Origin: Cloacimonetes bacterium UBA5614
GTDB taxonomy: Bacteria; Cloacimonadota; Cloacimonadia; Cloacimonadales; Cloacimonadaceae
Reading direction: 5' to 3'
DNA length: 64,000 bases
Assembly (NCBI GenBank): GCA_002424605.1
Contig: DIKQ01000002.1
Coordinates: 23,483 to 87,482, forward strand
The notes beneath the pieces were generated by a model. It ran no database searches, was not told the origin of the DNA, and saw only the letters and a list, made by a program, of their open reading frames with translations. The position numbers and the translations under genes were made by a program. Shown here in pieces: positions 1 to 64,000 of this stretch. Each line of letters opens with the position of its first letter. Position 1 is the first letter of the stretch.

Positions 1-1074
1 AACCAGACTACCGGCAAGCGCGAGCGTGTATCCAGAATCCTGCAGATGATGAGCAACCGCAAAAACGACCTGGATAAACTCTATGCCGGGGACATTGGCG
101 CGGTGGTCGGACCCAAGAACCTGATTACAGGCGATACCATCACTTCGGACAATATCTCTGTCCTGCTCTCCAGGATGAATTTCCCCGATACCGTAATCTC
201 CATTGCCATCGAACCCAAAACCAAGGCAGACCAGGACGCCCTGAAAGAAGCTCTGGCGCGCCTGGAAGAAGAAGACCCCACCTTCAATGTGAGAATAGAC
301 AAGGAAACGGGGCAGACCCTGATTTCAGGCATGGGGGAACTGCACCTGGACATCATCGTTGACCGCCTCAAACGCGAATTCAACGTGCAGGCAAACGTCG
401 GCACCCCACAGGTGTCTTACAAGGAAACCATCACCAAACAGGTCACTATAGATGAAGCCTTCCAAAGGGAAATGAACGGCAAGGTAAACTTTGCCAAAGT
501 CCGGCTGGTAATCAGTCCGATTCCGCTTTCCAAAGTGCCGGAAGGCAAGAAGAATGTATTTGTGAACAAGGTGACGGAAGACGTCATCCCGTCCTGCTAC
601 TGGAAGGCAATTGAAGAGAGCGCTATGAACGCCCTGAATGACGGACCCCTCATCAACGGAAACGTGGAACGGGTGAAAGTGGAGCTGGTAGGCGGTCAGT
701 TTGACACGGTGAATTCCAGTGAAATGGCGTTTCACATAACTACGGCTATGGCTGTCAGCAGAGGATTGCGGGAAGCGGACGCCGTGATAATGGAACCCAT
801 TATGCTGTTGTCAGTGCTGACTCCGGATGAGTTTGTGGGTGACATCATCGGCGATATCAATTCCAAACGCGGTAAAGTGGATATCTTTAGAAGGCACAAT
901 GAATATCAGCAGGAGATTGTGGCGGAAGTGCCGCTTAGCGAGCTTTTCGGCTATGCTACGCGCATCCGTTCGCTATCGCAGGGAAGAGCAGTCTATACCC
1001 TGGAATTCAAGAAGTATGAGGTCACTCCCCCCAATGTGCAAAACGTGATTCTAAAGCGCATCAGGGGTTATTGA
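1..1074 (+). CDS. fusA: Elongation factor G, C-terminal ~357 aa (5' end outside window)
   Basis: Frame 1 is open from base 1. Translation NQTTGKRERVSRILQMMSNRKND...GELHLDIIVDRLKREF...PDEFVGDIIGDINSKRG is typical of EF-G domains II-V. Confidence 0.9.
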   Translation, partial: NQTTGKRERVSRILQMMSNRKNDLDKLYAGDIGAVVGPKNLITGDTITSDNISVLLSRMNFPDTVISIAIEPKTKADQDALKEALARLEEEDPTFNVRIDKETGQTLISGMGELHLDIIVDRLKREFNVQANVGTPQVSYKETITKQVTIDEAFQREMNGKVNFAKVRLVISPIPLSKVPEGKKNVFVNKVTEDVIPSCYWKAIEESAMNALNDGPLINGNVERVKVELVGGQFDTVNSSEMAFHITTAMAVSRGLREADAVIMEPIMLLSVLTPDEFVGDIIGDINSKRGKVDIFRRHNEYQQEIVAEVPLSELFGYATRIRSLSQGRAVYTLEFKKYEVTPPNVQNVILKRIRGY

Positions 1075-1092
1075 TACAGTCCCGTTCCAATC

Positions 1093-2310
1093 CTATTCGT
1101 ATCTCAGGGCATCTATCAGGTTCAGGTTCGCTGCTTTTTTTGCAGGATACCAGCCGAAAAAGATGCCGATAGCACAGGAGAAAGTTACTGCCAGAACCAC
1201 TGACCAAGCAGTGATGGATATGCTCCACTGCATGGTTTGTCCCACGATTTTAGCAGCTATATAACCCAGCGCAATACCGATAAATCCACCCATCACACTG
1301 ATTGTAACGGCTTCAATAATGAATTGCAGCAGGACATCCCTTTTCTTGGCCCCTACAGCCATGCGGATGCCTATCTCCTTGATGCGTTCAGTGACAGAGA
1401 CCAGCATGATGTTCATTATGCCGATGCCTCCCACCAGCAGGGATATGCCTGCTATGCTGGCAAGCAGGATAGTAAGGGTGTTGGAGACTGATTCCGAGGT
1501 CTGGGCAATGTCGGTCTGGCTGCGAACCCAGAAATCTTCGGTCGTGGTATCGCGATGCCTTCTCTGGAGCAGGCTGATTATGTCCTGCTGAACCATGGGC
1601 ATTACATCCTTGGATTCTGCAGAGACGTTTATCATCATCATGGGCCTGCGGTCACCCATCAGGCGCGTAAGAACCATAGTGTAGGGAGCAATCACCACGT
1701 CATCCTGGTCTCCGCCCATGATGCTCTGGCCTTTGGACTTGAGGACGCCTATAACGGTGACTGGTACATTGCGGATCCTGATAACCTTGTCAATGGGGTC
1801 TTCGTCCCCAAACAAGCCAGAGGCAACGGTTTGGCCGATGACGCACACCTTATGCCCCGAGCGCACTTCGCTGCTGTTAAAGAAACCGCCCAGCTCAGCT
1901 TCCATATCCCTGATGTAGAAGTAATCCACGTCTGCGCCTATGATGCTGCTGCGCCAGTTCTGGTTCGAATACTTGAGCTGTCCCCAGGTTCTCACGATAG
2001 GGGAGGCATACCTTACACCCTTGACCTCTTCGCGAATGGCATCCACATCATCAATCTTGAGCATGGTTCCCGTGCCTGCTTCGGCCCGGACGGCCGTTCT
2101 GGAACTGCTGAAATTGGAGGAGATGGTCAGCACGTTGGTGCCCATGCTGCTAATCTGGTCATCAACGATTTTCTTGGCTCCCTGCCCGATTGCCAGCATG
2201 GTGATGACTGCTGCCACGCCGATGATGATACCCAGCATGGTCAGAAAGGTGCGGGTCTTGTTTCTCTGCAGGGATTTGAATGCGATTTTTATGATTGCTA
2301 AGATAGGCAT
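1093..2310 (-). CDS. ABC transporter permease, MacB/FtsX family
   Basis: 405 aa with an N-terminal TM helix, a large periplasmic loop and a C-terminal FtsX-type TM bundle. Lies in an operon with the ATPase and adaptor. Confidence 0.85.
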   Translation of the reverse strand: MPILAIIKIAFKSLQRNKTRTFLTMLGIIIGVAAVITMLAIGQGAKKIVDDQISSMGTNVLTISSNFSSSRTAVRAEAGTGTMLKIDDVDAIREEVKGVRYASPIVRTWGQLKYSNQNWRSSIIGADVDYFYIRDMEAELGGFFNSSEVRSGHKVCVIGQTVASGLFGDEDPIDKVIRIRNVPVTVIGVLKSKGQSIMGGDQDDVVIAPYTMVLTRLMGDRRPMMMINVSAESKDVMPMVQQDIISLLQRRHRDTTTEDFWVRSQTDIAQTSESVSNTLTILLASIAGISLLVGGIGIMNIMLVSVTERIKEIGIRMAVGAKKRDVLLQFIIEAVTISVMGGFIGIALGYIAAKIVGQTMQWSISITAWSVVLAVTFSCAIGIFFGWYPAKKAANLNLIDALRYE

Positions 2311-2311
2311 A

Positions 2312-3058
2312 TCAGTCCTCTTCGATGGGTGGAAGCGCCTTCAGGTCCTCTATGGCGGATTTTGGTCTGTCATTCGTAGTATCAGAGCGGATTTTTCCGT
2401 CCTTGAAAGTGATTATTCTATCCGCATACTGGGAGATATCGTGCTCATGCGTGACCAGGATTATAGTGATGCCTCTGGAGTGCAGTTCCTGAAACACAGC
2501 CATGACTTCCACACTGGTGCGGGAGTCCAGGTTTCCGGTGGGCTCGTCCGCCAGCAGGATAACCGGCTCATTGACGATTGCCCTGGCGATGGCAACCCTT
2601 TGTTGCTGACCGCCGGAAAGCTGATTGGGAAAATGATGCGCCCTGTCCTCAATATTCACGTTCCGCATGGCTTTGCGGGTAAGCTCTTTGCGTTCATGAT
2701 GCGAAAGCCTGGTCCTGTAGAGCAGGGGCAATTCCACATTCTCAAGAGCGGTGGTTCTGGACAGCAGATAGAAGGACTGAAAGACATAGCCTATCTTCTG
2801 GTTACGGAGGTTTGCCAGCTCTTCTTCCGGAATGGTGTGGACGCCAATCCCGTCCAGCGAGTACTTGCCGGAAGTGGGCTTATCCAGGCAGCCGATGAGG
2901 TTCATCAAAGTTGTCTTGCCGGAACCGCTGGCGCCCATGATGGCAATGAACTCGCCTTTATTGATGTTCAAATCCACTCCCCGCAGGGCATGGACTTCCA
3001 CATCGCCCATTATGTAGGTCTTGGTCAGCTGTTCGATTTTTACCAGTGGTTCAGACAT
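2312..3058 (-). CDS. ABC transporter ATP-binding protein (MacB/LolD-like)
   Basis: Walker A GASGSGKT, ABC signature LSGGQQQR, Walker B ILLADEPT. Confidence 0.95.
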   Translation of the reverse strand: MSEPLVKIEQLTKTYIMGDVEVHALRGVDLNINKGEFIAIMGASGSGKTTLMNLIGCLDKPTSGKYSLDGIGVHTIPEEELANLRNQKIGYVFQSFYLLSRTTALENVELPLLYRTRLSHHERKELTRKAMRNVNIEDRAHHFPNQLSGGQQQRVAIARAIVNEPVILLADEPTGNLDSRTSVEVMAVFQELHSRGITIILVTHEHDISQYADRIITFKDGKIRSDTTNDRPKSAIEDLKALPPIEED

Positions 3059-3066
3059 AGCTTATC

Positions 3067-4539
3067 CTATCGACCGGGACCGAACCCGCCCGGGGTAAAG
3101 GCGGAACGGTTTGCGGCGGAAGCCTGCTTGGCGTTTTTATAGTTTACGCCGGCAATGAATTCCTGTCCTTCTGTGATGCCGGAGATTACTTCCGCAAAGT
3201 TACCGTCCGAAAGTCCTGTTACCACCTCTATCGCTTTGGGTTTGCCGTTTTCCAGCACCCAGACGCGGTTGCGGGTGGTGCGGACTCGGTCGCTGCTGTT
3301 GGCATCAAAGACAAACTCGCCGCCTGTGCTGCTTTTGCCTTCCACTGCTTCCGAGGGTTTTCCTTCCTGACCGGCCTTGCCTCGTCCTTCGCCTCCGCGC
3401 ATTTTCTGCATGAATTCCCTTCTCTGCTCCGGAGTCATATTCTCCAGTTTTGCGCGCAAGCTGTCCGGCAACTGCTGTCTTTGTCCGGAACTGGATGCCT
3501 GGGTTTCTCCGGCAGGTGGCTGTCCGGTGGGTGCAGCGGCTTCTCCGTTCTGCATGGAGCGTCCCCGTCCACGCAGGGAAGCTGTGAGGCTATCATCCCA
3601 TTTCAGCCCGAACTGCTTCCACAGTTCTTTGCTGGGCCTGAAACGCAAGGCAGTTTCGGGGATACGCAGCACGTTCTGCTTTTCTTTCACAATGATGGTT
3701 ACGTTGGCGGTCATGCCGGGCAATAACTTTAGCTGGGGGTTATCCACATCTATGATAACGCTGTAGGTGACCACGTTTTGGGAGGAGGTGGGGCTGAGGC
3801 GCACCTGATTGACCTTGCCCAAAAACTGTTCTGTGGCAAAGGCGTCAACCTTGAATTCCACATCTTCGCCGACCCTGATTTTACCGATATCCGCTTCGTC
3901 TATGTCTGCGTTTATCTGCATTTTCCTTAGGTTGTTGGCGATGATAAACAGGGTGGGCGAACTCATGCTGGCAGCCACTGTCTGCCCTTCCTCCACTTTG
4001 CGGGAGATGATTACTCCGTCAATGGGGGAGGTGATGATGGCGTTTTGCAGGTTCTTTTCCGCCCTTTGCAGGGAGAAACGTGCGTTGGCAAGCGTTTGCA
4101 GGGTCTGTTCGTATTTATTCCTGGCTTTCAGCAGGTCATAGTCTGTGCCCATACCCTGTCTGTTAAGCTCGGTCTGCAGGTCCAGGTCTATTTTGGCATC
4201 GTCGGAACTTAGCTTTGCCCTGCGGACATCTGCGCGGGCAGATTCCAGGGCGGTTTCCAGGTTTTCCGTATCCAGTTTGGCAAGTATGTCACCTTGCCTT
4301 ACAGTTGAATTAAAATCTTTGAAAATCTTGGCGATTTTTCCTGAAATCTCGGTGCCCACTTCCACCTGTGAGGAAGGGTTGAGGGTTCCGCTGGCAGTCA
4401 CCAGTTCACGGATGTTGCCGGTTGAAGTTGTGTCCAGACGCCATTCCGGTCTGTTGCGGTTTTTCCTGTATTGCGTGTAGCCGATGATTAGTGCCGCAAG
4501 CACTATAACGATGATTGCGTATCTGATGGCTTTTTTCAT
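3067..4539 (-). CDS. HlyD/MacA-family periplasmic efflux adaptor with a low-complexity insert
   Basis: N-terminal TM anchor, coiled-coil hairpin region and beta-barrel motifs. First gene of the adaptor-ATPase-permease operon. Confidence 0.8.
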   Translation of the reverse strand: MKKAIRYAIIVIVLAALIIGYTQYRKNRNRPEWRLDTTSTGNIRELVTASGTLNPSSQVEVGTEISGKIAKIFKDFNSTVRQGDILAKLDTENLETALESARADVRRAKLSSDDAKIDLDLQTELNRQGMGTDYDLLKARNKYEQTLQTLANARFSLQRAEKNLQNAIITSPIDGVIISRKVEEGQTVAASMSSPTLFIIANNLRKMQINADIDEADIGKIRVGEDVEFKVDAFATEQFLGKVNQVRLSPTSSQNVVTYSVIIDVDNPQLKLLPGMTANVTIIVKEKQNVLRIPETALRFRPSKELWKQFGLKWDDSLTASLRGRGRSMQNGEAAAPTGQPPAGETQASSSGQRQQLPDSLRAKLENMTPEQRREFMQKMRGGEGRGKAGQEGKPSEAVEGKSSTGGEFVFDANSSDRVRTTRNRVWVLENGKPKAIEVVTGLSDGNFAEVISGITEGQEFIAGVNYKNAKQASAANRSAFTPGGFGPGR

Positions 4540-4670
4540 TACTCCGTCCTATCTATCCGGTATGATTTTGATTTCCTTAGGGATTTATGATGAGAATCAC
4601 TTACGCTTCAATCTGAATGCAACTCTTCTGTCAATCATTTCTTTCCTTAGTTTAATACAATCCCGTCCTG

Positions 4671-4800
4671 TGTTTCCTTTATCTTTTCTTTGCCTGTTCC
4701 TTGCTTAGATGTCCCGAAGATGTCCCGAAGCCGGCCGGGTTTTCTTCGGGAGGCTTCGGGACATCTCCGCGACAACTAACTGAGGGAAAAGAGAGAAACA
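4671..4800. repeat. Element A copy 1: CT-rich leader plus modular palindrome (GATGTCCCGAA x2 ... CTTCGGGA x2)
   Basis: Near-identical to 11813-11930. Core 4697-4749 and 4754-4777 are identical by manual alignment. GATG modules start at 4708 and 4719 (11-nt period), and inverted CTTCGGG modules start at 4744 and 4754. Confidence 0.85.
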
Positions 4801-4819
4801 TATAAGAATAGAGTGCTTA

Positions 4820-5074
4820 GCAGAGTCGAATATCCCGGGCTCTGACCCGAATTCAGGACATAAAACTATACGAAAGCGGATATCTCCGTAATCGGACAGT
4901 GTTTGCATAAAGTGAAGACAGACAGTAGGATAGACTGCTTGTAGATAGGGTGTATTACGGATTCGGAGAAACCTCTTGAGCAGGAAAACCGGGATACGGA
5001 CGGCTATTGTGCTGCAAAATAGTGTGTTAAGATGTTGGAACAAAGATTGATTATACTTGACTTTGATATGATAT
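4820..5074 (+). promoter_or_regulatory. Duplicated non-coding control block (homolog of 15648-15901), including a fossil EBP-gene 3' end
   Basis: Collinear, high-identity manual alignment with the region between the EBP gene and the pseudo-receiver gene of unit 2. Confidence 0.8.
5036..5051 (+). promoter_or_regulatory. Candidate sigma-54 (-24/-12) promoter, TGGAAC-N5-TTGAT
   Basis: GG and TTG elements at the canonical spacing. Conserved in position with 15863-15878. An NtrC-type EBP is encoded in the locus. Confidence 0.45.
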
Positions 5075-5217
5075 GTGTAAGTATTGGTAATCAGTTCCAG
5101 CTATTATGAACAGGATGCATCTGCTGGATAAGAGTCCCCGGAATCGGACACAGGTGAAACTGGTTAGATCTTAGAAATCAGAATTATAAAAATAAACTAG
5201 AGAGTGAAGGAGAAGTC
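5075..5217 (+). pseudogene. Remnant of the pseudo-receiver gene (nonsense at codon 2 plus ~260-nt internal deletion)
   Basis: GTG TAA GTA TTG GTA here versus GTG AAA GTA TTG GTA at 15902. The 5' ~45 nt and 3' ~110 nt of the 15902-16327 gene are retained and the middle is missing. Confidence 0.75.
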
Positions 5218-8200
5218 ATGAAAAAGCTCGTTATAGTTTTTATGCTGTGCCTGCTGGGTGCGCTTCATGCAGAAACCCGTATAGTATCGTTAACCGATGC
5301 AAGGAGAATTGCAGACAGCAATGCCGCCATATTATGGGGCGGAAATCTCGGATCTGCAGAACCAATCCCTTACTACGGACCGGATGATAAAATCATAGCT
5401 TACCATTTCAACTATGCCATTGGCAGACCTTTTCCTGATAAACATTCTCTTCAGCAAAGAAGCGGTGAGGCACTGTCATCCGGTAACCGAGACCTGGGCT
5501 GGGGCGTGGGCGAATTTGGCAATATGGTTATCGGTGCTAATCGTAATATGCCCGTCTTTGTGGAATATTCCAAATGTCTCTCACAGCAATACGCTTATGC
5601 CCAAAAACTGGAAGAAGCAGCTTCCCGCGAGTTTCCCAAAGGATACGAACTGACCAAAACATACTATCTGGGACTGGTAGATGTCTGGTATAGAATAAAC
5701 GACGGGAATGAAACCAAATATATAAATCTTGAACCCTATACCAAGGTAAAAACAGAGACGGAATTTCGTGAGATGATAAAAGACAAGATCTTTTTCTGGG
5801 AAAGGGACAGTTTTGAGGAGGAATGGGAATACCTGCTGGATAACGGCAACACTATGAGCAGAGCAGAAGTGATGATTCCCGGTGAAGAGCTGATGCCATA
5901 CTATGAGTGGAACTATGGCTGCACACCAACTTCCGGAGCCATGCTTTTTGCCTGGTGGGATGCCTATAAAGGTTATGGTAAACTGATAAAGCACCATTCA
6001 ACCAAATGGGATCCTGTGGTTGGTCGATACACACATCACGTTCCAGATATTCAGGGTATACTGGCAAACACTATGGATACAGGTTCTGATGGCACTACTT
6101 ATTCGTGGGACATTTGTGATGGAATGGTCGATGCTGCAAGTATTGTCGGATACAACTGTGAATCTGACGGTCTTTGGGCTCTTCACCATACTGTAGCAAC
6201 CTTATTTAATGGAATTCGAAATTCAATTGATAGTGGTTATCCAATATTGGTTGACACCTGGTCACATACGATGTGTGCGGTTGGTTATGGAACCTGGCCT
6301 TCCATGGTTCTCGTGCATGACCCTAATCTACCAGCCATTAGATTTCTTTCCAGGTCCTCGTTATGGCGATACTATTGGGCAGATTTTGAACCTTTAAATG
6401 ACTTCCACTCGGCTGAGTTGAATTTTCCCAATGGCGGGACCCAGTGGGAGAATAACTTTGGCGGCGAAACTCTGATATCCGGAATCTATTATGACATTAC
6501 CTGGAGTTCCACACTCAGTCCCAATGCCTATGCCAAGATTTATTATCATGACGAGGGCGGATCGACATCCAACAGATGGTTTCCCATAACCTTATACACT
6601 CCCAATGACGGACATTACCGGTGGCTGGTTCCAACTATTCAGGGTTGTATGTACGGTATCAATACTGACTATGCCAGAGTAAAAATCGAAATCTATGATA
6701 ACAACACCCATCAATTGCTCGCCGCAGACGGGAGCTACGGCAATTTAAAAATAAAAGGCGATTACGTCATGCCCTGGTTGAATGCCGCAGGTACCAATAT
6801 CAATACCAGTAAAATTTACACCAGAATAAATCATTCGACCAATAATAACTGGGGACTGATTGCTTTCCGTGGTTCAAATAGCAACATAGACATAGAGCTT
6901 TACCAGAGTCCGGATTTTTACAATCAGCTATATACCTCGCAATCCCCTTCAAGTTTGAATTATATGCTGATAAACAACTTCCAGCAAACACCCAACGCTT
7001 ATGGAGTCAAGTTTGCTACAGATGTATCATCTTTTCAGGGTAGTGCTGCATTTGTAACATCCAATGCTTCACAAATAAGTCCATATATAACATACAATTA
7101 TGACTGGGGTAATACTGATATAGCCAAAGTTTATCAGGTTTACCTGACACCCGGTCAATATTCTATTACAATGCACAGAATTGCCGGTTTTATGGATCTT
7201 GATATAGCTCTCTATGCGCCTGGCTCGGGTGTTTATACCTATAACCAGGCAGTAGCATATTCCAATAATTACGGTACCGTTGATGATGTAATTGTTTACA
7301 GGGTTACAACTGCCGGTTATTATGCTTTGGTTGTCAGTTGCAGTTCCGAGCATAACGGAGAATACTCAATTCTTATCGAAAACGCCGGTAAATGGCTGGG
7401 GACGGTAAGCAACAACTGGTTCAACCCCGCTAATTGGGTAGGCAATACCGTGCCGAATTTAACAAACGATGTGGTAATACCTCCCGATTGTCCCAATTAT
7501 CCCATTCTTTGGTCAGGAACTTATCCCGAGATTAAGTCCATAAGGATTGAATCGAATGCTTTTCTGACCATCGGAGCCACCGAGATGAATGTCCACCAGA
7601 GCATGCAGGTCTATGGCACTATCAACATGACCTCGAACAGCAGCGTTTTGAGTGTGGGAGAAAACCTGTATTGGGGAGCCGGTTCTTCTCTGGTAGGCAG
7701 TATTTACAATTACCAGATAGTATGTTACAAAAACTGGGACTTTGGATTAGGTTCCAATATTCAGATGACTTCGGGTACCGTGGTATTCTGGGGGGACGAG
7801 GACAGCTATGTCACCACCAGTTCTGCCACTTCCAGGTTCAATAATGTGACCATAAACAAACAATACACTCTCACAGGCAGGTCTGTCATCCATAGCGGAA
7901 ACTCATCCAATGACTGGAGAGTTAACGGCAACCTCTTAATATCAAGCAGCTATTCCACCCTGCGCTCAGATTCAGAGAAAAAAATCATTTTGCTGAACCC
8001 CATTACCAACAACGGGTATATCGAACTGGATAATGGCACCCTTGAACTTACTGCCAGCTGTTCCCTTCCCTATCTATCCACTGGCAACTATCTTAACAAT
8101 CTTGTAATCAGCACTAATGCAGTCAATGCCTTGCCTTCAAATTATAAAATAGTGGGCAATCTCACCATCAACAGCGGTGGCATCGATGCCAACACCAGAA

Positions 8201-11200
8201 CCATTACCTTGTCCGGTAACTTTATAAACAATGTCGGACCTTCAGGATTTGTCAAAGGAACCAGTACCGTAATCTTTAACGGATACGGAGACCAGAGATG
8301 CACCAATGGCAATTTCCACCGCATGGAAGTTAACAAGACGACCGGCAATGTCAAATTCACGGGAACAGGTGCCATTTCAAATGTGGATATCTACGACTGG
8401 ACAACCGGCGGTATAGAAGTAAATCAGGGAGCTCTGACCATTTTTGATTTAGCGGATAACGGCTTGTATGGCACCTACAAAATGACGGGAGGTACTCTAA
8501 ACGTTAATCAGGATAACTCCCAATATACAGACCTTAATGGCAGTCTGTATATCTACAGCGGGACCATGAATGTCTATGGTGGAAACGGAAACAGCTACTG
8601 GCCATATGCAGCCAATGCCCACATAGAAATGCATGGCGGAGTGCTGGATTTCAAAAACCGCGGGATTTACGTCTACAATTCTCCGGTCTTTTCGCTGACT
8701 ACAGAGCTTTTTGGGGGCAGAATCCGCACAGCTGGAAGTTTTCTCTGTTACCGTCCGGACTTCCAGCCTGCCGGGGAGTATTACCTTGAACTTTATGGCA
8801 GTACGGATGCCAACATCTATCTGCATAGTTCCGCCTCGGTACACTCTGTAATATTCAACAAAGGCAGCAACCGTTCGGAGGCCTGTCCTCCCGGGCTTGA
8901 CCTGATAAGACGGGACGGGGTCGACTTTCCCGCAGAACTGCGCAATAGTGAAAATGACTTGACCAGAATCAATCAGGTTAACCTCATCAGCAACGTCTAT
9001 ATCTTCGGTGACCTGATTATCGAATCAGGTACCGTCAACCTGAACAGCTACACCCTGACCACTGAAAGCGATACTGATGTAATAAATGGCACCATTCTAA
9101 TGAACCAGGCATCAGCCCGGTTAGTGACCTATGGCAGATTCCAGTGGGGAGAGAATGCCACACTGAACGTCACTGCAGGTGAAATGCATTTCTATTATCA
9201 TCTTACTATAGCCGAGAATTCTGTCTTCCAGATGGGTTCCGCCACGACAGCCAGATTCTGGACTGAGTTCAGCAAAATTATCAACTATGGTGCCAACTGC
9301 CAGTTCGGCTATGTTGTGCTGGAAGACGGATGCGAACTGGAAATCCTGGACTTTCAGCCGGTTACGATTACAAGCGGCCTGATCCTCCAGGGCGAAAGCA
9401 TTCTGCAGGTCAATGGAGTCCTCAATGTCATCGGCTATGTTGTTGTCTATGAATATGCCAATATCTATATCCGGGCAAACACGACAATCGATTATTACAT
9501 CAATTTGTATGGTGTCCTGACCATAGATAACTCCACTTTAACCTGTCACAGTTACTTATATAACATTGGCGGATCTCTGGTCTTGAATAATAATGGCAGT
9601 TGCATACTTGACAGGGCATTTGACAGCACTTACCATCAGATGGATGGAGTATATATTATAAACAGCGGTGTATTTGAAGTTACGAACAACGGTGTCCAGT
9701 TTACCAACGACTCCTATGTTACCATGTATGGCGGCACCCTCCGCACCGGCTGGAATTTTTGGGCAACCATAGCCAACAGGTTTAATCCGGCTGGCGGCAG
9801 TGTGGAGTTTATCGGAGACAGAAACGCTTCCCTCTGGTGCAATAATGGCAATTACTTCCATAATCTCATCTTCAGCAAACCCGGCACCAGGAGTGTTGGG
9901 ATAAACACGGATTTGCAGATTAATGGTGATTTAATCCACCAGAGCGGTTATTCTGCTATGAACGGATACAACATCCACATCATGAGGGACGTAATTATCC
10001 ACGCAGGCAGAATGGGTGCTTCCAGCACCGACCTGACTGATATCTATGTGGGCAGGAACTGGATAAAAAATGGCGGCTCCTTTGTTGCGGGAACTAATTC
10101 ATTAAACGGCTGCACTGTGCATCTCATCAGTGCCGGTGAAAATGCCGTCCTCTCTACTGAATCATTCTATAACCTTCACATCAACAAACAGAATGCGGTC
10201 GGAAACATTGTTTCGCTGCAGCCCTCTGCTACTGTGCAGGTAAATGGCGCTCTGGACATTGAGCGGGGAAAACTGAATGTGTTGAGTAACAGCATCCTGG
10301 ATGTCAACAACCATCTGACCATCATGCCCGGTGGCGGTTTGCGCCTTAGTGATACTTATACTGGCGGAACCCTTAAACTGGCAGGAAACTTTACCGACCA
10401 GAACACCACTATGGCTGGAGGTGATGGCTTTCAGGCATTAGACGACTGCCTGGTAATTCTGGATGGAACTGCAGACCAATACTTAACCGCTAATTACCCC
10501 TGGCTGCAATTCTATCATTTGTCCGTCGACAAATCCTCCGGCAGGGTTATGCCAAACAGCAACGTGACAATCGCCAGAGAACTGCACCTTGTAAGAGGAG
10601 AGTGGCATTATGGGCAACAGAATGTGGAGTTAGCCATTGGTACAGATTTGGTCGTAGAAGCGGCTGCATCTTTCAATTATTTTACGGGTTGTGTCCGGTT
10701 TGAAAGCTGGAGGGACAGCAATATCACAATCCTTGGTACCGCTAATATGGCTGCTATCCGCATTGATAAAGGCGGCTTCAACTTCAATCTTACCGGGAAC
10801 ACCGTCATTGGCGGAGAACCGGAAATCAGCCTCTACTCCGGTATCATCAACCTGAACGGCCACACCCTTCAGTTGGATGCAGGCCGTATATACATTGGCT
10901 CTGCTGTTTCCACAGTATTTCTGCAGGCGGGTTCTGTCCTCAGTTTGGGCAATGATTTTGTGGTTGAGGTCGTCAACGGCGGCAGATTCGTCACACTGGG
11001 AACGGAAGCCAATCCGGCTCTTGTCACCAGTCATAATGGTTACTATATCTTTATTGTGTTTGATAATGGTAAAATCGGCGGAAGCTGGGGCATCTATGAA
11101 AAGATGAGTGCTGAAGGAATTTGGTTTGAACAGGCATCCAGCCCGGTTGATAATACTTACCCCTGGACTTATCCAACCTTCCGCAATGGCGCACCCGGCG

Positions 11201-11637
11201 GTTCTCTGCTGACCTTTGACGGAGATAATGTCAGCAACATTGTAATTCAAAATCCCATCTTTCCTGCCAATACCTGGGGCAGTATTTACAATGTCGAAAA
11301 GTTTTCATCAATCGGTTCCGTCACTCTGCAGAATGCTACAGGCGCTTTTGCCGGTGCAGTTTTTGAAAGTGACATGTATAACACCGTTCACTGGACTTAT
11401 GTTCTTCAACCACCACAGAACTTTAAAGTTCAAGTAATTAATAATGAATTGGTTTTTTCTTGGGATGCTGTCCCTAATGTCAACGGTTACAACTTGTACT
11501 ACTGTTCAGACCCTGATTTCTCAAGCTCTCCGGTGGGAACCGTTTCTGACGGGGTAGCTGATACGTTCTTTTCTACTCCCTTAATCTGGTTCCCTGAGCC
11601 CTATATGTTTTTCAGGGTAACTGCATTTCAGGATTAA
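5218..11637 (+). CDS. Giant secreted protein 1 (2139 aa): signal peptide, papain-like cysteine peptidase, PPC-like domain, long beta-helix repeat region, C-terminal FN3-like domain
   Basis: RBS GAAGGAG lies before the ATG. Signal peptide is MKKLVIVFMLCLLGALHA. Cys motif YGCTPTSGAM (Cys235, nt 5920-5922) and His motif SHTMCAVGYG (His350, nt 6265-6267). Repeated GNLTINSGG / LSGNFINN type strands. C-terminus has ...SWDAVPNVNGYNLYY...FFRVTAFQD. Confidence 0.9.
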   Translation: MKKLVIVFMLCLLGALHAETRIVSLTDARRIADSNAAILWGGNLGSAEPIPYYGPDDKIIAYHFNYAIGRPFPDKHSLQQRSGEALSSGNRDLGWGVGEFGNMVIGANRNMPVFVEYSKCLSQQYAYAQKLEEAASREFPKGYELTKTYYLGLVDVWYRINDGNETKYINLEPYTKVKTETEFREMIKDKIFFWERDSFEEEWEYLLDNGNTMSRAEVMIPGEELMPYYEWNYGCTPTSGAMLFAWWDAYKGYGKLIKHHSTKWDPVVGRYTHHVPDIQGILANTMDTGSDGTTYSWDICDGMVDAASIVGYNCESDGLWALHHTVATLFNGIRNSIDSGYPILVDTWSHTMCAVGYGTWPSMVLVHDPNLPAIRFLSRSSLWRYYWADFEPLNDFHSAELNFPNGGTQWENNFGGETLISGIYYDITWSSTLSPNAYAKIYYHDEGGSTSNRWFPITLYTPNDGHYRWLVPTIQGCMYGINTDYARVKIEIYDNNTHQLLAADGSYGNLKIKGDYVMPWLNAAGTNINTSKIYTRINHSTNNNWGLIAFRGSNSNIDIELYQSPDFYNQLYTSQSPSSLNYMLINNFQQTPNAYGVKFATDVSSFQGSAAFVTSNASQISPYITYNYDWGNTDIAKVYQVYLTPGQYSITMHRIAGFMDLDIALYAPGSGVYTYNQAVAYSNNYGTVDDVIVYRVTTAGYYALVVSCSSEHNGEYSILIENAGKWLGTVSNNWFNPANWVGNTVPNLTNDVVIPPDCPNYPILWSGTYPEIKSIRIESNAFLTIGATEMNVHQSMQVYGTINMTSNSSVLSVGENLYWGAGSSLVGSIYNYQIVCYKNWDFGLGSNIQMTSGTVVFWGDEDSYVTTSSATSRFNNVTINKQYTLTGRSVIHSGNSSNDWRVNGNLLISSSYSTLRSDSEKKIILLNPITNNGYIELDNGTLELTASCSLPYLSTGNYLNNLVISTNAVNALPSNYKIVGNLTINSGGIDANTRTITLSGNFINNVGPSGFVKGTSTVIFNGYGDQRCTNGNFHRMEVNKTTGNVKFTGTGAISNVDIYDWTTGGIEVNQGALTIFDLADNGLYGTYKMTGGTLNVNQDNSQYTDLNGSLYIYSGTMNVYGGNGNSYWPYAANAHIEMHGGVLDFKNRGIYVYNSPVFSLTTELFGGRIRTAGSFLCYRPDFQPAGEYYLELYGSTDANIYLHSSASVHSVIFNKGSNRSEACPPGLDLIRRDGVDFPAELRNSENDLTRINQVNLISNVYIFGDLIIESGTVNLNSYTLTTESDTDVINGTILMNQASARLVTYGRFQWGENATLNVTAGEMHFYYHLTIAENSVFQMGSATTARFWTEFSKIINYGANCQFGYVVLEDGCELEILDFQPVTITSGLILQGESILQVNGVLNVIGYVVVYEYANIYIRANTTIDYYINLYGVLTIDNSTLTCHSYLYNIGGSLVLNNNGSCILDRAFDSTYHQMDGVYIINSGVFEVTNNGVQFTNDSYVTMYGGTLRTGWNFWATIANRFNPAGGSVEFIGDRNASLWCNNGNYFHNLIFSKPGTRSVGINTDLQINGDLIHQSGYSAMNGYNIHIMRDVIIHAGRMGASSTDLTDIYVGRNWIKNGGSFVAGTNSLNGCTVHLISAGENAVLSTESFYNLHINKQNAVGNIVSLQPSATVQVNGALDIERGKLNVLSNSILDVNNHLTIMPGGGLRLSDTYTGGTLKLAGNFTDQNTTMAGGDGFQALDDCLVILDGTADQYLTANYPWLQFYHLSVDKSSGRVMPNSNVTIARELHLVRGEWHYGQQNVELAIGTDLVVEAAASFNYFTGCVRFESWRDSNITILGTANMAAIRIDKGGFNFNLTGNTVIGGEPEISLYSGIINLNGHTLQLDAGRIYIGSAVSTVFLQAGSVLSLGNDFVVEVVNGGRFVTLGTEANPALVTSHNGYYIFIVFDNGKIGGSWGIYEKMSAEGIWFEQASSPVDNTYPWTYPTFRNGAPGGSLLTFDGDNVSNIVIQNPIFPANTWGSIYNVEKFSSIGSVTLQNATGAFAGAVFESDMYNTVHWTYVLQPPQNFKVQVINNELVFSWDAVPNVNGYNLYYCSDPDFSSSPVGTVSDGVADTFFSTPLIWFPEPYMFFRVTAFQD

Positions 11638-11760
11638 AAGCACCCATGTATAATTACTGTGATGGTTGTTGTAAGCACAATGGATTTCTTCTGAAATCGC
11701 TTTTGTGCATGATAAGATTGTGATTCTAAGCATAGTGTAACAACTATCAAATCAAACTGC

Positions 11761-11797
11761 GGCTGCCGCGCTCTCCTTGCCGGCAGCCGTTTTTTTT
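11761..11797 (+). terminator. Rho-independent terminator of giant gene 1
   Basis: GGCTGCCG ... CGGCAGCC stem followed by T8. Same sequence as 22792-22828. Confidence 0.85.
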
Positions 11798-11812
11798 CTA
11801 TACTAATAAAAG

Positions 11813-11930
11813 TTGTTTCCTGCTTCTTCCTTGCTTAGATGTCCCGAAGATGTCCCGAAGCCGGCCGGGTTTTCTTCGGTTATCTTCGGGACATCTCCGC
11901 GACAACTCACTGAGAAAGTAAAGAGAAACA
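11813..11930. repeat. Element A copy 2
   Basis: tgtttcctgcttcttccttgcttaGATGTCCCGAAGATGTCCCGAAGccggccgggttttCTTCGGttatCTTCGGGACATCtccgcgacaac, near-identical to copy 1. Confidence 0.85.
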
Positions 11931-11971
11931 GATAAGTTGACTGGTTACATCCAATGCTGTGCAAATCAAGA

Positions 11972-12000
11972 TTGACATAATATCTAAAAGAGATTAATTA
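11972..12000 (+). promoter_or_regulatory. Candidate sigma-70-type promoter for the kinase/EBP operon
   Basis: TTGACA, 17 nt, then TAATTA, about 55 nt upstream of the ATG at 12054. Confidence 0.3.
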
Positions 12001-12053
12001 GGATGTATGGTAATATTGATTAGTTTTTTTGTTTGGAACGTTTATGGTGAAGT

Positions 12054-14306
12054 ATGCCTAAAACTATTATAAGTAATAGTTTAGTGTCTTCATCATCTGA
12101 CTGCAGTGCCGGGGAGAAGGCCGGCGAGTTACTGCAGAAAGCTGTTTCGTTTTTGAAAAACAATCCGGAAGAAGCGTTGCGTTATGCCGTCAAGGCAGAA
12201 CAGATTGCAAAAAAAAATAATCAATCCTATGAACTGGCAATGGCAGGGAAGATTGCCGGGAATGTACACTTTAACAGAAACGCTAATGACCAGGCGCACA
12301 AAAAATACCAATCAGCCCTCAAACCAGCCCTGCAAGCAGGCGATGATAAGCTTTTGGGGGATTTGCACTATAACCTGGGCAGGACCTTTACACGCAAAAA
12401 AGATTACCAGCCCGCCCTTGAGCATTTGCTGAAATCTCTGGAATACAGGAAAAAACTACCCACCAGAGAAGATGAAAGCGCTTCGCTGAACCATATCGGA
12501 CAAGTTTACTGGGAACTGAAAGACTATGACAAGGCAAGCGACTTTTTCCGGAACTCTACGGAATTGATTAACCCGGACGAACAAATTTTGCTTGCTTCCG
12601 CAGTGTATAACAATCTCGGGAATGCCCTGCTGAAAACCGGGAACACGGATAAAGCGCTGGAAGCATACCTTGTTTCGCTGCATTGCAAGGAAAAGCTGGG
12701 CAAGGACGACAGTATCGCCACAGCTTACATCAGTCTGGGAAACCTTTATTTTACCTGCGGGGAGTTTTACAAAGCGGCGGAGTTTTATCTCAAGGCAAGT
12801 AAAAAGTTTGATAAACCCGGATACCGCAAAATGGCAGCCACGGCTTTTTCCAACCTTGGCTCCACGTACAACGAACTGGGAAATGACAAGCTGGCTCTTC
12901 AGTTCCACAGAAAAGCGCTAAAGGTTTTTGATACAGAAAAACTGCCGGAAGAAGAAGCCAAATCGCTTAATAACATCGGGAACGTCTATCTGAAACGGCA
13001 GGATTATAACAAAGCGCTGAGCTATTTCCGGCAAGCGCTGGAAATCAAGCTGATGAAGGGCGATAATGAAAGCCTGGCAATTGCCTACAACAATCTGGGC
13101 AGTGTATTCTGCCTGAAAGGAAACCTGAAAGCTGCAGCGGAGAACTTTGCCATGTCGGTAAGCCATGCGGAACAAACCGGCAACAAGAAAATGCTGTTGG
13201 AGAATTACAGCCGTTTGGGAGACGTCTCTGCCGCTCTTGGCGACTACGAGAATGCCTTTGAATTTCTCAGGAAACACTGCAAGGCAGATTTGGAGCTTTA
13301 CAGCGAGGAATCCAGGAACAGATTGACTGAGACGATGGTGCGCTTTGACGTGGAGCTCAAAACCAGCGAGATTAATCAACTCACTGAACTGCAGAAAGTC
13401 CAGAAAGAAATGCTGGACAGGCAGATAAGAGACAAGCTGCGTTATATGAATCTGTACCGCTCCAAACAACGTGAAGTCAAAAAACGCGAGCAGGCCCAGA
13501 AAGCTTTGCAGGCATTGAACAAGGATTTGGAAGTCCGCATCGAAAAAGCCCTGGCTGAATATAAAGTTCAGCAGGAACTTATCATCCAGAAATCAAAACT
13601 GGAATCCCTTGGCGTGCTGGCAGCAGGCATCGCGCATGAGGTTTACCAGCCGCTTTCCGCCATCTCCATCAGCATTAACAATATGCGCAATAAAGCCCAG
13701 AAAAATGAGCTGACCAGCCAATATCTTAGTAATAAATTTAACCGGATTTCGGAAGACATACAGCGCATCCGCCAGGTAATCGAGCACGTACGTCTGTTTT
13801 CCCGCGAGCAGAAAGATAACCATCTGGAAAGGATAGACATTCACCAGACCCTCAAGGATGCCCTGAGGCTGATAGGATATGATTTGAATAGGCAAGGCAT
13901 CAAAACCAGCCTGAATCTGGCGGAGTCTTCCCCTGTTTCTGTGGGCAGTAAATTCAAGCTGGAACAGGTGTTTCTGAACCTGATATCCAATGCCAGGGAC
14001 GCAGTATTGGAAAAGCAAGCAGGCAAATCCGCCTATGAACCGCAGATAGAAATCAGGACAAGCACCCGCAACGCAAGCGTCGAGATTGACTTCACAGATA
14101 ATGGTACCGGAATGAGCCAGGCAGTGACTGACAAGATGTTTGACCCGTTTTTCACCACCAAAAATCCGGAAAAGGGAACGGGTCTGGGGCTTTCCATCAG
14201 CTACGGCATCATCAGGGAAATGGAAGGTGAGATATCCGTACTGAGCGAACCTGATGAGTTCACAAGAATCACAGTTAAGCTTCCTGACCTGCAGGAGAAA
14301 AGATGA
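12054..14306 (+). CDS. Cytoplasmic TPR-repeat sensor histidine kinase
   Basis: About 400 aa of TPR-like repeats, then a coiled coil. H-box LAAGIAHEVYQPL, N-box NLISNARDA, G1 DNGTGM, G2 GTGLGLS. No hydrophobic TM segment seen. Confidence 0.85.
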   Translation: MPKTIISNSLVSSSSDCSAGEKAGELLQKAVSFLKNNPEEALRYAVKAEQIAKKNNQSYELAMAGKIAGNVHFNRNANDQAHKKYQSALKPALQAGDDKLLGDLHYNLGRTFTRKKDYQPALEHLLKSLEYRKKLPTREDESASLNHIGQVYWELKDYDKASDFFRNSTELINPDEQILLASAVYNNLGNALLKTGNTDKALEAYLVSLHCKEKLGKDDSIATAYISLGNLYFTCGEFYKAAEFYLKASKKFDKPGYRKMAATAFSNLGSTYNELGNDKLALQFHRKALKVFDTEKLPEEEAKSLNNIGNVYLKRQDYNKALSYFRQALEIKLMKGDNESLAIAYNNLGSVFCLKGNLKAAAENFAMSVSHAEQTGNKKMLLENYSRLGDVSAALGDYENAFEFLRKHCKADLELYSEESRNRLTETMVRFDVELKTSEINQLTELQKVQKEMLDRQIRDKLRYMNLYRSKQREVKKREQAQKALQALNKDLEVRIEKALAEYKVQQELIIQKSKLESLGVLAAGIAHEVYQPLSAISISINNMRNKAQKNELTSQYLSNKFNRISEDIQRIRQVIEHVRLFSREQKDNHLERIDIHQTLKDALRLIGYDLNRQGIKTSLNLAESSPVSVGSKFKLEQVFLNLISNARDAVLEKQAGKSAYEPQIEIRTSTRNASVEIDFTDNGTGMSQAVTDKMFDPFFTTKNPEKGTGLGLSISYGIIREMEGEISVLSEPDEFTRITVKLPDLQEKR

Positions 14307-15673
14307 ATACGCAACACATTCTGATTCTGGACGACGAACCCCGCCTGAGAGAGGAATTACTTGAGTTCCTGACTGATGAAGGATACAAATGCTTTGAAGC
14401 CAGCTCTCCTTCCGAAGCTATGAAAGTAATCAGGGCAAACAGGATAGACATAGCCATAGTGGACATCAATCTGCCTGAAAAAGATGGCATTGCAGTCTTG
14501 AAGGAAATCAAGGAATATGACGAGGATATTGAAGTCCTGATGATAACCGGACAGGGAGATATGGATCTTGCCATCCGTTCGATGCGGTCCGGAGCTGCTG
14601 ATTTCTTTAACAAACCCATTCAGCCAGAAGAAGTCCTGCAGGCAGTGGAACGGAGCAAGCGTTTCATCAATCTCACCCGGCGCTGCCAGCATTTACGCAA
14701 CAATTATGACAGGGTGTTTCATGAACTGCAGGATAATCTGGGATTGCAGATGCTGGGCACCAGTAAAGCCATCAGGGAGATAAAGTCCGATATTGAGACC
14801 GCAGCAAAAAACCCTGACACAGCAGTCCTGATCAGCGGTGAAAGCGGTACGGGAAAGGAACTGGTTGCTCGCAGCATCCATCACCTGAGCGCCCGGAAAC
14901 ATCACTATTTCTATGCGGTTAATTGCGCTGCTATTCCGGAAAACCTGTTTGAAAGCGAGTTCTTTGGATATACCAAAGGTGCCTTCACAGGCGCTGCCGC
15001 CAATAAGCAGGGCTGGTTTGAAATTGCCGACAAAGGAACGCTGTTTTTAGACGAAATCGGCGATATGCAGCCCTTTATGCAGGCGAAACTGCTGCGTGTG
15101 ACGGAAGACGGAGTGGTTCACAGATTGGGGAGCAACAGGGATATCCAGGTCAATGTCAGATTGATTTCCGCCACTAACCGGGATATAGCAGATTTGGTTG
15201 ATAAGGGGATTTTCAGGCAGGACCTCTATCATCGCCTGAACACTATACAGATACATATCCCTCCCCTGAGGGAACGCCGGGAAGACATCCCTGTCCTGGT
15301 GGAACACTTCCTGCGTCATTTTACCCAAAAGACCGGAAAAGCCATCCCGGAAATTGAATCAGGCCTTTTGGACAAATTGATGCAATATCCCTTCAAAGGC
15401 AATGTCAGGGAGTTGAAGAATATGCTGGAAAGGGCTGTCATCCTCTGCGATGGCTCCCGGCTCAGCCAAAAGCACTTTAACTCGCTTGGCAACGACAAAT
15501 CAAACCACCATTCACCATCTGGCGAACCTGAAAATCTGAACTTGGAATCCCTGGAAAAAGAAGCGGTGAAAAAAGCTCTGCAAAGCTGCGGCAACAACAA
15601 ACAGCAGGCGGCAAAACTACTCAATATTACCTGGCAGTCACTGGAACGCAGAATCAAGAAACACGGGCTCTGA
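14303..15673 (+). CDS. NtrC-family sigma-54-dependent response regulator (REC, AAA+, Fis-type HTH)
   Basis: REC domain (ILILDDE, VDINLP). Walker A GESGTGKE, sigma-54 contact loop GAFTGA, Walker B LFLDEIG. C-terminal HTH AAKLLNITWQSLERRIKK. ATGA overlap with the kinase gene. Confidence 0.92.
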   Translation: MNTQHILILDDEPRLREELLEFLTDEGYKCFEASSPSEAMKVIRANRIDIAIVDINLPEKDGIAVLKEIKEYDEDIEVLMITGQGDMDLAIRSMRSGAADFFNKPIQPEEVLQAVERSKRFINLTRRCQHLRNNYDRVFHELQDNLGLQMLGTSKAIREIKSDIETAAKNPDTAVLISGESGTGKELVARSIHHLSARKHHYFYAVNCAAIPENLFESEFFGYTKGAFTGAAANKQGWFEIADKGTLFLDEIGDMQPFMQAKLLRVTEDGVVHRLGSNRDIQVNVRLISATNRDIADLVDKGIFRQDLYHRLNTIQIHIPPLRERREDIPVLVEHFLRHFTQKTGKAIPEIESGLLDKLMQYPFKGNVRELKNMLERAVILCDGSRLSQKHFNSLGNDKSNHHSPSGEPENLNLESLEKEAVKKALQSCGNNKQQAAKLLNITWQSLERRIKKHGL

Positions 15674-15862
15674 GCCGAACTCAGGATAGATAGCTATACG
15701 AAAGCGGATACCTCCGTAATCGGATAGTGTTAGCATAAAGTGATGACAGACAGCAGGATAGACTGCATTTCTGCGGATGTTTGACGGAATCGGATAGTCT
15801 TTTTGAGGCGGAAATCCGGGACGCGGACAGCTATTGTGCTGCAATATAGTGTGTTAAGGTTT

Positions 15863-15878
15863 TGGAACAAAGGTTGTT
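15863..15878 (+). promoter_or_regulatory. Candidate sigma-54 (-24/-12) promoter, TGGAAC-N5-TTGTT
   Basis: Lies about 25 nt upstream of the GTG at 15902, which is preceded by RBS GAGGTGA. Positionally conserved with 5036-5051. Confidence 0.45.
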
Positions 15879-15901
15879 AATACTAATAGCAGAGGTGAGA
15901 T

Positions 15902-16327
15902 GTGAAAGTATTGGTAACCAAGTCCAGCCTTTATGAACGGGATGAACTGCAGGAGTTTTTCCAGGACCATTCCTGGGAGCCCACTTTTGCAGAAGAGTCC
16001 AAAACGATGTATCAGATGCTGTCGCGGGAGGATTTTGATACAGTCCTGTTTAATCTCAGCAGTACGGATGACTTTGCTGCCATCAGGTACATTAACAGGA
16101 ACTATCCGAATATCCGGGTGATAGTTTCCACCGATGACAGGCTGGTATCGACCATCCGCAATGTGCGGGCAGGCAAGTTCACGGTAACGGGCCATCTGGA
16201 AAAGATGAATCTGCTGGAAAAGCTGTTCCCGGAATCGGACACAGGCGAAACTGCTGATACAGGAAAGTCGGAAATAGAAGAAGTCAGAAATATAAAAATC
16301 AACAAGAGAGTGAAGGAGAAGTTATGA
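15902..16327 (+). CDS. Stand-alone pseudo-receiver (REC-like fold lacking phospho-acceptor residues)
   Basis: GTG start after GAGGTGA. By eye it aligns to CheY-like receivers, but the acidic pair is TK (KVLVTKSS), the phospho-Asp position is Asn (VLFNLSS), and the conserved Lys is absent. ATGA overlap with giant gene 2. Confidence 0.65.
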   Translation: MKVLVTKSSLYERDELQEFFQDHSWEPTFAEESKTMYQMLSREDFDTVLFNLSSTDDFAAIRYINRNYPNIRVIVSTDDRLVSTIRNVRAGKFTVTGHLEKMNLLEKLFPESDTGETADTGKSEIEEVRNIKINKRVKEKL

Positions 16328-19300
16328 GAAAGCTCGTTATAGTTTTTTTGCTGTGCCTGCTGGGTACGCTTTATGCTGAAACCCGCATAGTGTCGTTAAC
16401 CGATGCAAGGAGAATTGCAGACAGCAATGCTGCCATATTATGGGGCGGCAATCTCGGTTCTGCAGAGCCAATACCTTACTACGGACCGGATGATAAAATC
16501 ATTGCTTATCATTTCAACTATGCCATCGGCAGACCTTTTCCTGATAAACATTCTCTTCAACAAAGAAGCGGAGAGGCATTTTCATCAGGTAACCGAGATC
16601 TTGGCTGGGGCGTGGGCGAATTTGGCAATATGGTTATCGGTGCCAATCGCGGCATGCCAGTGTTCATAGAATATGGCAAAGGGCTTTCCTACATATTGGC
16701 TATGGGAAACAAGCTAGAGGAAGTTGCCCGTAAAGAATTTCCTGCAGGATACACTCTGGAAAAAACCTATTATCTTGGTTTGGTCCATATCTGGCACAAG
16801 ATAACCTCCGGCACAGAGGTGCGCTATATTAATCTGCAGCCATATACAAAGGTTATTGGAGAATCTGAGTTCCGGGAAATGGTAAGCACCAGAGCTTTCT
16901 TTTGGGAACGCGGTAATTTTGATGAAGAATGGACCACTTTTTTAGACAATGATGGGACCATCGGACGCTCTGATGTCTGGGTTGTTGGTGAAGAATATAT
17001 GCCGTTTTACGAATGGAGTTATGGCTGCACTCCCACTGCAGCAGCAATGATATGCGCCTGGTGGGACCACTACAAAGGTTATTCCCGTCTGATAGATTAT
17101 CATATTTCACGAGGAGACCCTGTACAGGATGGCTATGATCACCATGTTCCCACTATACAAGGCTTACTTGCTGCTCATATGGATACTGATCCATCTACCG
17201 GAGGAACAGCGGTCAGTGATATCAGTGATGGTATTATAAATGCAGTGGAATCTTTAGGCTATGAATGCTCTTCCGACGGTTTAATTGGCTGGAACGAAGA
17301 CAGCAACGATGTTTATTGGGAAATCATTGATCAGATTGATGGTAATCATCCCTGTATGGTCGGAATTGATAGACATTCTATAGCTGGTGTGGGGTACAAT
17401 CTGACAACCCGGTCAATAATTATTCATGATTCTAACCGTTCTTATGCCTACCAAATTACCCGTTCAATGCTCGAAAGATATCAGTGGGTGTCCCTTCAGC
17501 CTATCAGTAACAATTACTATCTGGAAATCACCTACCCCAATGGAGGCGAAGTCTGGGGTTCAAATATTGGTGGCGGAACTCTTATTTCAGGTGTCTATTA
17601 CGACATTACCTGGAATGGAATGTTGAGTTCAGAGACATATGCCAAGCTATATTACCATCACGAGGGAGGACAAAATCCAGATCGCTGGTTTCCAATCACA
17701 ACATTTACTCCCAATGACGGGCATTATCAATGGCTGGTACCCATCCCGCAAGATTGTGTATTTGGGATTAATACTGATTACAGTAGGGTTAAGATCGAAA
17801 TATATGATTTGAATACCCATGAAATGCTAGCCGCTGATGGCAGTTTTGGCAATTTCAAAACAGGGGGAAGTTTTACTGTTCCTGAACTTACTTTGAATGC
17901 AACTCATTTATTTGGTGGCAATAACCTTTTTGTCGCTCCACAAACTGAAACAGGTACCTGGGGCGCAGTTATTGTAAAAGAAGATCCATTAATGTTGGGA
18001 ACAAAGATTGAATTATTTAATGGTCCGGACTTTTATCAGGAGTATGTAGAATCAATATCCAGCGAGAAAATCAATTATGTTATGATTAACAATCATCAGT
18101 TGCTACCCAGAGAATATGGAGTCAGAATATCAAATATGTATAGTACAGATAATGTATCAACATGGGCATCTAATTCCTCAATACCCGGTCTAATATTGAA
18201 TCCCGGGACTCCGCACACCGATATTTGGACTTCAGGTGTTTTAGGCAAAGTATTTAATGTGTATCTAAATCCCGGGAGTTACTTTTTTGAAATGACAATG
18301 GATTCTTATATGAATCTGGATTTTGCTTTGTTTACTCCATTCGGAGCAGGTGGTATCTATACTTATAATCAAGCAGCTGCTTACTCCAGAAATTCACTTT
18401 TTGGGGGTAGTGAAGGATTTTTCTACACAGTCCCCGAAGCTGGATACTATGGTCTGATTGTTACAGCAAGGGTAAATGGCGTTGGCACTTATAACATCAA
18501 CATCCACAATCCCGGTAAATGGCTGGGAACTGCCGATACCAACTGGTTCAATCCTGCCAACTGGATTGGCAATTCCGTGCCGAATTTTACAAACGATGTG
18601 GTAATACCAGGCGGATGTCCCAATTATCCCATTATTCTGACAGGAACTTATCCTGAGATAAAGTCTATATCTGTTGAAGCGAATGCTTTACTCACCATAG
18701 GCGCTACCGAAATGAATGTGCACCAGAGCATGCAGGTCTATGGCATTATCAACATGACCTCGAACAGCAGCGTTTTGAGTGTGGGTGAAAACCTGTATTG
18801 GGGAGCCGGTTCTTCTCTGGTAGGCAGTATTTACAATTACCAGATAGTATGTTACAAAAACTGGGACTTTGGATTAGGTTCCAATATTCAGATGACTTCG
18901 GGAACCGTAGTATTCTGGGGAGATCAGGACAGCTATGTCACCACCAGTTCTGCCACTTCCAAGTTTAATAATGTTACCCTGAATAAAATCACGGCAGGGC
19001 GTTCAGTAATCCATAGTGAATATTCCAGCAATGACTGGAGGATATACGGCAACCTGACAATCTCAAATTCCAACACCACGTTAAGTTCGGAAACAGATAA
19101 GAAAATCCAGATATATAGCAGTATTACCAATAATGGGCATATCCAGTTGGATAACGGAACAGTCGATTTCAAGATAGGAAGCTCATTGCCTGTCCTCAAT
19201 ACAGGCGATTACTTTTATGGCTTGACCATCAGCACTACTACCGCTTTATCTCTGCCTTCCAATTACAGCATCAGTGGTGACCTCACTATCTCCAGTGGAG

Positions 19301-22300
19301 GCATCAATGCCAACACCAGAGCCATTACCTTGTCCGGCAACTTCATAAACAATGTGGGACCTGCAGGGTTTGTCAAAGGCACCAGTACCGTTATCTTTAA
19401 CGGCGGCGGAGACCAGAGATGCACCAATGGCAATTTCTATCGTATGGAGATTGCAAGCCAGTACTGCAATGTTATATTCACGGGAGCCGGAGCAACATCA
19501 ACCTGCGATATCTATGACTGGACGGCCGGTTCATTGGAAGTGGAGCAGGGAACTCTAAACATTTTAGATTTAGCGGATAACGGCTTGTATGGCAATTACA
19601 TGTTAACGGGTGGTACTCTTAATGTTAATCAGGATAACTCCCAATACACAGACCTTAATGGCAGTCTGTATATCTACAGTGGGACCATGAATGTCTATGG
19701 CGGAAACGGCAACAGCTACTGGCCATATGCAGCCAATGCCCATATTGAAATGCACGGCGGAGTGCTGGATTTCAGGAATCGCGGCATCTATATTTATAAT
19801 TCTCCCACGTATACACTGACCACAGAGCTCAGGGGTGGTATAATCCGTACAGCCGGAAGCTTCCTCTGTTACAGGCCGGATTTCTGGTTTGCTGATGAGC
19901 ATTACATTGAGCTCTACGGGTCTACAGATGCCAATATCTATCTGCACAGTTCCGCCGGTTTTCACTCATTTATCTTCAACAAAGGTTCTGCCCGGGCGGA
20001 TGCCTGCCCTGCCGGCCTTGACCAGATAGAGAGGGAAGGCGTGGAACTGCCGGTTGAACTGCGTAGCAGCAACAGCAGCGCTACCCGGGCAAATACCGTT
20101 AACCTCATCAGCAACGTCTATATCTTCGGTGACCTGATTATTGAATCAGGTACCGTCAACCTGAACAGCTACAACCTGACCACTGAAAGCGATTCTGATG
20201 TCATGGGTGGCACCATTATTATGAACCAGGCATCAGCCCGGTTAGTGACTTATGGCAGATTCCAGTGGGGAGAGAATGCCGTTCTCAATGCTACGGCAGG
20301 TGAGATGCATTTCTATCACAGTCTGACTTTTGCTGAGGACTCAGTCTTCCAGATGGGTACGGGTACTACAGCCAGATTCTGGACTGAGTTCAATACCATT
20401 GCCAGTTACGCAGACATCTGCCAGTTTGGGAATGTTGTCCTGGAAGACGACTGCGAAATGGAAATCCTGAATTATCAGCCCATCACGATAACGGGTAATA
20501 TGTCTCTGCTTGGTGAAAGCATCCTTCGGGCAGATGGCGTTATCAACATTAGTGGCAGCTTTACGGACAATGAATATGCCTACACGTATATCCAGACAGA
20601 TATGACGGTTAATCAGAACATCCTGCTATACGGTGTCCTGACTATAGAAAACTCCACTCTCACCTGTCATGGCAACTTCCAGAACCTTGCCGGAAGCCTT
20701 GTCCTTAGCAATAATGGTAACTGCATAATTGACAGACCTTTTGACAGCACCTACCAGTTGATTGAGGGAGGCTTGATTATCAGTAGCGGTGTGTTTGAAG
20801 TCACTAACAATGGTATCCAGTTTACCAATGACGCCTATCTTGCTATGGATGGCGGCACCATCCGCACCGGCTGGAATTTTGTGGCAACCAGTTCCAATGT
20901 CTTCAATCCCGATGGCGGAAGCGTGGAGTTTATCGGCGACAGGAATGCCACAATTGAATGCAACAACGGCAATTATTTCTATGATATCGTCTTCAACAAA
21001 CCCATCACAACCAATGTTGTTTCGGTTCTGACTGACCTGAGTGTAGGGCTTGACTTCACCGTACTGGGTGGAAATCCGGCTTTAAACGGTAACAACATTT
21101 ACATTAGTCGTGATATGATAATCAATGGTGGCAGGGTCTCTGCCTCCAGTAACTCTCTTACGGACATCTATGTCGCCAGGAACTGGATTAACAATGTCGG
21201 AACAACTGCGTTTTCCGAGGGCACCACTCCGTTAAACTATTCCACCGTACATTTCTACGGTGCAGAAAACTCCATTGTATCGACCGAGACGTTTTATGTG
21301 TTGCGTATCAATAAAAGCACCTCAGGCAGCTACACTGTGACTCCTCAGGCCGGGGCAACGATTACTGCCAAGGGTCCGGTGGAGATTGTAAGGGGTAATT
21401 TGCAGCTCAGGGATAATTGCATCCTTGATGTTAATAGCAGTATCAATATCTCTGCTGGCGGGGGCTTGGACCTTAGTGACACATCGTCTTACGGAACGCT
21501 TTATCTGACGGGAAATCTTTATGATGCAAATACTACTTTCGGCTCAGGAGTCGGGTTTGATGCCATTGCCGAATGCCATGTTATCCTTGATGGCGGTGGA
21601 GACCAGATTATTGACGCTAACCGCAGCAATGTTCAGTTCTACAATCTCACAGTCAACAAACCCTCCGGAAGGGTTATGCCCCATAAAAATGTCTCCACCT
21701 CCGGCTACCTTCATCTGATTTCAGGTGAATGGAATTATGGAGTGGCAGGCTTGGTCAAATTAATCATGACCAACCTGATTATAGAAGCTGCTGCTTCCTT
21801 TACTGATAATACCGGCATAGTTCTTTTTGATGGCTGGATTGTCAGCGAAGCAAGAATTCTTGGCAATGCCTCGCTGGGAACTATCAACATTGACAAAGGT
21901 GCGTATAGCTTCAACCTGAGCGGGAATGTGTCCTTGGCAGGAACCACCACCCTGAACCTGATCAGCGGTAATATCAATTTAAACGGGTACACTCTGCAGA
22001 TGACTGGCACCCTAAATCTGGCAAACTATCTTTATCTGCAGCCAAGCTCCGTCCTCAGCCTGGGAAACAACTCCGTGCTGAATGTCAACAACGGCGGCAG
22101 GTTCATTACGCTGGGAACGCAAGCCAATCCTGCCCTGGTCACCAGTCATGACGGCTATTATGCCTTTAACGTGAACGATTATGGGAAAATCGGCGGTAGC
22201 TGGGGAATCTACGAAAAGATGAATATCAATGGAATTCTCTTTGCTCAAAGGACAAGCATTGACAGCGAATATCCCATGCAGTACCCGACCTTCCGCAACG

Positions 22301-22752
22301 GTGCTCCCGGCGGTTCCCTGCTGCGCGTTAATTGGGCTGCTGCCAGTAACAACGTAATCCAGAATCCCATCTTCCCTGCCAATACCTGGGGAGGGCTCTA
22401 TAACGTCAGGAAGGCAGGCGGCACCGGTTCCATCACTCTCCAGAATGCCACCGGTGCTTTTTCCGGAGCAGCGTTTGAATATGACCCCTATGGCACTGTA
22501 CACTGGACCTATCCGGTCGCTCCGGGAGTTCCCCAGAACGTTCAGATTATCCGGGTCTCAGGCAATGCAGTGCTTTCCTGGAATGCTGTTGCCGGAGTTA
22601 CGGGATACAAAATATACCGTGCTGTTTCTCCGGAACTGATGGGTGAAGCCATACTGGTCGGAACCACCGCACAGACCTCTTTCACGGATACGGTTCATCC
22701 GTTGGGTTCACATACTGCGGGATTCTACTTTGTGAAGTCTTATGTAGATTAA
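16324..22752 (+). CDS. Giant secreted protein 2 (2142 aa), paralog of 5218-11637
   Basis: Same architecture as protein 1. Signal peptide MRKLVIVFLLCLLGTLYA, Cys motif YGCTPTAAAM, His motif RHSIAGVGYN, beta-helix repeats, C-terminal FN3-like ...SWNAVAGVTGYKIYR...FYFVKSYVD. Confidence 0.9.
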   Translation: MRKLVIVFLLCLLGTLYAETRIVSLTDARRIADSNAAILWGGNLGSAEPIPYYGPDDKIIAYHFNYAIGRPFPDKHSLQQRSGEAFSSGNRDLGWGVGEFGNMVIGANRGMPVFIEYGKGLSYILAMGNKLEEVARKEFPAGYTLEKTYYLGLVHIWHKITSGTEVRYINLQPYTKVIGESEFREMVSTRAFFWERGNFDEEWTTFLDNDGTIGRSDVWVVGEEYMPFYEWSYGCTPTAAAMICAWWDHYKGYSRLIDYHISRGDPVQDGYDHHVPTIQGLLAAHMDTDPSTGGTAVSDISDGIINAVESLGYECSSDGLIGWNEDSNDVYWEIIDQIDGNHPCMVGIDRHSIAGVGYNLTTRSIIIHDSNRSYAYQITRSMLERYQWVSLQPISNNYYLEITYPNGGEVWGSNIGGGTLISGVYYDITWNGMLSSETYAKLYYHHEGGQNPDRWFPITTFTPNDGHYQWLVPIPQDCVFGINTDYSRVKIEIYDLNTHEMLAADGSFGNFKTGGSFTVPELTLNATHLFGGNNLFVAPQTETGTWGAVIVKEDPLMLGTKIELFNGPDFYQEYVESISSEKINYVMINNHQLLPREYGVRISNMYSTDNVSTWASNSSIPGLILNPGTPHTDIWTSGVLGKVFNVYLNPGSYFFEMTMDSYMNLDFALFTPFGAGGIYTYNQAAAYSRNSLFGGSEGFFYTVPEAGYYGLIVTARVNGVGTYNINIHNPGKWLGTADTNWFNPANWIGNSVPNFTNDVVIPGGCPNYPIILTGTYPEIKSISVEANALLTIGATEMNVHQSMQVYGIINMTSNSSVLSVGENLYWGAGSSLVGSIYNYQIVCYKNWDFGLGSNIQMTSGTVVFWGDQDSYVTTSSATSKFNNVTLNKITAGRSVIHSEYSSNDWRIYGNLTISNSNTTLSSETDKKIQIYSSITNNGHIQLDNGTVDFKIGSSLPVLNTGDYFYGLTISTTTALSLPSNYSISGDLTISSGGINANTRAITLSGNFINNVGPAGFVKGTSTVIFNGGGDQRCTNGNFYRMEIASQYCNVIFTGAGATSTCDIYDWTAGSLEVEQGTLNILDLADNGLYGNYMLTGGTLNVNQDNSQYTDLNGSLYIYSGTMNVYGGNGNSYWPYAANAHIEMHGGVLDFRNRGIYIYNSPTYTLTTELRGGIIRTAGSFLCYRPDFWFADEHYIELYGSTDANIYLHSSAGFHSFIFNKGSARADACPAGLDQIEREGVELPVELRSSNSSATRANTVNLISNVYIFGDLIIESGTVNLNSYNLTTESDSDVMGGTIIMNQASARLVTYGRFQWGENAVLNATAGEMHFYHSLTFAEDSVFQMGTGTTARFWTEFNTIASYADICQFGNVVLEDDCEMEILNYQPITITGNMSLLGESILRADGVINISGSFTDNEYAYTYIQTDMTVNQNILLYGVLTIENSTLTCHGNFQNLAGSLVLSNNGNCIIDRPFDSTYQLIEGGLIISSGVFEVTNNGIQFTNDAYLAMDGGTIRTGWNFVATSSNVFNPDGGSVEFIGDRNATIECNNGNYFYDIVFNKPITTNVVSVLTDLSVGLDFTVLGGNPALNGNNIYISRDMIINGGRVSASSNSLTDIYVARNWINNVGTTAFSEGTTPLNYSTVHFYGAENSIVSTETFYVLRINKSTSGSYTVTPQAGATITAKGPVEIVRGNLQLRDNCILDVNSSINISAGGGLDLSDTSSYGTLYLTGNLYDANTTFGSGVGFDAIAECHVILDGGGDQIIDANRSNVQFYNLTVNKPSGRVMPHKNVSTSGYLHLISGEWNYGVAGLVKLIMTNLIIEAAASFTDNTGIVLFDGWIVSEARILGNASLGTINIDKGAYSFNLSGNVSLAGTTTLNLISGNINLNGYTLQMTGTLNLANYLYLQPSSVLSLGNNSVLNVNNGGRFITLGTQANPALVTSHDGYYAFNVNDYGKIGGSWGIYEKMNINGILFAQRTSIDSEYPMQYPTFRNGAPGGSLLRVNWAAASNNVIQNPIFPANTWGGLYNVRKAGGTGSITLQNATGAFSGAAFEYDPYGTVHWTYPVAPGVPQNVQIIRVSGNAVLSWNAVAGVTGYKIYRAVSPELMGEAILVGTTAQTSFTDTVHPLGSHTAGFYFVKSYVD

Positions 22753-22791
22753 TTATCTGCTTAATAAGCAGTTAACTCCAAGCAAAACCAA

Positions 22792-22828
22792 GGCTGCCGC
22801 GCTCTCCTTGCCGGCAGCCGTTTTTTTT
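22792..22828 (+). terminator. Rho-independent terminator of giant gene 2
   Basis: GGCTGCCG ... CGGCAGCC stem followed by T8. Confidence 0.85.
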
Positions 22829-22842
22829 ATACTGAAGAATAT

Positions 22843-22945
22843 TGTTTCCTGCTTCTCCCTTTATGAGATGTCCCGAAGATGTCGCGGAGATGGCCGGGTT
22901 TTCTTCGGGAGGCTTCGGGGCATCTTCGGGACATCTAAGTAAGCG
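22843..22945. repeat. Element A copy 3 (rearranged variant, 3 + 3 modules)
   Basis: Same CT-rich leader (tgtttcctgcttctccc). GATG modules start at 22867, 22878 and 22889. CTTCGGG modules start at 22903, 22913 and 22924. There is a perfect 16-bp pairing between 22866-22881 and 22921-22936. Confidence 0.8.
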
Positions 22946-23050
22946 GGGATTGAGCAATATTCATGCGGGAAAATAAATCTGCTTGACAATGTTTCCTCAT
23001 TATATCAAGGTGATAAATGTAAGATAATTAGTCTAACCATCAACAGATTT

Positions 23051-23380
23051 ATGTATCGCAAGGGGGATATGATGAACGTTGAGCTCACCTATGATGGCAA
23101 GACCGCAGTAATGAAGATTGACGGTATTCTGACCAGTGATAACAGCTATATATTGCAGGACAGGCTGAATGAAGTGCTGAAAAGCGAAGCCTCGGTACTG
23201 GAGATGGATTTGCTGGAATGCCGTAACATCAGCAGTACCGGTATCGGCAAAATTTTACTTTTTTACAAAGACTTCATAGCCAAAGGCGGGGAAATAGAGG
23301 TCGTTCGCTGTTCCCACGGCGTTTACGAGCTGTTCTCCATGTTAAAACTGAATCAGCTTTTCACGGTGAACCTGGGATAG
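23051..23380 (+). CDS. STAS-domain anti-sigma-factor antagonist (SpoIIAA/RsbV-like)
   Basis: ~100-aa STAS pattern (MKIDGILTSDNSYILQDRL...ISSTGIGKILLF...VRCSHGVYELFSMLKLNQLF). The true start is probably ATG 23069 or 23072, after AAGGGGGA. Confidence 0.75.
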   Translation: MYRKGDMMNVELTYDGKTAVMKIDGILTSDNSYILQDRLNEVLKSEASVLEMDLLECRNISSTGIGKILLFYKDFIAKGGEIEVVRCSHGVYELFSMLKLNQLFTVNLG

Positions 23381-24286
23381 ATGGCTACAAGAAAAATCAG
23401 AATTCTTATCGTTGACGACAGCGTAAGCATGGTCAATGGGCTGATTATGATACTCAAGGTATCCGGCTTTGACGCAGACCCGGCTTACAACGGTCACGAT
23501 GCCCTCCGCAAGCTTTCCGCCAAAGAATATGATTTGGTGATTTGTGACATTGAAATGCCCGGTCTCAGCGGTCTGGACTTGCTGAAGCACGTGCGCCACG
23601 ATTATGATAACATCTCTTTTATCCTGATGACGGGTTTCCTGGAACAGGAATATTTCATCAGGGCCATCCAGCTCGGCGCCAGTGACTTTATCCGCAAACC
23701 CATCGATACAGAGCTTTTACTAAAATCCGTCCAGCTCCAGATTAACAAGAAAAAGGAGCACTGGGATTACCTGAGCGTCAGCAATCAGGTCAGCCTGGCG
23801 GATGTGAATTTCTCCCTGCCTCCCCAGATGTTCAGGCAGGTGGACTTCATCAAGATTTTCACCAAGTTTTTCAAACAGAACCTTAACCTCAACAATACCA
23901 TCATCAACGAGCTCCTGCTGTGCATGGAAGAAATGCTTTACAATGCCTTCATCCACGGTACCCTAAACCTAGGCCTGGCTGAAAGGACCCTGGGATATGA
24001 TGATTACAGGGACCTGATTTCCCAAAGGCTTCAACAGCCCGAAATCGCTGCCAAGCAAATCCACATCCGCTTTTCGCTCAATCAGGTAAAACAGATTGTA
24101 ATCCTGGAAGTGGAAGACGAAGGCAAAGGATTTGACCACAAGTTCTGGATTAATAAAATCAAGAAATCCGAAGGAATCCAGTTGGAAGACTTCGGACGTG
24201 GAATTTCCATCATTTACCACCTGTCCAGCAAGGTAACCTTCGGAAAAGGCGGCAGACTCATCAGGATAGAGAAACAAATCACTTAA
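23381..24286 (+). CDS. Response-regulator receiver fused to an RsbW/SpoIIAB-like serine-kinase (HATPase_c_2-like) domain
   Basis: REC domain with ILIVDDS, VICDIEMPG, ILMTG and IRKP. C-terminal N-box-like EEMLYNAFIHG, G1-like VEDEGKGFD and G2-like GRGISIIYHL. Confidence 0.7.
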   Translation: MATRKIRILIVDDSVSMVNGLIMILKVSGFDADPAYNGHDALRKLSAKEYDLVICDIEMPGLSGLDLLKHVRHDYDNISFILMTGFLEQEYFIRAIQLGASDFIRKPIDTELLLKSVQLQINKKKEHWDYLSVSNQVSLADVNFSLPPQMFRQVDFIKIFTKFFKQNLNLNNTIINELLLCMEEMLYNAFIHGTLNLGLAERTLGYDDYRDLISQRLQQPEIAAKQIHIRFSLNQVKQIVILEVEDEGKGFDHKFWINKIKKSEGIQLEDFGRGISIIYHLSSKVTFGKGGRLIRIEKQIT

Positions 24287-25125
24287 TGCTATCTGATAAA
24301 TTGTTAACACTTTCCGAACTGCATCATTCGGCGATGCAGTCAGCCCTGAATGAACGTCTCCAGACTTCTGCGGTAAAACTGTTGCTTTCAGAGCTTACAG
24401 GGCTTACCCTTCCCGAACTCTCCGTCAGGACGGATTTTCCCCTCACTGAGTTTCAGGTATCCGTTTTCTGGGAATGGTTTGGACGGCTGAAGGCGCATGA
24501 ACCGGTGCAGTATATCATTGGCAAAGCTCACTTTTACGGATTGGAACTCCAGGTTAACCGCAATGTGCTGATTCCGCGTCCCGAAACTGAAGGACTGGTG
24601 GAATGGCTGGTCAAGCGTGAAAAAGGTTTGCCCCGGATTCTGGATATCGGGACAGGCAGCGGAGCCATCGCTCTTGCCCTCAAAAACCTCAAGCCCGGCT
24701 TTGAAGTCTCCGCCACCGACATCTCGCAGGCTGCCATAGACCAGGCGCAAAAAAATGCCGAAATCCTGAAGCTGAATGTGCATTTCCTCTGTTGCGGACT
24801 CTTCCCGATGGATAAAGTTCGCTTCGATATCGTTGTCTCCAATCCGCCTTACATCACCGAAGCAGATTATGCAAAACTGGATGATGAAATCCGCCTGTTT
24901 GAGCCGAAACTGGCTTTGCTGGCAGGAGAGGACGGGCTGGAGTTTTATCACCGCATCCTCAGCCAGGCTCCGGACTTCCTTACTCCCAGCGGCAAGGTCT
25001 ATCTGGAAACGGGTGAATTGCAATCCTCCGCCATCAGCAGAATAGCCGTGGACTCGGGATTCAGCAAGGTGGAAGTAAAAAGGGATTTGACCGGACGCAA
25101 CCGCTATCTCTGCGCTTCGCTATAA
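24286..25125 (+). CDS. prmC: Release-factor glutamine N5-methyltransferase
   Basis: SAM motif LDIGTGSGAI and catalytic NPPY (VSNPPYI). Confidence 0.85.
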   Translation: MLSDKLLTLSELHHSAMQSALNERLQTSAVKLLLSELTGLTLPELSVRTDFPLTEFQVSVFWEWFGRLKAHEPVQYIIGKAHFYGLELQVNRNVLIPRPETEGLVEWLVKREKGLPRILDIGTGSGAIALALKNLKPGFEVSATDISQAAIDQAQKNAEILKLNVHFLCCGLFPMDKVRFDIVVSNPPYITEADYAKLDDEIRLFEPKLALLAGEDGLEFYHRILSQAPDFLTPSGKVYLETGELQSSAISRIAVDSGFSKVEVKRDLTGRNRYLCASL

Positions 25126-25199
25126 AGATATATTGACAAAAAGGCACATTTCGGAACACGCTATCCGCATAGAACACGAATTTCACTCAAGGTAGAAAT

Positions 25200-26453
25200 A
25201 TGGACAGATTTATCATCAAAGGCGGTAATCCGCTGCAGGGCACGATTCAGGTCAGCGGTGCCAAAAACGCCATCCTTCCCATCATGGCAGCCAGTCTGCT
25301 GGCTCCGGGCAAATCCGTGCTTTCCAATGTGCCAAACCTGATTGACCTCAAGACCATGGCGCACCTGATGCGCATCATCGGTGCCAGGGTGGAGATGTCC
25401 GAAGGCAGGATGCACATTGATTCCACCAACGTTTGCTACAGCGAAGCCCCCTATGAGTTGGTCAGCAAGATGCGCGCCTCCATCTATGTGATGGGACCTC
25501 TGCTTGCCCGTTTGGGTGAAGCCAGGGTCTCCTTTCCCGGCGGTTGCGCCATCGGAACCCGTCCGGTGGATTTGCACCTCAAGGCCATTGAAAAGCTGGG
25601 AGCTGAAATCAATATCGAGCAGGGTTACATCCATGCCAAAGCAAAGAAGCTCAAAGGCGCTGTCATCCATTTTGAAAAGTCCTCCGTCGGCGCTACCATC
25701 AATACCCTGATGGCTTGCGTAACCGCCGAGGGCGAGACGGAATTGCTCAATGCCGCCATGGAGCCGGAAGTGGATTCCACCATTGATTTTCTGAACCAGA
25801 TGGGTGCCAAAATCAGCGGTAAAGGCAGTACTCATCTCATCATCAAGGGCGTTTCAGAGCTTTTCCCGGTCGGGATGGAGATGATTTCAGACCGCATTGA
25901 AGCGGGAACTTTCCTGATTGCCGGTGCCATGAGCTCCGAACCTCTCACTGTGGCAAATTGCCAGCCCCATCATCTGGATGAACTGATAGCCAAGCTCCGC
26001 AGTGCCGGCTGTGAGCTTCTGGTAAACGATGATTCCATCACTGTCCATCCTCCCAAAGTCATCAAACCCGTAAACATCACCACTGTGCCCTATCCCGGTT
26101 TCCCGACCGACCTCCAGGCGCAGTTCATGGTCCTGATGGCGCTTGCCGATGGTGTCAGCATCGTCACCGATACCATCTTCCCCGACCGCTTTATGCATGT
26201 GGCAGAGCTGAACCGTTTGCAGGCGAATATCAGCCTGAACCTGAATATTGCCACCGTAAAGGGTGTGAAGGGCTTTGGCGGAGCGGAAATCATGGCGACC
26301 GACCTCCGCGCCAGCGCTGCTTTGGTTCTGGCAGGACTCAAGGCAGAAGGCGAAACGATTATCAACCGCATCTATCACATAGACCGCGGTTATGACCGCA
26401 TCGAGGAAAAGCTCAATGCCGTCGGTGCCCAAATCATCAGGGACAATGCCTGA
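25200..26453 (+). CDS. murA: UDP-N-acetylglucosamine 1-carboxyvinyltransferase
   Basis: MDRFIIKGGNPLQGTIQVSGAKNA... and the full-length 417-aa MurA pattern. Confidence 0.93.
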   Translation: MDRFIIKGGNPLQGTIQVSGAKNAILPIMAASLLAPGKSVLSNVPNLIDLKTMAHLMRIIGARVEMSEGRMHIDSTNVCYSEAPYELVSKMRASIYVMGPLLARLGEARVSFPGGCAIGTRPVDLHLKAIEKLGAEINIEQGYIHAKAKKLKGAVIHFEKSSVGATINTLMACVTAEGETELLNAAMEPEVDSTIDFLNQMGAKISGKGSTHLIIKGVSELFPVGMEMISDRIEAGTFLIAGAMSSEPLTVANCQPHHLDELIAKLRSAGCELLVNDDSITVHPPKVIKPVNITTVPYPGFPTDLQAQFMVLMALADGVSIVTDTIFPDRFMHVAELNRLQANISLNLNIATVKGVKGFGGAEIMATDLRASAALVLAGLKAEGETIINRIYHIDRGYDRIEEKLNAVGAQIIRDNA

Positions 26454-26462
26454 GGCAGGAAC

Positions 26463-27287
26463 ATGAAGAAAAACCTCCTGTTCTCCTGTCTGGTTTTCCT
26501 CACATTCTGTTTGTTTGCTGCAAAGAGCGCGCTACCTGATGATAATCGGTTCGATATTGAGAAGTTCCTGTCCAAGGAAAGCCAGGAAAACAGCAAAGGA
26601 ACTACTCCGATTTCTCTCGAAACCATCAGAGTAAAATCCGGTAAAGGGGATGCCGGGGGAAAGAACTGCATCTTCCCAATTCCTCAAAACTCATCTCCTG
26701 CGTCCCGGACTTTGTTTCGAAAACTAAACTCGTATTTTATCTACACCGATGCAAACGACCCGGATTTCAACAAAGGCGATGACCAATACTATGATGCCTC
26801 TGATTATTATGTGTATTCCAGGTCTTATATCACTATGAATACCAGTGATTGCCTTTCTGGTATCGTTATTGGGGAGGCCTATACAGGCGGAGCACATCCG
26901 ATTCACGAAAACCTGACTTTCCTGATTCGTAGCGACACAGGTGAAGAAGTCAGCATACGGGACTTAATCAAGGAAGATGGCTTTAAAGAGCTTATGAGCA
27001 TGGTTTATAAGAGTTATCTGGCAAATTACTACATAAACAGCGGATATGAGTCAGTCGAGGAAGATGTCAGATTAAGGAAGGAAAGTCTCTTTTCAGTTAA
27101 AAAGAACAGCAAAGATTTTGCAGCTTTCTTCAAACACATCTTCGTTTCCCGGAACTATCTCTATGTGTATATACCCCGGTATGAGTTTGGAGCTTATTAC
27201 GAGGGGGATTGTTATGTTCCGGTTGGTTTGGATAAGCTAAATGCCGTTCTGACCCCTTTGGGCAGAAAACTACTCATTGTTAAGTAA
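26463..27287 (+). CDS. Secreted protein with DUF3298-like motif
   Basis: Signal peptide MKKNLLFSCLVFLTFCLFA and an AYTGGAHP motif. Confidence 0.6.
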   Translation: MKKNLLFSCLVFLTFCLFAAKSALPDDNRFDIEKFLSKESQENSKGTTPISLETIRVKSGKGDAGGKNCIFPIPQNSSPASRTLFRKLNSYFIYTDANDPDFNKGDDQYYDASDYYVYSRSYITMNTSDCLSGIVIGEAYTGGAHPIHENLTFLIRSDTGEEVSIRDLIKEDGFKELMSMVYKSYLANYYINSGYESVEEDVRLRKESLFSVKKNSKDFAAFFKHIFVSRNYLYVYIPRYEFGAYYEGDCYVPVGLDKLNAVLTPLGRKLLIVK

Positions 27288-27296
27288 ACTTAGATT

Positions 27297-28250
27297 ATGA
27301 ATATTCTGGTCACCGGAGGCGCCGGCTTCATTGGTTCGCATCTTTGCGAACGCCTGATTGCCAAAGGGGAGAGGGTCGTCTGCCTGGATAACTTCCATCC
27401 CTTTTACAGCCCCGGGATAAAAAGGCAAAACCTTTCCGCCATCCTCAGCCATCCATCTTTCCGGCTGGTGGAAGGCGACATCCGCAATCCCGGCGACCTG
27501 GACAAATGCTTTGCCGATAGCGGGATTGACCTTGTAATCCATCTGGCTGCCATGGCGGGAGTGCGTCCCAGCATTGAAAATCCCCTGCTTTATGCCGATG
27601 TTAACATCTCTGGAACCCTGCAGGTGTTGCTTGCCTGCCAAAAGTATGGCGTGAAGCGGATGCTTTTTGCCTCGTCATCTTCTGTCTATGGTAATAAGGA
27701 TGGCGGAAGCTTCCGTGAGACCGACCCGGTGGACCAGCCCGTCTCACCCTATGCCGCCACCAAAAGGGCCGGGGAACTGGTCTGCTACAACCAGAGCCGG
27801 CTTATGGATATGTCTATCGTCTGCCTGCGCTTTTTTACTGTCTTCGGACCGCGTCAGCGTCCCGACCTGGCAATCCACAAATTTACCCGCCTGCTTTGTG
27901 AAGGCAGTCCCATCCCGGTGTACGGCGACGGAAGCACCAGCCGGGATTACACCTACATTGACGACACCATAGACGGCGTCCTGAAAGCGATTGACTACAT
28001 CGGAAGCCACCACGGCTTTGAGATATTTAACCTGGGCGAATCACGCACAGTTTCCCTGGCTGAAATGCTTGCCGGACTGGAAAAAGCGACCGGCAAAAAA
28101 GCCTTGATTGACCGTCAGCCCCTTCAGCCCGGGGACGTTGCTTACACCTGCGCGGACATTACAAAAAGCCGGGAAGTGCTTGCCTACAATCCCGTCTGGA
28201 CCTTTGAGGACGGGCTCAGCCGTTTTCTGGATTGGTATTACAAAAACTAA
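27297..28250 (+). CDS. NAD-dependent nucleotide-sugar epimerase/dehydratase (SDR family)
   Basis: GGAGFIGSHL Rossmann motif and catalytic YAATKRAGE (YxxxK). Confidence 0.85.
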   Translation: MNILVTGGAGFIGSHLCERLIAKGERVVCLDNFHPFYSPGIKRQNLSAILSHPSFRLVEGDIRNPGDLDKCFADSGIDLVIHLAAMAGVRPSIENPLLYADVNISGTLQVLLACQKYGVKRMLFASSSSVYGNKDGGSFRETDPVDQPVSPYAATKRAGELVCYNQSRLMDMSIVCLRFFTVFGPRQRPDLAIHKFTRLLCEGSPIPVYGDGSTSRDYTYIDDTIDGVLKAIDYIGSHHGFEIFNLGESRTVSLAEMLAGLEKATGKKALIDRQPLQPGDVAYTCADITKSREVLAYNPVWTFEDGLSRFLDWYYKN

Positions 28251-28288
28251 TCACCCTTATTCCTGCGCAGGCAGGATTCCGGCGACCC

Positions 28289-28696
28289 TTAGCTCTCCCT
28301 CTCTATATACCTTTCAAACACATCATATATCTCCGGAACCAGTCGCGCCGGCTTGCCCTGATAGGCAAATACAGCCGTCATAATAGCCCGGAAGCACAGC
28401 TCACCCTCGGAATTGTACATCAGTTGTTCCCAGCTTGATTTCACCTTGTTCAGCGTCAGAACCTTGCTTTTCACCTCAATGATGTCTTCCAGCTGGATTG
28501 CCTTGATATAGTCAATCTCAAAGCGGAGCACATACAGGTGCCAATGCATATCCAGCAGTTTCTGGATGGGGACGCCCATTTCCTGCAATGCCTCGCTTCT
28601 GGCTGCTTCCAGGATGGGCAGGTAGTTGGCGTTATTCAGGTGACCATAGATGTCGCACTCATATCCGTAGATTCTTTTCCGGAAGGTAAAGCTCAT
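28289..28696 (-). CDS. Acyl-CoA thioesterase, 4HBT/YbgC-like hotdog fold
   Basis: RIYGYECDIYGHLNNANYL motif, 135 aa. Confidence 0.75.
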   Translation of the reverse strand: MSFTFRKRIYGYECDIYGHLNNANYLPILEAARSEALQEMGVPIQKLLDMHWHLYVLRFEIDYIKAIQLEDIIEVKSKVLTLNKVKSSWEQLMYNSEGELCFRAIMTAVFAYQGKPARLVPEIYDVFERYIERES

Positions 28697-28711
28697 GATA
28701 TCCGTCTCCTC

Positions 28712-29227
28712 TTACAGTCCCGGTTTCCCCGTGGCAAAGGAATATATCTCATAAGTCACGTAGAACATGAATATGCCAATCATAACGGCGGTCACATATT
28801 TGGCAAGCTTGGGCATTGGCTGGCTTGGCCTGATTCTATCCTTGTTTCTGTGTTTCAGGAAAAGGTGTATCAGCCGGGCGGGCAATATCAGCATCGTCAC
28901 GTTAAACAGGATTTGCAGGTTACGCAAGGCCTCATACCACTTTCCCAGCTGTTTGTTAAAAACGAACGCCAACAACACGTATATCGGAACCCAGATAAAC
29001 ATGGAAATCCGGTAGAAGTGGTTCTCGTCATACAGACCGTCAGCCTCGTGAAGTTCCTTCTGCTTTTTGTTGGCTTTTGTGCCATAGATTCCCAATATGA
29101 TTATACTGCCAATCATCAGGACTCCGCCCACTATCATAAACATATCCATTGACTGCGTGGTCAGCCATAGTCCCACTAAGACCAATGCCATTACAGCCCC
29201 CAAGCTCAGCATTTCCGCTACTTTCAT
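28712..29227 (-). CDS. Integral membrane protein, unknown function
   Basis: 171 aa with about 5 hydrophobic helices. Sits 3 nt downstream of the preceding minus-strand gene. Confidence 0.55.
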   Translation of the reverse strand: MKVAEMLSLGAVMALVLVGLWLTTQSMDMFMIVGGVLMIGSIIILGIYGTKANKKQKELHEADGLYDENHFYRISMFIWVPIYVLLAFVFNKQLGKWYEALRNLQILFNVTMLILPARLIHLFLKHRNKDRIRPSQPMPKLAKYVTAVMIGIFMFYVTYEIYSFATGKPGL

Positions 29228-29230
29228 TCA

Positions 29231-30370
29231 TCACCTCCCGCTATCTGCTGTTACTCTAAAGAACGCCTGCTGGGGGTTTACCCCGTTTGCCTGTAAAAAG
29301 GCATCTCCCAATCCGCTTTCCGTGTCTGCAGTGGCGGAGAGGAAACGGTATCCCGCATACGGCTCATCCGAGACATATATTTTGTAGTTGTTTGCTCCGC
29401 TTACGGCAGACCAGTCCAGCCGGAAACCATCCGTTATCCTTTGGATGGTCAGGTACTGCGGGGCAGGGGGGATGGATGCATCCGTCATCAGGACAAATTC
29501 CCCCAGGGCAGTAACCTGGGCTGTCAGGTAGCCAGTGGCGGGATTATACACCGCAGGCACATAAGTGAAGGCACCCGTGCCGTGGATGTTTCTGCGAAAG
29601 AGCAATGCGTTTTCCGGATTCTCCGCTCCCGGCAGTCCTGCTATCATAAAGCTTACCGTCGCCGGATATTGCGTTGTGGCGTAATAGGAGATGTATTGCG
29701 TGTCAATGAACCAGCCGAGGTTCGGATTTGTCGGGGGGGCAGTGCCGTCAAAGGTGCAGTCCAGGGTCGGCGTGTCAAAGGAATATGCCGTCACCGTTCC
29801 ACCGCCTCCGGCGTTTATCCACATCTGGTCTATCACCACTCCTGCCTGCGGGAAAGATTTGTTATACACATATCCTCCGCCCGGACCGGCTGGCGGGGTC
29901 AGTATCTGCGAGCCGATGCCTGTCGGGCTGGAATAGCTTATCAGGTGGACAAAGCTGTCGCCCTGTGTCTCAAAGTATGCCTGGCTGGCGTCATCAAAGA
30001 AGACAGACATCTCCGGATAGGCATATTCCGTCTGGGTGTCTGCTTTCCATACTTTTATGGTGATAAAGTGACCCGGAATTGCGCTGGCGGGTACGCCTCC
30101 GCCTGTCATTGATACGTTGATGGGAACGCTCTGCCAGGGATAACTGCTGATGGGTCCCGTCAGAAGCACAGCTCCCACCAGGGTATTGCCGTCAAAGATG
30201 CCGATTTCGTCCCCGGCTTGCAGGGCAGTGCCGTGCACCTCTGCTCCGGAAACAAAGAAATTCATTGCCAGGTAAGGGTTTTGCCCCCACCAGGCTGGCG
30301 TGAAATGATTGGCATACACAATTCCGGTCAATAGTATCAATCCAATAAATGTGACAGCAATTCTCTTCAC
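29231..30370 (-). CDS. Secreted protein with C-terminal FN3-like tail
   Basis: Signal peptide MKRIAVTFIGLILLTGIVYA. C-terminus has ...DWSAVSGANNYKIYVSDEPY...AFFRVTADSGR. Confidence 0.7.
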   Translation of the reverse strand: MKRIAVTFIGLILLTGIVYANHFTPAWWGQNPYLAMNFFVSGAEVHGTALQAGDEIGIFDGNTLVGAVLLTGPISSYPWQSVPINVSMTGGGVPASAIPGHFITIKVWKADTQTEYAYPEMSVFFDDASQAYFETQGDSFVHLISYSSPTGIGSQILTPPAGPGGGYVYNKSFPQAGVVIDQMWINAGGGGTVTAYSFDTPTLDCTFDGTAPPTNPNLGWFIDTQYISYYATTQYPATVSFMIAGLPGAENPENALLFRRNIHGTGAFTYVPAVYNPATGYLTAQVTALGEFVLMTDASIPPAPQYLTIQRITDGFRLDWSAVSGANNYKIYVSDEPYAGYRFLSATADTESGLGDAFLQANGVNPQQAFFRVTADSGR

Positions 30371-30475
30371 ACATACCTCTTTCTGTTTTTCAAATATTCC
30401 ATCTCAAACCTTTATTTATCCGATTAAATTTCCTGTCAATAAATGTCTTAAAATTTCGCAATCCGAAGCATCACT

Positions 30476-30547
30476 CCTGCTTGATACGAGGAGACAACGG
30501 GGAGATTCTCCCCGCATCGTTCCCGTATCGTTCTCCTATCAAGCAGG
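30476..30547. repeat. Long imperfect palindrome with nested hairpin and phased 11-mers
   Basis: CCTGCTTGATA (30476-86) pairs with TATCAAGCAGG (30537-47). Inner hairpin is GGGGAG-att-CTCCCC (30499-30513). ATCG/ATCG/ATCA units start at 30516, 30527 and 30538. Confidence 0.7.
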
Positions 30548-30632
30548 CAAGAGCCATAAAAATTGTCTTGACGATAGAGGATAAATCTGTAAAGAGCGAA
30601 ACAGGAGAAAATAACAGAAAGTGGAGGTATCC

Positions 30633-31169
30633 GTGCAGACTAAAAGCAGTATTATGGATAAAGCGCAGATGGAGCGCACGATTCACCGCATGGCGCACGA
30701 AATCATTGAGCAGAACAAGGGGTTGGAAAAAATCCGCCTGGTCGGTATCCGGAGCCGGGGGGTTCCTCTGGCGGAAAGGATGTCCGCATACCTGAAAAGG
30801 ATTGAATCCGTGGAAATCCCGGTCGGCATCATTGATATTACGCTTTACAGGGACGACCTGAGCACGATTTCGCATCAGCCGGTCATCAAGGGCAGTTCCA
30901 TAGACTTTGAGATGGAAGACGCCATCGTTATCCTGGTGGATGATGTGCTCTTTACGGGCAGAACGGTCCGCGCCGCGATTGACGCTCTCTTGGACTTCGG
31001 CAGACCCAGCCAGATTCAGCTTGCGGTCCTGGTGGACAGAGGCCACAGGGAACTTCCCATCAAAGCGGATTATGTGGGCAAAAACGTCCCCACCTCCAAA
31101 GAAGAAATCATCAAGGTCGCATTTGAGGAAACCGATGGCGAGGATTCGGTCAAAATCGTTCTGGTCTAA
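30633..31169 (+). CDS. pyrR: Bifunctional pyrimidine regulatory protein / uracil phosphoribosyltransferase
   Basis: [18 protein letters not shown] and PRPP motif [17 protein letters not shown]. The GTG at 30633 follows GGAGG. The ORF-track start at 30621 is also possible. Confidence 0.88.
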
Positions 31170-31950
31170 GTACCAGATAAACCGCCGTGAACGGAAATCC
31201 CTGGTCTGCATAGGGCTGGATTCCGATTACGCCCATCTGCCCCAGTGCGTCCGCAAAGACGCCAACCCCATTTATACCTTTAACAAGGCAATCATAGAAG
31301 CCACGGCTCCCTTTGCCTGCGCCTACAAGCCCAACCTCGCCTTTTACCTGGCAATGGGGGTCAAGGGACTGGAAGCGCTCAAACTCACCATAGACGCCAT
31401 TCCGGAAGACATCCCCGTGATTCTGGACTGCAAAGTTGGCGACATCGGAAACACGATGGACGCCTATCTGAAGGGCTTCTTTGAGGAAATGGGCGTGGAC
31501 GCCATCACGGTAAATCCGCTGATGGGCAAAGACGTAATCAAAATGATGGTCAATGACGTGAAAAGTTTTGCCTTTGCGCTGGCTCTGACCTCCAATCCCT
31601 CGGCAAAGGACTTCCTGCTCAAAGGCGGGCTCTACCGGGAAATCGCAGAATGGATAAAGGGCTTTGACGAAAAGCAGGTGGGAGCAGTGGTGGGCGCCAC
31701 CCAGACCTCGCATCTGGAAGAAATGCGCACCCTACTGCCTTCGCAGATATTCCTGATACCGGGCATCGGAGCGCAGGGCGGGGATTTGCAGGCAGTGCTG
31801 GACAACGCCGTCAGCTCATTTGCCGAGCCCAATATCCTGATAAACTCCTCCAGGGGAATCATCTTTAAGGACAGCGGAACTTCCTTTGCAGAAACCGCCG
31901 GTAAAGAAGCGGAAAAACTGCGCGACCAAATCAGGCAGGGAATGGAATAA
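31135..31950 (+). CDS. pyrF: Orotidine-5'-phosphate decarboxylase (type 2)
   Basis: [12 protein letters not shown] and [10 protein letters not shown] motifs. The ORF-track N-terminus (30907) is read-through in the alternative frame of pyrR. ATG 31135 chosen. Confidence 0.8.
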
Positions 31951-32427
31951 TCAGGTAAGGCGGGTCATCGCACCGCTTACACGGTCATAGCGAATCATCT
32001 CCACCCCCGCCTCGCGGAACATCTGTTCTGCCAGGGTATCGGGATAGGTATCCGCAATATAGACCGTCTTAATCTCCGCATTGATAATCAGTTTGGCGCA
32101 GATACTGCAGGGCTGGTTTGTGCAATAGAGCACGGCATTGCGGGTGGTGGCGCCGTTGATGGAGCACTGGATGATGGCATTCTGCTCGGCATGAACTCCC
32201 CGGCAGAGCTCGTGCTTTTCTCCGGCGGGGACATTCAGCTTCTCACGCAGGCAACCGGTCTGGCTGCAATGGGAAATGTTTTTGGGACTGCCGTTGTAGC
32301 CGGTTGAAAGAATCTGGTTGTCACGCACCAATACAGCGCCCACGTGCCGCCTGAGACAGGTGCTCCGCTGGGACGCCAGATAAGCCATTTCCATAAAATA
32401 CTTTTGCCAGGTGGGTCTGTCGTTCAT
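31951..32427 (-). CDS. dCMP deaminase / ComEB-family zinc deaminase
   Basis: HAEQNAI and PCSICAKLI zinc-binding motifs. Confidence 0.88.
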   Translation of the reverse strand: MNDRPTWQKYFMEMAYLASQRSTCLRRHVGAVLVRDNQILSTGYNGSPKNISHCSQTGCLREKLNVPAGEKHELCRGVHAEQNAIIQCSINGATTRNAVLYCTNQPCSICAKLIINAEIKTVYIADTYPDTLAEQMFREAGVEMIRYDRVSGAMTRLT

Positions 32428-32524
32428 AACGCATCCTTCTGAGAAATAAATCTGAAATCAATTTGACAGATATTTCGCAGGTGATATGTTGTCAAGACAA
32501 GAAGAAAAGGAAAACGGGAGCGAA

Positions 32525-33787
32525 ATGAAACACCTTCCATACCAGGGATTTGTCCGGCTGGCCGGCTCCAAATCGGTCATTCAGCGCTACCTGCTGATGG
32601 CGACATTTAACCGTTTTGAGACAATCCTGAAACCCGGCTCGCTCTGTGACGACGTGAGGGAAATGGCATCCGCAGCCAGGAAAAACGGAGTCAAAATCAG
32701 TATCTCGGCAGAGCGGATAGTCATCAATTCCCAGCAAATCCTCCCCAAAAAAGATACGGAGGTAAAGTTCAGCGCTTCGGCTACCGCCCTGCGTTTCTGG
32801 CTGGCGAGAGCTGTGTATAGCCGGGGAAAATCCGTCATCCTGATATCGGAAGCGCTGGCAAACCGTCCCCTCAAACCCTTTCTGGACAGGATGGAAACCC
32901 TGGGCTGTAAAATCATCCGGACGCAAAGCGAGGACCCGAAGTTTCCCCACCGGCTGGAAATCACTCCGCCCAGGACAGTTCCCGACAGCATTGAAACCGA
33001 CGCCAAAGTAAGCAGTCAGTTCATCTCCGGACTGATGCTCAGCGCCGGCGCCACCGGAAGGTTTTTGCACCTCAATTTCCGCAGTAATCCGGTTTCCTAT
33101 GACTTTCTTGTCCTGACGGAATACACCCTGAACTCCTGCAACGTCTATACCTGCATCAGTAAAAAGGAGTGCCTGGTCAAGGGCAGTGACTTCGCTGTCA
33201 GCCCTGTGGTAAAAGTAGAGCCCGAGCTCTCGGCAGGGGCTTTTCTGATGGCTCTGGGGGCTTTTTCGGAGAAGGGGGCCGGCTTTTATGACCCGGTGAG
33301 GACCTATTTCCAGCCGGACTGGGAGATAGGCCCCATCCTGCGCAGTATGAAAGCGAAAGTAATGAACAGGCAAAACGTCTGGGGCGTGAAATATGCTCCG
33401 CTTACAGGCACGGAATATGAGATGGACAGCTTTCCGGATTTGGTTCCGCTGGTGGCTGTCCTGGCTTTGTTTGCCTCCACTCCCACCACCCTGAAAAACA
33501 TCAGCCGGCTCAAATATAAGGAATCGGACAGGATAAAGGGCATCCTCACCGCCTTTGAGGAAATCGGGGCACGGTATCTTTACAGCGGTAAGACGCTGGT
33601 CATCTTTCCCTATGACGAAACGCCTCCGGAAGTGACTCTGGACACTCAGAACGACCACCGCCTGGTGATGGCTTTCCTGCTTTTGCACCTGCATTTTCCC
33701 CAGGTGGAGCTCTCCGAAACAAAATCCGTCCGCAAGTCCTATCCCGGCTTCTTTGAAATGCTCAGAAGCATCCGGATTGACCGGTAA
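32525..33787 (+). CDS. aroA: 3-phosphoshikimate 1-carboxyvinyltransferase (EPSP synthase)
   Basis: LAGSKSVIQRYLLMA, KESDRIK and DHRLVMAF motifs. ATG 32525 follows GGGAG. Confidence 0.8.
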   Translation: MKHLPYQGFVRLAGSKSVIQRYLLMATFNRFETILKPGSLCDDVREMASAARKNGVKISISAERIVINSQQILPKKDTEVKFSASATALRFWLARAVYSRGKSVILISEALANRPLKPFLDRMETLGCKIIRTQSEDPKFPHRLEITPPRTVPDSIETDAKVSSQFISGLMLSAGATGRFLHLNFRSNPVSYDFLVLTEYTLNSCNVYTCISKKECLVKGSDFAVSPVVKVEPELSAGAFLMALGAFSEKGAGFYDPVRTYFQPDWEIGPILRSMKAKVMNRQNVWGVKYAPLTGTEYEMDSFPDLVPLVAVLALFASTPTTLKNISRLKYKESDRIKGILTAFEEIGARYLYSGKTLVIFPYDETPPEVTLDTQNDHRLVMAFLLLHLHFPQVELSETKSVRKSYPGFFEMLRSIRIDR

Positions 33788-33889
33788 CGCCAAAGCACTG
33801 CTGACCGTAAACAACCGTTTTCCTGTTGACAAAAATGAACTGAAAGGGCAGGTTGCGTTTATTGAAAAAATAATCAACTGGAGGACTCC

Positions 33890-34969
33890 ATGACCTATCG
33901 CGTTTTAGCAATCAATCCCGGTTCAACCTCTACCAAGATAGCGGTTTATGACGAACTGACCCCTGTCTTTGAAAAGACCCTGCGTCACGACCCGGCGGAA
34001 CTGGACAACTATGGCGGCATCATTGAGCAGTATGATTTCCGCAAGCAACTGGTGATGGAAGCGATGAAAGAAAACAGCGTCGCTCCCGAAACCCTGCACG
34101 CAGTGGTGGGCAGAGGCGGACTGGTGCGTCCCGTCAGCGGTGGAACCTGGAAGATTTGCGACAATATGCTGCGTGACCTCAAAGACCCGTCCCTGTGGGG
34201 CAGAATCCACGCTTCCAACCTGGGCGCCTTCATAGCCGACGCCATCTCCAAAGAGCTGGGCATCCCCGGCTTCATCGTTGACCCCGTGGTGGTGGATGAG
34301 TTTGACGACATTGCCCGCATTTCCGGCATTCCGGAGATTGAACGCAAATCCCTGCTCCACGCGCTGAACATCCGCTACATCGCCAGACTGATGGCAACGG
34401 AACTGAACAAGGACTTCAATACCATCAACCTGATTGGCGTGCACATGGGCGGAGGCATCTCCGTGGCAGCCATCAAGCAGGGCAGGATTGTGGATGTGAA
34501 CAATGCCTTGCTCGGCATGGGACCCTTCTCTCCGCAAAGAGCCGGGGCACTGCCCATCGGAGACCTGCTGGAGCTTGCCTTCTCAGGAAAATATACTCAC
34601 AAGGAACTGGTCAACCGCCTTACCAAGACCGGCGGATATGTCGCTTACCTGGGCACGGACAGCGGTATTGAAGTGGAAAACAGGATTGAAGCGGGGGACA
34701 AGTTTGCCGAGAAAATCCAGAAAGCCATGTGCTATCAGGTAGCCAAGGAAATCGGCGCTTGCGCCACAGTCTTGGAAGGCAAGGTGGACGCCATCTTCAT
34801 GTCCGGCGGACTGGTCTATAACCCCGTTATCGTGAACGAAATCAAATCCCGCACCAGCTTTATCGCCCCCTTCCACATCTATCCCGGCGAAAAGGAAATG
34901 GAAGCCCTCAGCCAGGGCGGAATCCGTGTCCTCAAAGGCCTGGAGCCGGCACAGGATTATCCCTATTAA
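33890..34969 (+). CDS. buk: Butyrate kinase
   Basis: MTYRVLAINPGSTSTKIAVYD N-terminus and full-length 359-aa ASKHA-fold pattern. Confidence 0.9.
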   Translation: MTYRVLAINPGSTSTKIAVYDELTPVFEKTLRHDPAELDNYGGIIEQYDFRKQLVMEAMKENSVAPETLHAVVGRGGLVRPVSGGTWKICDNMLRDLKDPSLWGRIHASNLGAFIADAISKELGIPGFIVDPVVVDEFDDIARISGIPEIERKSLLHALNIRYIARLMATELNKDFNTINLIGVHMGGGISVAAIKQGRIVDVNNALLGMGPFSPQRAGALPIGDLLELAFSGKYTHKELVNRLTKTGGYVAYLGTDSGIEVENRIEAGDKFAEKIQKAMCYQVAKEIGACATVLEGKVDAIFMSGGLVYNPVIVNEIKSRTSFIAPFHIYPGEKEMEALSQGGIRVLKGLEPAQDYPY

Positions 34970-34992
34970 ATAACTTCATACAAAGTATCAAG

Positions 34993-35027
34993 GCTGAATC
35001 TGATTTACCGGGTTCAGCTTTTTTTTT
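34993..35027 (+). terminator. Rho-independent terminator after buk
   Basis: GCTGAATC / GGTTCAGC stem (one G-U pair) followed by a T9 run. Confidence 0.65.
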
Positions 35028-35122
35028 GCCTGCTTGCCACGTGGGGTCCTCCTGGGGACCACGTGGGGTAAGCCCAGGTGGATGTCAGGTGGATGGCGGG
35101 TCCGGATTAGGCGGGAAAAGGG

Positions 35123-35251
35123 TTATAAACACAGAAAGGCAGTTGTGTGCATAACATGTGGATAACTTTGGATAAAATCAGGGGGATGGGCTTAAACCCT
35201 TTATGGAAAGTGATTTAGAAAAAGCGTCTTATCCACCGCTTTTGTGCATAA
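35123..35251. promoter_or_regulatory. Cluster of DnaA-box-like 9-mers
   Basis: TGTGCATAA 35146-54, TGTGGATAA 35157-65 (perfect reverse complement of TTATCCACA), TTTGGATAA 35167-75, TTATCCACC 35229-37, TGTGCATAA 35243-51. A weaker TTATAAACA lies at 35123-31. Confidence 0.6.
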
Positions 35252-35371
35252 CTTCCCAACTACTGCAAAAACAGGCACCTACGATTTCCCTGAATGTCAG
35301 CTCAGACAGAGGTGTCTTTCCTTGACAGGTTTGCACTGTAATTATCTTGGTAACCTGATAATTTTAATGGA

Positions 35372-35677
35372 ATGAAAATGAAAAAGAAAGAACCGAGAGA
35401 CATCGCTTTTTACTTTGATTTGCTCCAGCAGTATGACTGGGACGATATCTTCTATACGTCCACTTTCACGCTGAAAAAGGACGATACTGGGAATATCATC
35501 CTCTATCCTGATGAGAAGTTTATCAATAAGAAAAGCTGTGTCTATAGCCACAACACCGTCATCTTTGAAGGCGAAATGCCTGAAATGATGCTGATTGCAG
35601 TTCAGCCGGGCCTTCGTCCGATGCACCTGAACGATATCCTGCAACTCAGGATTGAGATTATGAATGATGAATTCTGA
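35372..35677 (+). CDS. Hypothetical protein (101 aa)
   Basis: ORF overlapping the trmH-family start by 14 nt. No recognisable motif. Confidence 0.4.
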   Translation: MKMKKKEPRDIAFYFDLLQQYDWDDIFYTSTFTLKKDDTGNIILYPDEKFINKKSCVYSHNTVIFEGEMPEMMLIAVQPGLRPMHLNDILQLRIEIMNDEF

Positions 35678-36434
35678 GCAGGCTACGTTTCCGCAACTGA
35701 GCAAAAACCATCTGGCAGAGCTGAAAAAGCTTCACCAGAAAAAGTTCCGCCATCTGGAAGGCAGGACTTTGGCAGAAGGGATGAACCTGATAGAACAGCT
35801 TCATGCCAACGGGATAAATCCCCTGCAACTGATTACGGACCAGCCGGAGATGGTGCAAAAGCTGTTCAGGACCTACAGGTGTGAAGTGTTGCTTGCCAAA
35901 CCGCATGAGATCGGGCAACTGGCGGAAACGGAGACACCCCAGCCGTTGATTGGCGTTTATTTTATACCTGAACACGTGATTAAGCAATATGACACCGCCC
36001 TGTATCTGGACGGCATCCGTGACCCCGGCAACCTGGGAACGGTATTCCGCACAGCGTCCGCCTTTGGCATAGATGCGATATTCCTTTCAGCGGACTGTTG
36101 CGAAGTCTGGTCGCCCAAGGTCATCAGGGCTTCGCTGGGAAGCGTATTCTGGCTTCCTTCCATCACGGCGGACAGCGCTTGGCTTAAGGAACAGAAAGCC
36201 GAAAAAGCCGGTCTGGTGATGGATGGCTCCATCCTCCTGAAAGATTTTGTTCCGGATAAAACCCTGCCTCTCATACTGGTCATAGGTTCTGAAGGCAGTG
36301 GTATCAGCACTGAGATTGCGGAACTTTTGACCGTCACACTCAGCATCCCCATCTCTGACAGGATGGAATCCCTAAACGCCTCTGTAGCGGCTGCCATCGC
36401 CATGTATGAGACCTGTGTCAGGAAATCTGGTTGA
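35664..36434 (+). CDS. TrmH/SpoU-family RNA 2'-O-methyltransferase
   Basis: GNLGTVFRTASAFG, IGSEGSGIS and ESLNASVAAAIAMYE motifs. Confidence 0.85.
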   Translation: MMNSEQATFPQLSKNHLAELKKLHQKKFRHLEGRTLAEGMNLIEQLHANGINPLQLITDQPEMVQKLFRTYRCEVLLAKPHEIGQLAETETPQPLIGVYFIPEHVIKQYDTALYLDGIRDPGNLGTVFRTASAFGIDAIFLSADCCEVWSPKVIRASLGSVFWLPSITADSAWLKEQKAEKAGLVMDGSILLKDFVPDKTLPLILVIGSEGSGISTEIAELLTVTLSIPISDRMESLNASVAAAIAMYETCVRKSG

Positions 36435-36498
36435 CATGAGAAGCGCATCCGGAAAGTTATATCATTCGCTGAATCAGAAGCGGGAAGAAGGAGATAAT

Positions 36499-37059
36499 GT
36501 GAACATCAACATACAGAACACCGGCTGGATAGAAGTCATTTGCGGAAGTATGTTCAGCGGTAAGACCGAGGAACTTATCAAACGCATCCGCAGAGCGGAA
36601 TATGCCCGCCAGAAAATCATGGTCTTCAAGCCGATAATCGACAACAGGTATGACCATGAGAACATTGTATCCCATTCCCAGATGCAGGCGCCGTCCATTC
36701 CCATCAGTGAAGCCAGCGAGATTTATGAGCACCTGACGGAGGATGTCCAGATTGTAGCGGTTGACGAGGCGCAATTCTTTGACGAATCGCTGATAGGCAT
36801 CTGCAACGACCTAGCAGACCGCGGAATCAGGGTGATTGTGGCAGGGCTGGACCAGGATTACAAAGGCAATCCCTTTGGCTGTATGCCCCAGTTGCTTGCC
36901 ATTGCGGAATACGTGACCAAAAACCTGGCAATCTGTCTCAAATGCGGTAATCCCGCCAATAGGACGCAGAGAACCATCCACAGCAGTGAGCAGATTCTGG
37001 TGGGTTCCACCGATTCCTATGAAGCGCGGTGCCGTAACTGTCACGAGGTATTGGACTGA
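36499..37059 (+). CDS. tdk: Thymidine kinase
   Basis: GSMFSGKTEELI P-loop and C-terminal CxxC zinc motifs. The GTG at 36499 follows GAAGGAG. The ORF-track start at 36406 overlaps the upstream gene. Confidence 0.88.
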   Translation: MNINIQNTGWIEVICGSMFSGKTEELIKRIRRAEYARQKIMVFKPIIDNRYDHENIVSHSQMQAPSIPISEASEIYEHLTEDVQIVAVDEAQFFDESLIGICNDLADRGIRVIVAGLDQDYKGNPFGCMPQLLAIAEYVTKNLAICLKCGNPANRTQRTIHSSEQILVGSTDSYEARCRNCHEVLD

Positions 37060-37349
37060 TGGCAGGCGAAGAGAGCTTCGGGCACTTCATCATCTGGCTG
37101 TTGGAACTGCTGATAAACGGCTATGTGATTCTCATCATTATCCGCGCGCTGATGTCATGGTTTGCGCCCAATCCTTATAACCGTTTTTATCTTCTGCTGA
37201 TGCAGGTGACCGAACCCGTTCTGGCACCGCTGAGACGCATCATACCAATGTCCGGGATAGACTTTTCGCCGATTATAGCCATATTATTGATAAACATAGT
37301 ATTGAAACGGATTCTGCTGGGTCTGTTAAAATCTCTTTTTCTGTATTAG
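37059..37349 (+). CDS. yggT: YggT-family membrane protein
   Basis: IIRALMSWFAPNPYN...TEPVLAPLRRIIP motif. Confidence 0.8.
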   Translation: MAGEESFGHFIIWLLELLINGYVILIIIRALMSWFAPNPYNRFYLLLMQVTEPVLAPLRRIIPMSGIDFSPIIAILLINIVLKRILLGLLKSLFLY

Positions 37350-37357
37350 GAGGAAGT

Positions 37358-37939
37358 ATGCCTTTGAATCCCATCGATATCAGGCATCAGGAATTTACGA
37401 CCGTTATCAGCGGTTACAAAAAGAAAGAAGTCAAGGCGTTCCTGGAAGAGATTGCCAGGGAAGTTGAAGAGCTGAATAAACTGCAGGAGCGGGAAATCCG
37501 CCGCCAGATGCAGATGCAGCAGGAAGTGAAGCAGGAAGCTGTTCATGCCTCGCAGGCAGTGGAAGACCTGAAAAGACGTGAGGAGCTCATCAGCCGTACC
37601 CTGGTTTTTGCGGAAAAAACCAAGGCGGATATCATCGCCAACGCCCGCAAGGAAGGGGAAAACATCATCCAGGAAGCCGAGATAAAAGCCAAGCGCGCCA
37701 TCCAGGAAGCCAAGCAGTATTTGAGCGTTTTGGAACACCAGTATCTGCATCTCAAGGAACAGAAAAGGCAATTCCTCATCCAGTTCAGGGTGGAGCTCCA
37801 GACCTTTATGGACCGCATCGGCAAAGACCCTCTCCTGACCAGGGAGAGTGAAAATCTTTTGGACAAAGAGTTTAACCAGATAAAAGAAGAAATCGTCCCC
37901 AAAGTGGAAAACCAGGCGGATAACGGAGCAGTTAACTGA
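37358..37939 (+). CDS. divIVA: DivIVA-domain protein
   Basis: MPLNPIDIRHQEFTTVISGYKKKEVKAFLEEI N-terminus followed by a coiled coil. Confidence 0.8.
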   Translation: MPLNPIDIRHQEFTTVISGYKKKEVKAFLEEIAREVEELNKLQEREIRRQMQMQQEVKQEAVHASQAVEDLKRREELISRTLVFAEKTKADIIANARKEGENIIQEAEIKAKRAIQEAKQYLSVLEHQYLHLKEQKRQFLIQFRVELQTFMDRIGKDPLLTRESENLLDKEFNQIKEEIVPKVENQADNGAVN

Positions 37940-38745
37940 TGGATTACAGAGCGACGGCTGAGTGGCTCAGGGCAAAGTTTCCCGAAACCCCTGTCGCCGG
38001 AATCATTCTGGGAACGGGCCTATCGCCTCTTGCCGAAATGATTGCAGACAGCATAGCCCTTGAATACACTCAGATACCGGGTTTTGTGAAGAGTACCGCT
38101 CCCTCGCATGCCGGCAGATTGCTCTTTGGCTATCTGGGCGGAAAACCGGTGCTGTGCCTGCAGGGACGCTTTCACTTTTACGAGGGCTACTCCATGGAAC
38201 AGGTGGTTTTCCCGGTCAGGGTATTGGCGGCATTGGGCGTAAAAAACCTGATTGTGACCAACGCTTCCGGAAGCCTGAGAGAGGATTTTGCCCCCGGTGA
38301 CATCATAGTCCTGACCGACCATATAAACTTTATGGGCACCAATCCGCTGATTGGCAGAAACGACGATGAACTGGGCGAGAGATTCCCCTCTATGAACCTG
38401 CCCTATTCACCTGCCATACACGCAAAGGTGAAGGCAATCGCCGCAGAACAGCACATCCCGCTCAAATGGGGTGTTTACATTTCTGTAACAGGGCCTTCGC
38501 TGGAAACCAAGGCGGAATGCGCTATGTTTGCGGGATTGGGAGCTGATTTGGTGGGGATGTCCACCGTTCCGGAAGTGATAACGGCTCGTCACGCAGGGCT
38601 GGAAGTATTGGGGATTTCCATAGTAACGAATTATAGCAACCTGTTTCACAGCCAGGCCCATTCGCAGGAAGAAATCAGGCAGAACGCAGGCATTGCGACT
38701 GCATATCTGCAGACCCTGATCACTGAACTTGTTAAAGTGATTTAG
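37939..38745 (+). CDS. punA: Purine nucleoside phosphorylase (PNP family I, trimeric type)
   Basis: GRFHFYEGY, VGMSTVPEV and full-length pattern. Confidence 0.85.
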   Translation: MDYRATAEWLRAKFPETPVAGIILGTGLSPLAEMIADSIALEYTQIPGFVKSTAPSHAGRLLFGYLGGKPVLCLQGRFHFYEGYSMEQVVFPVRVLAALGVKNLIVTNASGSLREDFAPGDIIVLTDHINFMGTNPLIGRNDDELGERFPSMNLPYSPAIHAKVKAIAAEQHIPLKWGVYISVTGPSLETKAECAMFAGLGADLVGMSTVPEVITARHAGLEVLGISIVTNYSNLFHSQAHSQEEIRQNAGIATAYLQTLITELVKVI

Positions 38746-38758
38746 CGGGTTATTTTGT

Positions 38759-38778
38759 AAAGCGTCCATGCGCTTTTT
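38759..38778 (+). terminator. Short rho-independent terminator after punA
   Basis: AAAGCG-tccatg-CGCTTT stem-loop running into a T run. Confidence 0.45.
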
Positions 38779-38860
38779 ACATTGACAGATTAAAGATAGA
38801 ATAAAATAAGTAAATCTTTACGGATACCTTAGATTGGAATGATTTCACGGGGAGTTAGAA

Positions 38861-39259
38861 ATGGCAGTAAAACCCTTGTCAGCAGTGAAGCTGAAACACT
38901 TTGAAGCATTGATACTGAAAGAGCTGAACGAAAGCAGAAGTTATATTGATAAAGCTAATCAGGACCAGAGTATCGGAGCCAGGGAAAGCTCCGGGGATTT
39001 ATCCTCCTACGCTTTTCACCAGGCAGACCAGGGCAGCGATACCAACCTGATGGAACAGAACGTAATGCTGATGGAGCAGGAAAGGGAAAAAGTCCGCCTG
39101 CTCAACGACGCCCTCAAAAAGATAGCAGAAGGGCTGTTCGGCAAATGTGAGATTTGCGGTGATAACATTGCGGAGACACGGCTGGAAGTGATTCCCTACG
39201 CCAGGTATTGTATGGACTGCAAAACCAAGGAAGAAGACAAGAAGAGACGCAGAAAATAA
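38861..39259 (+). CDS. DksA/TraR-family C4 zinc-finger protein
   Basis: CEICGDNI...YCMDCK four-Cys motif after a coiled-coil region. Confidence 0.8.
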   Translation: MAVKPLSAVKLKHFEALILKELNESRSYIDKANQDQSIGARESSGDLSSYAFHQADQGSDTNLMEQNVMLMEQEREKVRLLNDALKKIAEGLFGKCEICGDNIAETRLEVIPYARYCMDCKTKEEDKKRRRK

Positions 39260-39816
39260 TGGAACTTATCTGGATGAAGGAAAAAGACACGCACTCTGCC
39301 AGGCAGTTCAGATACCTGTGGCTGGCTGCGGTGGTGATTCTTTTGGACCAATTGGTCAAAATCATCGTAAAGATGTATCTTCCGCTGTATGAGAGCAGGC
39401 AAATCTGGGGCGAACTGGTAATGCTGACCCATGTCCAGAATACGGGTGCGGCATTCAGCTTAAGCTTGGGCAGCCTGAACTTTAACCGGGTTTTCTTTAT
39501 TATCACATCCATACTGGCTATCATCTTTGTAATATATATGATATACAGGTCTACCACCAAACTGCAGAGAATCGGCCTCAGCCTGATAATCGGCGGAGCC
39601 ATCGGCAACCTGATAGACAGGATTTTGTTCGGCTATGTCACAGACTTTATGGATGTGGATTTTCCAGACATCATCATGCACAGATGGCCGGTCTTCAATG
39701 TGGCGGACAGTTCAATAGTAATAGCAATGGGTCTGTTGATTCTGGATATGATAATCAATAAGCAGACAGAAGAGACAGCCCTGCCCAACAAAGAAACCAA
39801 TAATTATTCCACATAA
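39259..39816 (+). CDS. lspA: Lipoprotein signal peptidase II
   Basis: NTGAAFSL and FNVADSSIV motifs. ATG 39259 overlaps the upstream stop (TAATG). Confidence 0.88.
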   Translation: MELIWMKEKDTHSARQFRYLWLAAVVILLDQLVKIIVKMYLPLYESRQIWGELVMLTHVQNTGAAFSLSLGSLNFNRVFFIITSILAIIFVIYMIYRSTTKLQRIGLSLIIGGAIGNLIDRILFGYVTDFMDVDFPDIIMHRWPVFNVADSSIVIAMGLLILDMIINKQTEETALPNKETNNYST

Positions 39817-39830
39817 TACAGGAGTAAGCT

Positions 39831-41312
39831 ATGAGATTACTTGTATCTATACTTGTCATGTTGATAGTCAGCACTGCCCTCATCGGCGTGTCCATCTATG
39901 ACATCCAATACACCACCGTAGCCGGGGCAAACAGCACCTATCCATCCCTGCTTGTGAATCAGGTTGTTTCCACGGAAGGAATCGTTTCCGCTGTCGGTTT
40001 TACCGGAGGGAAATACGTGATTACCGAGGGACCCGGACCCTGGAAAGGCATCTTTGTCAATGACCCGGGACGCAATCCGCAACTGGGAGACAGGATAGCC
40101 ATCACAGGCACGGTCAACGAAGTCAGCGGTTTTACCGAAATTGGTGCTGTTACATCCTATTCGGTGATAGACTCCGGTAATGAGATTCCTGCCTCCACTC
40201 CTGTGACAACTGCCGACCTTCAGACCTTTCCCAACTACACGGGGGAGAAGTATGAAGGCGTTCTGGTCAGGCTATCCGATATCAAGGTCACGCTGGTTTA
40301 CAGCACTGATATATTTTACGTGACACAGGTTTCAGGAAGCACTGCAACCTGCCAGATTATGGACAGTTTCTTCCCTTCCGACCATAGCTGGAGCGGAGTT
40401 ATCGTAAACCAGATATGGTCTGAAATCAGCGGCGTGGTTTATTACTCATCCCCCAATCCTCCCCAATACAGGGTCCACCCCAGGAATGATAATGATATGA
40501 TTCCGTCTGCTGATATTAATGCGATTTCCCTGAAACTGGAAGACGTGGAATTCAAGAAAGGCGAAACCAAAGAAGTTAAGGCAATCATATCACGGACGGA
40601 AGAAAGCTGGGAACTGAACAAGTACCGCTTTACCTTCAGCTTTAATCCCAGGATTGCCCGCTTTGTTGATGTTGATATCGCCTCCACGCTGTCCGATGTC
40701 TATCCTGTCGTGGAATTATCCGATAATGCGGACGCAGTGACCATAATGTATCAAGGCACTGACCCCATCGTATCACCCAACAACAACGGACTGCTGCTCA
40801 AGCTGGTGTTTGAGGCAGTGTCATACGGCGAGACGGTGCTAGACCTCACTTCCGCCAGATTCTATGCCGCGGACGGGGATTCAGTCAATGCCTCTTTCCT
40901 GACCGACGGTAAAATCAGGGTGCCGATTATCAAAAGGATTGCCTGGCTAAGCATTTACAGGGATGAACTGGATAAGAAAAACATCTTTAACCCCTGGCTG
41001 AACGAGAAGATTACCCTGGAGTATGGCAGCCTGATGGTTCCCGGCGTTGCCAGCGCCAAGGCTATAGTGCGTATTTACGATGCCCAGGGCAGACTGGTGG
41101 CGACACCCTTTAACGGAGTGATTGATACGGATACGACATCAGGATATTCAGTGGCAACCGGACTCAGGAAGACCATCTGGGACGGCAGGGACAGGAACAA
41201 AAACCTGCTTCCCATCGGCGTTTATTACTGCCATCTGGAAATCATTGACCGCAATACGGGTCATTCCGAAACCACGGTTCAACCCATAGTCATAGCTTCC
41301 AAGCTGAAGTAG
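39831..41312 (+). CDS. Secreted protein with cohesin-like module and FlgD-Ig/T9SS-type C-terminal domain
   Basis: Signal peptide present. C-terminus has ...FNPWLNEKITLEY...VRIYDAQGRLV...WDGRDRNKNLLPIGVYYCHLE. Confidence 0.75.
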   Translation: MRLLVSILVMLIVSTALIGVSIYDIQYTTVAGANSTYPSLLVNQVVSTEGIVSAVGFTGGKYVITEGPGPWKGIFVNDPGRNPQLGDRIAITGTVNEVSGFTEIGAVTSYSVIDSGNEIPASTPVTTADLQTFPNYTGEKYEGVLVRLSDIKVTLVYSTDIFYVTQVSGSTATCQIMDSFFPSDHSWSGVIVNQIWSEISGVVYYSSPNPPQYRVHPRNDNDMIPSADINAISLKLEDVEFKKGETKEVKAIISRTEESWELNKYRFTFSFNPRIARFVDVDIASTLSDVYPVVELSDNADAVTIMYQGTDPIVSPNNNGLLLKLVFEAVSYGETVLDLTSARFYAADGDSVNASFLTDGKIRVPIIKRIAWLSIYRDELDKKNIFNPWLNEKITLEYGSLMVPGVASAKAIVRIYDAQGRLVATPFNGVIDTDTTSGYSVATGLRKTIWDGRDRNKNLLPIGVYYCHLEIIDRNTGHSETTVQPIVIASKLK

Positions 41313-41342
41313 GCAAAGATGATCAACAGAATTGAGGATAAA

Positions 41343-42194
41343 ATGAAAAAGTTATTATTTGTCACCCTGCTAATCGTCAGTGTTAGTTTACTGCCGGCAG
41401 TGTTCAACGATTATCAGCCCTCAGCCAGAGCCAGAGCCATGAGCGGAGCTTTTGTACCCCTTTCTGATGATGCCAATGGCGTCTTCTTTAATCCTGCCGG
41501 GATATACTTCGCTCCCGCCAGTGCATCAGTCGGCGTAGCTCAGCTGTATGGTCAAAGCTTCTCCGAACTCAAGACCTTTAGCATCGTTCATCCGCTTAAC
41601 GGCGAATGGGGCGTTATCGGCGTCGGAGCCAAGCTGTTTGACGTGGATTATGAAGATTACAGCCTGATGTCTGAAAGCCACCTAACCCTGGCGCACAGTT
41701 TTGAACTGATGTCGGACATACATTCCTCCCTGCATGTGGGCTGGACTGCCAATCTCTATAATGTAGCCATGAACGGTTATGGTGACGATACAGCCTATGG
41801 AATCAACGTGGGAGCAATCGCCACCCTGCACCAGCGCACCAAATTCGGCTTTTCCGTGACCAATCTCAATCATCCCAAAATAGGCGTGGACAACCGCCAT
41901 GACCTGCCCCGCAAGTTTTCCATGGGCATATCCTATATCCCTTATGACCAGGTGACCACCACCATTGAGATGAAAAAGGATTTTGCCGAGGATACAGAGT
42001 TTATGGCTGGCGCTGAACTGAAGCTGTTTGAGCCCCTATACCTGAGGGCAGGCGTGCACCAGAATCCCGCCACCTGGTCTGCCGGAGCCAGTTTCCGTAT
42101 GATTGGAGTGATTCTGGATTACTCTTTTACCCAGCATACAGTGCTTGACCCTACTCATTTTCTTAATATCAGCTACGAGTTCGGGAGGAAGTAA
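41343..42194 (+). CDS. Outer-membrane beta-barrel protein with PorV/FadL-like N-terminal motif
   Basis: Signal peptide MKKLLFVTLLIVSVSL, then ARARAMSGAFVPLSDDANGVFFNPAGI, then alternating beta-strand pattern. Confidence 0.6.
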   Translation: MKKLLFVTLLIVSVSLLPAVFNDYQPSARARAMSGAFVPLSDDANGVFFNPAGIYFAPASASVGVAQLYGQSFSELKTFSIVHPLNGEWGVIGVGAKLFDVDYEDYSLMSESHLTLAHSFELMSDIHSSLHVGWTANLYNVAMNGYGDDTAYGINVGAIATLHQRTKFGFSVTNLNHPKIGVDNRHDLPRKFSMGISYIPYDQVTTTIEMKKDFAEDTEFMAGAELKLFEPLYLRAGVHQNPATWSAGASFRMIGVILDYSFTQHTVLDPTHFLNISYEFGRK

Positions 42195-42478
42195 TGGGTG
42201 ACAAGAGCATAAAACGTTTTCTGCCTTCATTCCTGATTCTGGTGTTCCAACTCATGTCACAGTGGAAAAGGAATTTTTCGCATAACAACAATATCCGCAA
42301 GATAGACAAAACAGCCGAACAGCTTGGCACGATTGAGCACATGCTGGTACGCCTGGAAAAGAAAATCCAGTACAACAGGGATTTGGTTGATAAGCTGAAA
42401 ATCCAGCTGATATTCAGCATGGCGATGAACTTGGTGCTGATGGCGCTGGTAATCCTTAAGCTATTTGGATTTATTTGA
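42194..42478 (+). CDS. Small coiled-coil protein with C-terminal TM helix
   Basis: 94-aa ORF that abuts the upstream gene (ATG overlaps its stop). Confidence 0.4.
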   Translation: MGDKSIKRFLPSFLILVFQLMSQWKRNFSHNNNIRKIDKTAEQLGTIEHMLVRLEKKIQYNRDLVDKLKIQLIFSMAMNLVLMALVILKLFGFI

Positions 42479-44296
42479 TCAGAACATCAGGTTAATGGAG
42501 CAGTAGAGTCTCCAGTCCAAGTCCTTGAGGTCCGGTCCGACCGGATTGATGCTGATTTCCGCCACAGATTCGCGGTTTAGCTGAAAAGCGGTGGACAACA
42601 GGAAACTGTATTCCTTCCAGTTTCCCCAGCTATATTTTGGCTGCGCTTGCCAAATGGCAATTCCGAGCTGCTTTTGAAGGGTGAACCCCAGGGTCTGGCG
42701 TTCATCCACTCCGTTAATCTCATAGACATTTCCATTCTTTGCAGCTGTTTCCGTTTTTTCCCACACAAAGCCCAAATCCATCCTCAAAGCTTCCTGATTC
42801 CTGCTTCGGTAGGGAAGCTTTGACCACTTGGGATGAAGGAGTTTGGCTGCCAGGGGTGTAGAATCATAAATCATGTTGTAGGAAGCGGACACCTTGCGGT
42901 AAAACGTATCCCTGATGTTGGTGAAATCCTTATACTGGTAGTTGTCATAATCTGCCCGCAACTGGTAATCCTGATGCAGCAGGAAGCTGTCTCCCAAGAG
43001 GATGTCGCATTCCGGCAGCCACTGGTATCCCTTCACTGTGTTATTGTAAGCGGAGAGGGAGGAGTTTATGAATACTTCCTGTTTTTCCAGGTAAATCAGC
43101 CGGTTGGCAAGCCGGATACGGTCTTTCCAAAACGCAATCCAGCCCACTTTATAGATATTGTTCAGGTAATCGTTATCCAGCCTGTGGTCGCCGTCGGGAT
43201 AAATGGTGCGTCTCAGCTCAACTGTATAATCAAACAGCAGTGAATCATTTGCCACATATTCCCAGGCAGTGCCAAAACCGGTGGTCCGGACGTCTATAAT
43301 CCTGGTGTTGTTTATATAGGACAGGTCTTTGATATAATAGTTGTGGCTGCTTCGGGAACTCAGACTGATGTTATCTGTCATTTGGTAAGTGAAATTCACC
43401 TGAGCCAGATTGTTGTAATCGCCTGAATTCCTGGTCCGGTTCACCTTGTGACGGTAGTAGTTAAGATTGTAGCTCTCCATTATTTCACAGTTCAGCTCAT
43501 CACTGACAGGGATGATAGCATTCAGGCTGGTGGTTAGTGACTTTTTGTCCTGGCTGTCATAGCGGGTGTAATTGCCGGTTTCAGTGTCCAGCCTGGGATT
43601 CTGCAACACATACAAATCTTCGCTTCGCGCCGAGGCATTCACATTGCAGTTTAGCACTACAGCCCGGCTGTTCAGGTATGCGGCAAGGCCTGCATTGGTT
43701 ACCTGATAGGCTTCCCAATCCATTTTCTTTTGTTCCATGCTACCGGAAAGCTGCAGGAAAAGGTCCGGACTGCCTGCGTACCACCCTGAGGATATCCTTT
43801 CCGAGGTTCCCCGGCTGATGAGCAGATGGTCTGCTTTATACCTGTCCTGCTCTCGGCGGTAAAATCCTTTCACTTGCGCTTCCAGGAACAGGCTGTCCAG
43901 GGGTGTGATTCTCGCGCTGTAACCCATGAAGCCGGTCTTGTTTTCATAAGGCTGCAGTTCACTTTCCAGGCTGCTGCGGTCAGAGAGGTCTTCATAACCG
44001 CTCTGGATGTTGTGGCTCATCAGTTTCCCATATCTGGAGAAGGCAAGGTTGACGGCATTATTACGGCTGAGTTGGTCAAAATCCAGGCGTTTATCTTCCA
44101 GGCTTCGGCTGCTGAACAGCATCTGCCAGTTGTGATGGCTGGTCAGGCTATAATTGGTGCTTTGCTCAAATCTGCGCAACTTTGCGCTGTTGTAGTAATA
44201 GAGGTTAAAATCGCTTGAATGGATTTCGCTAATGACGCATAAGGTCAAAAGCGCAATCAGCCAGACGGATATACTCGCCTTCATCAATCGTTTCAC
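42479..44296 (-). CDS. Large outer-membrane beta-barrel protein, unknown function
   Basis: Signal peptide, Tyr/Asn/Ser-rich alternating strands, terminal aromatic residue (...CSINLMF). Confidence 0.65.
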   Translation of the reverse strand: MKRLMKASISVWLIALLTLCVISEIHSSDFNLYYYNSAKLRRFEQSTNYSLTSHHNWQMLFSSRSLEDKRLDFDQLSRNNAVNLAFSRYGKLMSHNIQSGYEDLSDRSSLESELQPYENKTGFMGYSARITPLDSLFLEAQVKGFYRREQDRYKADHLLISRGTSERISSGWYAGSPDLFLQLSGSMEQKKMDWEAYQVTNAGLAAYLNSRAVVLNCNVNASARSEDLYVLQNPRLDTETGNYTRYDSQDKKSLTTSLNAIIPVSDELNCEIMESYNLNYYRHKVNRTRNSGDYNNLAQVNFTYQMTDNISLSSRSSHNYYIKDLSYINNTRIIDVRTTGFGTAWEYVANDSLLFDYTVELRRTIYPDGDHRLDNDYLNNIYKVGWIAFWKDRIRLANRLIYLEKQEVFINSSLSAYNNTVKGYQWLPECDILLGDSFLLHQDYQLRADYDNYQYKDFTNIRDTFYRKVSASYNMIYDSTPLAAKLLHPKWSKLPYRSRNQEALRMDLGFVWEKTETAAKNGNVYEINGVDERQTLGFTLQKQLGIAIWQAQPKYSWGNWKEYSFLLSTAFQLNRESVAEISINPVGPDLKDLDWRLYCSINLMF

Positions 44297-45038
44297 CTCT
44301 TCTGTTAAAATCTATTCCGCTGCCGGATTCCAGCTTTGCCACGTCTTCAGTGTTAAACATCCGGCGCAGGTTATTACGCAAAGTCTTGCGTCTCTGCTCA
44401 AAAGCTTTATCTATGATTCTGCGGTAGATGTCAAGGGATTTGGGATTTGGCTTATCAGTGCGGGGGGTGAGAAGCACTACGGAAGAGTGAACCTTGGGCT
44501 CCGGTGTGAAAGAGGAAGGCGGGACATGAAAGAGCAGGGTGGTGTCAAACGAGTAACCCACCTTGAGCGTTAGAACCCCATAAGCTTTGCTGGCAGCTCT
44601 GGCAGTGAGGCGCTCTGCCACTTCTTTTTGAATCATCAGCACAATGCGTGAGAAATGTTCCGCATTTTTTTCCAGAGCATACAAAATCGGGGATGTAATC
44701 TGATAGGGCAGGTTGGATACAAGCTTCACCTGCTGACCGCTTTCCTGTCTTGCCTGAGCCAGCAGTTCAAGCCAGTTCACAGCAAGGATATCCCGGTTTA
44801 CCAGATTCAGCCGGTCACCAAATCTGTTCCTGAGAAAATCGCTCAGCCGGAAATCTATCTCAAACGCCGTCAGCTTATCTGTCTGCTCCAGAAGCCTTTC
44901 TGTGAGGACACCTTTGCCGGGACCGATTTCCCAGACCGGCTCGCTGCACTGCAGTTCAGCAGACGCTACAATCCTATCCGCCATTTCAGTGTCGGTCAGA
45001 AAGTGCTGTCCAAATTGCTTGAGTGGTTTGATTGCCAT
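44229..45038 (-). CDS. rsmA: 16S rRNA (adenine1518/1519-N6)-dimethyltransferase
   Basis: FGQHFL and EIGPGKGVLT motifs. Confidence 0.9.
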   Translation of the reverse strand: MAIKPLKQFGQHFLTDTEMADRIVASAELQCSEPVWEIGPGKGVLTERLLEQTDKLTAFEIDFRLSDFLRNRFGDRLNLVNRDILAVNWLELLAQARQESGQQVKLVSNLPYQITSPILYALEKNAEHFSRIVLMIQKEVAERLTARAASKAYGVLTLKVGYSFDTTLLFHVPPSSFTPEPKVHSSVVLLTPRTDKPNPKSLDIYRRIIDKAFEQRRKTLRNNLRRMFNTEDVAKLESGSGIDFNRRGETIDEGEYIRLADCAFDLMRH

Positions 45039-45070
45039 ATGATTAAATGCTTTTATCCCTTATTGCTGCC

Positions 45071-45136
45071 ATAAAAAACAATCCTGAAACCGGTTACAGA
45101 CAGGGGGGAGTTGAGATAAAAACCGATTCCAGGATT
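45071..45136 (-). terminator. Rho-independent terminator after the small zinc-ribbon ORF
   Basis: On the minus strand, AAUCCUGGAAUCGGUU ... AACCGGUUUCAGGAUU forms a 16-bp stem with two G-U pairs, followed by GUUUUUUAU. Confidence 0.6.
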
Positions 45137-45141
45137 TAATG

Positions 45142-45318
45142 TTATGCGCTAAAAACTTCAGGCTTTACGCTTTTGCAGACTTTGCATACCTTGTGTGTCT
45201 TTTCGCCGGCTTTGACTTCGTGGGTCAGTTTGACGCCGGTGCGGTGACAGACAGGGCACTCGCCTCTGCCATGATTGGGCAGGCTTCTAAGTTCCTTTCC
45301 GCGATGATGCTTTGCCAT
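45142..45318 (-). CDS. Small four-cysteine zinc-ribbon protein (58 aa), absent from the ORF track
   Basis: Hand translation gives MAKHHRGKELRSLPNHGRGECPVCHRTGVKLTHEVKAGEKTHKVCKVCKSVKPEVFSA. RBS AAGGAGAA lies 4 nt upstream. A terminator lies downstream. Confidence 0.6.
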   Translation of the reverse strand: MAKHHRGKELRSLPNHGRGECPVCHRTGVKLTHEVKAGEKTHKVCKVCKSVKPEVFSA

Positions 45319-45428
45319 TCTATTCTCCTTGTTCTCATCTAATTATCTTTTTTATCAATTCTATGTGCAATTTTGTGGAGATGCATTTATCGTCAATGGA
45401 AAACTGAACTTCCCCTCTTTTTCGCCGG

Positions 45429-46379
45429 TTATTTCAGCAGGAAAACCGCGTAGGCAATGTAAACGGCTATCAGCATTCCGCCTTGCCAGCGTTCCAGCCG
45501 GTGCCGCCGCGGAATCAGGATAAAGATAAACAGCAGCGCTATGGAAAGAATCATCGCATACTGGTCGGTATTAAAGGACAAACTGTATAGCGGCGGTTCG
45601 ATAATGCTGGTCACGCCCATCACAAACAGCAGGTTAAAGATATTGGAACCGATGATGTTGCCGATTGCGATGTCCGAATGTTTTTTGTAGGCAGCCACGG
45701 CGGAGGTTGCCAGTTCCGGCAGGGAAGTTCCTGCCGCCACAATCGTGAGCCCGATGATTTTTTCGCTGATGCCCATTTCCCTGGCGATTACCAGGGCATA
45801 TTTCACCACCCAGTTCCCGCCCAGAACCAGTCCGCCCAATCCCACCAGGATAAATCCAATGCAGGCAGCCAGCGGATAGGTTTTGATGTGCGGTTGTGCT
45901 TCCGAACCCTGTTTGCTCAAACTGTGAGCGTAAATCAGAAAGAGGCCAAACAAGCCCAAAAGGATAAATCCGTCACCCCGGCTGAGCAGATTGGCTGCGC
46001 CTGCGTCAAACCAGTGGTCGTTTACCATGATGAGCATGACAATTGATGCCAGCAGGGCAAAGGGGATTTCCTTCAGGAAAGTGGCTTTGCGGATATTGAG
46101 CGGATAAATCATCGCGCTGATGCCAAGGATGATGAACACATTGAAGGTGTTGCTGCCGATGATGTTGCCATAGGACAAATCCGGCGAACCTTTCAAAGCT
46201 GCCACGATATTGACTATCAGTTCCGGGGTGGAAGTCCCCAGCGCCACTATGGTAAGCCCGATTACAATCTGCGGAACGTTGAGCTGTTTTGCCAGCGACG
46301 CCGCCCCTTTCACCAGACGGTCTGCCCCCAGCAGCAAAATGGCAAAACCCAAAATCAGCATCAGCATTGAAACAATCAT
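45429..46379 (-). CDS. Ca2+/Na+ antiporter (CaCA/YrbG family)
   Basis: Two alpha-repeat motifs (GTSTPELIV and GTSLPELATS) and 10 predicted TM helices. Confidence 0.88.
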   Translation of the reverse strand: MIVSMLMLILGFAILLLGADRLVKGAASLAKQLNVPQIVIGLTIVALGTSTPELIVNIVAALKGSPDLSYGNIIGSNTFNVFIILGISAMIYPLNIRKATFLKEIPFALLASIVMLIMVNDHWFDAGAANLLSRGDGFILLGLFGLFLIYAHSLSKQGSEAQPHIKTYPLAACIGFILVGLGGLVLGGNWVVKYALVIAREMGISEKIIGLTIVAAGTSLPELATSAVAAYKKHSDIAIGNIIGSNIFNLLFVMGVTSIIEPPLYSLSFNTDQYAMILSIALLFIFILIPRRHRLERWQGGMLIAVYIAYAVFLLK

Positions 46380-46487
46380 ACTTTCCTCACGGAACTATCC
46401 TGCCAGAATTTCCCTTTTATGTCAACCAAATATTCCATATTTGCTATCTGCTTCTTATCCAATCCTTTCCCTCTTCCTCCTTAGGAG

Positions 46488-46543
46488 CATTACGCTATCA
46501 TTACGGAGTTAATGCGTAATGATAGCGTAATGGTAGCGTAATG
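46488..46543. repeat. Perfect 18-nt inverted repeat built from phased TTACGCT 11-mers
   Basis: CATTACGCTATCATTACG (46488-46505) and CGTAATGATAGCGTAATG (46515-46532), plus an extra GTAGCGTAATG unit. Confidence 0.85.
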
Positions 46544-46586
46544 CTATTATGAGACAAGTATGGAAAAAGCCTGAGTAAAATATCCC

Positions 46587-46617
46587 TTGACAAAGCAATA
46601 GTTATAATATTTATAAA
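46587..46617 (+). promoter_or_regulatory. Candidate sigma-70-type promoter for the 46645 gene
   Basis: TTGACA at 46587-92 followed by an AT-rich TATAAT / TATAAA region. Confidence 0.3.
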
Positions 46618-46644
46618 ATTAACTTGTTTTATCTGGAGGAGTCA

Positions 46645-49275
46645 ATGAAAAGAATAGCCCTGCTGTTGCTTGTCTTGTCATCTTGTGCAATAATGTTTTC
46701 AAACGTTTCAACCCCAATCAGGGGAACCCATAATCCGGTTTTAATGCCTCAAAGTGCATCCGCTGAACGTGACCTGGTCCGCAATGCGCCGAACTGGAGT
46801 TTCAGCCGCACACCCACCAATGTGATGGAATCCTGGTTTGACTATATGCCCGGCAGCTACAACGGCCTGCCGATGCAGATTGTTCCGGACAACTACGGCG
46901 GCGGCTATTTTATGATATTTCATGCCAAAAGCACTTCCGCAGCCACCCGCAAGGTTTATTATGCCAAAATTGCTTCCGGCGGAACTGTGGAAGGCACTGC
47001 TGCCATTACCACCAGCACAAACATTGAGGGCTATCCCGCCATGGACCTTGACACAGAATCCGGCAAACCGTTGTATTCGTGGCATAGTAATGTGGATGCC
47101 GATACCCAAAGCGAAATTGTCCTGACCTGGGACAAGCTGACCGGCGGCACTCTCGGCACTTTTTCACCGGTCGGCATAGCCATTAACAACCCGATTACCT
47201 ATCCGGCACCCTACAGTACGACCGACAACGTGTTTTACTGGCCGGAAGCTCAAATCGGCCCCTCGCCCACAGCAGGGATGCGCAGGATATACCTGATGGG
47301 GCGCAACAACATTACACACGCCGGCACAGGCAATACCGTTGAGAACGTTTACATCGCCTATGCGGATTTTGATACGGCAATTCTGGAGGCAGGCACAGCC
47401 CTGACCTGGAGCTATACTTCCATCCCTGATCTGGATACCTGGAACCACGATACCGCAACCTGGCGGCGACCCTATGTTGCGCTCCGGGTAGGCACAGACG
47501 GACGTATCTTTGTCATGGGATACCACACTTCAGTGACAGGCGGACAGCTTTTGGACGAAGCGGATTTGGACGTCTTTGTATGTGACAATTACGGAGCCGG
47601 AGCCTGGCAGCGTTATTCCGTTTCCAGCAAGATTCCCAGCTGGAACCCACCCACCAGCAACGGGCAGGGCCCGGGATATTTTACGGGTATCACAGACGAA
47701 AATGTCTATTGGCGGATAACGGATTCAGGGCATATGAATACAGTCCTGGACAGCGACGGAATGCTGCACTTCAGCGGTTTCTGGAACCTGATGACACTAT
47801 CCGGGACAACCCAAACTGCTCTGTCCGGACTGAACACCGTCAAGGAAGCGATATTTGATACAGACACATTTGATTTTACCATCCGCGAGGTTTATCCTAT
47901 AGCCGGATTGGCTACTGACAACCTGGTCTGGCAACCCTGGGATGAGGATGCAGACGGTGAAGTGGATGCCTATAACCCCACCACCGGCGACCCCATCCTT
48001 AAAACAGACTGGAATTATCCCTACTGGAGCGCAACGGTTCACAATAACGCCATGGGCTATCAATACAACAATTTCAAGCTGACAGAACCCAATGCAGATG
48101 GCTGGATGGCTTGCGTGTGGCAAAACAGCAACCGGGCGCGTGCATACAATTTCCACAGCATCGGTCAGTTCCAACCCTATGCCAACGTTCCGGAAATCTA
48201 CATCGCTGTCTCGGATGACAACGGAGTCAACTGGTCTGAACCGATAGTCATAAACTCGGTGGAAGTGGCTCAGTTCGCCAGCAATATCCCGATGTATGTG
48301 TATCCGGCAGACAAGATTAAAAATATGGGCATGGTCAACGGACACCCGACCGGCAGATTGGCCCTGATGTATTATCACGACAACACCTGGGGCAGCTATA
48401 ACGTAACCCCTGCCATAGGCGCAAACGACGGCGGTTTTGTCCGCTTTATGTCCATAGACATTGATATGGGAAGCCTGGTATCCAGCGGAATCAACGGCAC
48501 CGTAAGAAGAGCGGATAACCAACAGACAATAATCAATGCTACAATTACCGCGGGAGAGGAAACGACTGCAACCAATGAAAACGGCACATACAGCATGGGA
48601 CTTTTGCCCGGGGTGTATAGCGTTACCGCCAGCGCCACCGGCTATGCCGCAGAAACCATTACCAACGTAAACATCACTCCCAACCTGAACCTGACGCTGG
48701 ACTTCAACCTCTATCCGGCTGTTTCTGTGTTTGGCAATGTGAGGAGCCTGAATCCGCCTGCCCTGCTGGAAGGAGCCATAGTATCACTGACAGGCGCGAC
48801 CACGTATGAAGCTGTAACCAATAACCTGGGTAATTTCACCATTCCGGGGGTCAGGATAAACCAGACATACCTTTATGTGGTACTAATGGATGGTTATCAG
48901 ATGGCGACGGGTGTCATTCAGGTGCTGACCGTTAACTTCAACATGGGTGTGATAATCCTGCAGCCGGTGTCAAACGATGATGATGTGGCAGCTCTTTATA
49001 CCGATAATCTACTGGGAGCAGCCCCCAATCCTTTCAGGGACATCACCTGCCTTACTTATACCCTGGAAAAGGCAGCGCCAGTTCAAATGGAAATCTATAA
49101 CGTACGCGGACAACTGATAAATACAATAGCCATAAACGATAATGCCAAAGGACTGAATACCGCGGTTTGGGACGGCAGAGACAGCCAGGGCAGAAAATCC
49201 GCTGCGGGAGTATATTTCTGCCGGATGAAGACACCCGGCTACTCCGGAACACAGAAGGTCATGCTATTGAAGTAG
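46645..49275 (+). CDS. Large secreted protein with CarboxypepD_reg-like modules and T9SS-type C-terminal sorting domain
   Basis: ATG after GGAGG. Signal peptide MKRIALLLLVLSSCAIMFS. C-terminus has APNPFRDITCLTYTL...MEIYNVRGQLI...WDGRDSQGRKSAAGVYFCRM. Confidence 0.85.
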   Translation: MKRIALLLLVLSSCAIMFSNVSTPIRGTHNPVLMPQSASAERDLVRNAPNWSFSRTPTNVMESWFDYMPGSYNGLPMQIVPDNYGGGYFMIFHAKSTSAATRKVYYAKIASGGTVEGTAAITTSTNIEGYPAMDLDTESGKPLYSWHSNVDADTQSEIVLTWDKLTGGTLGTFSPVGIAINNPITYPAPYSTTDNVFYWPEAQIGPSPTAGMRRIYLMGRNNITHAGTGNTVENVYIAYADFDTAILEAGTALTWSYTSIPDLDTWNHDTATWRRPYVALRVGTDGRIFVMGYHTSVTGGQLLDEADLDVFVCDNYGAGAWQRYSVSSKIPSWNPPTSNGQGPGYFTGITDENVYWRITDSGHMNTVLDSDGMLHFSGFWNLMTLSGTTQTALSGLNTVKEAIFDTDTFDFTIREVYPIAGLATDNLVWQPWDEDADGEVDAYNPTTGDPILKTDWNYPYWSATVHNNAMGYQYNNFKLTEPNADGWMACVWQNSNRARAYNFHSIGQFQPYANVPEIYIAVSDDNGVNWSEPIVINSVEVAQFASNIPMYVYPADKIKNMGMVNGHPTGRLALMYYHDNTWGSYNVTPAIGANDGGFVRFMSIDIDMGSLVSSGINGTVRRADNQQTIINATITAGEETTATNENGTYSMGLLPGVYSVTASATGYAAETITNVNITPNLNLTLDFNLYPAVSVFGNVRSLNPPALLEGAIVSLTGATTYEAVTNNLGNFTIPGVRINQTYLYVVLMDGYQMATGVIQVLTVNFNMGVIILQPVSNDDDVAALYTDNLLGAAPNPFRDITCLTYTLEKAAPVQMEIYNVRGQLINTIAINDNAKGLNTAVWDGRDSQGRKSAAGVYFCRMKTPGYSGTQKVMLLK

Positions 49276-49315
49276 CCGGAGATAATAAATACTGACTGCT
49301 ATATTTAACGGTCTG

Positions 49316-49738
49316 CTAATTGATTAGCTGAAGGAATTCGTCTATTCTTTCTTCTATCATGTCCTTGACGGCAACAGTCTGCATGAACTTTTCCTCGTAA
49401 CTTCCTTCAAAAGATGAAGGATCGGGAAAACTCCAGTGGAGGTACTTAACTGCTCCGGGAAAAATGGGGCAGCGTTCTCCGCTGGCAGCGTCACAGACAG
49501 TGATTACATAATGGAAGCTGGCGCCTTTTCTGAATAAATCAAACACGTTTTTGGTTTCTTTGCCGGAAATGTCTATACCCAGGGTGGATAAGACGTCAAC
49601 GACTATCGGATTCAGCTTTCCAGGCTCCAGTCCGGCGCTTTCCACATGGATGGGACCATTAGATTTCTTCCGAAGCAGCTCTTCTGCAATCTGGCTGCGG
49701 GCAGAATTATGAACACAGACGAACAAAACTCTTAGCAT
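49316..49738 (-). CDS. Low-molecular-weight phosphatase / ArsC-type arsenate reductase
   Basis: CX5R(S) P-loop in VCVHNSARSQ. Confidence 0.8.
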   Translation of the reverse strand: MLRVLFVCVHNSARSQIAEELLRKKSNGPIHVESAGLEPGKLNPIVVDVLSTLGIDISGKETKNVFDLFRKGASFHYVITVCDAASGERCPIFPGAVKYLHWSFPDPSSFEGSYEEKFMQTVAVKDMIEERIDEFLQLIN

Positions 49739-50403
49739 CAGTTCTCCCTGTCAGTGTTCTCAAGCTGATGTTTGATTACCCTGCCCTGGACAAGATAAAC
49801 GGTGTTTTCACCAATGTTTGTGCTCAAATCACCGATGCGTTCCAGGTTTTTGGTAATCCGCAGCAGGTGCAGGTAGTATTCAATCTGGAGGGGATTTTCT
49901 TTGATGAGAACTATCAGCTGGTTTGTTATGCGTCGGTTGTAGCTATCCACGATTTCATCCTGACGGCAAACCAGGCGTGCGTTTTCCACATCTTCATTGG
50001 TGTAGGCGGCAATACTCTGGTGCAGCATTTTCAGCGTGACATCCATCATGCTGGACAGCTCCGGAATATCGGCATTGTGAGGATTGCCTGCAACGATATT
50101 GACGCTTTCGGCAATGTTGACCGCCTGGTCGCCCAGCCTTTCCAGGTCGTTGTTTATCTTATAAATCATCAGGATTATACGCAGGTCCTTAGCTTCGGGA
50201 TGATGCCTTGCCATAAGGACGATACAATCGTCTTCGATTTCCATCTCCAGGCGGTTTACCCTCTGCTCGTATTCCATCACTTCATTATATTTGTTGTTGC
50301 CTGTTTCAATACCTTCAAATGAATAAGCCACCATCTTCTCAACCAGGGCAGCCATCTCCAGTATCTTCTTCTTTAGTTCTGTTACTTTTTCTGTAAGCAT
50401 CAT
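49738..50403 (-). CDS. phoU: Phosphate uptake regulator
   Basis: Duplicated PhoU repeats (DLERLGDQAVNIAE and NLERIGDLSTNIGE). Confidence 0.9.
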   Translation of the reverse strand: MMLTEKVTELKKKILEMAALVEKMVAYSFEGIETGNNKYNEVMEYEQRVNRLEMEIEDDCIVLMARHHPEAKDLRIILMIYKINNDLERLGDQAVNIAESVNIVAGNPHNADIPELSSMMDVTLKMLHQSIAAYTNEDVENARLVCRQDEIVDSYNRRITNQLIVLIKENPLQIEYYLHLLRITKNLERIGDLSTNIGENTVYLVQGRVIKHQLENTDREN

Positions 50404-50409
50404 TTCTCC

Positions 50410-51168
50410 TTATCCAAATACACCGGTCAGGTAGGCTTCGGTTCTCTTGTCCTGTGGTACAGTAAATACCTTGTTGGTCTCACCGAATTCCACCAGTTCG
50501 CCCAAATACATGAAAGCAATGTAGTCAGAAATACGTCCGGCTTGGGCAATGTTATGTGTGACTATAAGAATTGTCACCATGTTTTTTAGTTCAAGGCAGA
50601 GTTCTTCAATTTTAGAGGTAGATTGCGGGTCAAGAGCTGAGGTCGGTTCGTCCAGCAGAAGGACTTCAGGGTTGTTTGCCAGAGCTCTGGCGATGCAGAG
50701 TCTCTGCTGCTGCCCACCTGAAAGCGACATGGCCGATTCGTTTAGACGGTCCTTGACCTCATCCCAAAGCCAGGCGTCCCGCAGGCTTTTTTCCACACGA
50801 TCCTCGATTTGAGACCGGTTGAACTTTCCCTGGACCGCCATTCCGAAAGCGACGTTGTTGAAAATGCTCTTGGGGAAGGGATTGGGTTTTTGGAACACCA
50901 TGCCCACTCTGGTGCGGAGATTGGTCACGTCAGCTTTTGAGCGATAAATATCCTCACCATCCAGCAGAACTTTGCCTGAGATGCGAGTTTCATCAATCAG
51001 GTCATTCATACGGTTAAAGGTTCTGAGCAAAGTAGATTTACCGCAGCCGCTGGGACCAATCATAGCAGTTATTTTCTTTTCCGTTACGCCCATGCTGACA
51101 TCGTGTAAAACGTGATTGTTTCCGAACCAAAGATTGAGTTTTAGGGTTTGAATCTGATTTGTTACCAT
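50410..51168 (-). CDS. pstB: Phosphate ABC transporter ATP-binding protein
   Basis: [22 protein letters not shown] and [11 protein letters not shown] motifs. Confidence 0.95.
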
Positions 51169-52016
51169 TTTCTTTTCTTCCTGATGCGATATCTGATTAT
51201 GATAGCTGTAGCGCTGATGCTGAGCACCAGCATTAGAAGCACCACAGCTGTTCCGTAAGCAATAGGAACCTGTGATTCTGCCTTGGTTCCTTCGGTCATC
51301 AATGCATAAATATGATAGGGCAAAGCCATTACTTCATCAAAGATGCCGTTTGGTAAACGGCGTGAGTAGAAGGTGGCTGCCGTGAACATAATGGGAGCTG
51401 TCTCTCCGGCGACTCTGCCGATACTGATAATTGTGCCTGTAAGGATATTGGGAAGGGCTGTCGGGATGAGAACCCGCATGATGGTCTGGCGCTTTGTAGC
51501 TCCCAAGGCCAGCGATGCATCGCGAAAATCAACCGGGACGCTTTTCAGGGCTTCCTCTGATGCGTTGATAATCATCGGCAAAGCCAGAACTGCAAGAGTT
51601 AGTGCTCCGGCGATTATGGAAACGTCAAAACGGAGCATATTCACAAACAATGCCATTCCAAACAGACCGTAAATTATTGATGGAACGCCTGCCAAAGTGT
51701 TGATGGAGATGCGGATAATCCTGACCAGCCAGGCAGGTTTGCCATATGCATTCAGCCAGATAGCTGTCATTATTCCCAGTGGGAAAGCAATTCCTATGGA
51801 TGTTACTGTCAGCCAAAAGGTGCCGACCAATGCAGGGTATATCCCTCCAGCGGTCATAGAGTTCTTAGGGGGTGTTGTCAGAAACTGCCAACTGATTACA
51901 CTCAGTCCTTTGGAAAAAATCCTGAACAGGAATGCAATGAGAAAAAGAGCGGTAACTGCCAGGCATAGCCTTAGCAGATTTATTCCTATATGGCTTTTAA
52001 GCCGTCTGTATGTCAT
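51162..52016 (-). CDS. pstA: Phosphate ABC transporter permease
   Basis: BPD-type permease with an EAA-like loop. Position in the pst operon. Confidence 0.9.
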
Positions 52017-52882
52017 CGCGCGCTCCTTTTCAGGAAGACGATTTCAGTGAAGATATTGGTGGCAAAGGTTATCAAAAAAAGCACTATGGCTATGGCAAAG
52101 AGCGATTGATAATGCAGGTCTCCCACGACCGTTTCTCCCATTTCTGCGGCAATGGCACTGGTCATTGGCCGGGTAGAATGGAATATGCTTGAGGGGATTT
52201 TTGCAGAACCGCCAGCCACCATCAGAACTACCATGGTTTCGCCTATTGCTCTGCCAAAACCTATCAGGGTGCTGCCGATGATTCCTCTTTTAGCTGCAGG
52301 GACTACCACCCTGACTATAGTCTCCCACTTTGTCGCTCCAAGGGCAAGGGATGATTCTCTCAACGCTTTGGGAACAGTACTTAGTGCGTCTTCAGACATA
52401 CTGGCAATGATTGGGATGACCATTATGCCCAATATGATTGAAGAAGTAAAGACATTCAATCCCGTTGGCAGATTGAACCATTGCCTCACAGCCGGAGCAA
52501 GGAAAGCCATGCCGAACAGCCCATATATGACAGAGGGTATAGCTGCCAATAGCTCAATAATGGGTTTGGCTATTTCGCGCATGCGAGGGCTGGCAACCTC
52601 TGAAATGTAAACAGCAGAGCCAAGTCCCAGGGGAAGGGCAACCACGAGAGCTCCCAATGTTACATAGACAGAGCCAATGATAAGAGTCCAGATACCAAAT
52701 TCCGGTATCTCATGGGTTGGATACCAGGCGCTGCCAAAGATGAAGTCCTGAAGCTTCACCACCTTTAGTATGGGAAGCCCTTCCCGGAATATGCTATAGA
52801 TGATTCCAAACAGGAAGATGATTACGAACAGGGAAGCTGTGTAGGTCAGTGCTTTGAAGAGCTTTTCTTTATATGTATTCAT
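52013..52882 (-). CDS. pstC: Phosphate ABC transporter permease
   Basis: Permease pattern. ATG 52882 (MNTYKEKLF) chosen after AAGGAA. The ORF-track start is 52951. Confidence 0.88.
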   Translation of the reverse strand: MNTYKEKLFKALTYTASLFVIIFLFGIIYSIFREGLPILKVVKLQDFIFGSAWYPTHEIPEFGIWTLIIGSVYVTLGALVVALPLGLGSAVYISEVASPRMREIAKPIIELLAAIPSVIYGLFGMAFLAPAVRQWFNLPTGLNVFTSSIILGIMVIPIIASMSEDALSTVPKALRESSLALGATKWETIVRVVVPAAKRGIIGSTLIGFGRAIGETMVVLMVAGGSAKIPSSIFHSTRPMTSAIAAEMGETVVGDLHYQSLFAIAIVLFLITFATNIFTEIVFLKRSAR

Positions 52883-52991
52883 TGGTTCCTTTTTGTTTTT
52901 TTCTATTATTAACGCTTTGGTGGGGCGGCTCTGCAACCGCCCCACACTCAACTTAGGCTCACAGGGAGGTATGAGTTATTGATGAGATTAT

Positions 52992-53807
52992 CTATTTAAC
53001 TGAGATGAAACCCTGGTCTTCCACAAGCTTCTGTCCCTTATCGGAAAAGATGAAGTTCAGGAATCTTGCTACGTCGCCGGTCGCTTTGCCATTGGTGTAC
53101 ATATACAATTTACGGGCAATCTTGTACTCACCGCTTTTGATGGTGGCAACTGTGGGCATCACATTTTCAACGGTTACTATCTTTGTTTTGTCGGTTACAT
53201 AACCAAGTCCGATATAGGCGATAGCGCCGGGAGTGTCACCTACTGTTGTGGCACAAGCATTGTTGGATGCCAGCATCATAGCAGAATCGATAACCTTCGC
53301 ACCACCCAGAACTTTTTCATTGAACACTTCAAAGGTTCCTGATGCCACGTCACGGGAGACGATAACGATGGGCATATTGGGTCCGCCCACCTGGTTCCAG
53401 TTGGAAATCTTACCGGTGTAGATATCTTTAATCTGTTTGATGGTCAGGTTTTTTACTGTATTTGTCTTATGCACAACCATAGTGATGCCGTCGTTGGCCA
53501 CAGCATAACCGGTGGGATTGACGCCGGCAGATTTGGCAGTGGTGATTTCTTTGGCTTTCATGGGACGGGATGAATTGGCAATGGTGCAGGTCTTGTTAAT
53601 AAGAGCTGCTACACCCACACCGGAACCGCCGCCTCGGACCGAGATATTGACGCTGTTCTTATCCATAAAGGCTTCTGCCGCTGCCTGGGCAATGGGAAGC
53701 ACTGTGGTGGAACCGGTGATGGTTATCTGGTTTTTCTTCTGGGCCAGAAGAGGGCTTACCATAATCAGCACAAGGCTGAGAATCAAGATAATACTAATAT
53801 TCTTCAT
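52992..53807 (-). CDS. pstS: Phosphate-binding protein
   Basis: Signal peptide MKNISIILILSLVLIMVS, then GSTTVLPIAQAAAEAF. ATG 53807 follows GGAG. Confidence 0.9.
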   Translation of the reverse strand: MKNISIILILSLVLIMVSPLLAQKKNQITITGSTTVLPIAQAAAEAFMDKNSVNISVRGGGSGVGVAALINKTCTIANSSRPMKAKEITTAKSAGVNPTGYAVANDGITMVVHKTNTVKNLTIKQIKDIYTGKISNWNQVGGPNMPIVIVSRDVASGTFEVFNEKVLGGAKVIDSAMMLASNNACATTVGDTPGAIAYIGLGYVTDKTKIVTVENVMPTVATIKSGEYKIARKLYMYTNGKATGDVARFLNFIFSDKGQKLVEDQGFISVK

Positions 53808-53824
53808 TTTAACTCCTGTAAAAA

Positions 53825-54946
53825 TTAGTTGGAAATGGTGCTTGAGAAGCGCCACTTGAGCTGAAGCATGATCTGGCTGCTGTCTTTAGCGCCGTCGGCA
53901 TAAGCCGGGGCAGAGTCATCTTCGTTATATTTTTTCATCGTGTAATTCAACTGCAGCTGCATGGCAGGCACATTGGCGGCATCGTGGAAGAAATTATAGT
54001 TTGCGCCGATTGTGGTGGCATTGAGCTTATAGAAGGAAGTGCTGGAAGGATTGTCTGTCTCATCCCAGATATCGTACCTGCCGATAAGCTGGACATTATG
54101 TCCCAGGATTGGCTGCAGGGATATGATGGGCATAATCATCAGACCGGTAGCGGTGTAATCCTTGTTGGTATCGTTAGGGAATTTCCTGTCTTTGGATATG
54201 TATTCACCCCAGAGGTCAACTATGCTGTAATTCAAGCGGATGACACCATCCATCAGGTTCTGCTCTTCATAACCAGCTACAGGAGCATCGTCTGCCAGGG
54301 CTTTTTCGCGCTTGACGCTGTTCATCATATAAGAACCGCCGACTGTGACGCCGGGAATCGGGGTGAGGCGCAGGTTTGCCAGATAAGCAAAATCTGTGTT
54401 ATCATTCAGAGCGGTGCCGAATTTCTTATAGCCTTCTCCGTTATATGCGCCCAGGGCATATTCGCCGTAACCGCCGGGAATGAACCCGTTCACTGTAAGG
54501 CCGTAGTCGGCGGAGTTGGCAACTTTATATTCATCTGTCGGGGCTTTGCCGATTAATGTATAGTTCCAGTCATAAATGGTGCCGAAATACACTTTTTGCA
54601 AACCGGCTGTCAATACCAGTTCAGGAATGGGGGTGAGTCTGCCAAAATCCACATAGGCATATTTCAGTTTCAGGCCGGCGCCATCAACTTCGGTATCAGT
54701 GGAAAACATATCTACTGTAAAACGAGCTTTGGTGTTTTCGGTGAAAGTGGTTTCCAGCCCGAAGTATCCTCTTTCCAGGGCGAAGAAGTTTTTGGATATC
54801 TTGTCTTTTCCGTCGGCGGCTTTAATCTGTTCGTTTGTCCAGCGTCCCCACATTTCTCCGCTTACTTTGGTGGGAAGGGCATTAATCAGGATTGGAGTGA
54901 TAAGTAATACTGCCAATAACCATTTTGCATTGCTTTTTAGTGACAT
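53825..54946 (-). CDS. Outer-membrane porin, probably phosphate-selective (OprO/P-like)
   Basis: Signal peptide, beta-barrel pattern, terminal ...KWRFSSTISN. First gene of the pst operon. Confidence 0.6.
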   Translation of the reverse strand: MSLKSNAKWLLAVLLITPILINALPTKVSGEMWGRWTNEQIKAADGKDKISKNFFALERGYFGLETTFTENTKARFTVDMFSTDTEVDGAGLKLKYAYVDFGRLTPIPELVLTAGLQKVYFGTIYDWNYTLIGKAPTDEYKVANSADYGLTVNGFIPGGYGEYALGAYNGEGYKKFGTALNDNTDFAYLANLRLTPIPGVTVGGSYMMNSVKREKALADDAPVAGYEEQNLMDGVIRLNYSIVDLWGEYISKDRKFPNDTNKDYTATGLMIMPIISLQPILGHNVQLIGRYDIWDETDNPSSTSFYKLNATTIGANYNFFHDAANVPAMQLQLNYTMKKYNEDDSAPAYADGAKDSSQIMLQLKWRFSSTISN

Positions 54947-54992
54947 TTCAGTCTCCTTGGTTTTTATTTCCGAGTTGTATATACGTTACAAA

Positions 54993-55042
54993 TGTTAAGA
55001 TTGTATAAAGCGATTGTTAAGATTGGGTTAAATTCCTGTAGC
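54993..55042 (-). promoter_or_regulatory. Pho-box-like array (TTAACA-type hexamers every 11 nt, read on the minus strand)
   Basis: On the plus strand, 11-mers start TGTTAAG, TATAAAG, TGTTAAG, GGTTAAA and TGTAGCA at 54993, 55004, 55015, 55026 and 55037. Confidence 0.5.
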
Positions 55043-55102
55043 AATGTAAAAAAGCCCTGAAATCCTTTGCTATCAATGCAGAAAGTGGTATGTTAAGAAT
55101 AT

Positions 55103-55119
55103 TTAACCGGAAATTAACC
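55103..55119 (+). promoter_or_regulatory. Pho-box-like dimer TTAACC-N5-TTAACC upstream of phoB
   Basis: Direct hexamer repeat at 55103 and 55114 (11-nt period), about 50 nt upstream of the start codon. Confidence 0.45.
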
Positions 55120-55164
55120 TTTTTTACTTGTCAGATAAACAATTAACCATATGTTGTGTATCAT

Positions 55165-55893
55165 ATGAGTTACCTAGTTTATATCGTAGATGACGAGCCG
55201 GACATTCTGGAACTGGTGGAGCTAAACCTCACCAAGGCGGGATTTCTGACTGAGACTTTTGAAAGAGCCGAGTTAATGGTGCGCGCTCTTGCCAATAAGG
55301 TGCCGGATTTACTGGTGCTGGACCTGATGCTTCCGGATGCAGACGGTATGGAAGTTTGCCGCAAGCTGCGCGAGCAGGACAAATACCGCAAGCTGCCGAT
55401 AGTGATGCTCACGGCAAAAGTAGCCCTGGATGACAGGATTCAGGGATTGGACTATGGCGCGGATGACTATATCACCAAACCCTTCTCACCCCAGGAACTG
55501 GTAGCCCGCATCAAAGCTGTGCTGCGCAGGGCGGAGTGGGAAACCTTTAACAAAGTACTGAACATCGATGCAGGGCTGCAGATTGACTTCAACAAGTTTG
55601 AGGTTTATGTGGACAATGCCAAAGCCGACCTTACCCTGACCGAGTTCAAGATTCTGCAACTGCTCACCAAGCGTCCCGGGTGGGTCTATAACCGTCAGCA
55701 GATACTGGATTTCCTCTGGGGCAACGATAAGATTGTAATAGACAGGACCGTGGATGTGCATGTGAAGCATCTGCGTGCAAAGCTGGGCAGGTTTGCCGGC
55801 TTTATCCGCAACCTGCGCGGCGTGGGCTACAAGTTTGAGCCGGATGCTGATAATAAACCAAAAGAGAATATGGACAGCCATGATAAACAATAA
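55165..55893 (+). CDS. phoB: OmpR-family phosphate-regulon response regulator
   Basis: REC domain (VYIVDDEP, LVLDLMLPD, MLTAK) plus a winged-helix C-terminus (RGVGYKF). Confidence 0.85.
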   Translation: MSYLVYIVDDEPDILELVELNLTKAGFLTETFERAELMVRALANKVPDLLVLDLMLPDADGMEVCRKLREQDKYRKLPIVMLTAKVALDDRIQGLDYGADDYITKPFSPQELVARIKAVLRRAEWETFNKVLNIDAGLQIDFNKFEVYVDNAKADLTLTEFKILQLLTKRPGWVYNRQQILDFLWGNDKIVIDRTVDVHVKHLRAKLGRFAGFIRNLRGVGYKFEPDADNKPKENMDSHDKQ

Positions 55894-57196
55894 TCTCTTC
55901 CTCACCCTGATAATCTACTTTCTCGTCACCTGCCTGAGCGTGGTGGCGGTCATTCTGCTGGGGCATGTATATCTATTGTTTCTGCCCCTGGTCATCTCAT
56001 TTATCTTTACCCTGATGATTATCTCCCGCATCGACAAATCCATCTTTGAGATGACGGATGTCCTGCTCAAAGCCAGCCGGGGTGACTTCAGTGGCAGATA
56101 CAAAGCCCGCATTGACTGGGAAATCGAACCGCTGGGACTGGCAATCAACGACCTGCTGGAAAACTTTACCCATCTGGTGCAGGACTTCAAAGCCGACCGC
56201 GAAGAGCTCAAGATACTTTTGGACAACATCAGCGAAGCGCTCTGGATTCAGAACAAAGATGGCAACCTGCTGTGGACCAGTCATGGTTTCGGCGAGCTAT
56301 TTACAAACTATACTCCCCATTCCGGACAGCGTTACTGGGAAGTAATCCTGGAACCGGGACTGCTGGATTATGTGAAAGAAGTGGTTGCCAATCCTGATGT
56401 GCAAATCCGCGAGATTGTTATCGACCACAATTTTTACCTGGCAAAGGGCATCCGCAACTCCAACAACGACACCCACGTCTTTATCCTGCAGAGCATTGAC
56501 CTGCTGAAGCAGACCGAGCAGATGAAGAAAGACTTTATGATAAACCTTGCCCACGAACTCCGCACCCCATTGACTGCTATCAAAGGTTTTGCAGAAGCGG
56601 TTTCCGAAACTGCCGCCAAGGACAATCTGCGCTATCTGAACATCATCAGGAACCACACAGACCGCCTGATAAGCCTGGTTAGCGACCTGCAGACCCTGGC
56701 TGGACTGGAGCGGTTACCCCAGCTCAATCTGGTGCCCATCAACCTCGTCACTTTCCTCGAAAACGTCAAAGCCCTTTACCAGCACACCCTGGATGAACGC
56801 GGACTCTACCTTGTGATTGAGAACTGCGAAGATGCACCCCGCCTCAGGGTGGACCCTTTTAAGTTTGAGCAGATTTTCATAAACCTGATTGATAATGCCC
56901 TGCGTTACACCGAATCCGGCGGCATCACCCTTCACCTGTCAGCAAGTGAACAACAGGTGGGCATCAAGGTTTGCGACACCGGAAAGGGTATCGAGCCGGA
57001 GCACCTGCCCAGGATTTTTGAGCGTTTTTATGTGGCGGACCCTTCGCGAAACCGGAGCATCAGCGGGACAGGACTGGGGCTGGCAATCGTCAAGCATGCC
57101 GTTCTGCTCCATCAGGGCACGATTGAAGTAAAGAGCGAACCCGGCAAGGGTACCTGTTTCAGTCTGCTGTTCCCTGCCGATAAATCTGTTCAATGA
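55880..57196 (+). CDS. phoR: Phosphate-regulon sensor histidine kinase
   Basis: Two N-terminal TM helices, HAMP/PAS-like region, H-box LAHELRTPLT, DTGKGI and GTGLGLAIV. ATG 55880 overlaps the phoB end. Confidence 0.85.
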   Translation: MINNNLFLTLIIYFLVTCLSVVAVILLGHVYLLFLPLVISFIFTLMIISRIDKSIFEMTDVLLKASRGDFSGRYKARIDWEIEPLGLAINDLLENFTHLVQDFKADREELKILLDNISEALWIQNKDGNLLWTSHGFGELFTNYTPHSGQRYWEVILEPGLLDYVKEVVANPDVQIREIVIDHNFYLAKGIRNSNNDTHVFILQSIDLLKQTEQMKKDFMINLAHELRTPLTAIKGFAEAVSETAAKDNLRYLNIIRNHTDRLISLVSDLQTLAGLERLPQLNLVPINLVTFLENVKALYQHTLDERGLYLVIENCEDAPRLRVDPFKFEQIFINLIDNALRYTESGGITLHLSASEQQVGIKVCDTGKGIEPEHLPRIFERFYVADPSRNRSISGTGLGLAIVKHAVLLHQGTIEVKSEPGKGTCFSLLFPADKSVQ

Positions 57197-57690
57197 TTCC
57201 TGCCCCGGACTTTTCCAATCCTGACCGGATTATCAGCGAATACAAACCGCTTGTGCAGTTCTTTGCCCGCAAATATTCCGGTTGCGGACTCAGCCGGGAG
57301 GATTTGGAACAGGAAGGAATGCTGGGATTGCTGGAAGCCTGCCAAAGATTTGACCCCGTCAAGAACGTTCGCTTTGAAACCTATGCTTCCCACTGGGTAA
57401 AAAAATACATCCTGCAAGCCCTGGGCAGGGAATCCAAACACTCTTACAATGCTGTGGAACTGGACGAGACAGCCCTTGCCGACAAATCTGCCAAGCCCGA
57501 AAGTCCGGAGACTCAGAAACTGGCTCTGCCTTCCGATATGCCAGAACTGGAACGGCGCATCCTCACCCTGAGCTTTGAACAGAATAAAACCACCCGCGAC
57601 ATCGCTGCGGAATGCAATATCAGCCAGGAAAAAGTCCGCCAGACCAGGGATAAAGCCCTGCGGCGCCTGCGCAAATCCAGCTCCTCATAA
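57193..57690 (+). CDS. Compact sigma-70-family sigma factor (regions 2 and 4 only)
   Basis: Region 2 has DLEQEGMLGLLEACQRFDP...FETYASHWVKKYI. Region 4 HTH is TTRDIAAECNISQEKVRQTRDKALRRLR. ATGA overlap with phoR. Confidence 0.8.
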   Translation: MIPAPDFSNPDRIISEYKPLVQFFARKYSGCGLSREDLEQEGMLGLLEACQRFDPVKNVRFETYASHWVKKYILQALGRESKHSYNAVELDETALADKSAKPESPETQKLALPSDMPELERRILTLSFEQNKTTRDIAAECNISQEKVRQTRDKALRRLRKSSSS

Positions 57691-57850
57691 GCCCTCTTAC
57701 TCTGCTGACTCCCCTCTCATCAATATTTGGCTTGTATCCTATACCCTCCACTTTTAGTCATTAGCGGATAACCAAATCCGGCATTTTAGCTTATCTATCC
57801 TTGCTTCATCCCTGCTTCTTTCCCTCATCACACCATATACCAGACATAAA

Positions 57851-57894
57851 TCAAGCGTATATCAAGCGTATATTAAATACGCTTGATATACGCT
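57851..57894. repeat. Perfect 18-nt inverted repeat built from phased ATCAAGCGTAT 11-mers
   Basis: AGCGTATATCAAGCGTAT (57854-57871), loop ATTAA, then ATACGCTTGATATACGCT (57877-57894). Confidence 0.85.
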
Positions 57895-58124
57895 AGATAA
57901 TGGGATGAAACATAGCGTCAAAAGGGGTAGAAGCAGGCAAAAGCACAGGAGAAGGCGGGGAATCTGCCTGCCGCAACTTTGCACTTGACGGAATATGATT
58001 GTCAAAGCGATAAACCTCCAGACTGATATCTGAAATCAGGATACGGCGTTGTTAAGAGAATCCTGTATTCGCTGTAATGGAGCAGGATAACCTCTGGCAA
58101 GGCGGTAAAAGGAGTTTGCTTCAG

Positions 58125-58826
58125 ATGAAAAAACCCGTAATCGGACTGAGCATGAACTTTATGCAACTGGGCAGCTATCACCAGTTCCACATCCGCGACA
58201 AATATATTGATGCGGTTTATGAGCACGGCGGATTGCCAATGCCGGTGCCGACCCTGACCGATGCAGACGCTCTGAGGCAGTATATCGGGATGATTGACGG
58301 CCTTATCATCATTGGCGGGATGGATTATCCGCCCTCAATGTATGGTCAGGAACCTCACCCCAAGGCAGATATCATGCACGAAAGAAGGGCCATATCAGAC
58401 CCCCTGCTGGTGCAGCTCATCCTTGAAACAGACAAGCCGGTACTGGGTATTTGCGCCGGAATGCAGCTGCTCAATATCTGCGCCGGGGGAAAACTCATCC
58501 AGCATCTGGAAACGGTGGATAACCATCTGGGGGAAAAGTATCACGACATCAAACTTACTGAGAGCCGCTGGCTGTCTCAGATAGTGCCCGGAGATACCAT
58601 CACGGTAAATTCCAATCACCACCAGGGCATCGACCCGCAGTTTATCGGCAATGGATTTGCCGTGGTCGCCACAGCGGAAGACGGCGTGATTGAGGCGATG
58701 GAACTGGAAGGAAAACAGATGGTGCTTGCCATCCAGTGGCATCCGGAAAGGATTACAGATTTGGAGCACCGCAGGCGGATGTTTGATTTTTTCATAGGTA
58801 AATCAGGTTCATCAAAACATCAGTAA
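58125..58826 (+). CDS. Class I glutamine amidotransferase / gamma-glutamyl hydrolase (peptidase C26, PuuD-like)
   Basis: GICAGMQLLN nucleophile elbow and QWHPE motif. ATG 58125 follows AAAGGAG. Confidence 0.82.
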   Translation: MKKPVIGLSMNFMQLGSYHQFHIRDKYIDAVYEHGGLPMPVPTLTDADALRQYIGMIDGLIIIGGMDYPPSMYGQEPHPKADIMHERRAISDPLLVQLILETDKPVLGICAGMQLLNICAGGKLIQHLETVDNHLGEKYHDIKLTESRWLSQIVPGDTITVNSNHHQGIDPQFIGNGFAVVATAEDGVIEAMELEGKQMVLAIQWHPERITDLEHRRRMFDFFIGKSGSSKHQ

Positions 58827-58970
58827 AATTTCAATTGACGAGATGTTAGCGGTTCATATTTGGTGTTTCAAATCTAAAAAGGATTTCCGTAAAAATAGAT
58901 GATAAGTTTGAAGAAGCTCTCTATAAAACAATCCAAAGAATTAATCCATCCAAATAAAATAGCATGCTGA

Positions 58971-60344
<1,374 letters not shown>

Positions 60345-60382
60345 TCAATTAACTGCAGGTGTTTACCCTGCAAAAACTTATA

Positions 60383-60416
60383 GAGGCAGTGCCAAAACGG
60401 TGCTGCCTCATTTTTT
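60383..60416 (+). terminator. Rho-independent terminator after gdhA
   Basis: GAGGCAG ... CTGCCTC stem followed by ATTTTTT. Confidence 0.7.
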
Positions 60417-60544
60417 CATCAAATCCAGACATTTTTCTTGACTACATTCAGCAGATGATAAACCATACACTCAGTTAGTTTGATGACTTAATCGGGTTAT
60501 TTTAAAAGAAGATACAACCAATATTACAAGCGAGGATTCAATCC

Positions 60545-61261
60545 ATGAAGGACGTTTTCAAAAAGCTGTCGCATATTGACGCAGGAAAGGTGCTGGATGC
60601 TGCGACCGGACGGGGTGACTTCATAAACGTAATCAAGCAGAGTTTTAAATCATACAGCCAGATAATCGGCGTGGATAGCTCTGACACTGCAGTCAGGCAA
60701 GCGCAGAAGACGTTTCCTGAAAATGACATCGAGATATATCGGATGGAACTGGAAAACCTGTCTTATGCAGATGGCTACTTTGATACGGTTTGTATATCAA
60801 ATTCACTGCACCATCTGGAAAACAAAGACCAGGTCTTTGCCGAATTGCTGCGCGTCCTGAAGAAGGGCGGACTGATGATAGTAGTGGAAATGTACCGCGA
60901 CGGCAAGCAAAACCAGGCACAGCAGACGCATATAATGATGCATCATTGGTTTGCCAGGATTGATACCCTGAACAAGACTTACCACTGGGAAACATTCAAA
61001 AGAGACGACATTCTGGAACTGGTCAAAGCTCTTCCGCTCAAAGAAACAAGTTTTGAGGACTATTATATTCCCGTGGATAACCCCACTGAACCAAAATTAA
61101 TCGAACCTTTGATAAAGAATGTCCAGGACTGGATCAAGAAGTGTGAAAGCATCCCGGAAGCGGAATTCATCTGCTGCGAAGGGCAGAAAATAATTGAAAG
61201 AATAAAGACCATAGGATGTGTCAGCGCCAGCAGGCTGCTGATAACAGGCACTAAAAAATAG
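60545..61261 (+). CDS. Class I SAM-dependent methyltransferase
   Basis: Motif I VLDAATGRGDF and a Methyltransf_11-like core. Confidence 0.7.
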   Translation: MKDVFKKLSHIDAGKVLDAATGRGDFINVIKQSFKSYSQIIGVDSSDTAVRQAQKTFPENDIEIYRMELENLSYADGYFDTVCISNSLHHLENKDQVFAELLRVLKKGGLMIVVEMYRDGKQNQAQQTHIMMHHWFARIDTLNKTYHWETFKRDDILELVKALPLKETSFEDYYIPVDNPTEPKLIEPLIKNVQDWIKKCESIPEAEFICCEGQKIIERIKTIGCVSASRLLITGTKK

Positions 61262-61269
61262 AGGAAGAC

Positions 61270-62562
61270 ATGAGAAAGAAAGCAAAACCGGCTACCGAAG
61301 ATACACCCGTAGTCGAAGATTTATTTGAACTTACCCAACCCCAGCTCAATAAAATTGCCAAGGAATGCGAAATCCCCGGGATTGCGCAGATGAACAAACA
61401 GCAGACAATATTCAGTATCCTGGAATTCCGGGCTGGTCAGGAAGGACTCGCCTTTGTTACCGGTTGCCTGGAAATCATGGAAGACGGATTCGGGTTCCTG
61501 CGATTTCCCGCCAATAACTACAACCCAGGCAGGGATGATGTATATGTATCGCTCACCCAAATCCGGCGGTTTAACCTGAAAAAGGGCCATATGGTCTCCG
61601 GACCGGTGCGTTCCCCCAAGGAAGGGGAGAAATACTATGCCCTGCTGAGAGTGGAATCCATCAATTACTGCTCCCCGAACAGCACTCAGGATATGCGTCT
61701 CTTTGATGAGCTTACTCCCTACTACCCGACTGAAAGGCTCAACCTCGAATATGATGCAGGAAACTATTCCACCAGGATTATAAACATCTTTACCCCGATC
61801 GGAAAAGGGCAGCGCGGCCTGATTGTGGCAGCACCCAGGACCGGTAAAACCACTCTTCTGCAGGACACAGCCAACGCTATTCTGACCAATCATCCTGAAG
61901 TGCACCTGATTGTGCTGCTGGTGGATGAACGTCCGGAAGAAGTGACTGAGATGAAAAAGATTCTGCGTCCGGGCAACAAGGAAGTCATCAGCTCCACTTT
62001 TGACGAGTCTCCCCGCAACCACACCAACGTTGCTGAGATGGTTCTGGAAAAAGCCAAGCGCATGGTGGAAATGAACCAGGACGTGGTCATAGTGCTGGAT
62101 AGCATTACCCGTCTGGCACGCGCATACAACAGCGTGATGCCTTCCAGCGGCAAGGTGCTCTCCGGCGGTATTGACGCCAACGGCCTCATCAAGCCCAAGA
62201 AGTTCTTCGGTTCCGCCCGTAACACCGAGGAGTCCGGAAGCCTTACCATAATCGCCACTGCCCTGATTGACACAGGCAGCAAGATGGACCAGGTTATCTT
62301 TGAGGAATTCAAAGGCACCGGTAATATGGAACTCCAGCTTGACAGAAGCATCTCTGATATGAGACTCTATCCTGCCATAGACCTGGTCAAATCAGGCACC
62401 CGCAGGGAAGAACTGCTGCTCACCCAGAACGAGATCAACCGAATGTATGTTCTGCGTAAATATCTGAAGACTATCAGTCCCATTCAGGGTATTGAGATGC
62501 TGCGTAAGAAGATGGCAGTCACCAAGACTAATGATGACCTTCTGAACACCATGAGCAATTAG
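61270..62562 (+). CDS. rho: Transcription termination factor Rho
   Basis: N-terminal RNA-binding domain (GFGFLR), Walker [10 protein letters not shown], full-length pattern. Confidence 0.95.
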
Positions 62563-62574
62563 TTTATCGTATAA

Positions 62575-63804
62575 ATGGAAATTACAGCGCCAGCCGGCAA
62601 CCTTGAAAAGTTGCAGTATGCTCTTGCCTACAATGCCGATGCCGTCTATCTGGCGGGTCAGCAGTTCGGGCTCAGGGCATTTGCGGGTAATTTTAGCACA
62701 GACGAGCTCAGGCTGGGCGTTGAACATGCACATGCCTTGGGTAGAAAAGCTTATCTTACCCTGAATGTTTTTTCCGGAAATGCCGATATTGAAGCCTTGC
62801 CGGAATACCTCCAGGAAATCTCCAAGACCCCTTTTGATGCAGTCATAGTATCTGAACCCGGCACTTTGGCCATAGTCAGAAAACACACTGCATTTCCGGT
62901 TCATCTCAGCACCCAGGCCAATACCACCAACTACCAGGCAGTAAAATTCTGGCAGGAACAGGGCATCAGCCGTGTAATACTGGCAAGGGAGGTTTCTTAT
63001 GCCGAGATGCTGGAAATCAGGCAAAGGGTGCCCGAAATTGAGCTGGAAGCCTTTATTCACGGCGCTATGTGCATGGCATGGTCAGGCAGGTGCCTGATGA
63101 GTGCTTTGCTTAACGACAGGAGCGCCAATATGGGTGAATGCACGCATCCCTGCCGTTGGGAATGGAACCTGACAGAGCCCACCCGCCCGGGGCAGGAATT
63201 TACCATAGAAGAGGATGCGCGCGGCAGTTACCTGATGCACTCCAAAGACCTTTGCCTTCTGCGTGAAATGCCGCTGCTGGCTGCTTCCGGCATTGCTGCC
63301 GGCAAGATAGAAGGCAGGATGAAGAGCACATATTATACTGCCCTGATGAGCCGGACCTATCATGAGGCAAAGACCCTGCAGGCAACAGATCAACGGGCAT
63401 GGCAGATTTTGGCGGAAGAAGTGTGCAAGGTAAACCATCGCCCCTATTTTCCGGGGTTCTTCTATTCCGGAGATGAAGCGGTTCTGCTAAGTAAAATGCC
63501 TGACATCAATCTTGGTGATTACAATATTGACTGGCAATACTGCGGCAAGACCCTCAGGGCAGAAAACGGTTTGCTGTGGTTTGACTGCCTCTCCAAAATC
63601 TCGACCGGAGACACTGTCCAGGTGATTTATCCTGACAGACTGATGGATGTAACTTTTACGGCAGACAGAATATATGACGAGGAAAGTAACCTCGTCTCCC
63701 TGACCAAGCCCAACCGCAGCTTTGCTTTCCCGCTGGAAAACTGCAGCGCTGAATGGGGTCTGGTGAGAAAGCTGGAAAAAGGAAGCATTAAAGACGATGC
63801 ATAA
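62575..63804 (+). CDS. Peptidase U32 family protein
   Basis: MEITAPAGNLEKLQYALAYNADAVYL N-terminus and the Cys-rich CMAWSGRCLMS...CTHPCRW segment typical of U32. Confidence 0.85.
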   Translation: MEITAPAGNLEKLQYALAYNADAVYLAGQQFGLRAFAGNFSTDELRLGVEHAHALGRKAYLTLNVFSGNADIEALPEYLQEISKTPFDAVIVSEPGTLAIVRKHTAFPVHLSTQANTTNYQAVKFWQEQGISRVILAREVSYAEMLEIRQRVPEIELEAFIHGAMCMAWSGRCLMSALLNDRSANMGECTHPCRWEWNLTEPTRPGQEFTIEEDARGSYLMHSKDLCLLREMPLLAASGIAAGKIEGRMKSTYYTALMSRTYHEAKTLQATDQRAWQILAEEVCKVNHRPYFPGFFYSGDEAVLLSKMPDINLGDYNIDWQYCGKTLRAENGLLWFDCLSKISTGDTVQVIYPDRLMDVTFTADRIYDEESNLVSLTKPNRSFAFPLENCSAEWGLVRKLEKGSIKDDA

Positions 63805-64000
63805 AAAAGCAATTACCACTGTAGTGCTCATTGTGCTTCTTTGCAGCTTTGCCTGCCTGGCGATGGCTGCCAGAGCCGAAATCCAGGCATTAATCAATGC
63901 TTATGAAAAAGGCGACCCGGAGAAAAGCAGAACCCTGCTAATGAGGATAAATCCTGAAAACGCGGAGGAAAGGGCAACTGTTCAATACTATCAGGCATTG
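63797..64000 (+). CDS. Secreted protein, N-terminal 68 aa only (runs off the window)
   Basis: Hand translation gives MHKKAITTVVLIVLLCSFACLAMAARAEIQALINAYEKGDPEKS... The frame is open to the window end and the ATG overlaps the U32 stop. Confidence 0.5.
   Translation, partial: MHKKAITTVVLIVLLCSFACLAMAARAEIQALINAYEKGDPEKSRTLLMRINPENAEERATVQYYQAL

Follow-up and report, generated by a model that had tools for sequence, protein, structure and literature searches.

The window analysed here, a stretch of 64,000 nucleotides from Cloacimonetes bacterium UBA5614, contains two giant-gene units, each preceded by a copy of the same control block. It belongs to a metagenome contig (JGI 3300002220, ENA ERZ27315067) of a Cloacimonadaceae bacterium, whose Rho protein shares 94% identity with the Rho of MAG JAWOHU01. 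Features are on the forward strand unless stated otherwise. The regulatory genes lie ahead of unit 2. A sensor histidine kinase (12054-14306) carried TPR repeats, HisKA and HATPase_c domains in Pfam, possessed no obvious transmembrane segment and is probably cytoplasmic. The stop of the kinase gene overlaps the start codon of an NtrC-family EBP gene (14303-15673), whose product consists of a REC domain, an AAA+ sigma-54 interaction domain and an HTH_8 domain (Pfam Response_reg, E 3.5e-28; Sigma54_activat, E 3.1e-66; HTH_8, E 1.4e-11). The residue pair DD10-11, D54, the Walker A motif GESGTGKE and DEIG were all visible in this protein. An intact GAFTGA loop had been attributed to it in an earlier, sequence-only reading of the window, and the motif was indeed present at residue 226. 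Both GAFTGA and Walker A were invariant in the five EBP homologues checked. An intact GAFTGA is the feature by which true sigma-54 activators are conventionally recognised (PMC3162934).

The EBP gene ends 190 nt before the TGG of a candidate sigma-54-type core promoter, TGGAAC-aaagg-TTGTT (15863-15878), in which the GG occupies 15864-15865, the -12-region G is at 15876 and the position of the consensus C (15877) is taken by T. Transcription of unit 2 is predicted to start at about 15889. The ribosome-binding site AGAGGTGA (15891-15898) opens about 2-3 nt past this predicted +1, leaving a predicted leader of only about 13 nt, a point against the prediction, and is followed by the GTG start at 15902, as previously described. 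The corresponding element of unit 1, TGGAAC-aaaga-TTGAT, lies at 5036-5051 with a predicted start at about 5062. The motifs reported by the sequence-only reading, TGGAAC-AAAGG-TTGT (15863-15877) and TGGAAC-AAAGA-TTGA (5036-5050), were recovered letter for letter, both with GG-N10-G spacing. They fall in the same alignment columns of the duplicated control block (about 4815-5125 and 15640-15950), which begins within the final codons of the activator's coding sequence and extends to about 50 nt inside the small gene that follows. The two copies of this block are about 85% identical, pointing to a recent duplication. Since the whole block was recently duplicated, the agreement between the two motifs, although real, says little and is uninformative as evidence of conservation, a point that the sequence-only reading had missed.

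The first gene of unit 2 (15902-16327) encodes a protein of 141 aa, and its stop overlaps the start of the giant gene. The AlphaFold model of this small protein was of too low confidence (pLDDT 50.6), and a profile-profile comparison was used instead. A profile of seven family members matched the EBP REC domains over 109 columns (hhalign 97.5%, E 7.9e-12); the small protein also had a weak Pfam Response_reg match (E 0.0047). In this family K/Q-S/P/A stands where the acidic DD pair would be, and at the position of the phospho-acceptor Asp all seven members show a 2-residue gap beside N or C. The suggestion that the small protein is a pseudo-receiver was thus borne out: it is a REC-domain homologue with neither the acidic pair nor the phospho-acceptor Asp.

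Giant protein 2 (16324-22752, 2142 aa) carries a signal peptide and, around GCTPT, a region with weak similarity to Peptidase_C39_2, the Pfam C39_2 match (E 0.003) coming from its paralogue. Giant protein 1 (5218-11637, 2139 aa) is 61% identical to it and also has a signal peptide. The giant genes adjoin an HlyD/MacB-type exporter. Giant gene 1 has its own ribosome-binding site and begins about 156 nt past the predicted unit 1 start. Between them lies a dead pseudo-receiver remnant (5075-5160), in which GTG is immediately followed by TAA, the ribosome-binding site is lost and an internal deletion has occurred; about 5136-5160 the remnant still matches codons for PESDTGET. This decay of unit 1, with its dead small gene, had been overlooked earlier.

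Matrix scores and orthologous loci

A sigma-54 matrix, which had been proposed as a check on the two motifs, was applied using a PSSM derived from 29 intergenic sites of Salmonella that were enriched in sigma-54 ChIP (PMC3844500, Table 3). The check gave low values: the window sites scored 8.3-9.1 bits, below the 16-23.5 bits of the training promoters, the matrix being enterobacterial and from another phylum than the host. They ranked 8th and 10th among 127,966 window positions, and seven positions elsewhere within the window scored better with the same PSSM. Both sites deviate from the consensus twice, with C replaced by A within TGGCAC and C replaced by T or A at -12. The loose pattern TGG-N8-TTG occurred 54 times in the window against 52.7 expected, which is chance level. 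The family pattern TGGNAY-N5-YTGWT occurred six times against 1.8 expected, and the only intergenic instances were the two flagged copies. Taken within the window, the match was suggestive but not significant. The scan also detected a higher-scoring sigma-54-like site, TGACAG-N5-TTGCATT, at 4633 on the reverse strand upstream of HlyD. This site was set aside because its second G is missing and a TTGACA box falls on it.

Orthologous loci were then compared. Homologues of the small protein led to L004, L005/L006 and L007, and homologues of the activator to L120, L121, L122 and L124/L125. The succession of TPR kinase, activator, small gene and giant gene was kept in L004, L005, L007, L120, L121, L122 and L124, with kinase orthologues in the equivalent position in L004, L007, L120, L121, L122 and L124. 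Identity of the activator to the window protein ranged from 93% down to 59% across these Cloacimonadaceae orthologues.

A footprint anchored on TGG was built from eight promoter copies of seven Cloacimonadaceae lineages, namely the two window copies and those of L004 (TGGAAC-aaagg-TTGA), L007 (TGGAAC-agtag-TTGA), L120 (TGGAAT-actaa-TTGA), L121 (TGGCAC-tgtta-TTGT), L122 (TGGAAC-aaatc-CTGA) and L124 (TGGCAC-gattc-TTGA). The distance from GG to the -12-region G was exactly 10 nt in every copy, with a variable N5 spacer sequence. The -24 box read TGGAAC in five copies, TGGCAC in two and TGGAAT in one; TGG and the A at the fifth position were invariant, so that by sequence the box varies only within the sigma-54 consensus. 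The core invariant across all eight copies was limited to TGG.A(C/T)-N5-(T/C)TG(A/T)T, and both the spacers and the two flanks varied freely. The invariant positions are the bases that sigma-54 contacts, at their canonical spacing. In the five full operons (window unit 2, L004, L007, L120 and L122) the -12-region G was 24-26 nt from the start codon. A conservation profile of four lineages peaked on the upstream palindrome boxes described below, on the -24 region and on the start codon.

Orthologue scores spanned 7.7-17.8 bits with the enterobacterial matrix, and three sites ranked first in their loci. The L124 site (TGGCACGATTCTTGATTA) reached 17.8 bits, inside the training range of 16-23.5. 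Those of L121 (12.25 bits) and L122 (8.8 bits) were likewise first, and that of L120 was second. Once the orthologues are included, the match exceeds chance: a GG-N10-G element occurs at the homologous position in six further loci, where no other core sequence is conserved. We regard these loci as the decisive evidence for the sigma-54 reading, the window motifs alone being weak. The footprint supports the -24/-12 identity first proposed from the window alone, and both motifs are very probably the cores of functionally constrained sigma-54-type promoter-enhancer modules.

Other searches recovered no further copies. The small protein, or its alignment, found no match when searched against genome and metagenome contigs. 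The extended pattern TTAAG-N5-TGGAAC-N5-TTGNTNATAC gave four genome and 15 metagenome matches, which is chance level; these were unrelated and the cassette was present in none. The TTAAG and ATAC flanks of this pattern are not conserved across the orthologues. A single-query search of genome contigs with the EBP returned seven loci, none with the promoter; in one of them, L088 (Bacteroidales), a terminator and unrelated DNA follow the EBP homologue. An alignment search with the giant protein returned one locus, L114, which lacked a small gene, UAS or sigma-54-like site, and whose giant homologue adjoins an unrelated RtcR-like EBP. Also among the seven EBP loci was L092, from a related Cloacimonadota MAG (histidine kinase 48% and EBP 71% identical), which is cut within the EBP gene. 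It carries TGGAAC-AACAA-TTGCAT (14.1 bits) before an HlyD gene. L092 thus pairs TGGAAC with a canonical -12, and the lineage apparently uses the canonical -12 too.

Upstream of the motifs lies a putative enhancer of three palindromes that the sequence-only reading had overlooked. The palindrome TATCCG-N4-CGGATA was found in three copies ahead of each of the eight promoter copies. Measured from the first G of GG, the centres lie 161.5-163.5, 143.5-147.5 and 73.5-75.5 bp upstream throughout. Despite this fixed spacing, the DNA between the palindromes is unalignable among distant lineages. Palindromes with at most one mismatch occurred nowhere else in the nine sources scanned, the window included. 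In unit 2, UAS-a (TATACGAAAGCGGATA, 15695-15710) has one mismatch and its centre lies 161.5 bp before the first G of GG. UAS-b (CCTCCGTAATCGGATA, 15711-15726), with two mismatches and a centre 145.5 bp upstream, was a conservation peak of the four-lineage profile. UAS-c (TTGACGGAATCGGATA, 15781-15796), centred 75.5 bp upstream, has a perfect right half-site and a degenerate left half, and L007, L120 and L121 have perfect palindromes at this offset. In unit 1, UAS-a (4867-4882) and UAS-b (4883-4898) have one and two mismatches, respectively, and UAS-c (ATTACGGATTCGGAGA, 4954-4969) has four, making it the most decayed of the six window palindromes. UAS are usually located about 70-150 bp upstream (PMC3844500), and the geometry is standard for an enhancer-dependent promoter, with the palindromes as putative binding sites of the activator.

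The missing -12 C and alternative readings

The sequence-only reading had counted the missing -12 C as a weakness of the call. The absence is real, as the C was lacking in all eight copies (A in six, T in two) while the -12 G was invariant. Because it is absent from every copy, the non-C is a property of this promoter family and not a product of decay. It lowers the match but is not disqualifying, given precedents in Salmonella and Pseudomonas putida. Sigma-54 ChIP-enriched Salmonella sites with TTGT or TTGA include pspA (TGGCAC-GCAAA-TTGT; TGGCACGCAAATTGTATT), pspG (TGGCAT-GATTT-TTGT, ending in TTGTAAG) and STM0649.S (TGGCAC-GCCTT-TTGA; TGGCACGCCTTTTGATTA) (PMC3844500, Table 3). [quoted passage not shown] Because only TTGCAT appeared among the strongest promoters, the promoters described here may be intrinsically weak.

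The copies described here share with pspA, pspG and STM0649.S the GG-N10-G spacing, the replacement of the -12 C by T or A, AT-rich sequence past the -12 and a dedicated EBP encoded nearby, on which the copies described here are predicted to depend. The L124 site matches that of STM0649.S at 15 of 18 positions. They differ in phylum (Cloacimonadota) and in reading TGGAAC in five copies, with A as the fourth base of TGGCAC. The predicted targets also differ: in place of phage-shock or sugar-utilisation genes we found a pseudo-receiver and giant secreted proteins.

Several other explanations of the conserved block were considered. The element could be an operator bound by a different protein, or the match could be fortuitous and the real promoter lie at another place; the palindromes might then be repressor sites. 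Such a reading would agree with the scores of only 8-9 bits in the window, with the seven higher-scoring window positions and with the chance frequency of the loose pattern. However, the conserved positions correspond base for base to sigma-54 contact positions with exact GG-N10-G spacing, the orthologues drift toward the full consensus (17.8 bits in L124), the element is always beside a GAFTGA-type EBP and at a fixed distance from three palindromes, and no other promoter-like signal is conserved. We therefore consider this reading unlikely. An ordinary sigma-70-type promoter (TTAAGG/TAATAC with an 18-nt spacer, or TTGGAA-N16-TAATAG), to which TGG...TTG would be incidental, is very unlikely. 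The flanking TTAAG and ATAC are kept in the window copies, L004 and L007, and unit 1 has a TTGACT box at 5057, just downstream of the -12 element. These flanks are lost in L120, L121, L122 and L124, though, where TGG.A and TTG are retained, and a consensus scan of 15674-15901 on the forward strand detected no sigma-70-like site. The host's typical intergenic TTGACA box, which is 5-fold enriched in intergenic DNA and precedes at least 10 genes, is also missing from 15674-15901. No signal of a -10 consensus was found downstream of the TTGACA boxes, and the Bacteroidetes-type motif TAnnTTTG showed no clear enrichment in intergenic DNA.

The window also encodes an ECF-type sigma factor (Sigma70_r2/r4, 165 aa; 57193-57690), and GGAAC is similar to the -35 motif, containing AAC, that ECF sigma factors typically recognise. 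An ECF-sigma promoter with GGAAC as its -35 box nevertheless seems highly improbable: the AAC is not kept (GGCAC in L121 and L124, GGAAT in L120), there is no conservation 16-17 nt downstream, where copies read AATAGC, TATACC, ACTGCA and TGACTT, and the conserved TTG follows only 5 nt past the first box. The position of the conserved block directly 5′ of the start codon could also be expected of a riboswitch or other structured leader RNA whose transcription begins at a more distant upstream site. RNAalifold predicted no consensus pairs for the four closest copies (0 kcal/mol), the region matched no Rfam family even at E up to 1, and its substitutions were not compensatory, which leaves this explanation with a negligible likelihood.

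Proposed regulatory circuit

The sigma-54 reading places these elements in a chain from TPR kinase to EBP to sigma-54 promoter to pseudo-receiver and giant protein. Each testable link of this chain, as originally proposed, held at the sequence level. From the domain content and geometry we infer that the cytoplasmic TPR histidine kinase (12054-14306) would phosphorylate the NtrC-type activator (14303-15673), which would oligomerise on the three TATCCG-N4-CGGATA palindromes, approximately 74, 145 and 162 bp upstream of GG. DNA looping would then bring the GAFTGA loop to the sigma-54 holoenzyme, bound in a closed complex on TGGAAC-N5-TTG(T/A), and ATP hydrolysis would open the promoter, with transcription starting at about 15889 in unit 2 and about 5062 in unit 1. 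The predicted output of unit 2 would be the pseudo-receiver and the translationally coupled giant secreted protein. Unit 1, as a decayed duplicate, would yield its giant protein only.

No rpoN gene was found in the window, nor in the flanking contig sequence, of which 10 kb was covered on each side. Across genomes, GAFTGA-type activators occur together with sigma-54, which is nearly universal among diderm bacteria that bear LPS (PMC3162934). We infer from the conserved GAFTGA-type EBPs that rpoN is present elsewhere in the genome (PMC3162934).

This type of switch is well supported yet ordinary, and belongs to the textbook. Like NtrC/glnAp2 and the related pairs NtrB-NtrC, ZraS-ZraR and AtoS-AtoC, it combines a histidine kinase with a REC-AAA+-HTH_8 regulator, and has multiple dyad-symmetric putative activator sites about 70-165 bp upstream of the -24. 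Unlike in those systems, the kinase is a soluble TPR protein and not an NtrB-like or membrane sensor, the three TATCCG-N4-CGGATA sites are very rigidly spaced, and the target operon opens with a gene for a receiver-like protein without a phosphorylatable site. What we consider to be of interest is the phylum, the rigid three-site enhancer, the systematic non-C at -12, the pseudo-receiver and the interchangeable giant cargo.

Members of the uncultured phylum Cloacimonadota are frequent in anaerobic digesters and in tailings ponds. The loci described here suggest a concrete regulatory circuit for this phylum, for which a search of the literature on sigma-54 or rpoN in Cloacimonas or Cloacimonadota returned nothing useful. 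The phylum was also not found in the text of the survey by Francke et al. 2011 (PMC3162934). The circuit would place the giant secreted proteins, which are protease-like, under a two-component/sigma-54 switch of their own. The products that it would regulate, giant signal-peptide proteins with protease-like domains, are cell-surface or secreted cargo, which fits the proposal in that survey that sigma-54 is a controller of the bacterial exterior (PMC3162934). The analysis also defines TATCCG-N4-CGGATA as a candidate activator site, predicted from sequence. In addition, the -24/-12 variants form a natural series, with scores between 7.7 and 17.8 bits, that provides material on sigma-54 tolerance, especially at the -12 C.

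Tentatively, and with the odds against it, the whole unit might represent a previously undescribed, portable Cloacimonadaceae expression cassette, made up of the soluble TPR kinase, the NtrC-type activator, the rigid enhancer of three palindromes, a sigma-54 promoter in which the -12 C is never present, and the pseudo-receiver. The systematic lack of that C could tune the promoter, for example through weaker locking of the closed complex. The papers found described no comparable giant-protein/pseudo-receiver cassette, the cassette itself not having been the subject of the search. More speculatively, the pseudo-receiver, whose gene always comes first in the predicted transcript, may act as a decoy that cannot be phosphorylated, exerting feedback on kinase or activator. 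It may also be speculated that different giant exoproteins are plugged in behind the cassette. The cargo was C39-like in the window, Peptidase_C25/gingipain-like in L122 and a MAM-like protein of 3530 aa in L121.

Decay of unit 1 and divergence of the giant genes

The entire control region of unit 1 (window 4815-5165) is a decayed copy of the unit-2 control region. It retains ~30 nt from the 3' end of the activator gene, together with the upstream candidate activator palindromes (UAS) and the sigma-54-type core promoter. The pseudo-receiver gene of this copy is dead, having a TAA directly after the GTG, no remaining RBS and a deletion of codons ~17-108. Since the unit-1 copy is placed upstream of the kinase gene, its position suggests that the whole kinase-activator-cargo unit was duplicated and that the first kinase and activator genes were then deleted. 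A TTGACT box, present in unit 1 only, was found directly downstream of the -12 element (5057-5062), and may allow some activator-independent transcription of giant gene 1.

The octamer TCCGTAAT was represented by six copies in the window, against 1.3 expected. Half of them fall in the two control regions, within UAS-b and UAS-c (4885, 4954 and 15713). Another copy lies in the divergent intergenic region preceding the gene of a T9SS-tailed protein (46380-46623), a region that also holds three GCGTAATG repeats.

The two giants of the window (5218-11637 and 16324-22752) were 61% identical overall, with a mosaic pattern along the protein. They were nearly identical roughly at residues 1-110, 770-880 and 1000-1330, and ~45-50% identical between these blocks. 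This alternation suggests that the two paralogues have exchanged sequence by gene conversion, or else that some regions of the protein have been under diversifying selection.

Variation among related loci

In the orthologous Cloacimonadaceae loci L120, L121, L122 and L124, the regulatory cassette was conserved and the giant cargo downstream of the small gene differed by lineage. The L122 giant (>2300 aa) possessed gingipain-like Propeptide_C25 and Peptidase_C25 domains, and the L121 giant (3530 aa) had InhA-like MAM matches. The resemblance of the L120 giant to the window giant was confined to the C-terminal ~1400 residues. In the orthologous locus L004, the activator was called as two ORFs of 103 and 346 aa (4401-5772) and the giant gene as two ORFs of 1203 and 699 aa (6423-12075). 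These split calls point to frameshifts, caused by sequencing error or by pseudogenisation.

A giant homologue with 41-49% identity was found in another Cloacimonadaceae MAG (L114), at a locus from which the small gene and the UAS were absent. The gene is divergent from an RtcR-like activator gene (2618-4168, minus strand), the product of which has a CARF-like N-terminus and the loop GSFTGA. The intergenic region between them holds a perfect palindrome with 20-bp arms, CATTACGGACCCAATACGGA / TCCGTATTGGGTCCGTAATG (4430-4474), and no sigma-54-like site was found in it. At the related locus L119, an activator homologue 68% identical to that of the window was recovered together with its TPR kinase, followed by convergent housekeeping genes. 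Since the small gene, the giant gene and the UAS palindrome were all absent from 11.8 kb of L119 sequence, some members of the kinase/activator clade are not linked to the cassette.

The exporter promoter region and other features of the window

On the minus strand (4616-4639), in front of the divergently transcribed HlyD/MacB exporter operon, a perfect TTGACA box overlaps the sigma-54-like sequence TGACAG-AAGAG-TTGCATT (9.7 bits, second G missing). A related Cloacimonadota MAG locus (L092) has TGGAAC-AACAA-TTGCAT (14.1 bits; 1755-1772, minus strand) preceding its HlyD gene. The exporter may be part of the same regulon, or may have been so in the past. A long, nearly perfect inverted repeat (4700-4770), GATGTCCCGAAG...CTTCGGGACATC, with internal GTCCCGAAG repeats, is located in the DNA that separates the HlyD promoter region from unit 1. 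It is kept in L004, and its comparison with Rfam gave only a chance-level match.

TTGACA was ~5-fold enriched in the intergenic DNA of the window (12 copies in 5.1 kb), where it precedes at least 10 genes (for example at 11972, 22983, 25133, 32463, 33826, 38782 and 46587). Since no recognisable -10 consensus was found at the usual distance from these boxes, this lineage may have an unusual housekeeping promoter.

The atoC RNA motif is known upstream of sigma-54 activator genes. A weak, sub-threshold Rfam match to it upstream of the kinase gene (11693-11796; score 26 bits, gathering threshold 50, E 0.46) is probably due to chance. Elsewhere in the window (55775-57690), the gene of a PhoR/PnpS-like histidine kinase overlaps the next gene downstream, which encodes an ECF-type sigma factor of 165 aa with Sigma70_r2/r4 domains.

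What the first reader, a model, noticed from the sequence alone, without database searches (positions are those of the whole stretch)
35123..35251. Phased cluster of five DnaA boxes in a 400-nt intergenic region: candidate oriC or DnaA-control site
- Within ~105 nt there are:
  - one perfect DnaA box (TGTGGATAA, the reverse complement of TTATCCACA, 35157-65)
  - four one-mismatch boxes (TGTGCATAA twice, TTTGGATAA, TTATCCACC)
- The first three start at 35146, 35157 and 35167, so they sit on one helix face.
- The region follows the buk terminator and precedes a small hypothetical ORF and a trmH-family gene.
- No dnaA or dnaN gene is in the window, and I do not see a strongly AT-rich unwinding element beside the boxes. 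35341-35390 is only moderately AT-rich.
- The alternatives are a non-dnaA-linked oriC, a datA/DARS-like DnaA-titration site, or DnaA regulation of the downstream promoter (TTGACA at 35322).
Basis: partly seen in the sequence, partly recalled or inferred. Interest (0 to 1): 0.6.

Follow-up and report, generated by a model that had tools for sequence, protein, structure and literature searches.

The report
Conserved non-origin DnaA-binding array
The five DnaA boxes are real, but they are not the replication origin: they are this genome's copy of a DnaA-binding array with fixed geometry that is conserved across the phylum Cloacimonadota and most likely helps control the initiator DnaA, as the datA and DARS sites do in E. 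coli.

Summary
Observation confirmed: five DnaA boxes (at most 1 mismatch) lie at 35146-35251, the densest 110-bp cluster in the 1.94-Mb MAG.

The oriC reading is rejected.
- dnaA lies on another contig (C8), flanked by box clusters.
- The only box / GC-cluster / DnaA-trio / AT-rich unwinding signature in the assembly sits just downstream of dnaA.
- In two closed relatives, one from the window's own genus, GC skew switches at dnaA and not at this array, which lies 447 and 918 kb away.

What it is: a geometry-locked array.
- Layout: a tandem pair 11 bp apart, then a same-orientation box 86-88 bp on, preceded by an opposed box.
- It is present in 30/30 orthologous loci from 11 genera of Cloacimonadaceae, and in simpler form in most sister families.
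- Outside the family it follows the stop codon of a single-copy C11 peptidase gene.
- Neighbours on either side vary, and in four genomes it lies between convergent genes.
- Nine Ca. Cloacimonas species show zero indels across it while the spacer sequence drifts.

Best reading: a non-origin DnaA-assembly and control site of the datA/DARS/DBC type. In this family it also sits in the promoter region of a SpoU-methylase-tdk operon. The distal boxes copy the E. coli DARS core spacing (forward-5 bp-reverse), but the DARS-critical DnaA Gln208 is not conserved. Function is untested.

The parts
34990..35031 (+). Intrinsic-terminator-like hairpin plus T-run ending the buk-type gene (context, not part of the array)
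   Evidence: 13-pair stem followed by TTTTTTGCCT; the upstream ORF 33890-34969 matches the Acetate_kinase family.
35017..35124 (.). One copy of a dispersed repeat (three CCACSTGGGGT units plus two AGGTGGATG units). A separate element inserted between the terminator and the array.
   Evidence: about 18 copies in this genome and about 17 in congener G002.: alignment of 7 copies.: only a weak fold (z = -2.1).
35146..35154 (-). Box 1 (TGTGCATAA on the + strand, 1 mismatch), first of the tandem pair
   Evidence: conserved in 30/30 family loci.
35157..35165 (-). Box 2 (TGTGGATAA, perfect), 11 bp after box 1
   Evidence: tandem 11-bp spacing in 30/30 family loci and in most sister families.
35167..35175 (-). 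Box 2b (TTTGGATAA, 1 mismatch), a weaker third tandem site
   Evidence: a same-orientation box-like site about 11 bp after box 2 in 33% of loci and about 22 bp after it in 22%.
35176..35228 (.). Spacer of fixed length and drifting sequence. In many relatives it carries an IHF-like motif at a fixed position, which is weak in this copy.
   Evidence: box 2 to box 4 is 86-88 bp in 30/30 family loci.: zero indels in 9 Ca. Cloacimonas species.: WATCAANNNNTTR with at most 1 mismatch in 14/46 spacers against 6.8 in shuffles, 9 of them at spacer position 39-40.: no box-like sites at offsets 33-55.
35229..35237 (+). Box 3 (TTATCCACC, 1 mismatch), opposed to box 4 with a 5-bp spacer
   Evidence: forward box 14 bp before box 4 in 19/30 family loci (12 or 15 bp in others). 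Same orientation and 5-bp spacer as E. coli DARS1 and DARS2 boxes I-II.
35243..35251 (-). Box 4 (TGTGCATAA, 1 mismatch here; tTGTGGATAAgT, nearly invariant in relatives), the distal anchor box
35320..35328 (+).
   Evidence: GCTTGACAG aligned in 7 of 8 genomes of the genus. No matching -10 hexamer at 16-18 nt.
35372..35677 (+). Genus-specific 101-aa ORF between the array and the methylase gene; overlaps the next gene by 14 nt
   Evidence: 69-84% identical in all 7 congeners and absent from the other genera. No Pfam or NCBIfam hit.
35664..36434 (+). SpoU/TrmH-family (RlmB-like) RNA 2'-O-methyltransferase gene; always the downstream neighbour of the array in this family
36406..37059 (+). Thymidine kinase gene (tdk), usually next in the same operon

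Best explanation
This is not the chromosome origin. It is the window's copy of an ancient DnaA-box array that works as a non-origin DnaA-assembly site. It belongs to the same functional class as E. coli datA and DARS and the B. subtilis DnaA-box clusters.

Inferred mechanism:
1. DnaA binds the high-affinity tandem boxes 1-2 (extended by weaker site 2b) and the distal boxes 3-4.
2. The fixed-length spacer of about 55 bp is bent, probably by an IHF/HU-family protein. The two DnaA groups then contact each other in a defined geometry.
3. The complex sequesters DnaA, or changes its nucleotide state, and so tunes initiation at the dnaA-linked oriC on contig C8.

Whether it inactivates, reactivates or simply titrates DnaA cannot be decided from sequence.

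In family Cloacimonadaceae the array has also ended up directly upstream of a SpoU-methylase-tdk operon (via a 101-aa ORF in this genus), so DnaA occupancy probably modulates that operon as a secondary effect.

Shown: presence, conservation, geometry, independence from neighbouring genes, non-origin status. Inferred: DnaA binding, bending, effect on initiation and transcription.
For: Not an origin:
- dnaA is on contig C8 with box clusters on both sides.
- The only strong box / GC-cluster / DnaA-trio (CTA CTA ATA CTA CTA TAT) / 88%-AT signature in the 1.94-Mb assembly is at C8:55478-55494, just downstream of dnaA. The window's boxes score 2-3.5 against a threshold of 7.
- The same signature lies downstream of dnaA in relatives, while 62/64 arrays score 4.5 or less.
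- In closed genome G017 (genus Ca. Cloacimonas, 2,246,820 bp), skew and coding strand switch at about 2.22 Mb/0 beside dnaA. Net G-C is positive on both sides of the array at 447 kb.
- In closed G001 (the window's genus), skew is negative at 0-395 kb, flips at dnaA, and stays positive through the array at 1313 kb.

A selected, autonomous DnaA site:
- Perfect boxes in G017 and G001 cluster only upstream of dnaA, downstream of dnaA, and at this array.
- The array is present in 30/30 loci from 11 genera, with box 2 to box 4 at 86-88 bp.
- There are zero indels across about 118 bp in nine Ca. Cloacimonas species while the spacer sequence diverges.
- Outside the family the orthologous methylase gene has no boxes (0/14). 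Instead the array follows the stop codon of a C11 peptidase gene, single-copy in the three closed genomes checked, in families f2, f3, f6, f7, f11 and f12.
- The other flank varies and is convergent in at least four genomes: MutS, M16C peptidase, secretin, TsaD.
- In the window, buk has replaced the C11 gene, yet the array persists.

Resemblance to known control sites:
- Same-orientation high-affinity boxes flank a centrally placed IHF-like motif, as in datA.
- The distal part has the DARS-core geometry: forward box, 5 bp, perfect reverse box, 3 bp, reverse box.
- An IHF-leaning HU-family paralogue is encoded.
- DnaA's box-reading residues R399 and T435 and catalytic residues R285 and R334 are conserved.
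Against:
- The IHF-like motif is only about 2-fold enriched, and it is weak in the window's own copy.
- The paralogue scores below NCBIfam's IHF cut-offs.
- The opposed-pair spacer is 3 bp in genus g2 and 6 bp in genus g4, so a strict head-to-head geometry is not universal.
- DnaA Gln208, required for DARS function in E. coli, is Asn or Ile here.
- Within the family the array always lies 20-80 nt upstream of the methylase gene's start codon, in one orientation (about 370 nt in G052; in the window's genus the 101-aa ORF lies between). That also fits a plain operator.
- Distance to the origin varies: 447 kb, 918 kb, 516 kb and about 16 kb in four closed genomes. No conserved dosage position is evident.
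- GC skew in this phylum is weak, and I sampled 40-60 windows of 20 kb rather than whole chromosomes.
Confidence: 0.55

Rival explanations
1. Plain transcriptional operator. DnaA acts here only as a transcription factor, repressing or activating the (101-aa ORF)-SpoU methylase-tdk operon and so linking nucleoside salvage and RNA modification to replication status. It has no role in controlling DnaA itself.
For: - In all 30 family loci the array lies in one orientation directly upstream of the methylase gene. In most genera the upstream gene's stop codon is about 25 nt before box 1 and the ATG about 20-50 nt after box 4, so the promoter must overlap the boxes.
- tdk is a sensible DnaA target: DnaA is known to regulate genes next to such clusters in B. 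subtilis (PMC3245932).
- A conserved TTGACA-containing motif lies between the array and the small ORF in this genus.
Against: - The array predates the association. Orthologous methylase genes outside the family have no boxes (0/14), while the array stays behind the C11 gene in six other families.
- In at least four genomes it lies between convergent genes.
- Invariant perfect boxes and indel-free 86-88-bp spacing across a phylum are more than typical operators show.
- No canonical -35/-10 pair could be placed consistently.
Confidence: 0.22
2. It is the chromosomal origin (a non-dnaA-linked oriC) or a second, auxiliary origin.
For: - It is the densest box cluster in the assembly and is strongly conserved.
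- There is a local dip in cumulative GC skew near 54-58 kb of contig C1.
- Origins separated from dnaA do occur in this phylum: G090's unwinding signature is 712 kb from dnaA.
Against: - There are no DnaA-trios and no AT-rich element.
- The intergenic gap is only about 170 nt in most genera.
- Skew on contig C1 rises on both sides overall.
- Skew and strand-bias switches lie at dnaA in G017 and G001, with the array in mid-replichore.
- A complete unwinding signature exists next to dnaA in this same genome.
Confidence: 0.03
3. The 9-mers are bound here by something other than DnaA, or the array serves a structural chromosome role (for example a domain boundary or segregation site) unrelated to initiation control.
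For: - No binding data exist.
- The array's only constant partner is the 3' end of a peptidase gene, which suggests no obvious replication logic.
Against: - The motif is the universal DnaA box. The same 9-mers flank dnaA and the unwinding signature in the same genomes.
- DnaA's DNA-reading residues are conserved.
- The tandem 11-bp spacing is the spacing used in DnaA oligomer sites.
Confidence: 0.05

Closest known systems
E. coli datA (DnaA-ATP hydrolysis and titration locus)
   Same: - Non-coding and outside the origin.
- High-affinity boxes of one orientation on both sides of a central IHF-type site, with a neighbouring weaker box on one side and an opposed box at the other end.
- Orientations and interval lengths under selection (PMC5742627; measured on NC_000913).
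   Different: - Span of 86-88 bp against 162 bp between the anchor boxes.
- Here the opposed box lies on the inner side of the distal anchor; in datA it lies on the outer side.
- The IHF site is degenerate, and weak in the window.
- Distance from the origin is variable rather than origin-proximal.
- Hydrolysis activity is untested.
E. coli DARS1/DARS2 (DnaA-reactivating sequences)
   Same: - The distal part has the DARS-core layout: forward box, 5 bp, (near-)perfect reverse box, 3 bp, degenerate reverse box.
- The full triad is present in about 11/30 family loci and the forward-5 bp-reverse pair in 19/30, including the window.
- Like DARS2, it has extra boxes and an IHF-like site nearby.
   Different: - The window lacks the third box.
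- The spacer is 3 or 6 bp in two genera.
- Sister families mostly lack the opposed box.
- DnaA Gln208, essential for DARS function, is Asn or Ile.
- Fis sites were not examined.
- DARS elements are described in E. coli and related beta- and gamma-proteobacteria (the review states this for DARS2), not in this phylum.
- ADP-release activity is untested.
B. subtilis DnaA-box clusters outside oriC (six DBCs, e.g. gcp-ydiF, yydA-yycS)
   Same: - Intergenic clusters of strong boxes that regulate neighbouring genes and also restrain initiation, probably by titration (PMC3245932).
- The dual role proposed here is the same. In G086 the array even abuts tsaD (gcp).
   Different: - B. subtilis has six clusters, mostly near oriC and without a shared fixed architecture.
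- Here there is one conserved array with locked geometry, in mid-replichore in two closed genomes.
Bacterial oriC with a basal unwinding system (boxes + DnaA-trios + AT-rich DNA)
   Same: Tandem DnaA boxes 11 bp apart. A distal box that could act through a DNA loop, as described for B. subtilis incC (PMC6669920).
   Different: No GC-cluster/trio run, no AT-rich element and no skew switch. The genome's real unwinding signature is next to dnaA.

Membership tests
oriC (basal-unwinding-system type) | Cluster of DnaA boxes | tested here: met
   Five boxes with at most 1 mismatch in 106 bp.
oriC (basal-unwinding-system type) | At least three DnaA-trios (3'-GAT-5') within 16 bp of a box (PMC8287927) | tested here: not met
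   The window's boxes score 2-3.5 against a threshold of 7. The only strong site in the genome is C8:55478-55494. 62/64 arrays in the phylum score 4.5 or less.
oriC (basal-unwinding-system type) | Adjacent AT-rich unwinding element | tested here: not met
   Maximum 72.5% AT in 40 nt, against 85-88% at the sites downstream of dnaA.
oriC (basal-unwinding-system type) | GC-skew and coding-strand switch at the site | tested here: not met
   The switch is at dnaA in closed relatives G017 and G001, and the array lies in mid-replichore. There is no V-shape on contig C1.
datA-type locus | Essential high-affinity boxes share one orientation | tested here: met
   Boxes 1, 2 and 4 are all in the same orientation in 30/30 family loci and 16/34 others.
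datA-type locus | IHF-binding site between the anchor boxes | tested here: inconclusive
   The IHF consensus occurs with at most 1 mismatch in 14/46 spacers against 6.8 in shuffles, 9 of them at one fixed position. The window's copy has 2 mismatches. An IHF-leaning paralogue exists but scores below the curated cut-off.
datA-type locus | Optimised orientations and interval lengths | tested here: met
   86-88 bp in 30/30 loci. Zero indels in nine species.
datA-type locus | Stimulates DnaA-ATP hydrolysis or represses extra initiations | not testable with these tools
   Needs biochemistry or genetics.
DARS-type locus | Core of three boxes: box I opposed to II and III, with 5-bp and 3-bp spaces | tested here: inconclusive
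   The full triad is present in about 11/30 family loci. The window has only forward-5 bp-reverse. Two genera have 3- or 6-bp spacers. E. coli reference measured.
DARS-type locus | DnaA Gln208 (head-to-head interface) and Leu290 | tested here: not met
   Position 208 is Ile in this genome and Asn in four relatives. Leu290, Phe239 and Lys243 are conserved.
DARS-type locus | Promotes ADP release from ADP-DnaA | not testable with these tools
   Needs an in-vitro nucleotide-exchange assay.
DnaA-box cluster outside oriC (B. subtilis DBC type) | Intergenic cluster of strong boxes away from the origin | tested here: met
DnaA-box cluster outside oriC (B. subtilis DBC type) | Stable DnaA binding in vivo, with an effect on neighbouring genes or initiation | not testable with these tools
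   No ChIP or expression data.

The most novel reading that the evidence does not exclude
The distal half of the array (forward box, 5 bp, perfect reverse box, 3 bp, reverse box) is a true DARS-type nucleotide-exchange core. It is coupled through an IHF-like bend to a tandem loading pair. DnaA reactivation sites would then exist, by ancient descent or by convergence, in a phylum far from Proteobacteria. In two closed genomes of that phylum no Hda-like DnaA paralogue was detected (one PF00308 hit each), and it would use a DnaA without Gln208.
Probability: 0.15. Interest if true: 0.75.

Novelty: new variant of a known kind. Interest (0 to 1): 0.5.

Why it matters
Non-origin DnaA control sites have been worked out in very few bacteria: E. 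coli datA and DARS, the B. subtilis clusters, and Streptomyces. Here an uncultured phylum carries a single such site whose box set and spacing have been held fixed across many families while both neighbouring genes changed. That gives a compact, roughly 120-bp substrate with natural spacing and orientation variants. With it one can ask whether datA-type or DARS-type chemistry is general among bacteria.

There is also a practical point. The densest DnaA-box cluster in a MAG is not necessarily the origin. Calling it oriC would misplace the origin by hundreds of kilobases and would distort coverage-based growth estimates for Cloacimonadota, which are common in anaerobic digesters.

Tried and rejected
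- GC skew on the MAG's own contigs: too weak and noisy to place an origin. There are local minima near both loci and deeper ones on C7 and C14. I replaced it with sampling of closed relatives.
- dnaN as a landmark: not found in the 69%-complete MAG. In relatives the gene after dnaA is a Disaggr_repeat protein, not dnaN.
- The search for related loci with single proteins returned almost nothing useful for synteny, so I used the genome search instead.
- Sigma-70-type promoter placement inside or after the array: no consistent -35/-10 pair.
- Continuous low-affinity DnaA filament bridging box 2 to box 4 (8 x 11 bp): rejected. Box-like similarity appears only at +11, +22 and +66, and none at +33 to +55.
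- A suspicion that the C11 adjacency was a paralogue coincidence: rejected. The gene is single-copy in three closed genomes.
- Known RNA families and tRNAs in the gap: none.
- The neighbouring CCACGTGG/AGGTGGATG repeats as part of the DnaA site: rejected. They belong to a dispersed repeat.
- Literature search for DnaA or oriC work in Cloacimonadota: nothing relevant.

Full report
**1. The observation**

They lie in a 402-nt gap. Upstream is a buk-type gene with a real terminator. Downstream is a 101-aa ORF, a SpoU/TrmH-family methylase gene and tdk.

The window is G000:C1:23483-87482 of a 1.94-Mb, 14-contig, 69%-complete MAG. Genome-wide there are 738 boxes with at most 1 mismatch (0.38 per kb). 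This is the densest 110-bp cluster in the assembly. About 0.04 boxes would be expected in that span.

**2. Where the origin really is**

dnaA lies on contig C8 with box clusters on both sides. The region downstream of dnaA has the canonical unwinding layout, conserved in G000, G001 and G017:
- tandem boxes, then two further boxes;
- a CCCC cluster;
- a 3-nt periodic run, CTA CTA ATA CTA CTA TAT, which is the complement of 3'-GAT-5' DnaA-trios (definition from PMC8287927);
- about 88% AT DNA.

An unbiased scan of the whole assembly for box + spacer + trios found three hits. The top two are this one site at C8:55478-55494, and the third is a weaker hit on C10. The window's boxes score 2-3.5 against a threshold of 7. 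Applied to relatives, clusters downstream of dnaA score 6-9.5, while 62 of 64 arrays of the window's type score 4.5 or less.

**3. Skew in closed relatives**

The MAG's own skew is too noisy to use, so I sampled two closed relatives.
- G017 is a closed 2,246,820-bp genome of genus g11, which is Candidatus Cloacimonas by named records. dnaA is at position 1 and the array at 447 kb. Sixty 20-kb samples show skew and coding strand switching from minus to plus at about 2.22 Mb/0. Net G-C is +2365 over 0-440 kb and +2065 over 440-800 kb, so there is no switch at the array.
- G001 is in the window's own genus, with a 3.44-Mb chromosome. Skew is negative or about zero in all five samples before dnaA (395 kb). 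It is positive in 11 of 13 samples between dnaA and the array (1313 kb), stays positive beyond it, and turns negative after about 2.2-2.5 Mb.

The array is therefore in mid-replichore, and the oriC reading is rejected.

**4. What the array is**

All 30 orthologous loci from 11 genera of the family carry it upstream of the methylase gene. The layout is fixed:
- boxes 1 and 2 in tandem, 11 bp apart;
- often a weaker third tandem site;
- box 4 in the same orientation, 86-88 bp after box 2;
- box 3 inverted, 12-15 bp (mostly 14) before box 4.

In nine Ca. Cloacimonas species whose flanking C11 proteins are only 49-90% identical, the roughly 118 bp from box 1 to box 4/5 align without a single indel. 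The boxes are invariant and the spacer sequence has drifted, and indels begin just outside the element. In G017 and G001, perfect boxes cluster at only three places: upstream of dnaA, downstream of dnaA, and here.

**5. It is older than, and independent of, its neighbours**

- Outside the family the orthologous methylase gene has no boxes upstream (0 of 14 loci in four families).
- In most genera of the family the upstream gene is a clostripain-type C11 peptidase with a T9SS tail, whose stop codon lies about 25 nt before box 1.
- That gene is single-copy in three closed genomes from three families, and each has a box cluster immediately beyond its 3' end.
- I anchored on the C11 gene across the phylum. 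The module (tandem pair plus a same-orientation box 85-90 bp on) follows its stop codon in f2 (5/5), f3 (1/1), f7 (2/3) and f11 (6/9). It appears weakly in f6 and f15, and f12 has a rearranged cluster.
- The gene on the far side varies. It is a verified convergent gene in at least four genomes: MutS, an M16C peptidase, a secretin and TsaD. In those genomes there is no promoter for the array to control.
- Conversely, in the window (and in G003, G004, G007 and G067) buk has replaced the C11 gene. No C11 gene was found in G000 or in the 99%-complete G006. Yet the array persists.

An element that survives replacement of either flank is an autonomous cis-acting site, not merely one gene's operator.

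**6. How it probably works**

The 9-mer is the universal DnaA box, and this lineage's DnaA keeps the box-reading residues R399 and T435, the arginine finger R285 and sensor-2 R334.

Box-like similarity extends one or two 11-bp steps beyond box 2 in a minority of loci. It is absent from the centre of the spacer, so a continuous DnaA filament is unlikely. Instead, an IHF-type consensus (T-A-A/T-C-A-A-N4-T-T-R) recurs at one fixed spacer position in loci of three families. It occurs with at most 1 mismatch in 14/46 spacers against 6.8 in shuffles. The closed genomes encode two HU-family paralogues, one scoring better against IHF models than against HU models, although below the curated cut-offs.

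The most economical model is two DnaA sub-complexes brought together across a bent spacer of fixed length. That is the design of E. coli datA, DARS2 and the left half of oriC (PMC5742627).

**7. Comparison with known sites, measured directly**

| Element | Layout |
|---|---|
| E. coli datA | box 2, a perfect IHF site 65 bp on, box 3 in the same orientation at 162 bp, opposed box 4 after 3 bp |
| E. coli DARS1 | TTATCCACT-5 bp-TGTGGATAA-3 bp-TGTGTATTA |
| E. coli DARS2 | TTATTCACC-5 bp-TGTGGATAG-3 bp-TGTGAAGAA |
| G061, Ca. Cloacimonas genus | TTATCCACA-5 bp-TGTGGATAA-3 bp-TGTAGATAA |
| The window | TTATCCACC-5 bp-TGTGCATAA, no third box |

About 11 of the 30 family loci have the full triad, and 19 of 30 have the opposed pair with exactly 5 bp.

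Several points count against DARS membership. Two genera use 3- or 6-bp spacers. Sister families mostly lack the opposed box. DnaA Gln208, required for DARS-dependent ADP release in E. coli (PMC6868365), is Asn in four relatives and Ile in this genome.

So the array works like this class of site, but I do not file it as a datA or a DARS. The B. subtilis DnaA-box clusters regulate neighbouring genes and also restrain initiation (PMC3245932). They are the closest functional analogy for the dual role I propose in Cloacimonadaceae.

**8. Secondary role in this family**

Within the family the array lies in one orientation, with box 4 about 20-50 nt before the methylase gene's start codon. The upstream gene ends about 25 nt before box 1, so the operon's promoter must overlap the boxes. 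DnaA occupancy is therefore likely to affect the methylase-tdk operon.

In the window's genus a 101-aa ORF and a conserved CCTTGACAG motif have been inserted between the array and the methylase gene. No consistent sigma-70-type hexamer pair could be placed.

**9. Limits**

Everything about binding, bending and effect is inferred. Skew was sampled rather than computed on whole chromosomes. Distance from the origin varies: 447 kb in G017, 918 kb in G001, 516 kb in G086. In G090 it is only about 16 kb, because that genome's unwinding signature sits 712 kb from dnaA. No literature on DnaA sites in this phylum was found.

**10. Verdict**

- Observation: confirmed.
- oriC: rejected, with about 0.95 confidence.
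- Best reading (0.55): a conserved non-origin DnaA-assembly and control site of the datA/DARS/DBC class with an architecture of its own, doubling as the upstream control region of the methylase-tdk operon in this family.
- Operator-only reading: 0.22.
- Novelty: new variant of a known kind.
- Interest: moderate (0.5).

Noticed in passing
window 35017-35124: A dispersed repeat lies between the buk terminator and the array. Its core is about 70 nt: three CCACSTGGGGT units followed by two AGGTGGATG units. There are about 18 copies in this MAG, about 17 in congener G002 and one in G001. It folds only weakly (z = -2.1).
   Followed up: partly
L001:640-960 (G000:C8:55400-55720, outside the window): Probable oriC of this genome. 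Downstream of dnaA lie tandem boxes, two more boxes, a CCCC cluster, the trios CTA CTA ATA CTA CTA TAT, then 88% AT DNA. It is the only strong basal-unwinding signature in the assembly.
   Followed up: yes
L132:1569-1902 (G090:C1:~674 kb) and L138 (G090 dnaA, ~1386 kb): In closed genome G090 (family f12) the unwinding signature (score 9.5) and a nine-box cluster sit upstream of a Disaggr_repeat-domain gene. That is 712 kb away from dnaA and 16 kb from the C11 array. This lineage's origin appears to have separated from dnaA.
   Followed up: partly
L136:3653-4888, L137:231-1460, L132:1943-3187: The gene following dnaA and the origin in these genomes is a roughly 410-aa Disaggr_repeat-domain protein, not dnaN. 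No DNA_pol3_beta N-terminal domain was detected in the incomplete MAG.
   Followed up: partly
window 35372-35677: A 101-aa ORF found only in the window's genus (69-84% identical in 7 congeners). It has no Pfam or NCBIfam match and overlaps the methylase gene's start by 14 nt, suggesting translational coupling.
   Followed up: partly
L135:1843-1976; L136:1879-2013; L001:2322-2456: The cluster upstream of dnaA also has a conserved layout: a tandem pair 11 bp apart plus a third box 114-115 bp on, in G017, G001 and G000. This suggests a second geometry-constrained DnaA site at the dnaA promoter.
   Followed up: no
L096-L097 (G017:C1:760001-800000): A 40-kb stretch with about 30% GC (genome 38%), very strong positive GC skew (+0.14 to +0.15) and all long ORFs on one strand. 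It is probably a foreign island or a giant-gene region.
   Followed up: no
G077 (family f14, closed 1.6-Mb genomes): This reduced-genome family lacks the C11 gene. G077, the one genome checked for boxes, has no perfect DnaA boxes within about 50 kb of dnaA. It may use a different box consensus or origin layout.
   Followed up: no
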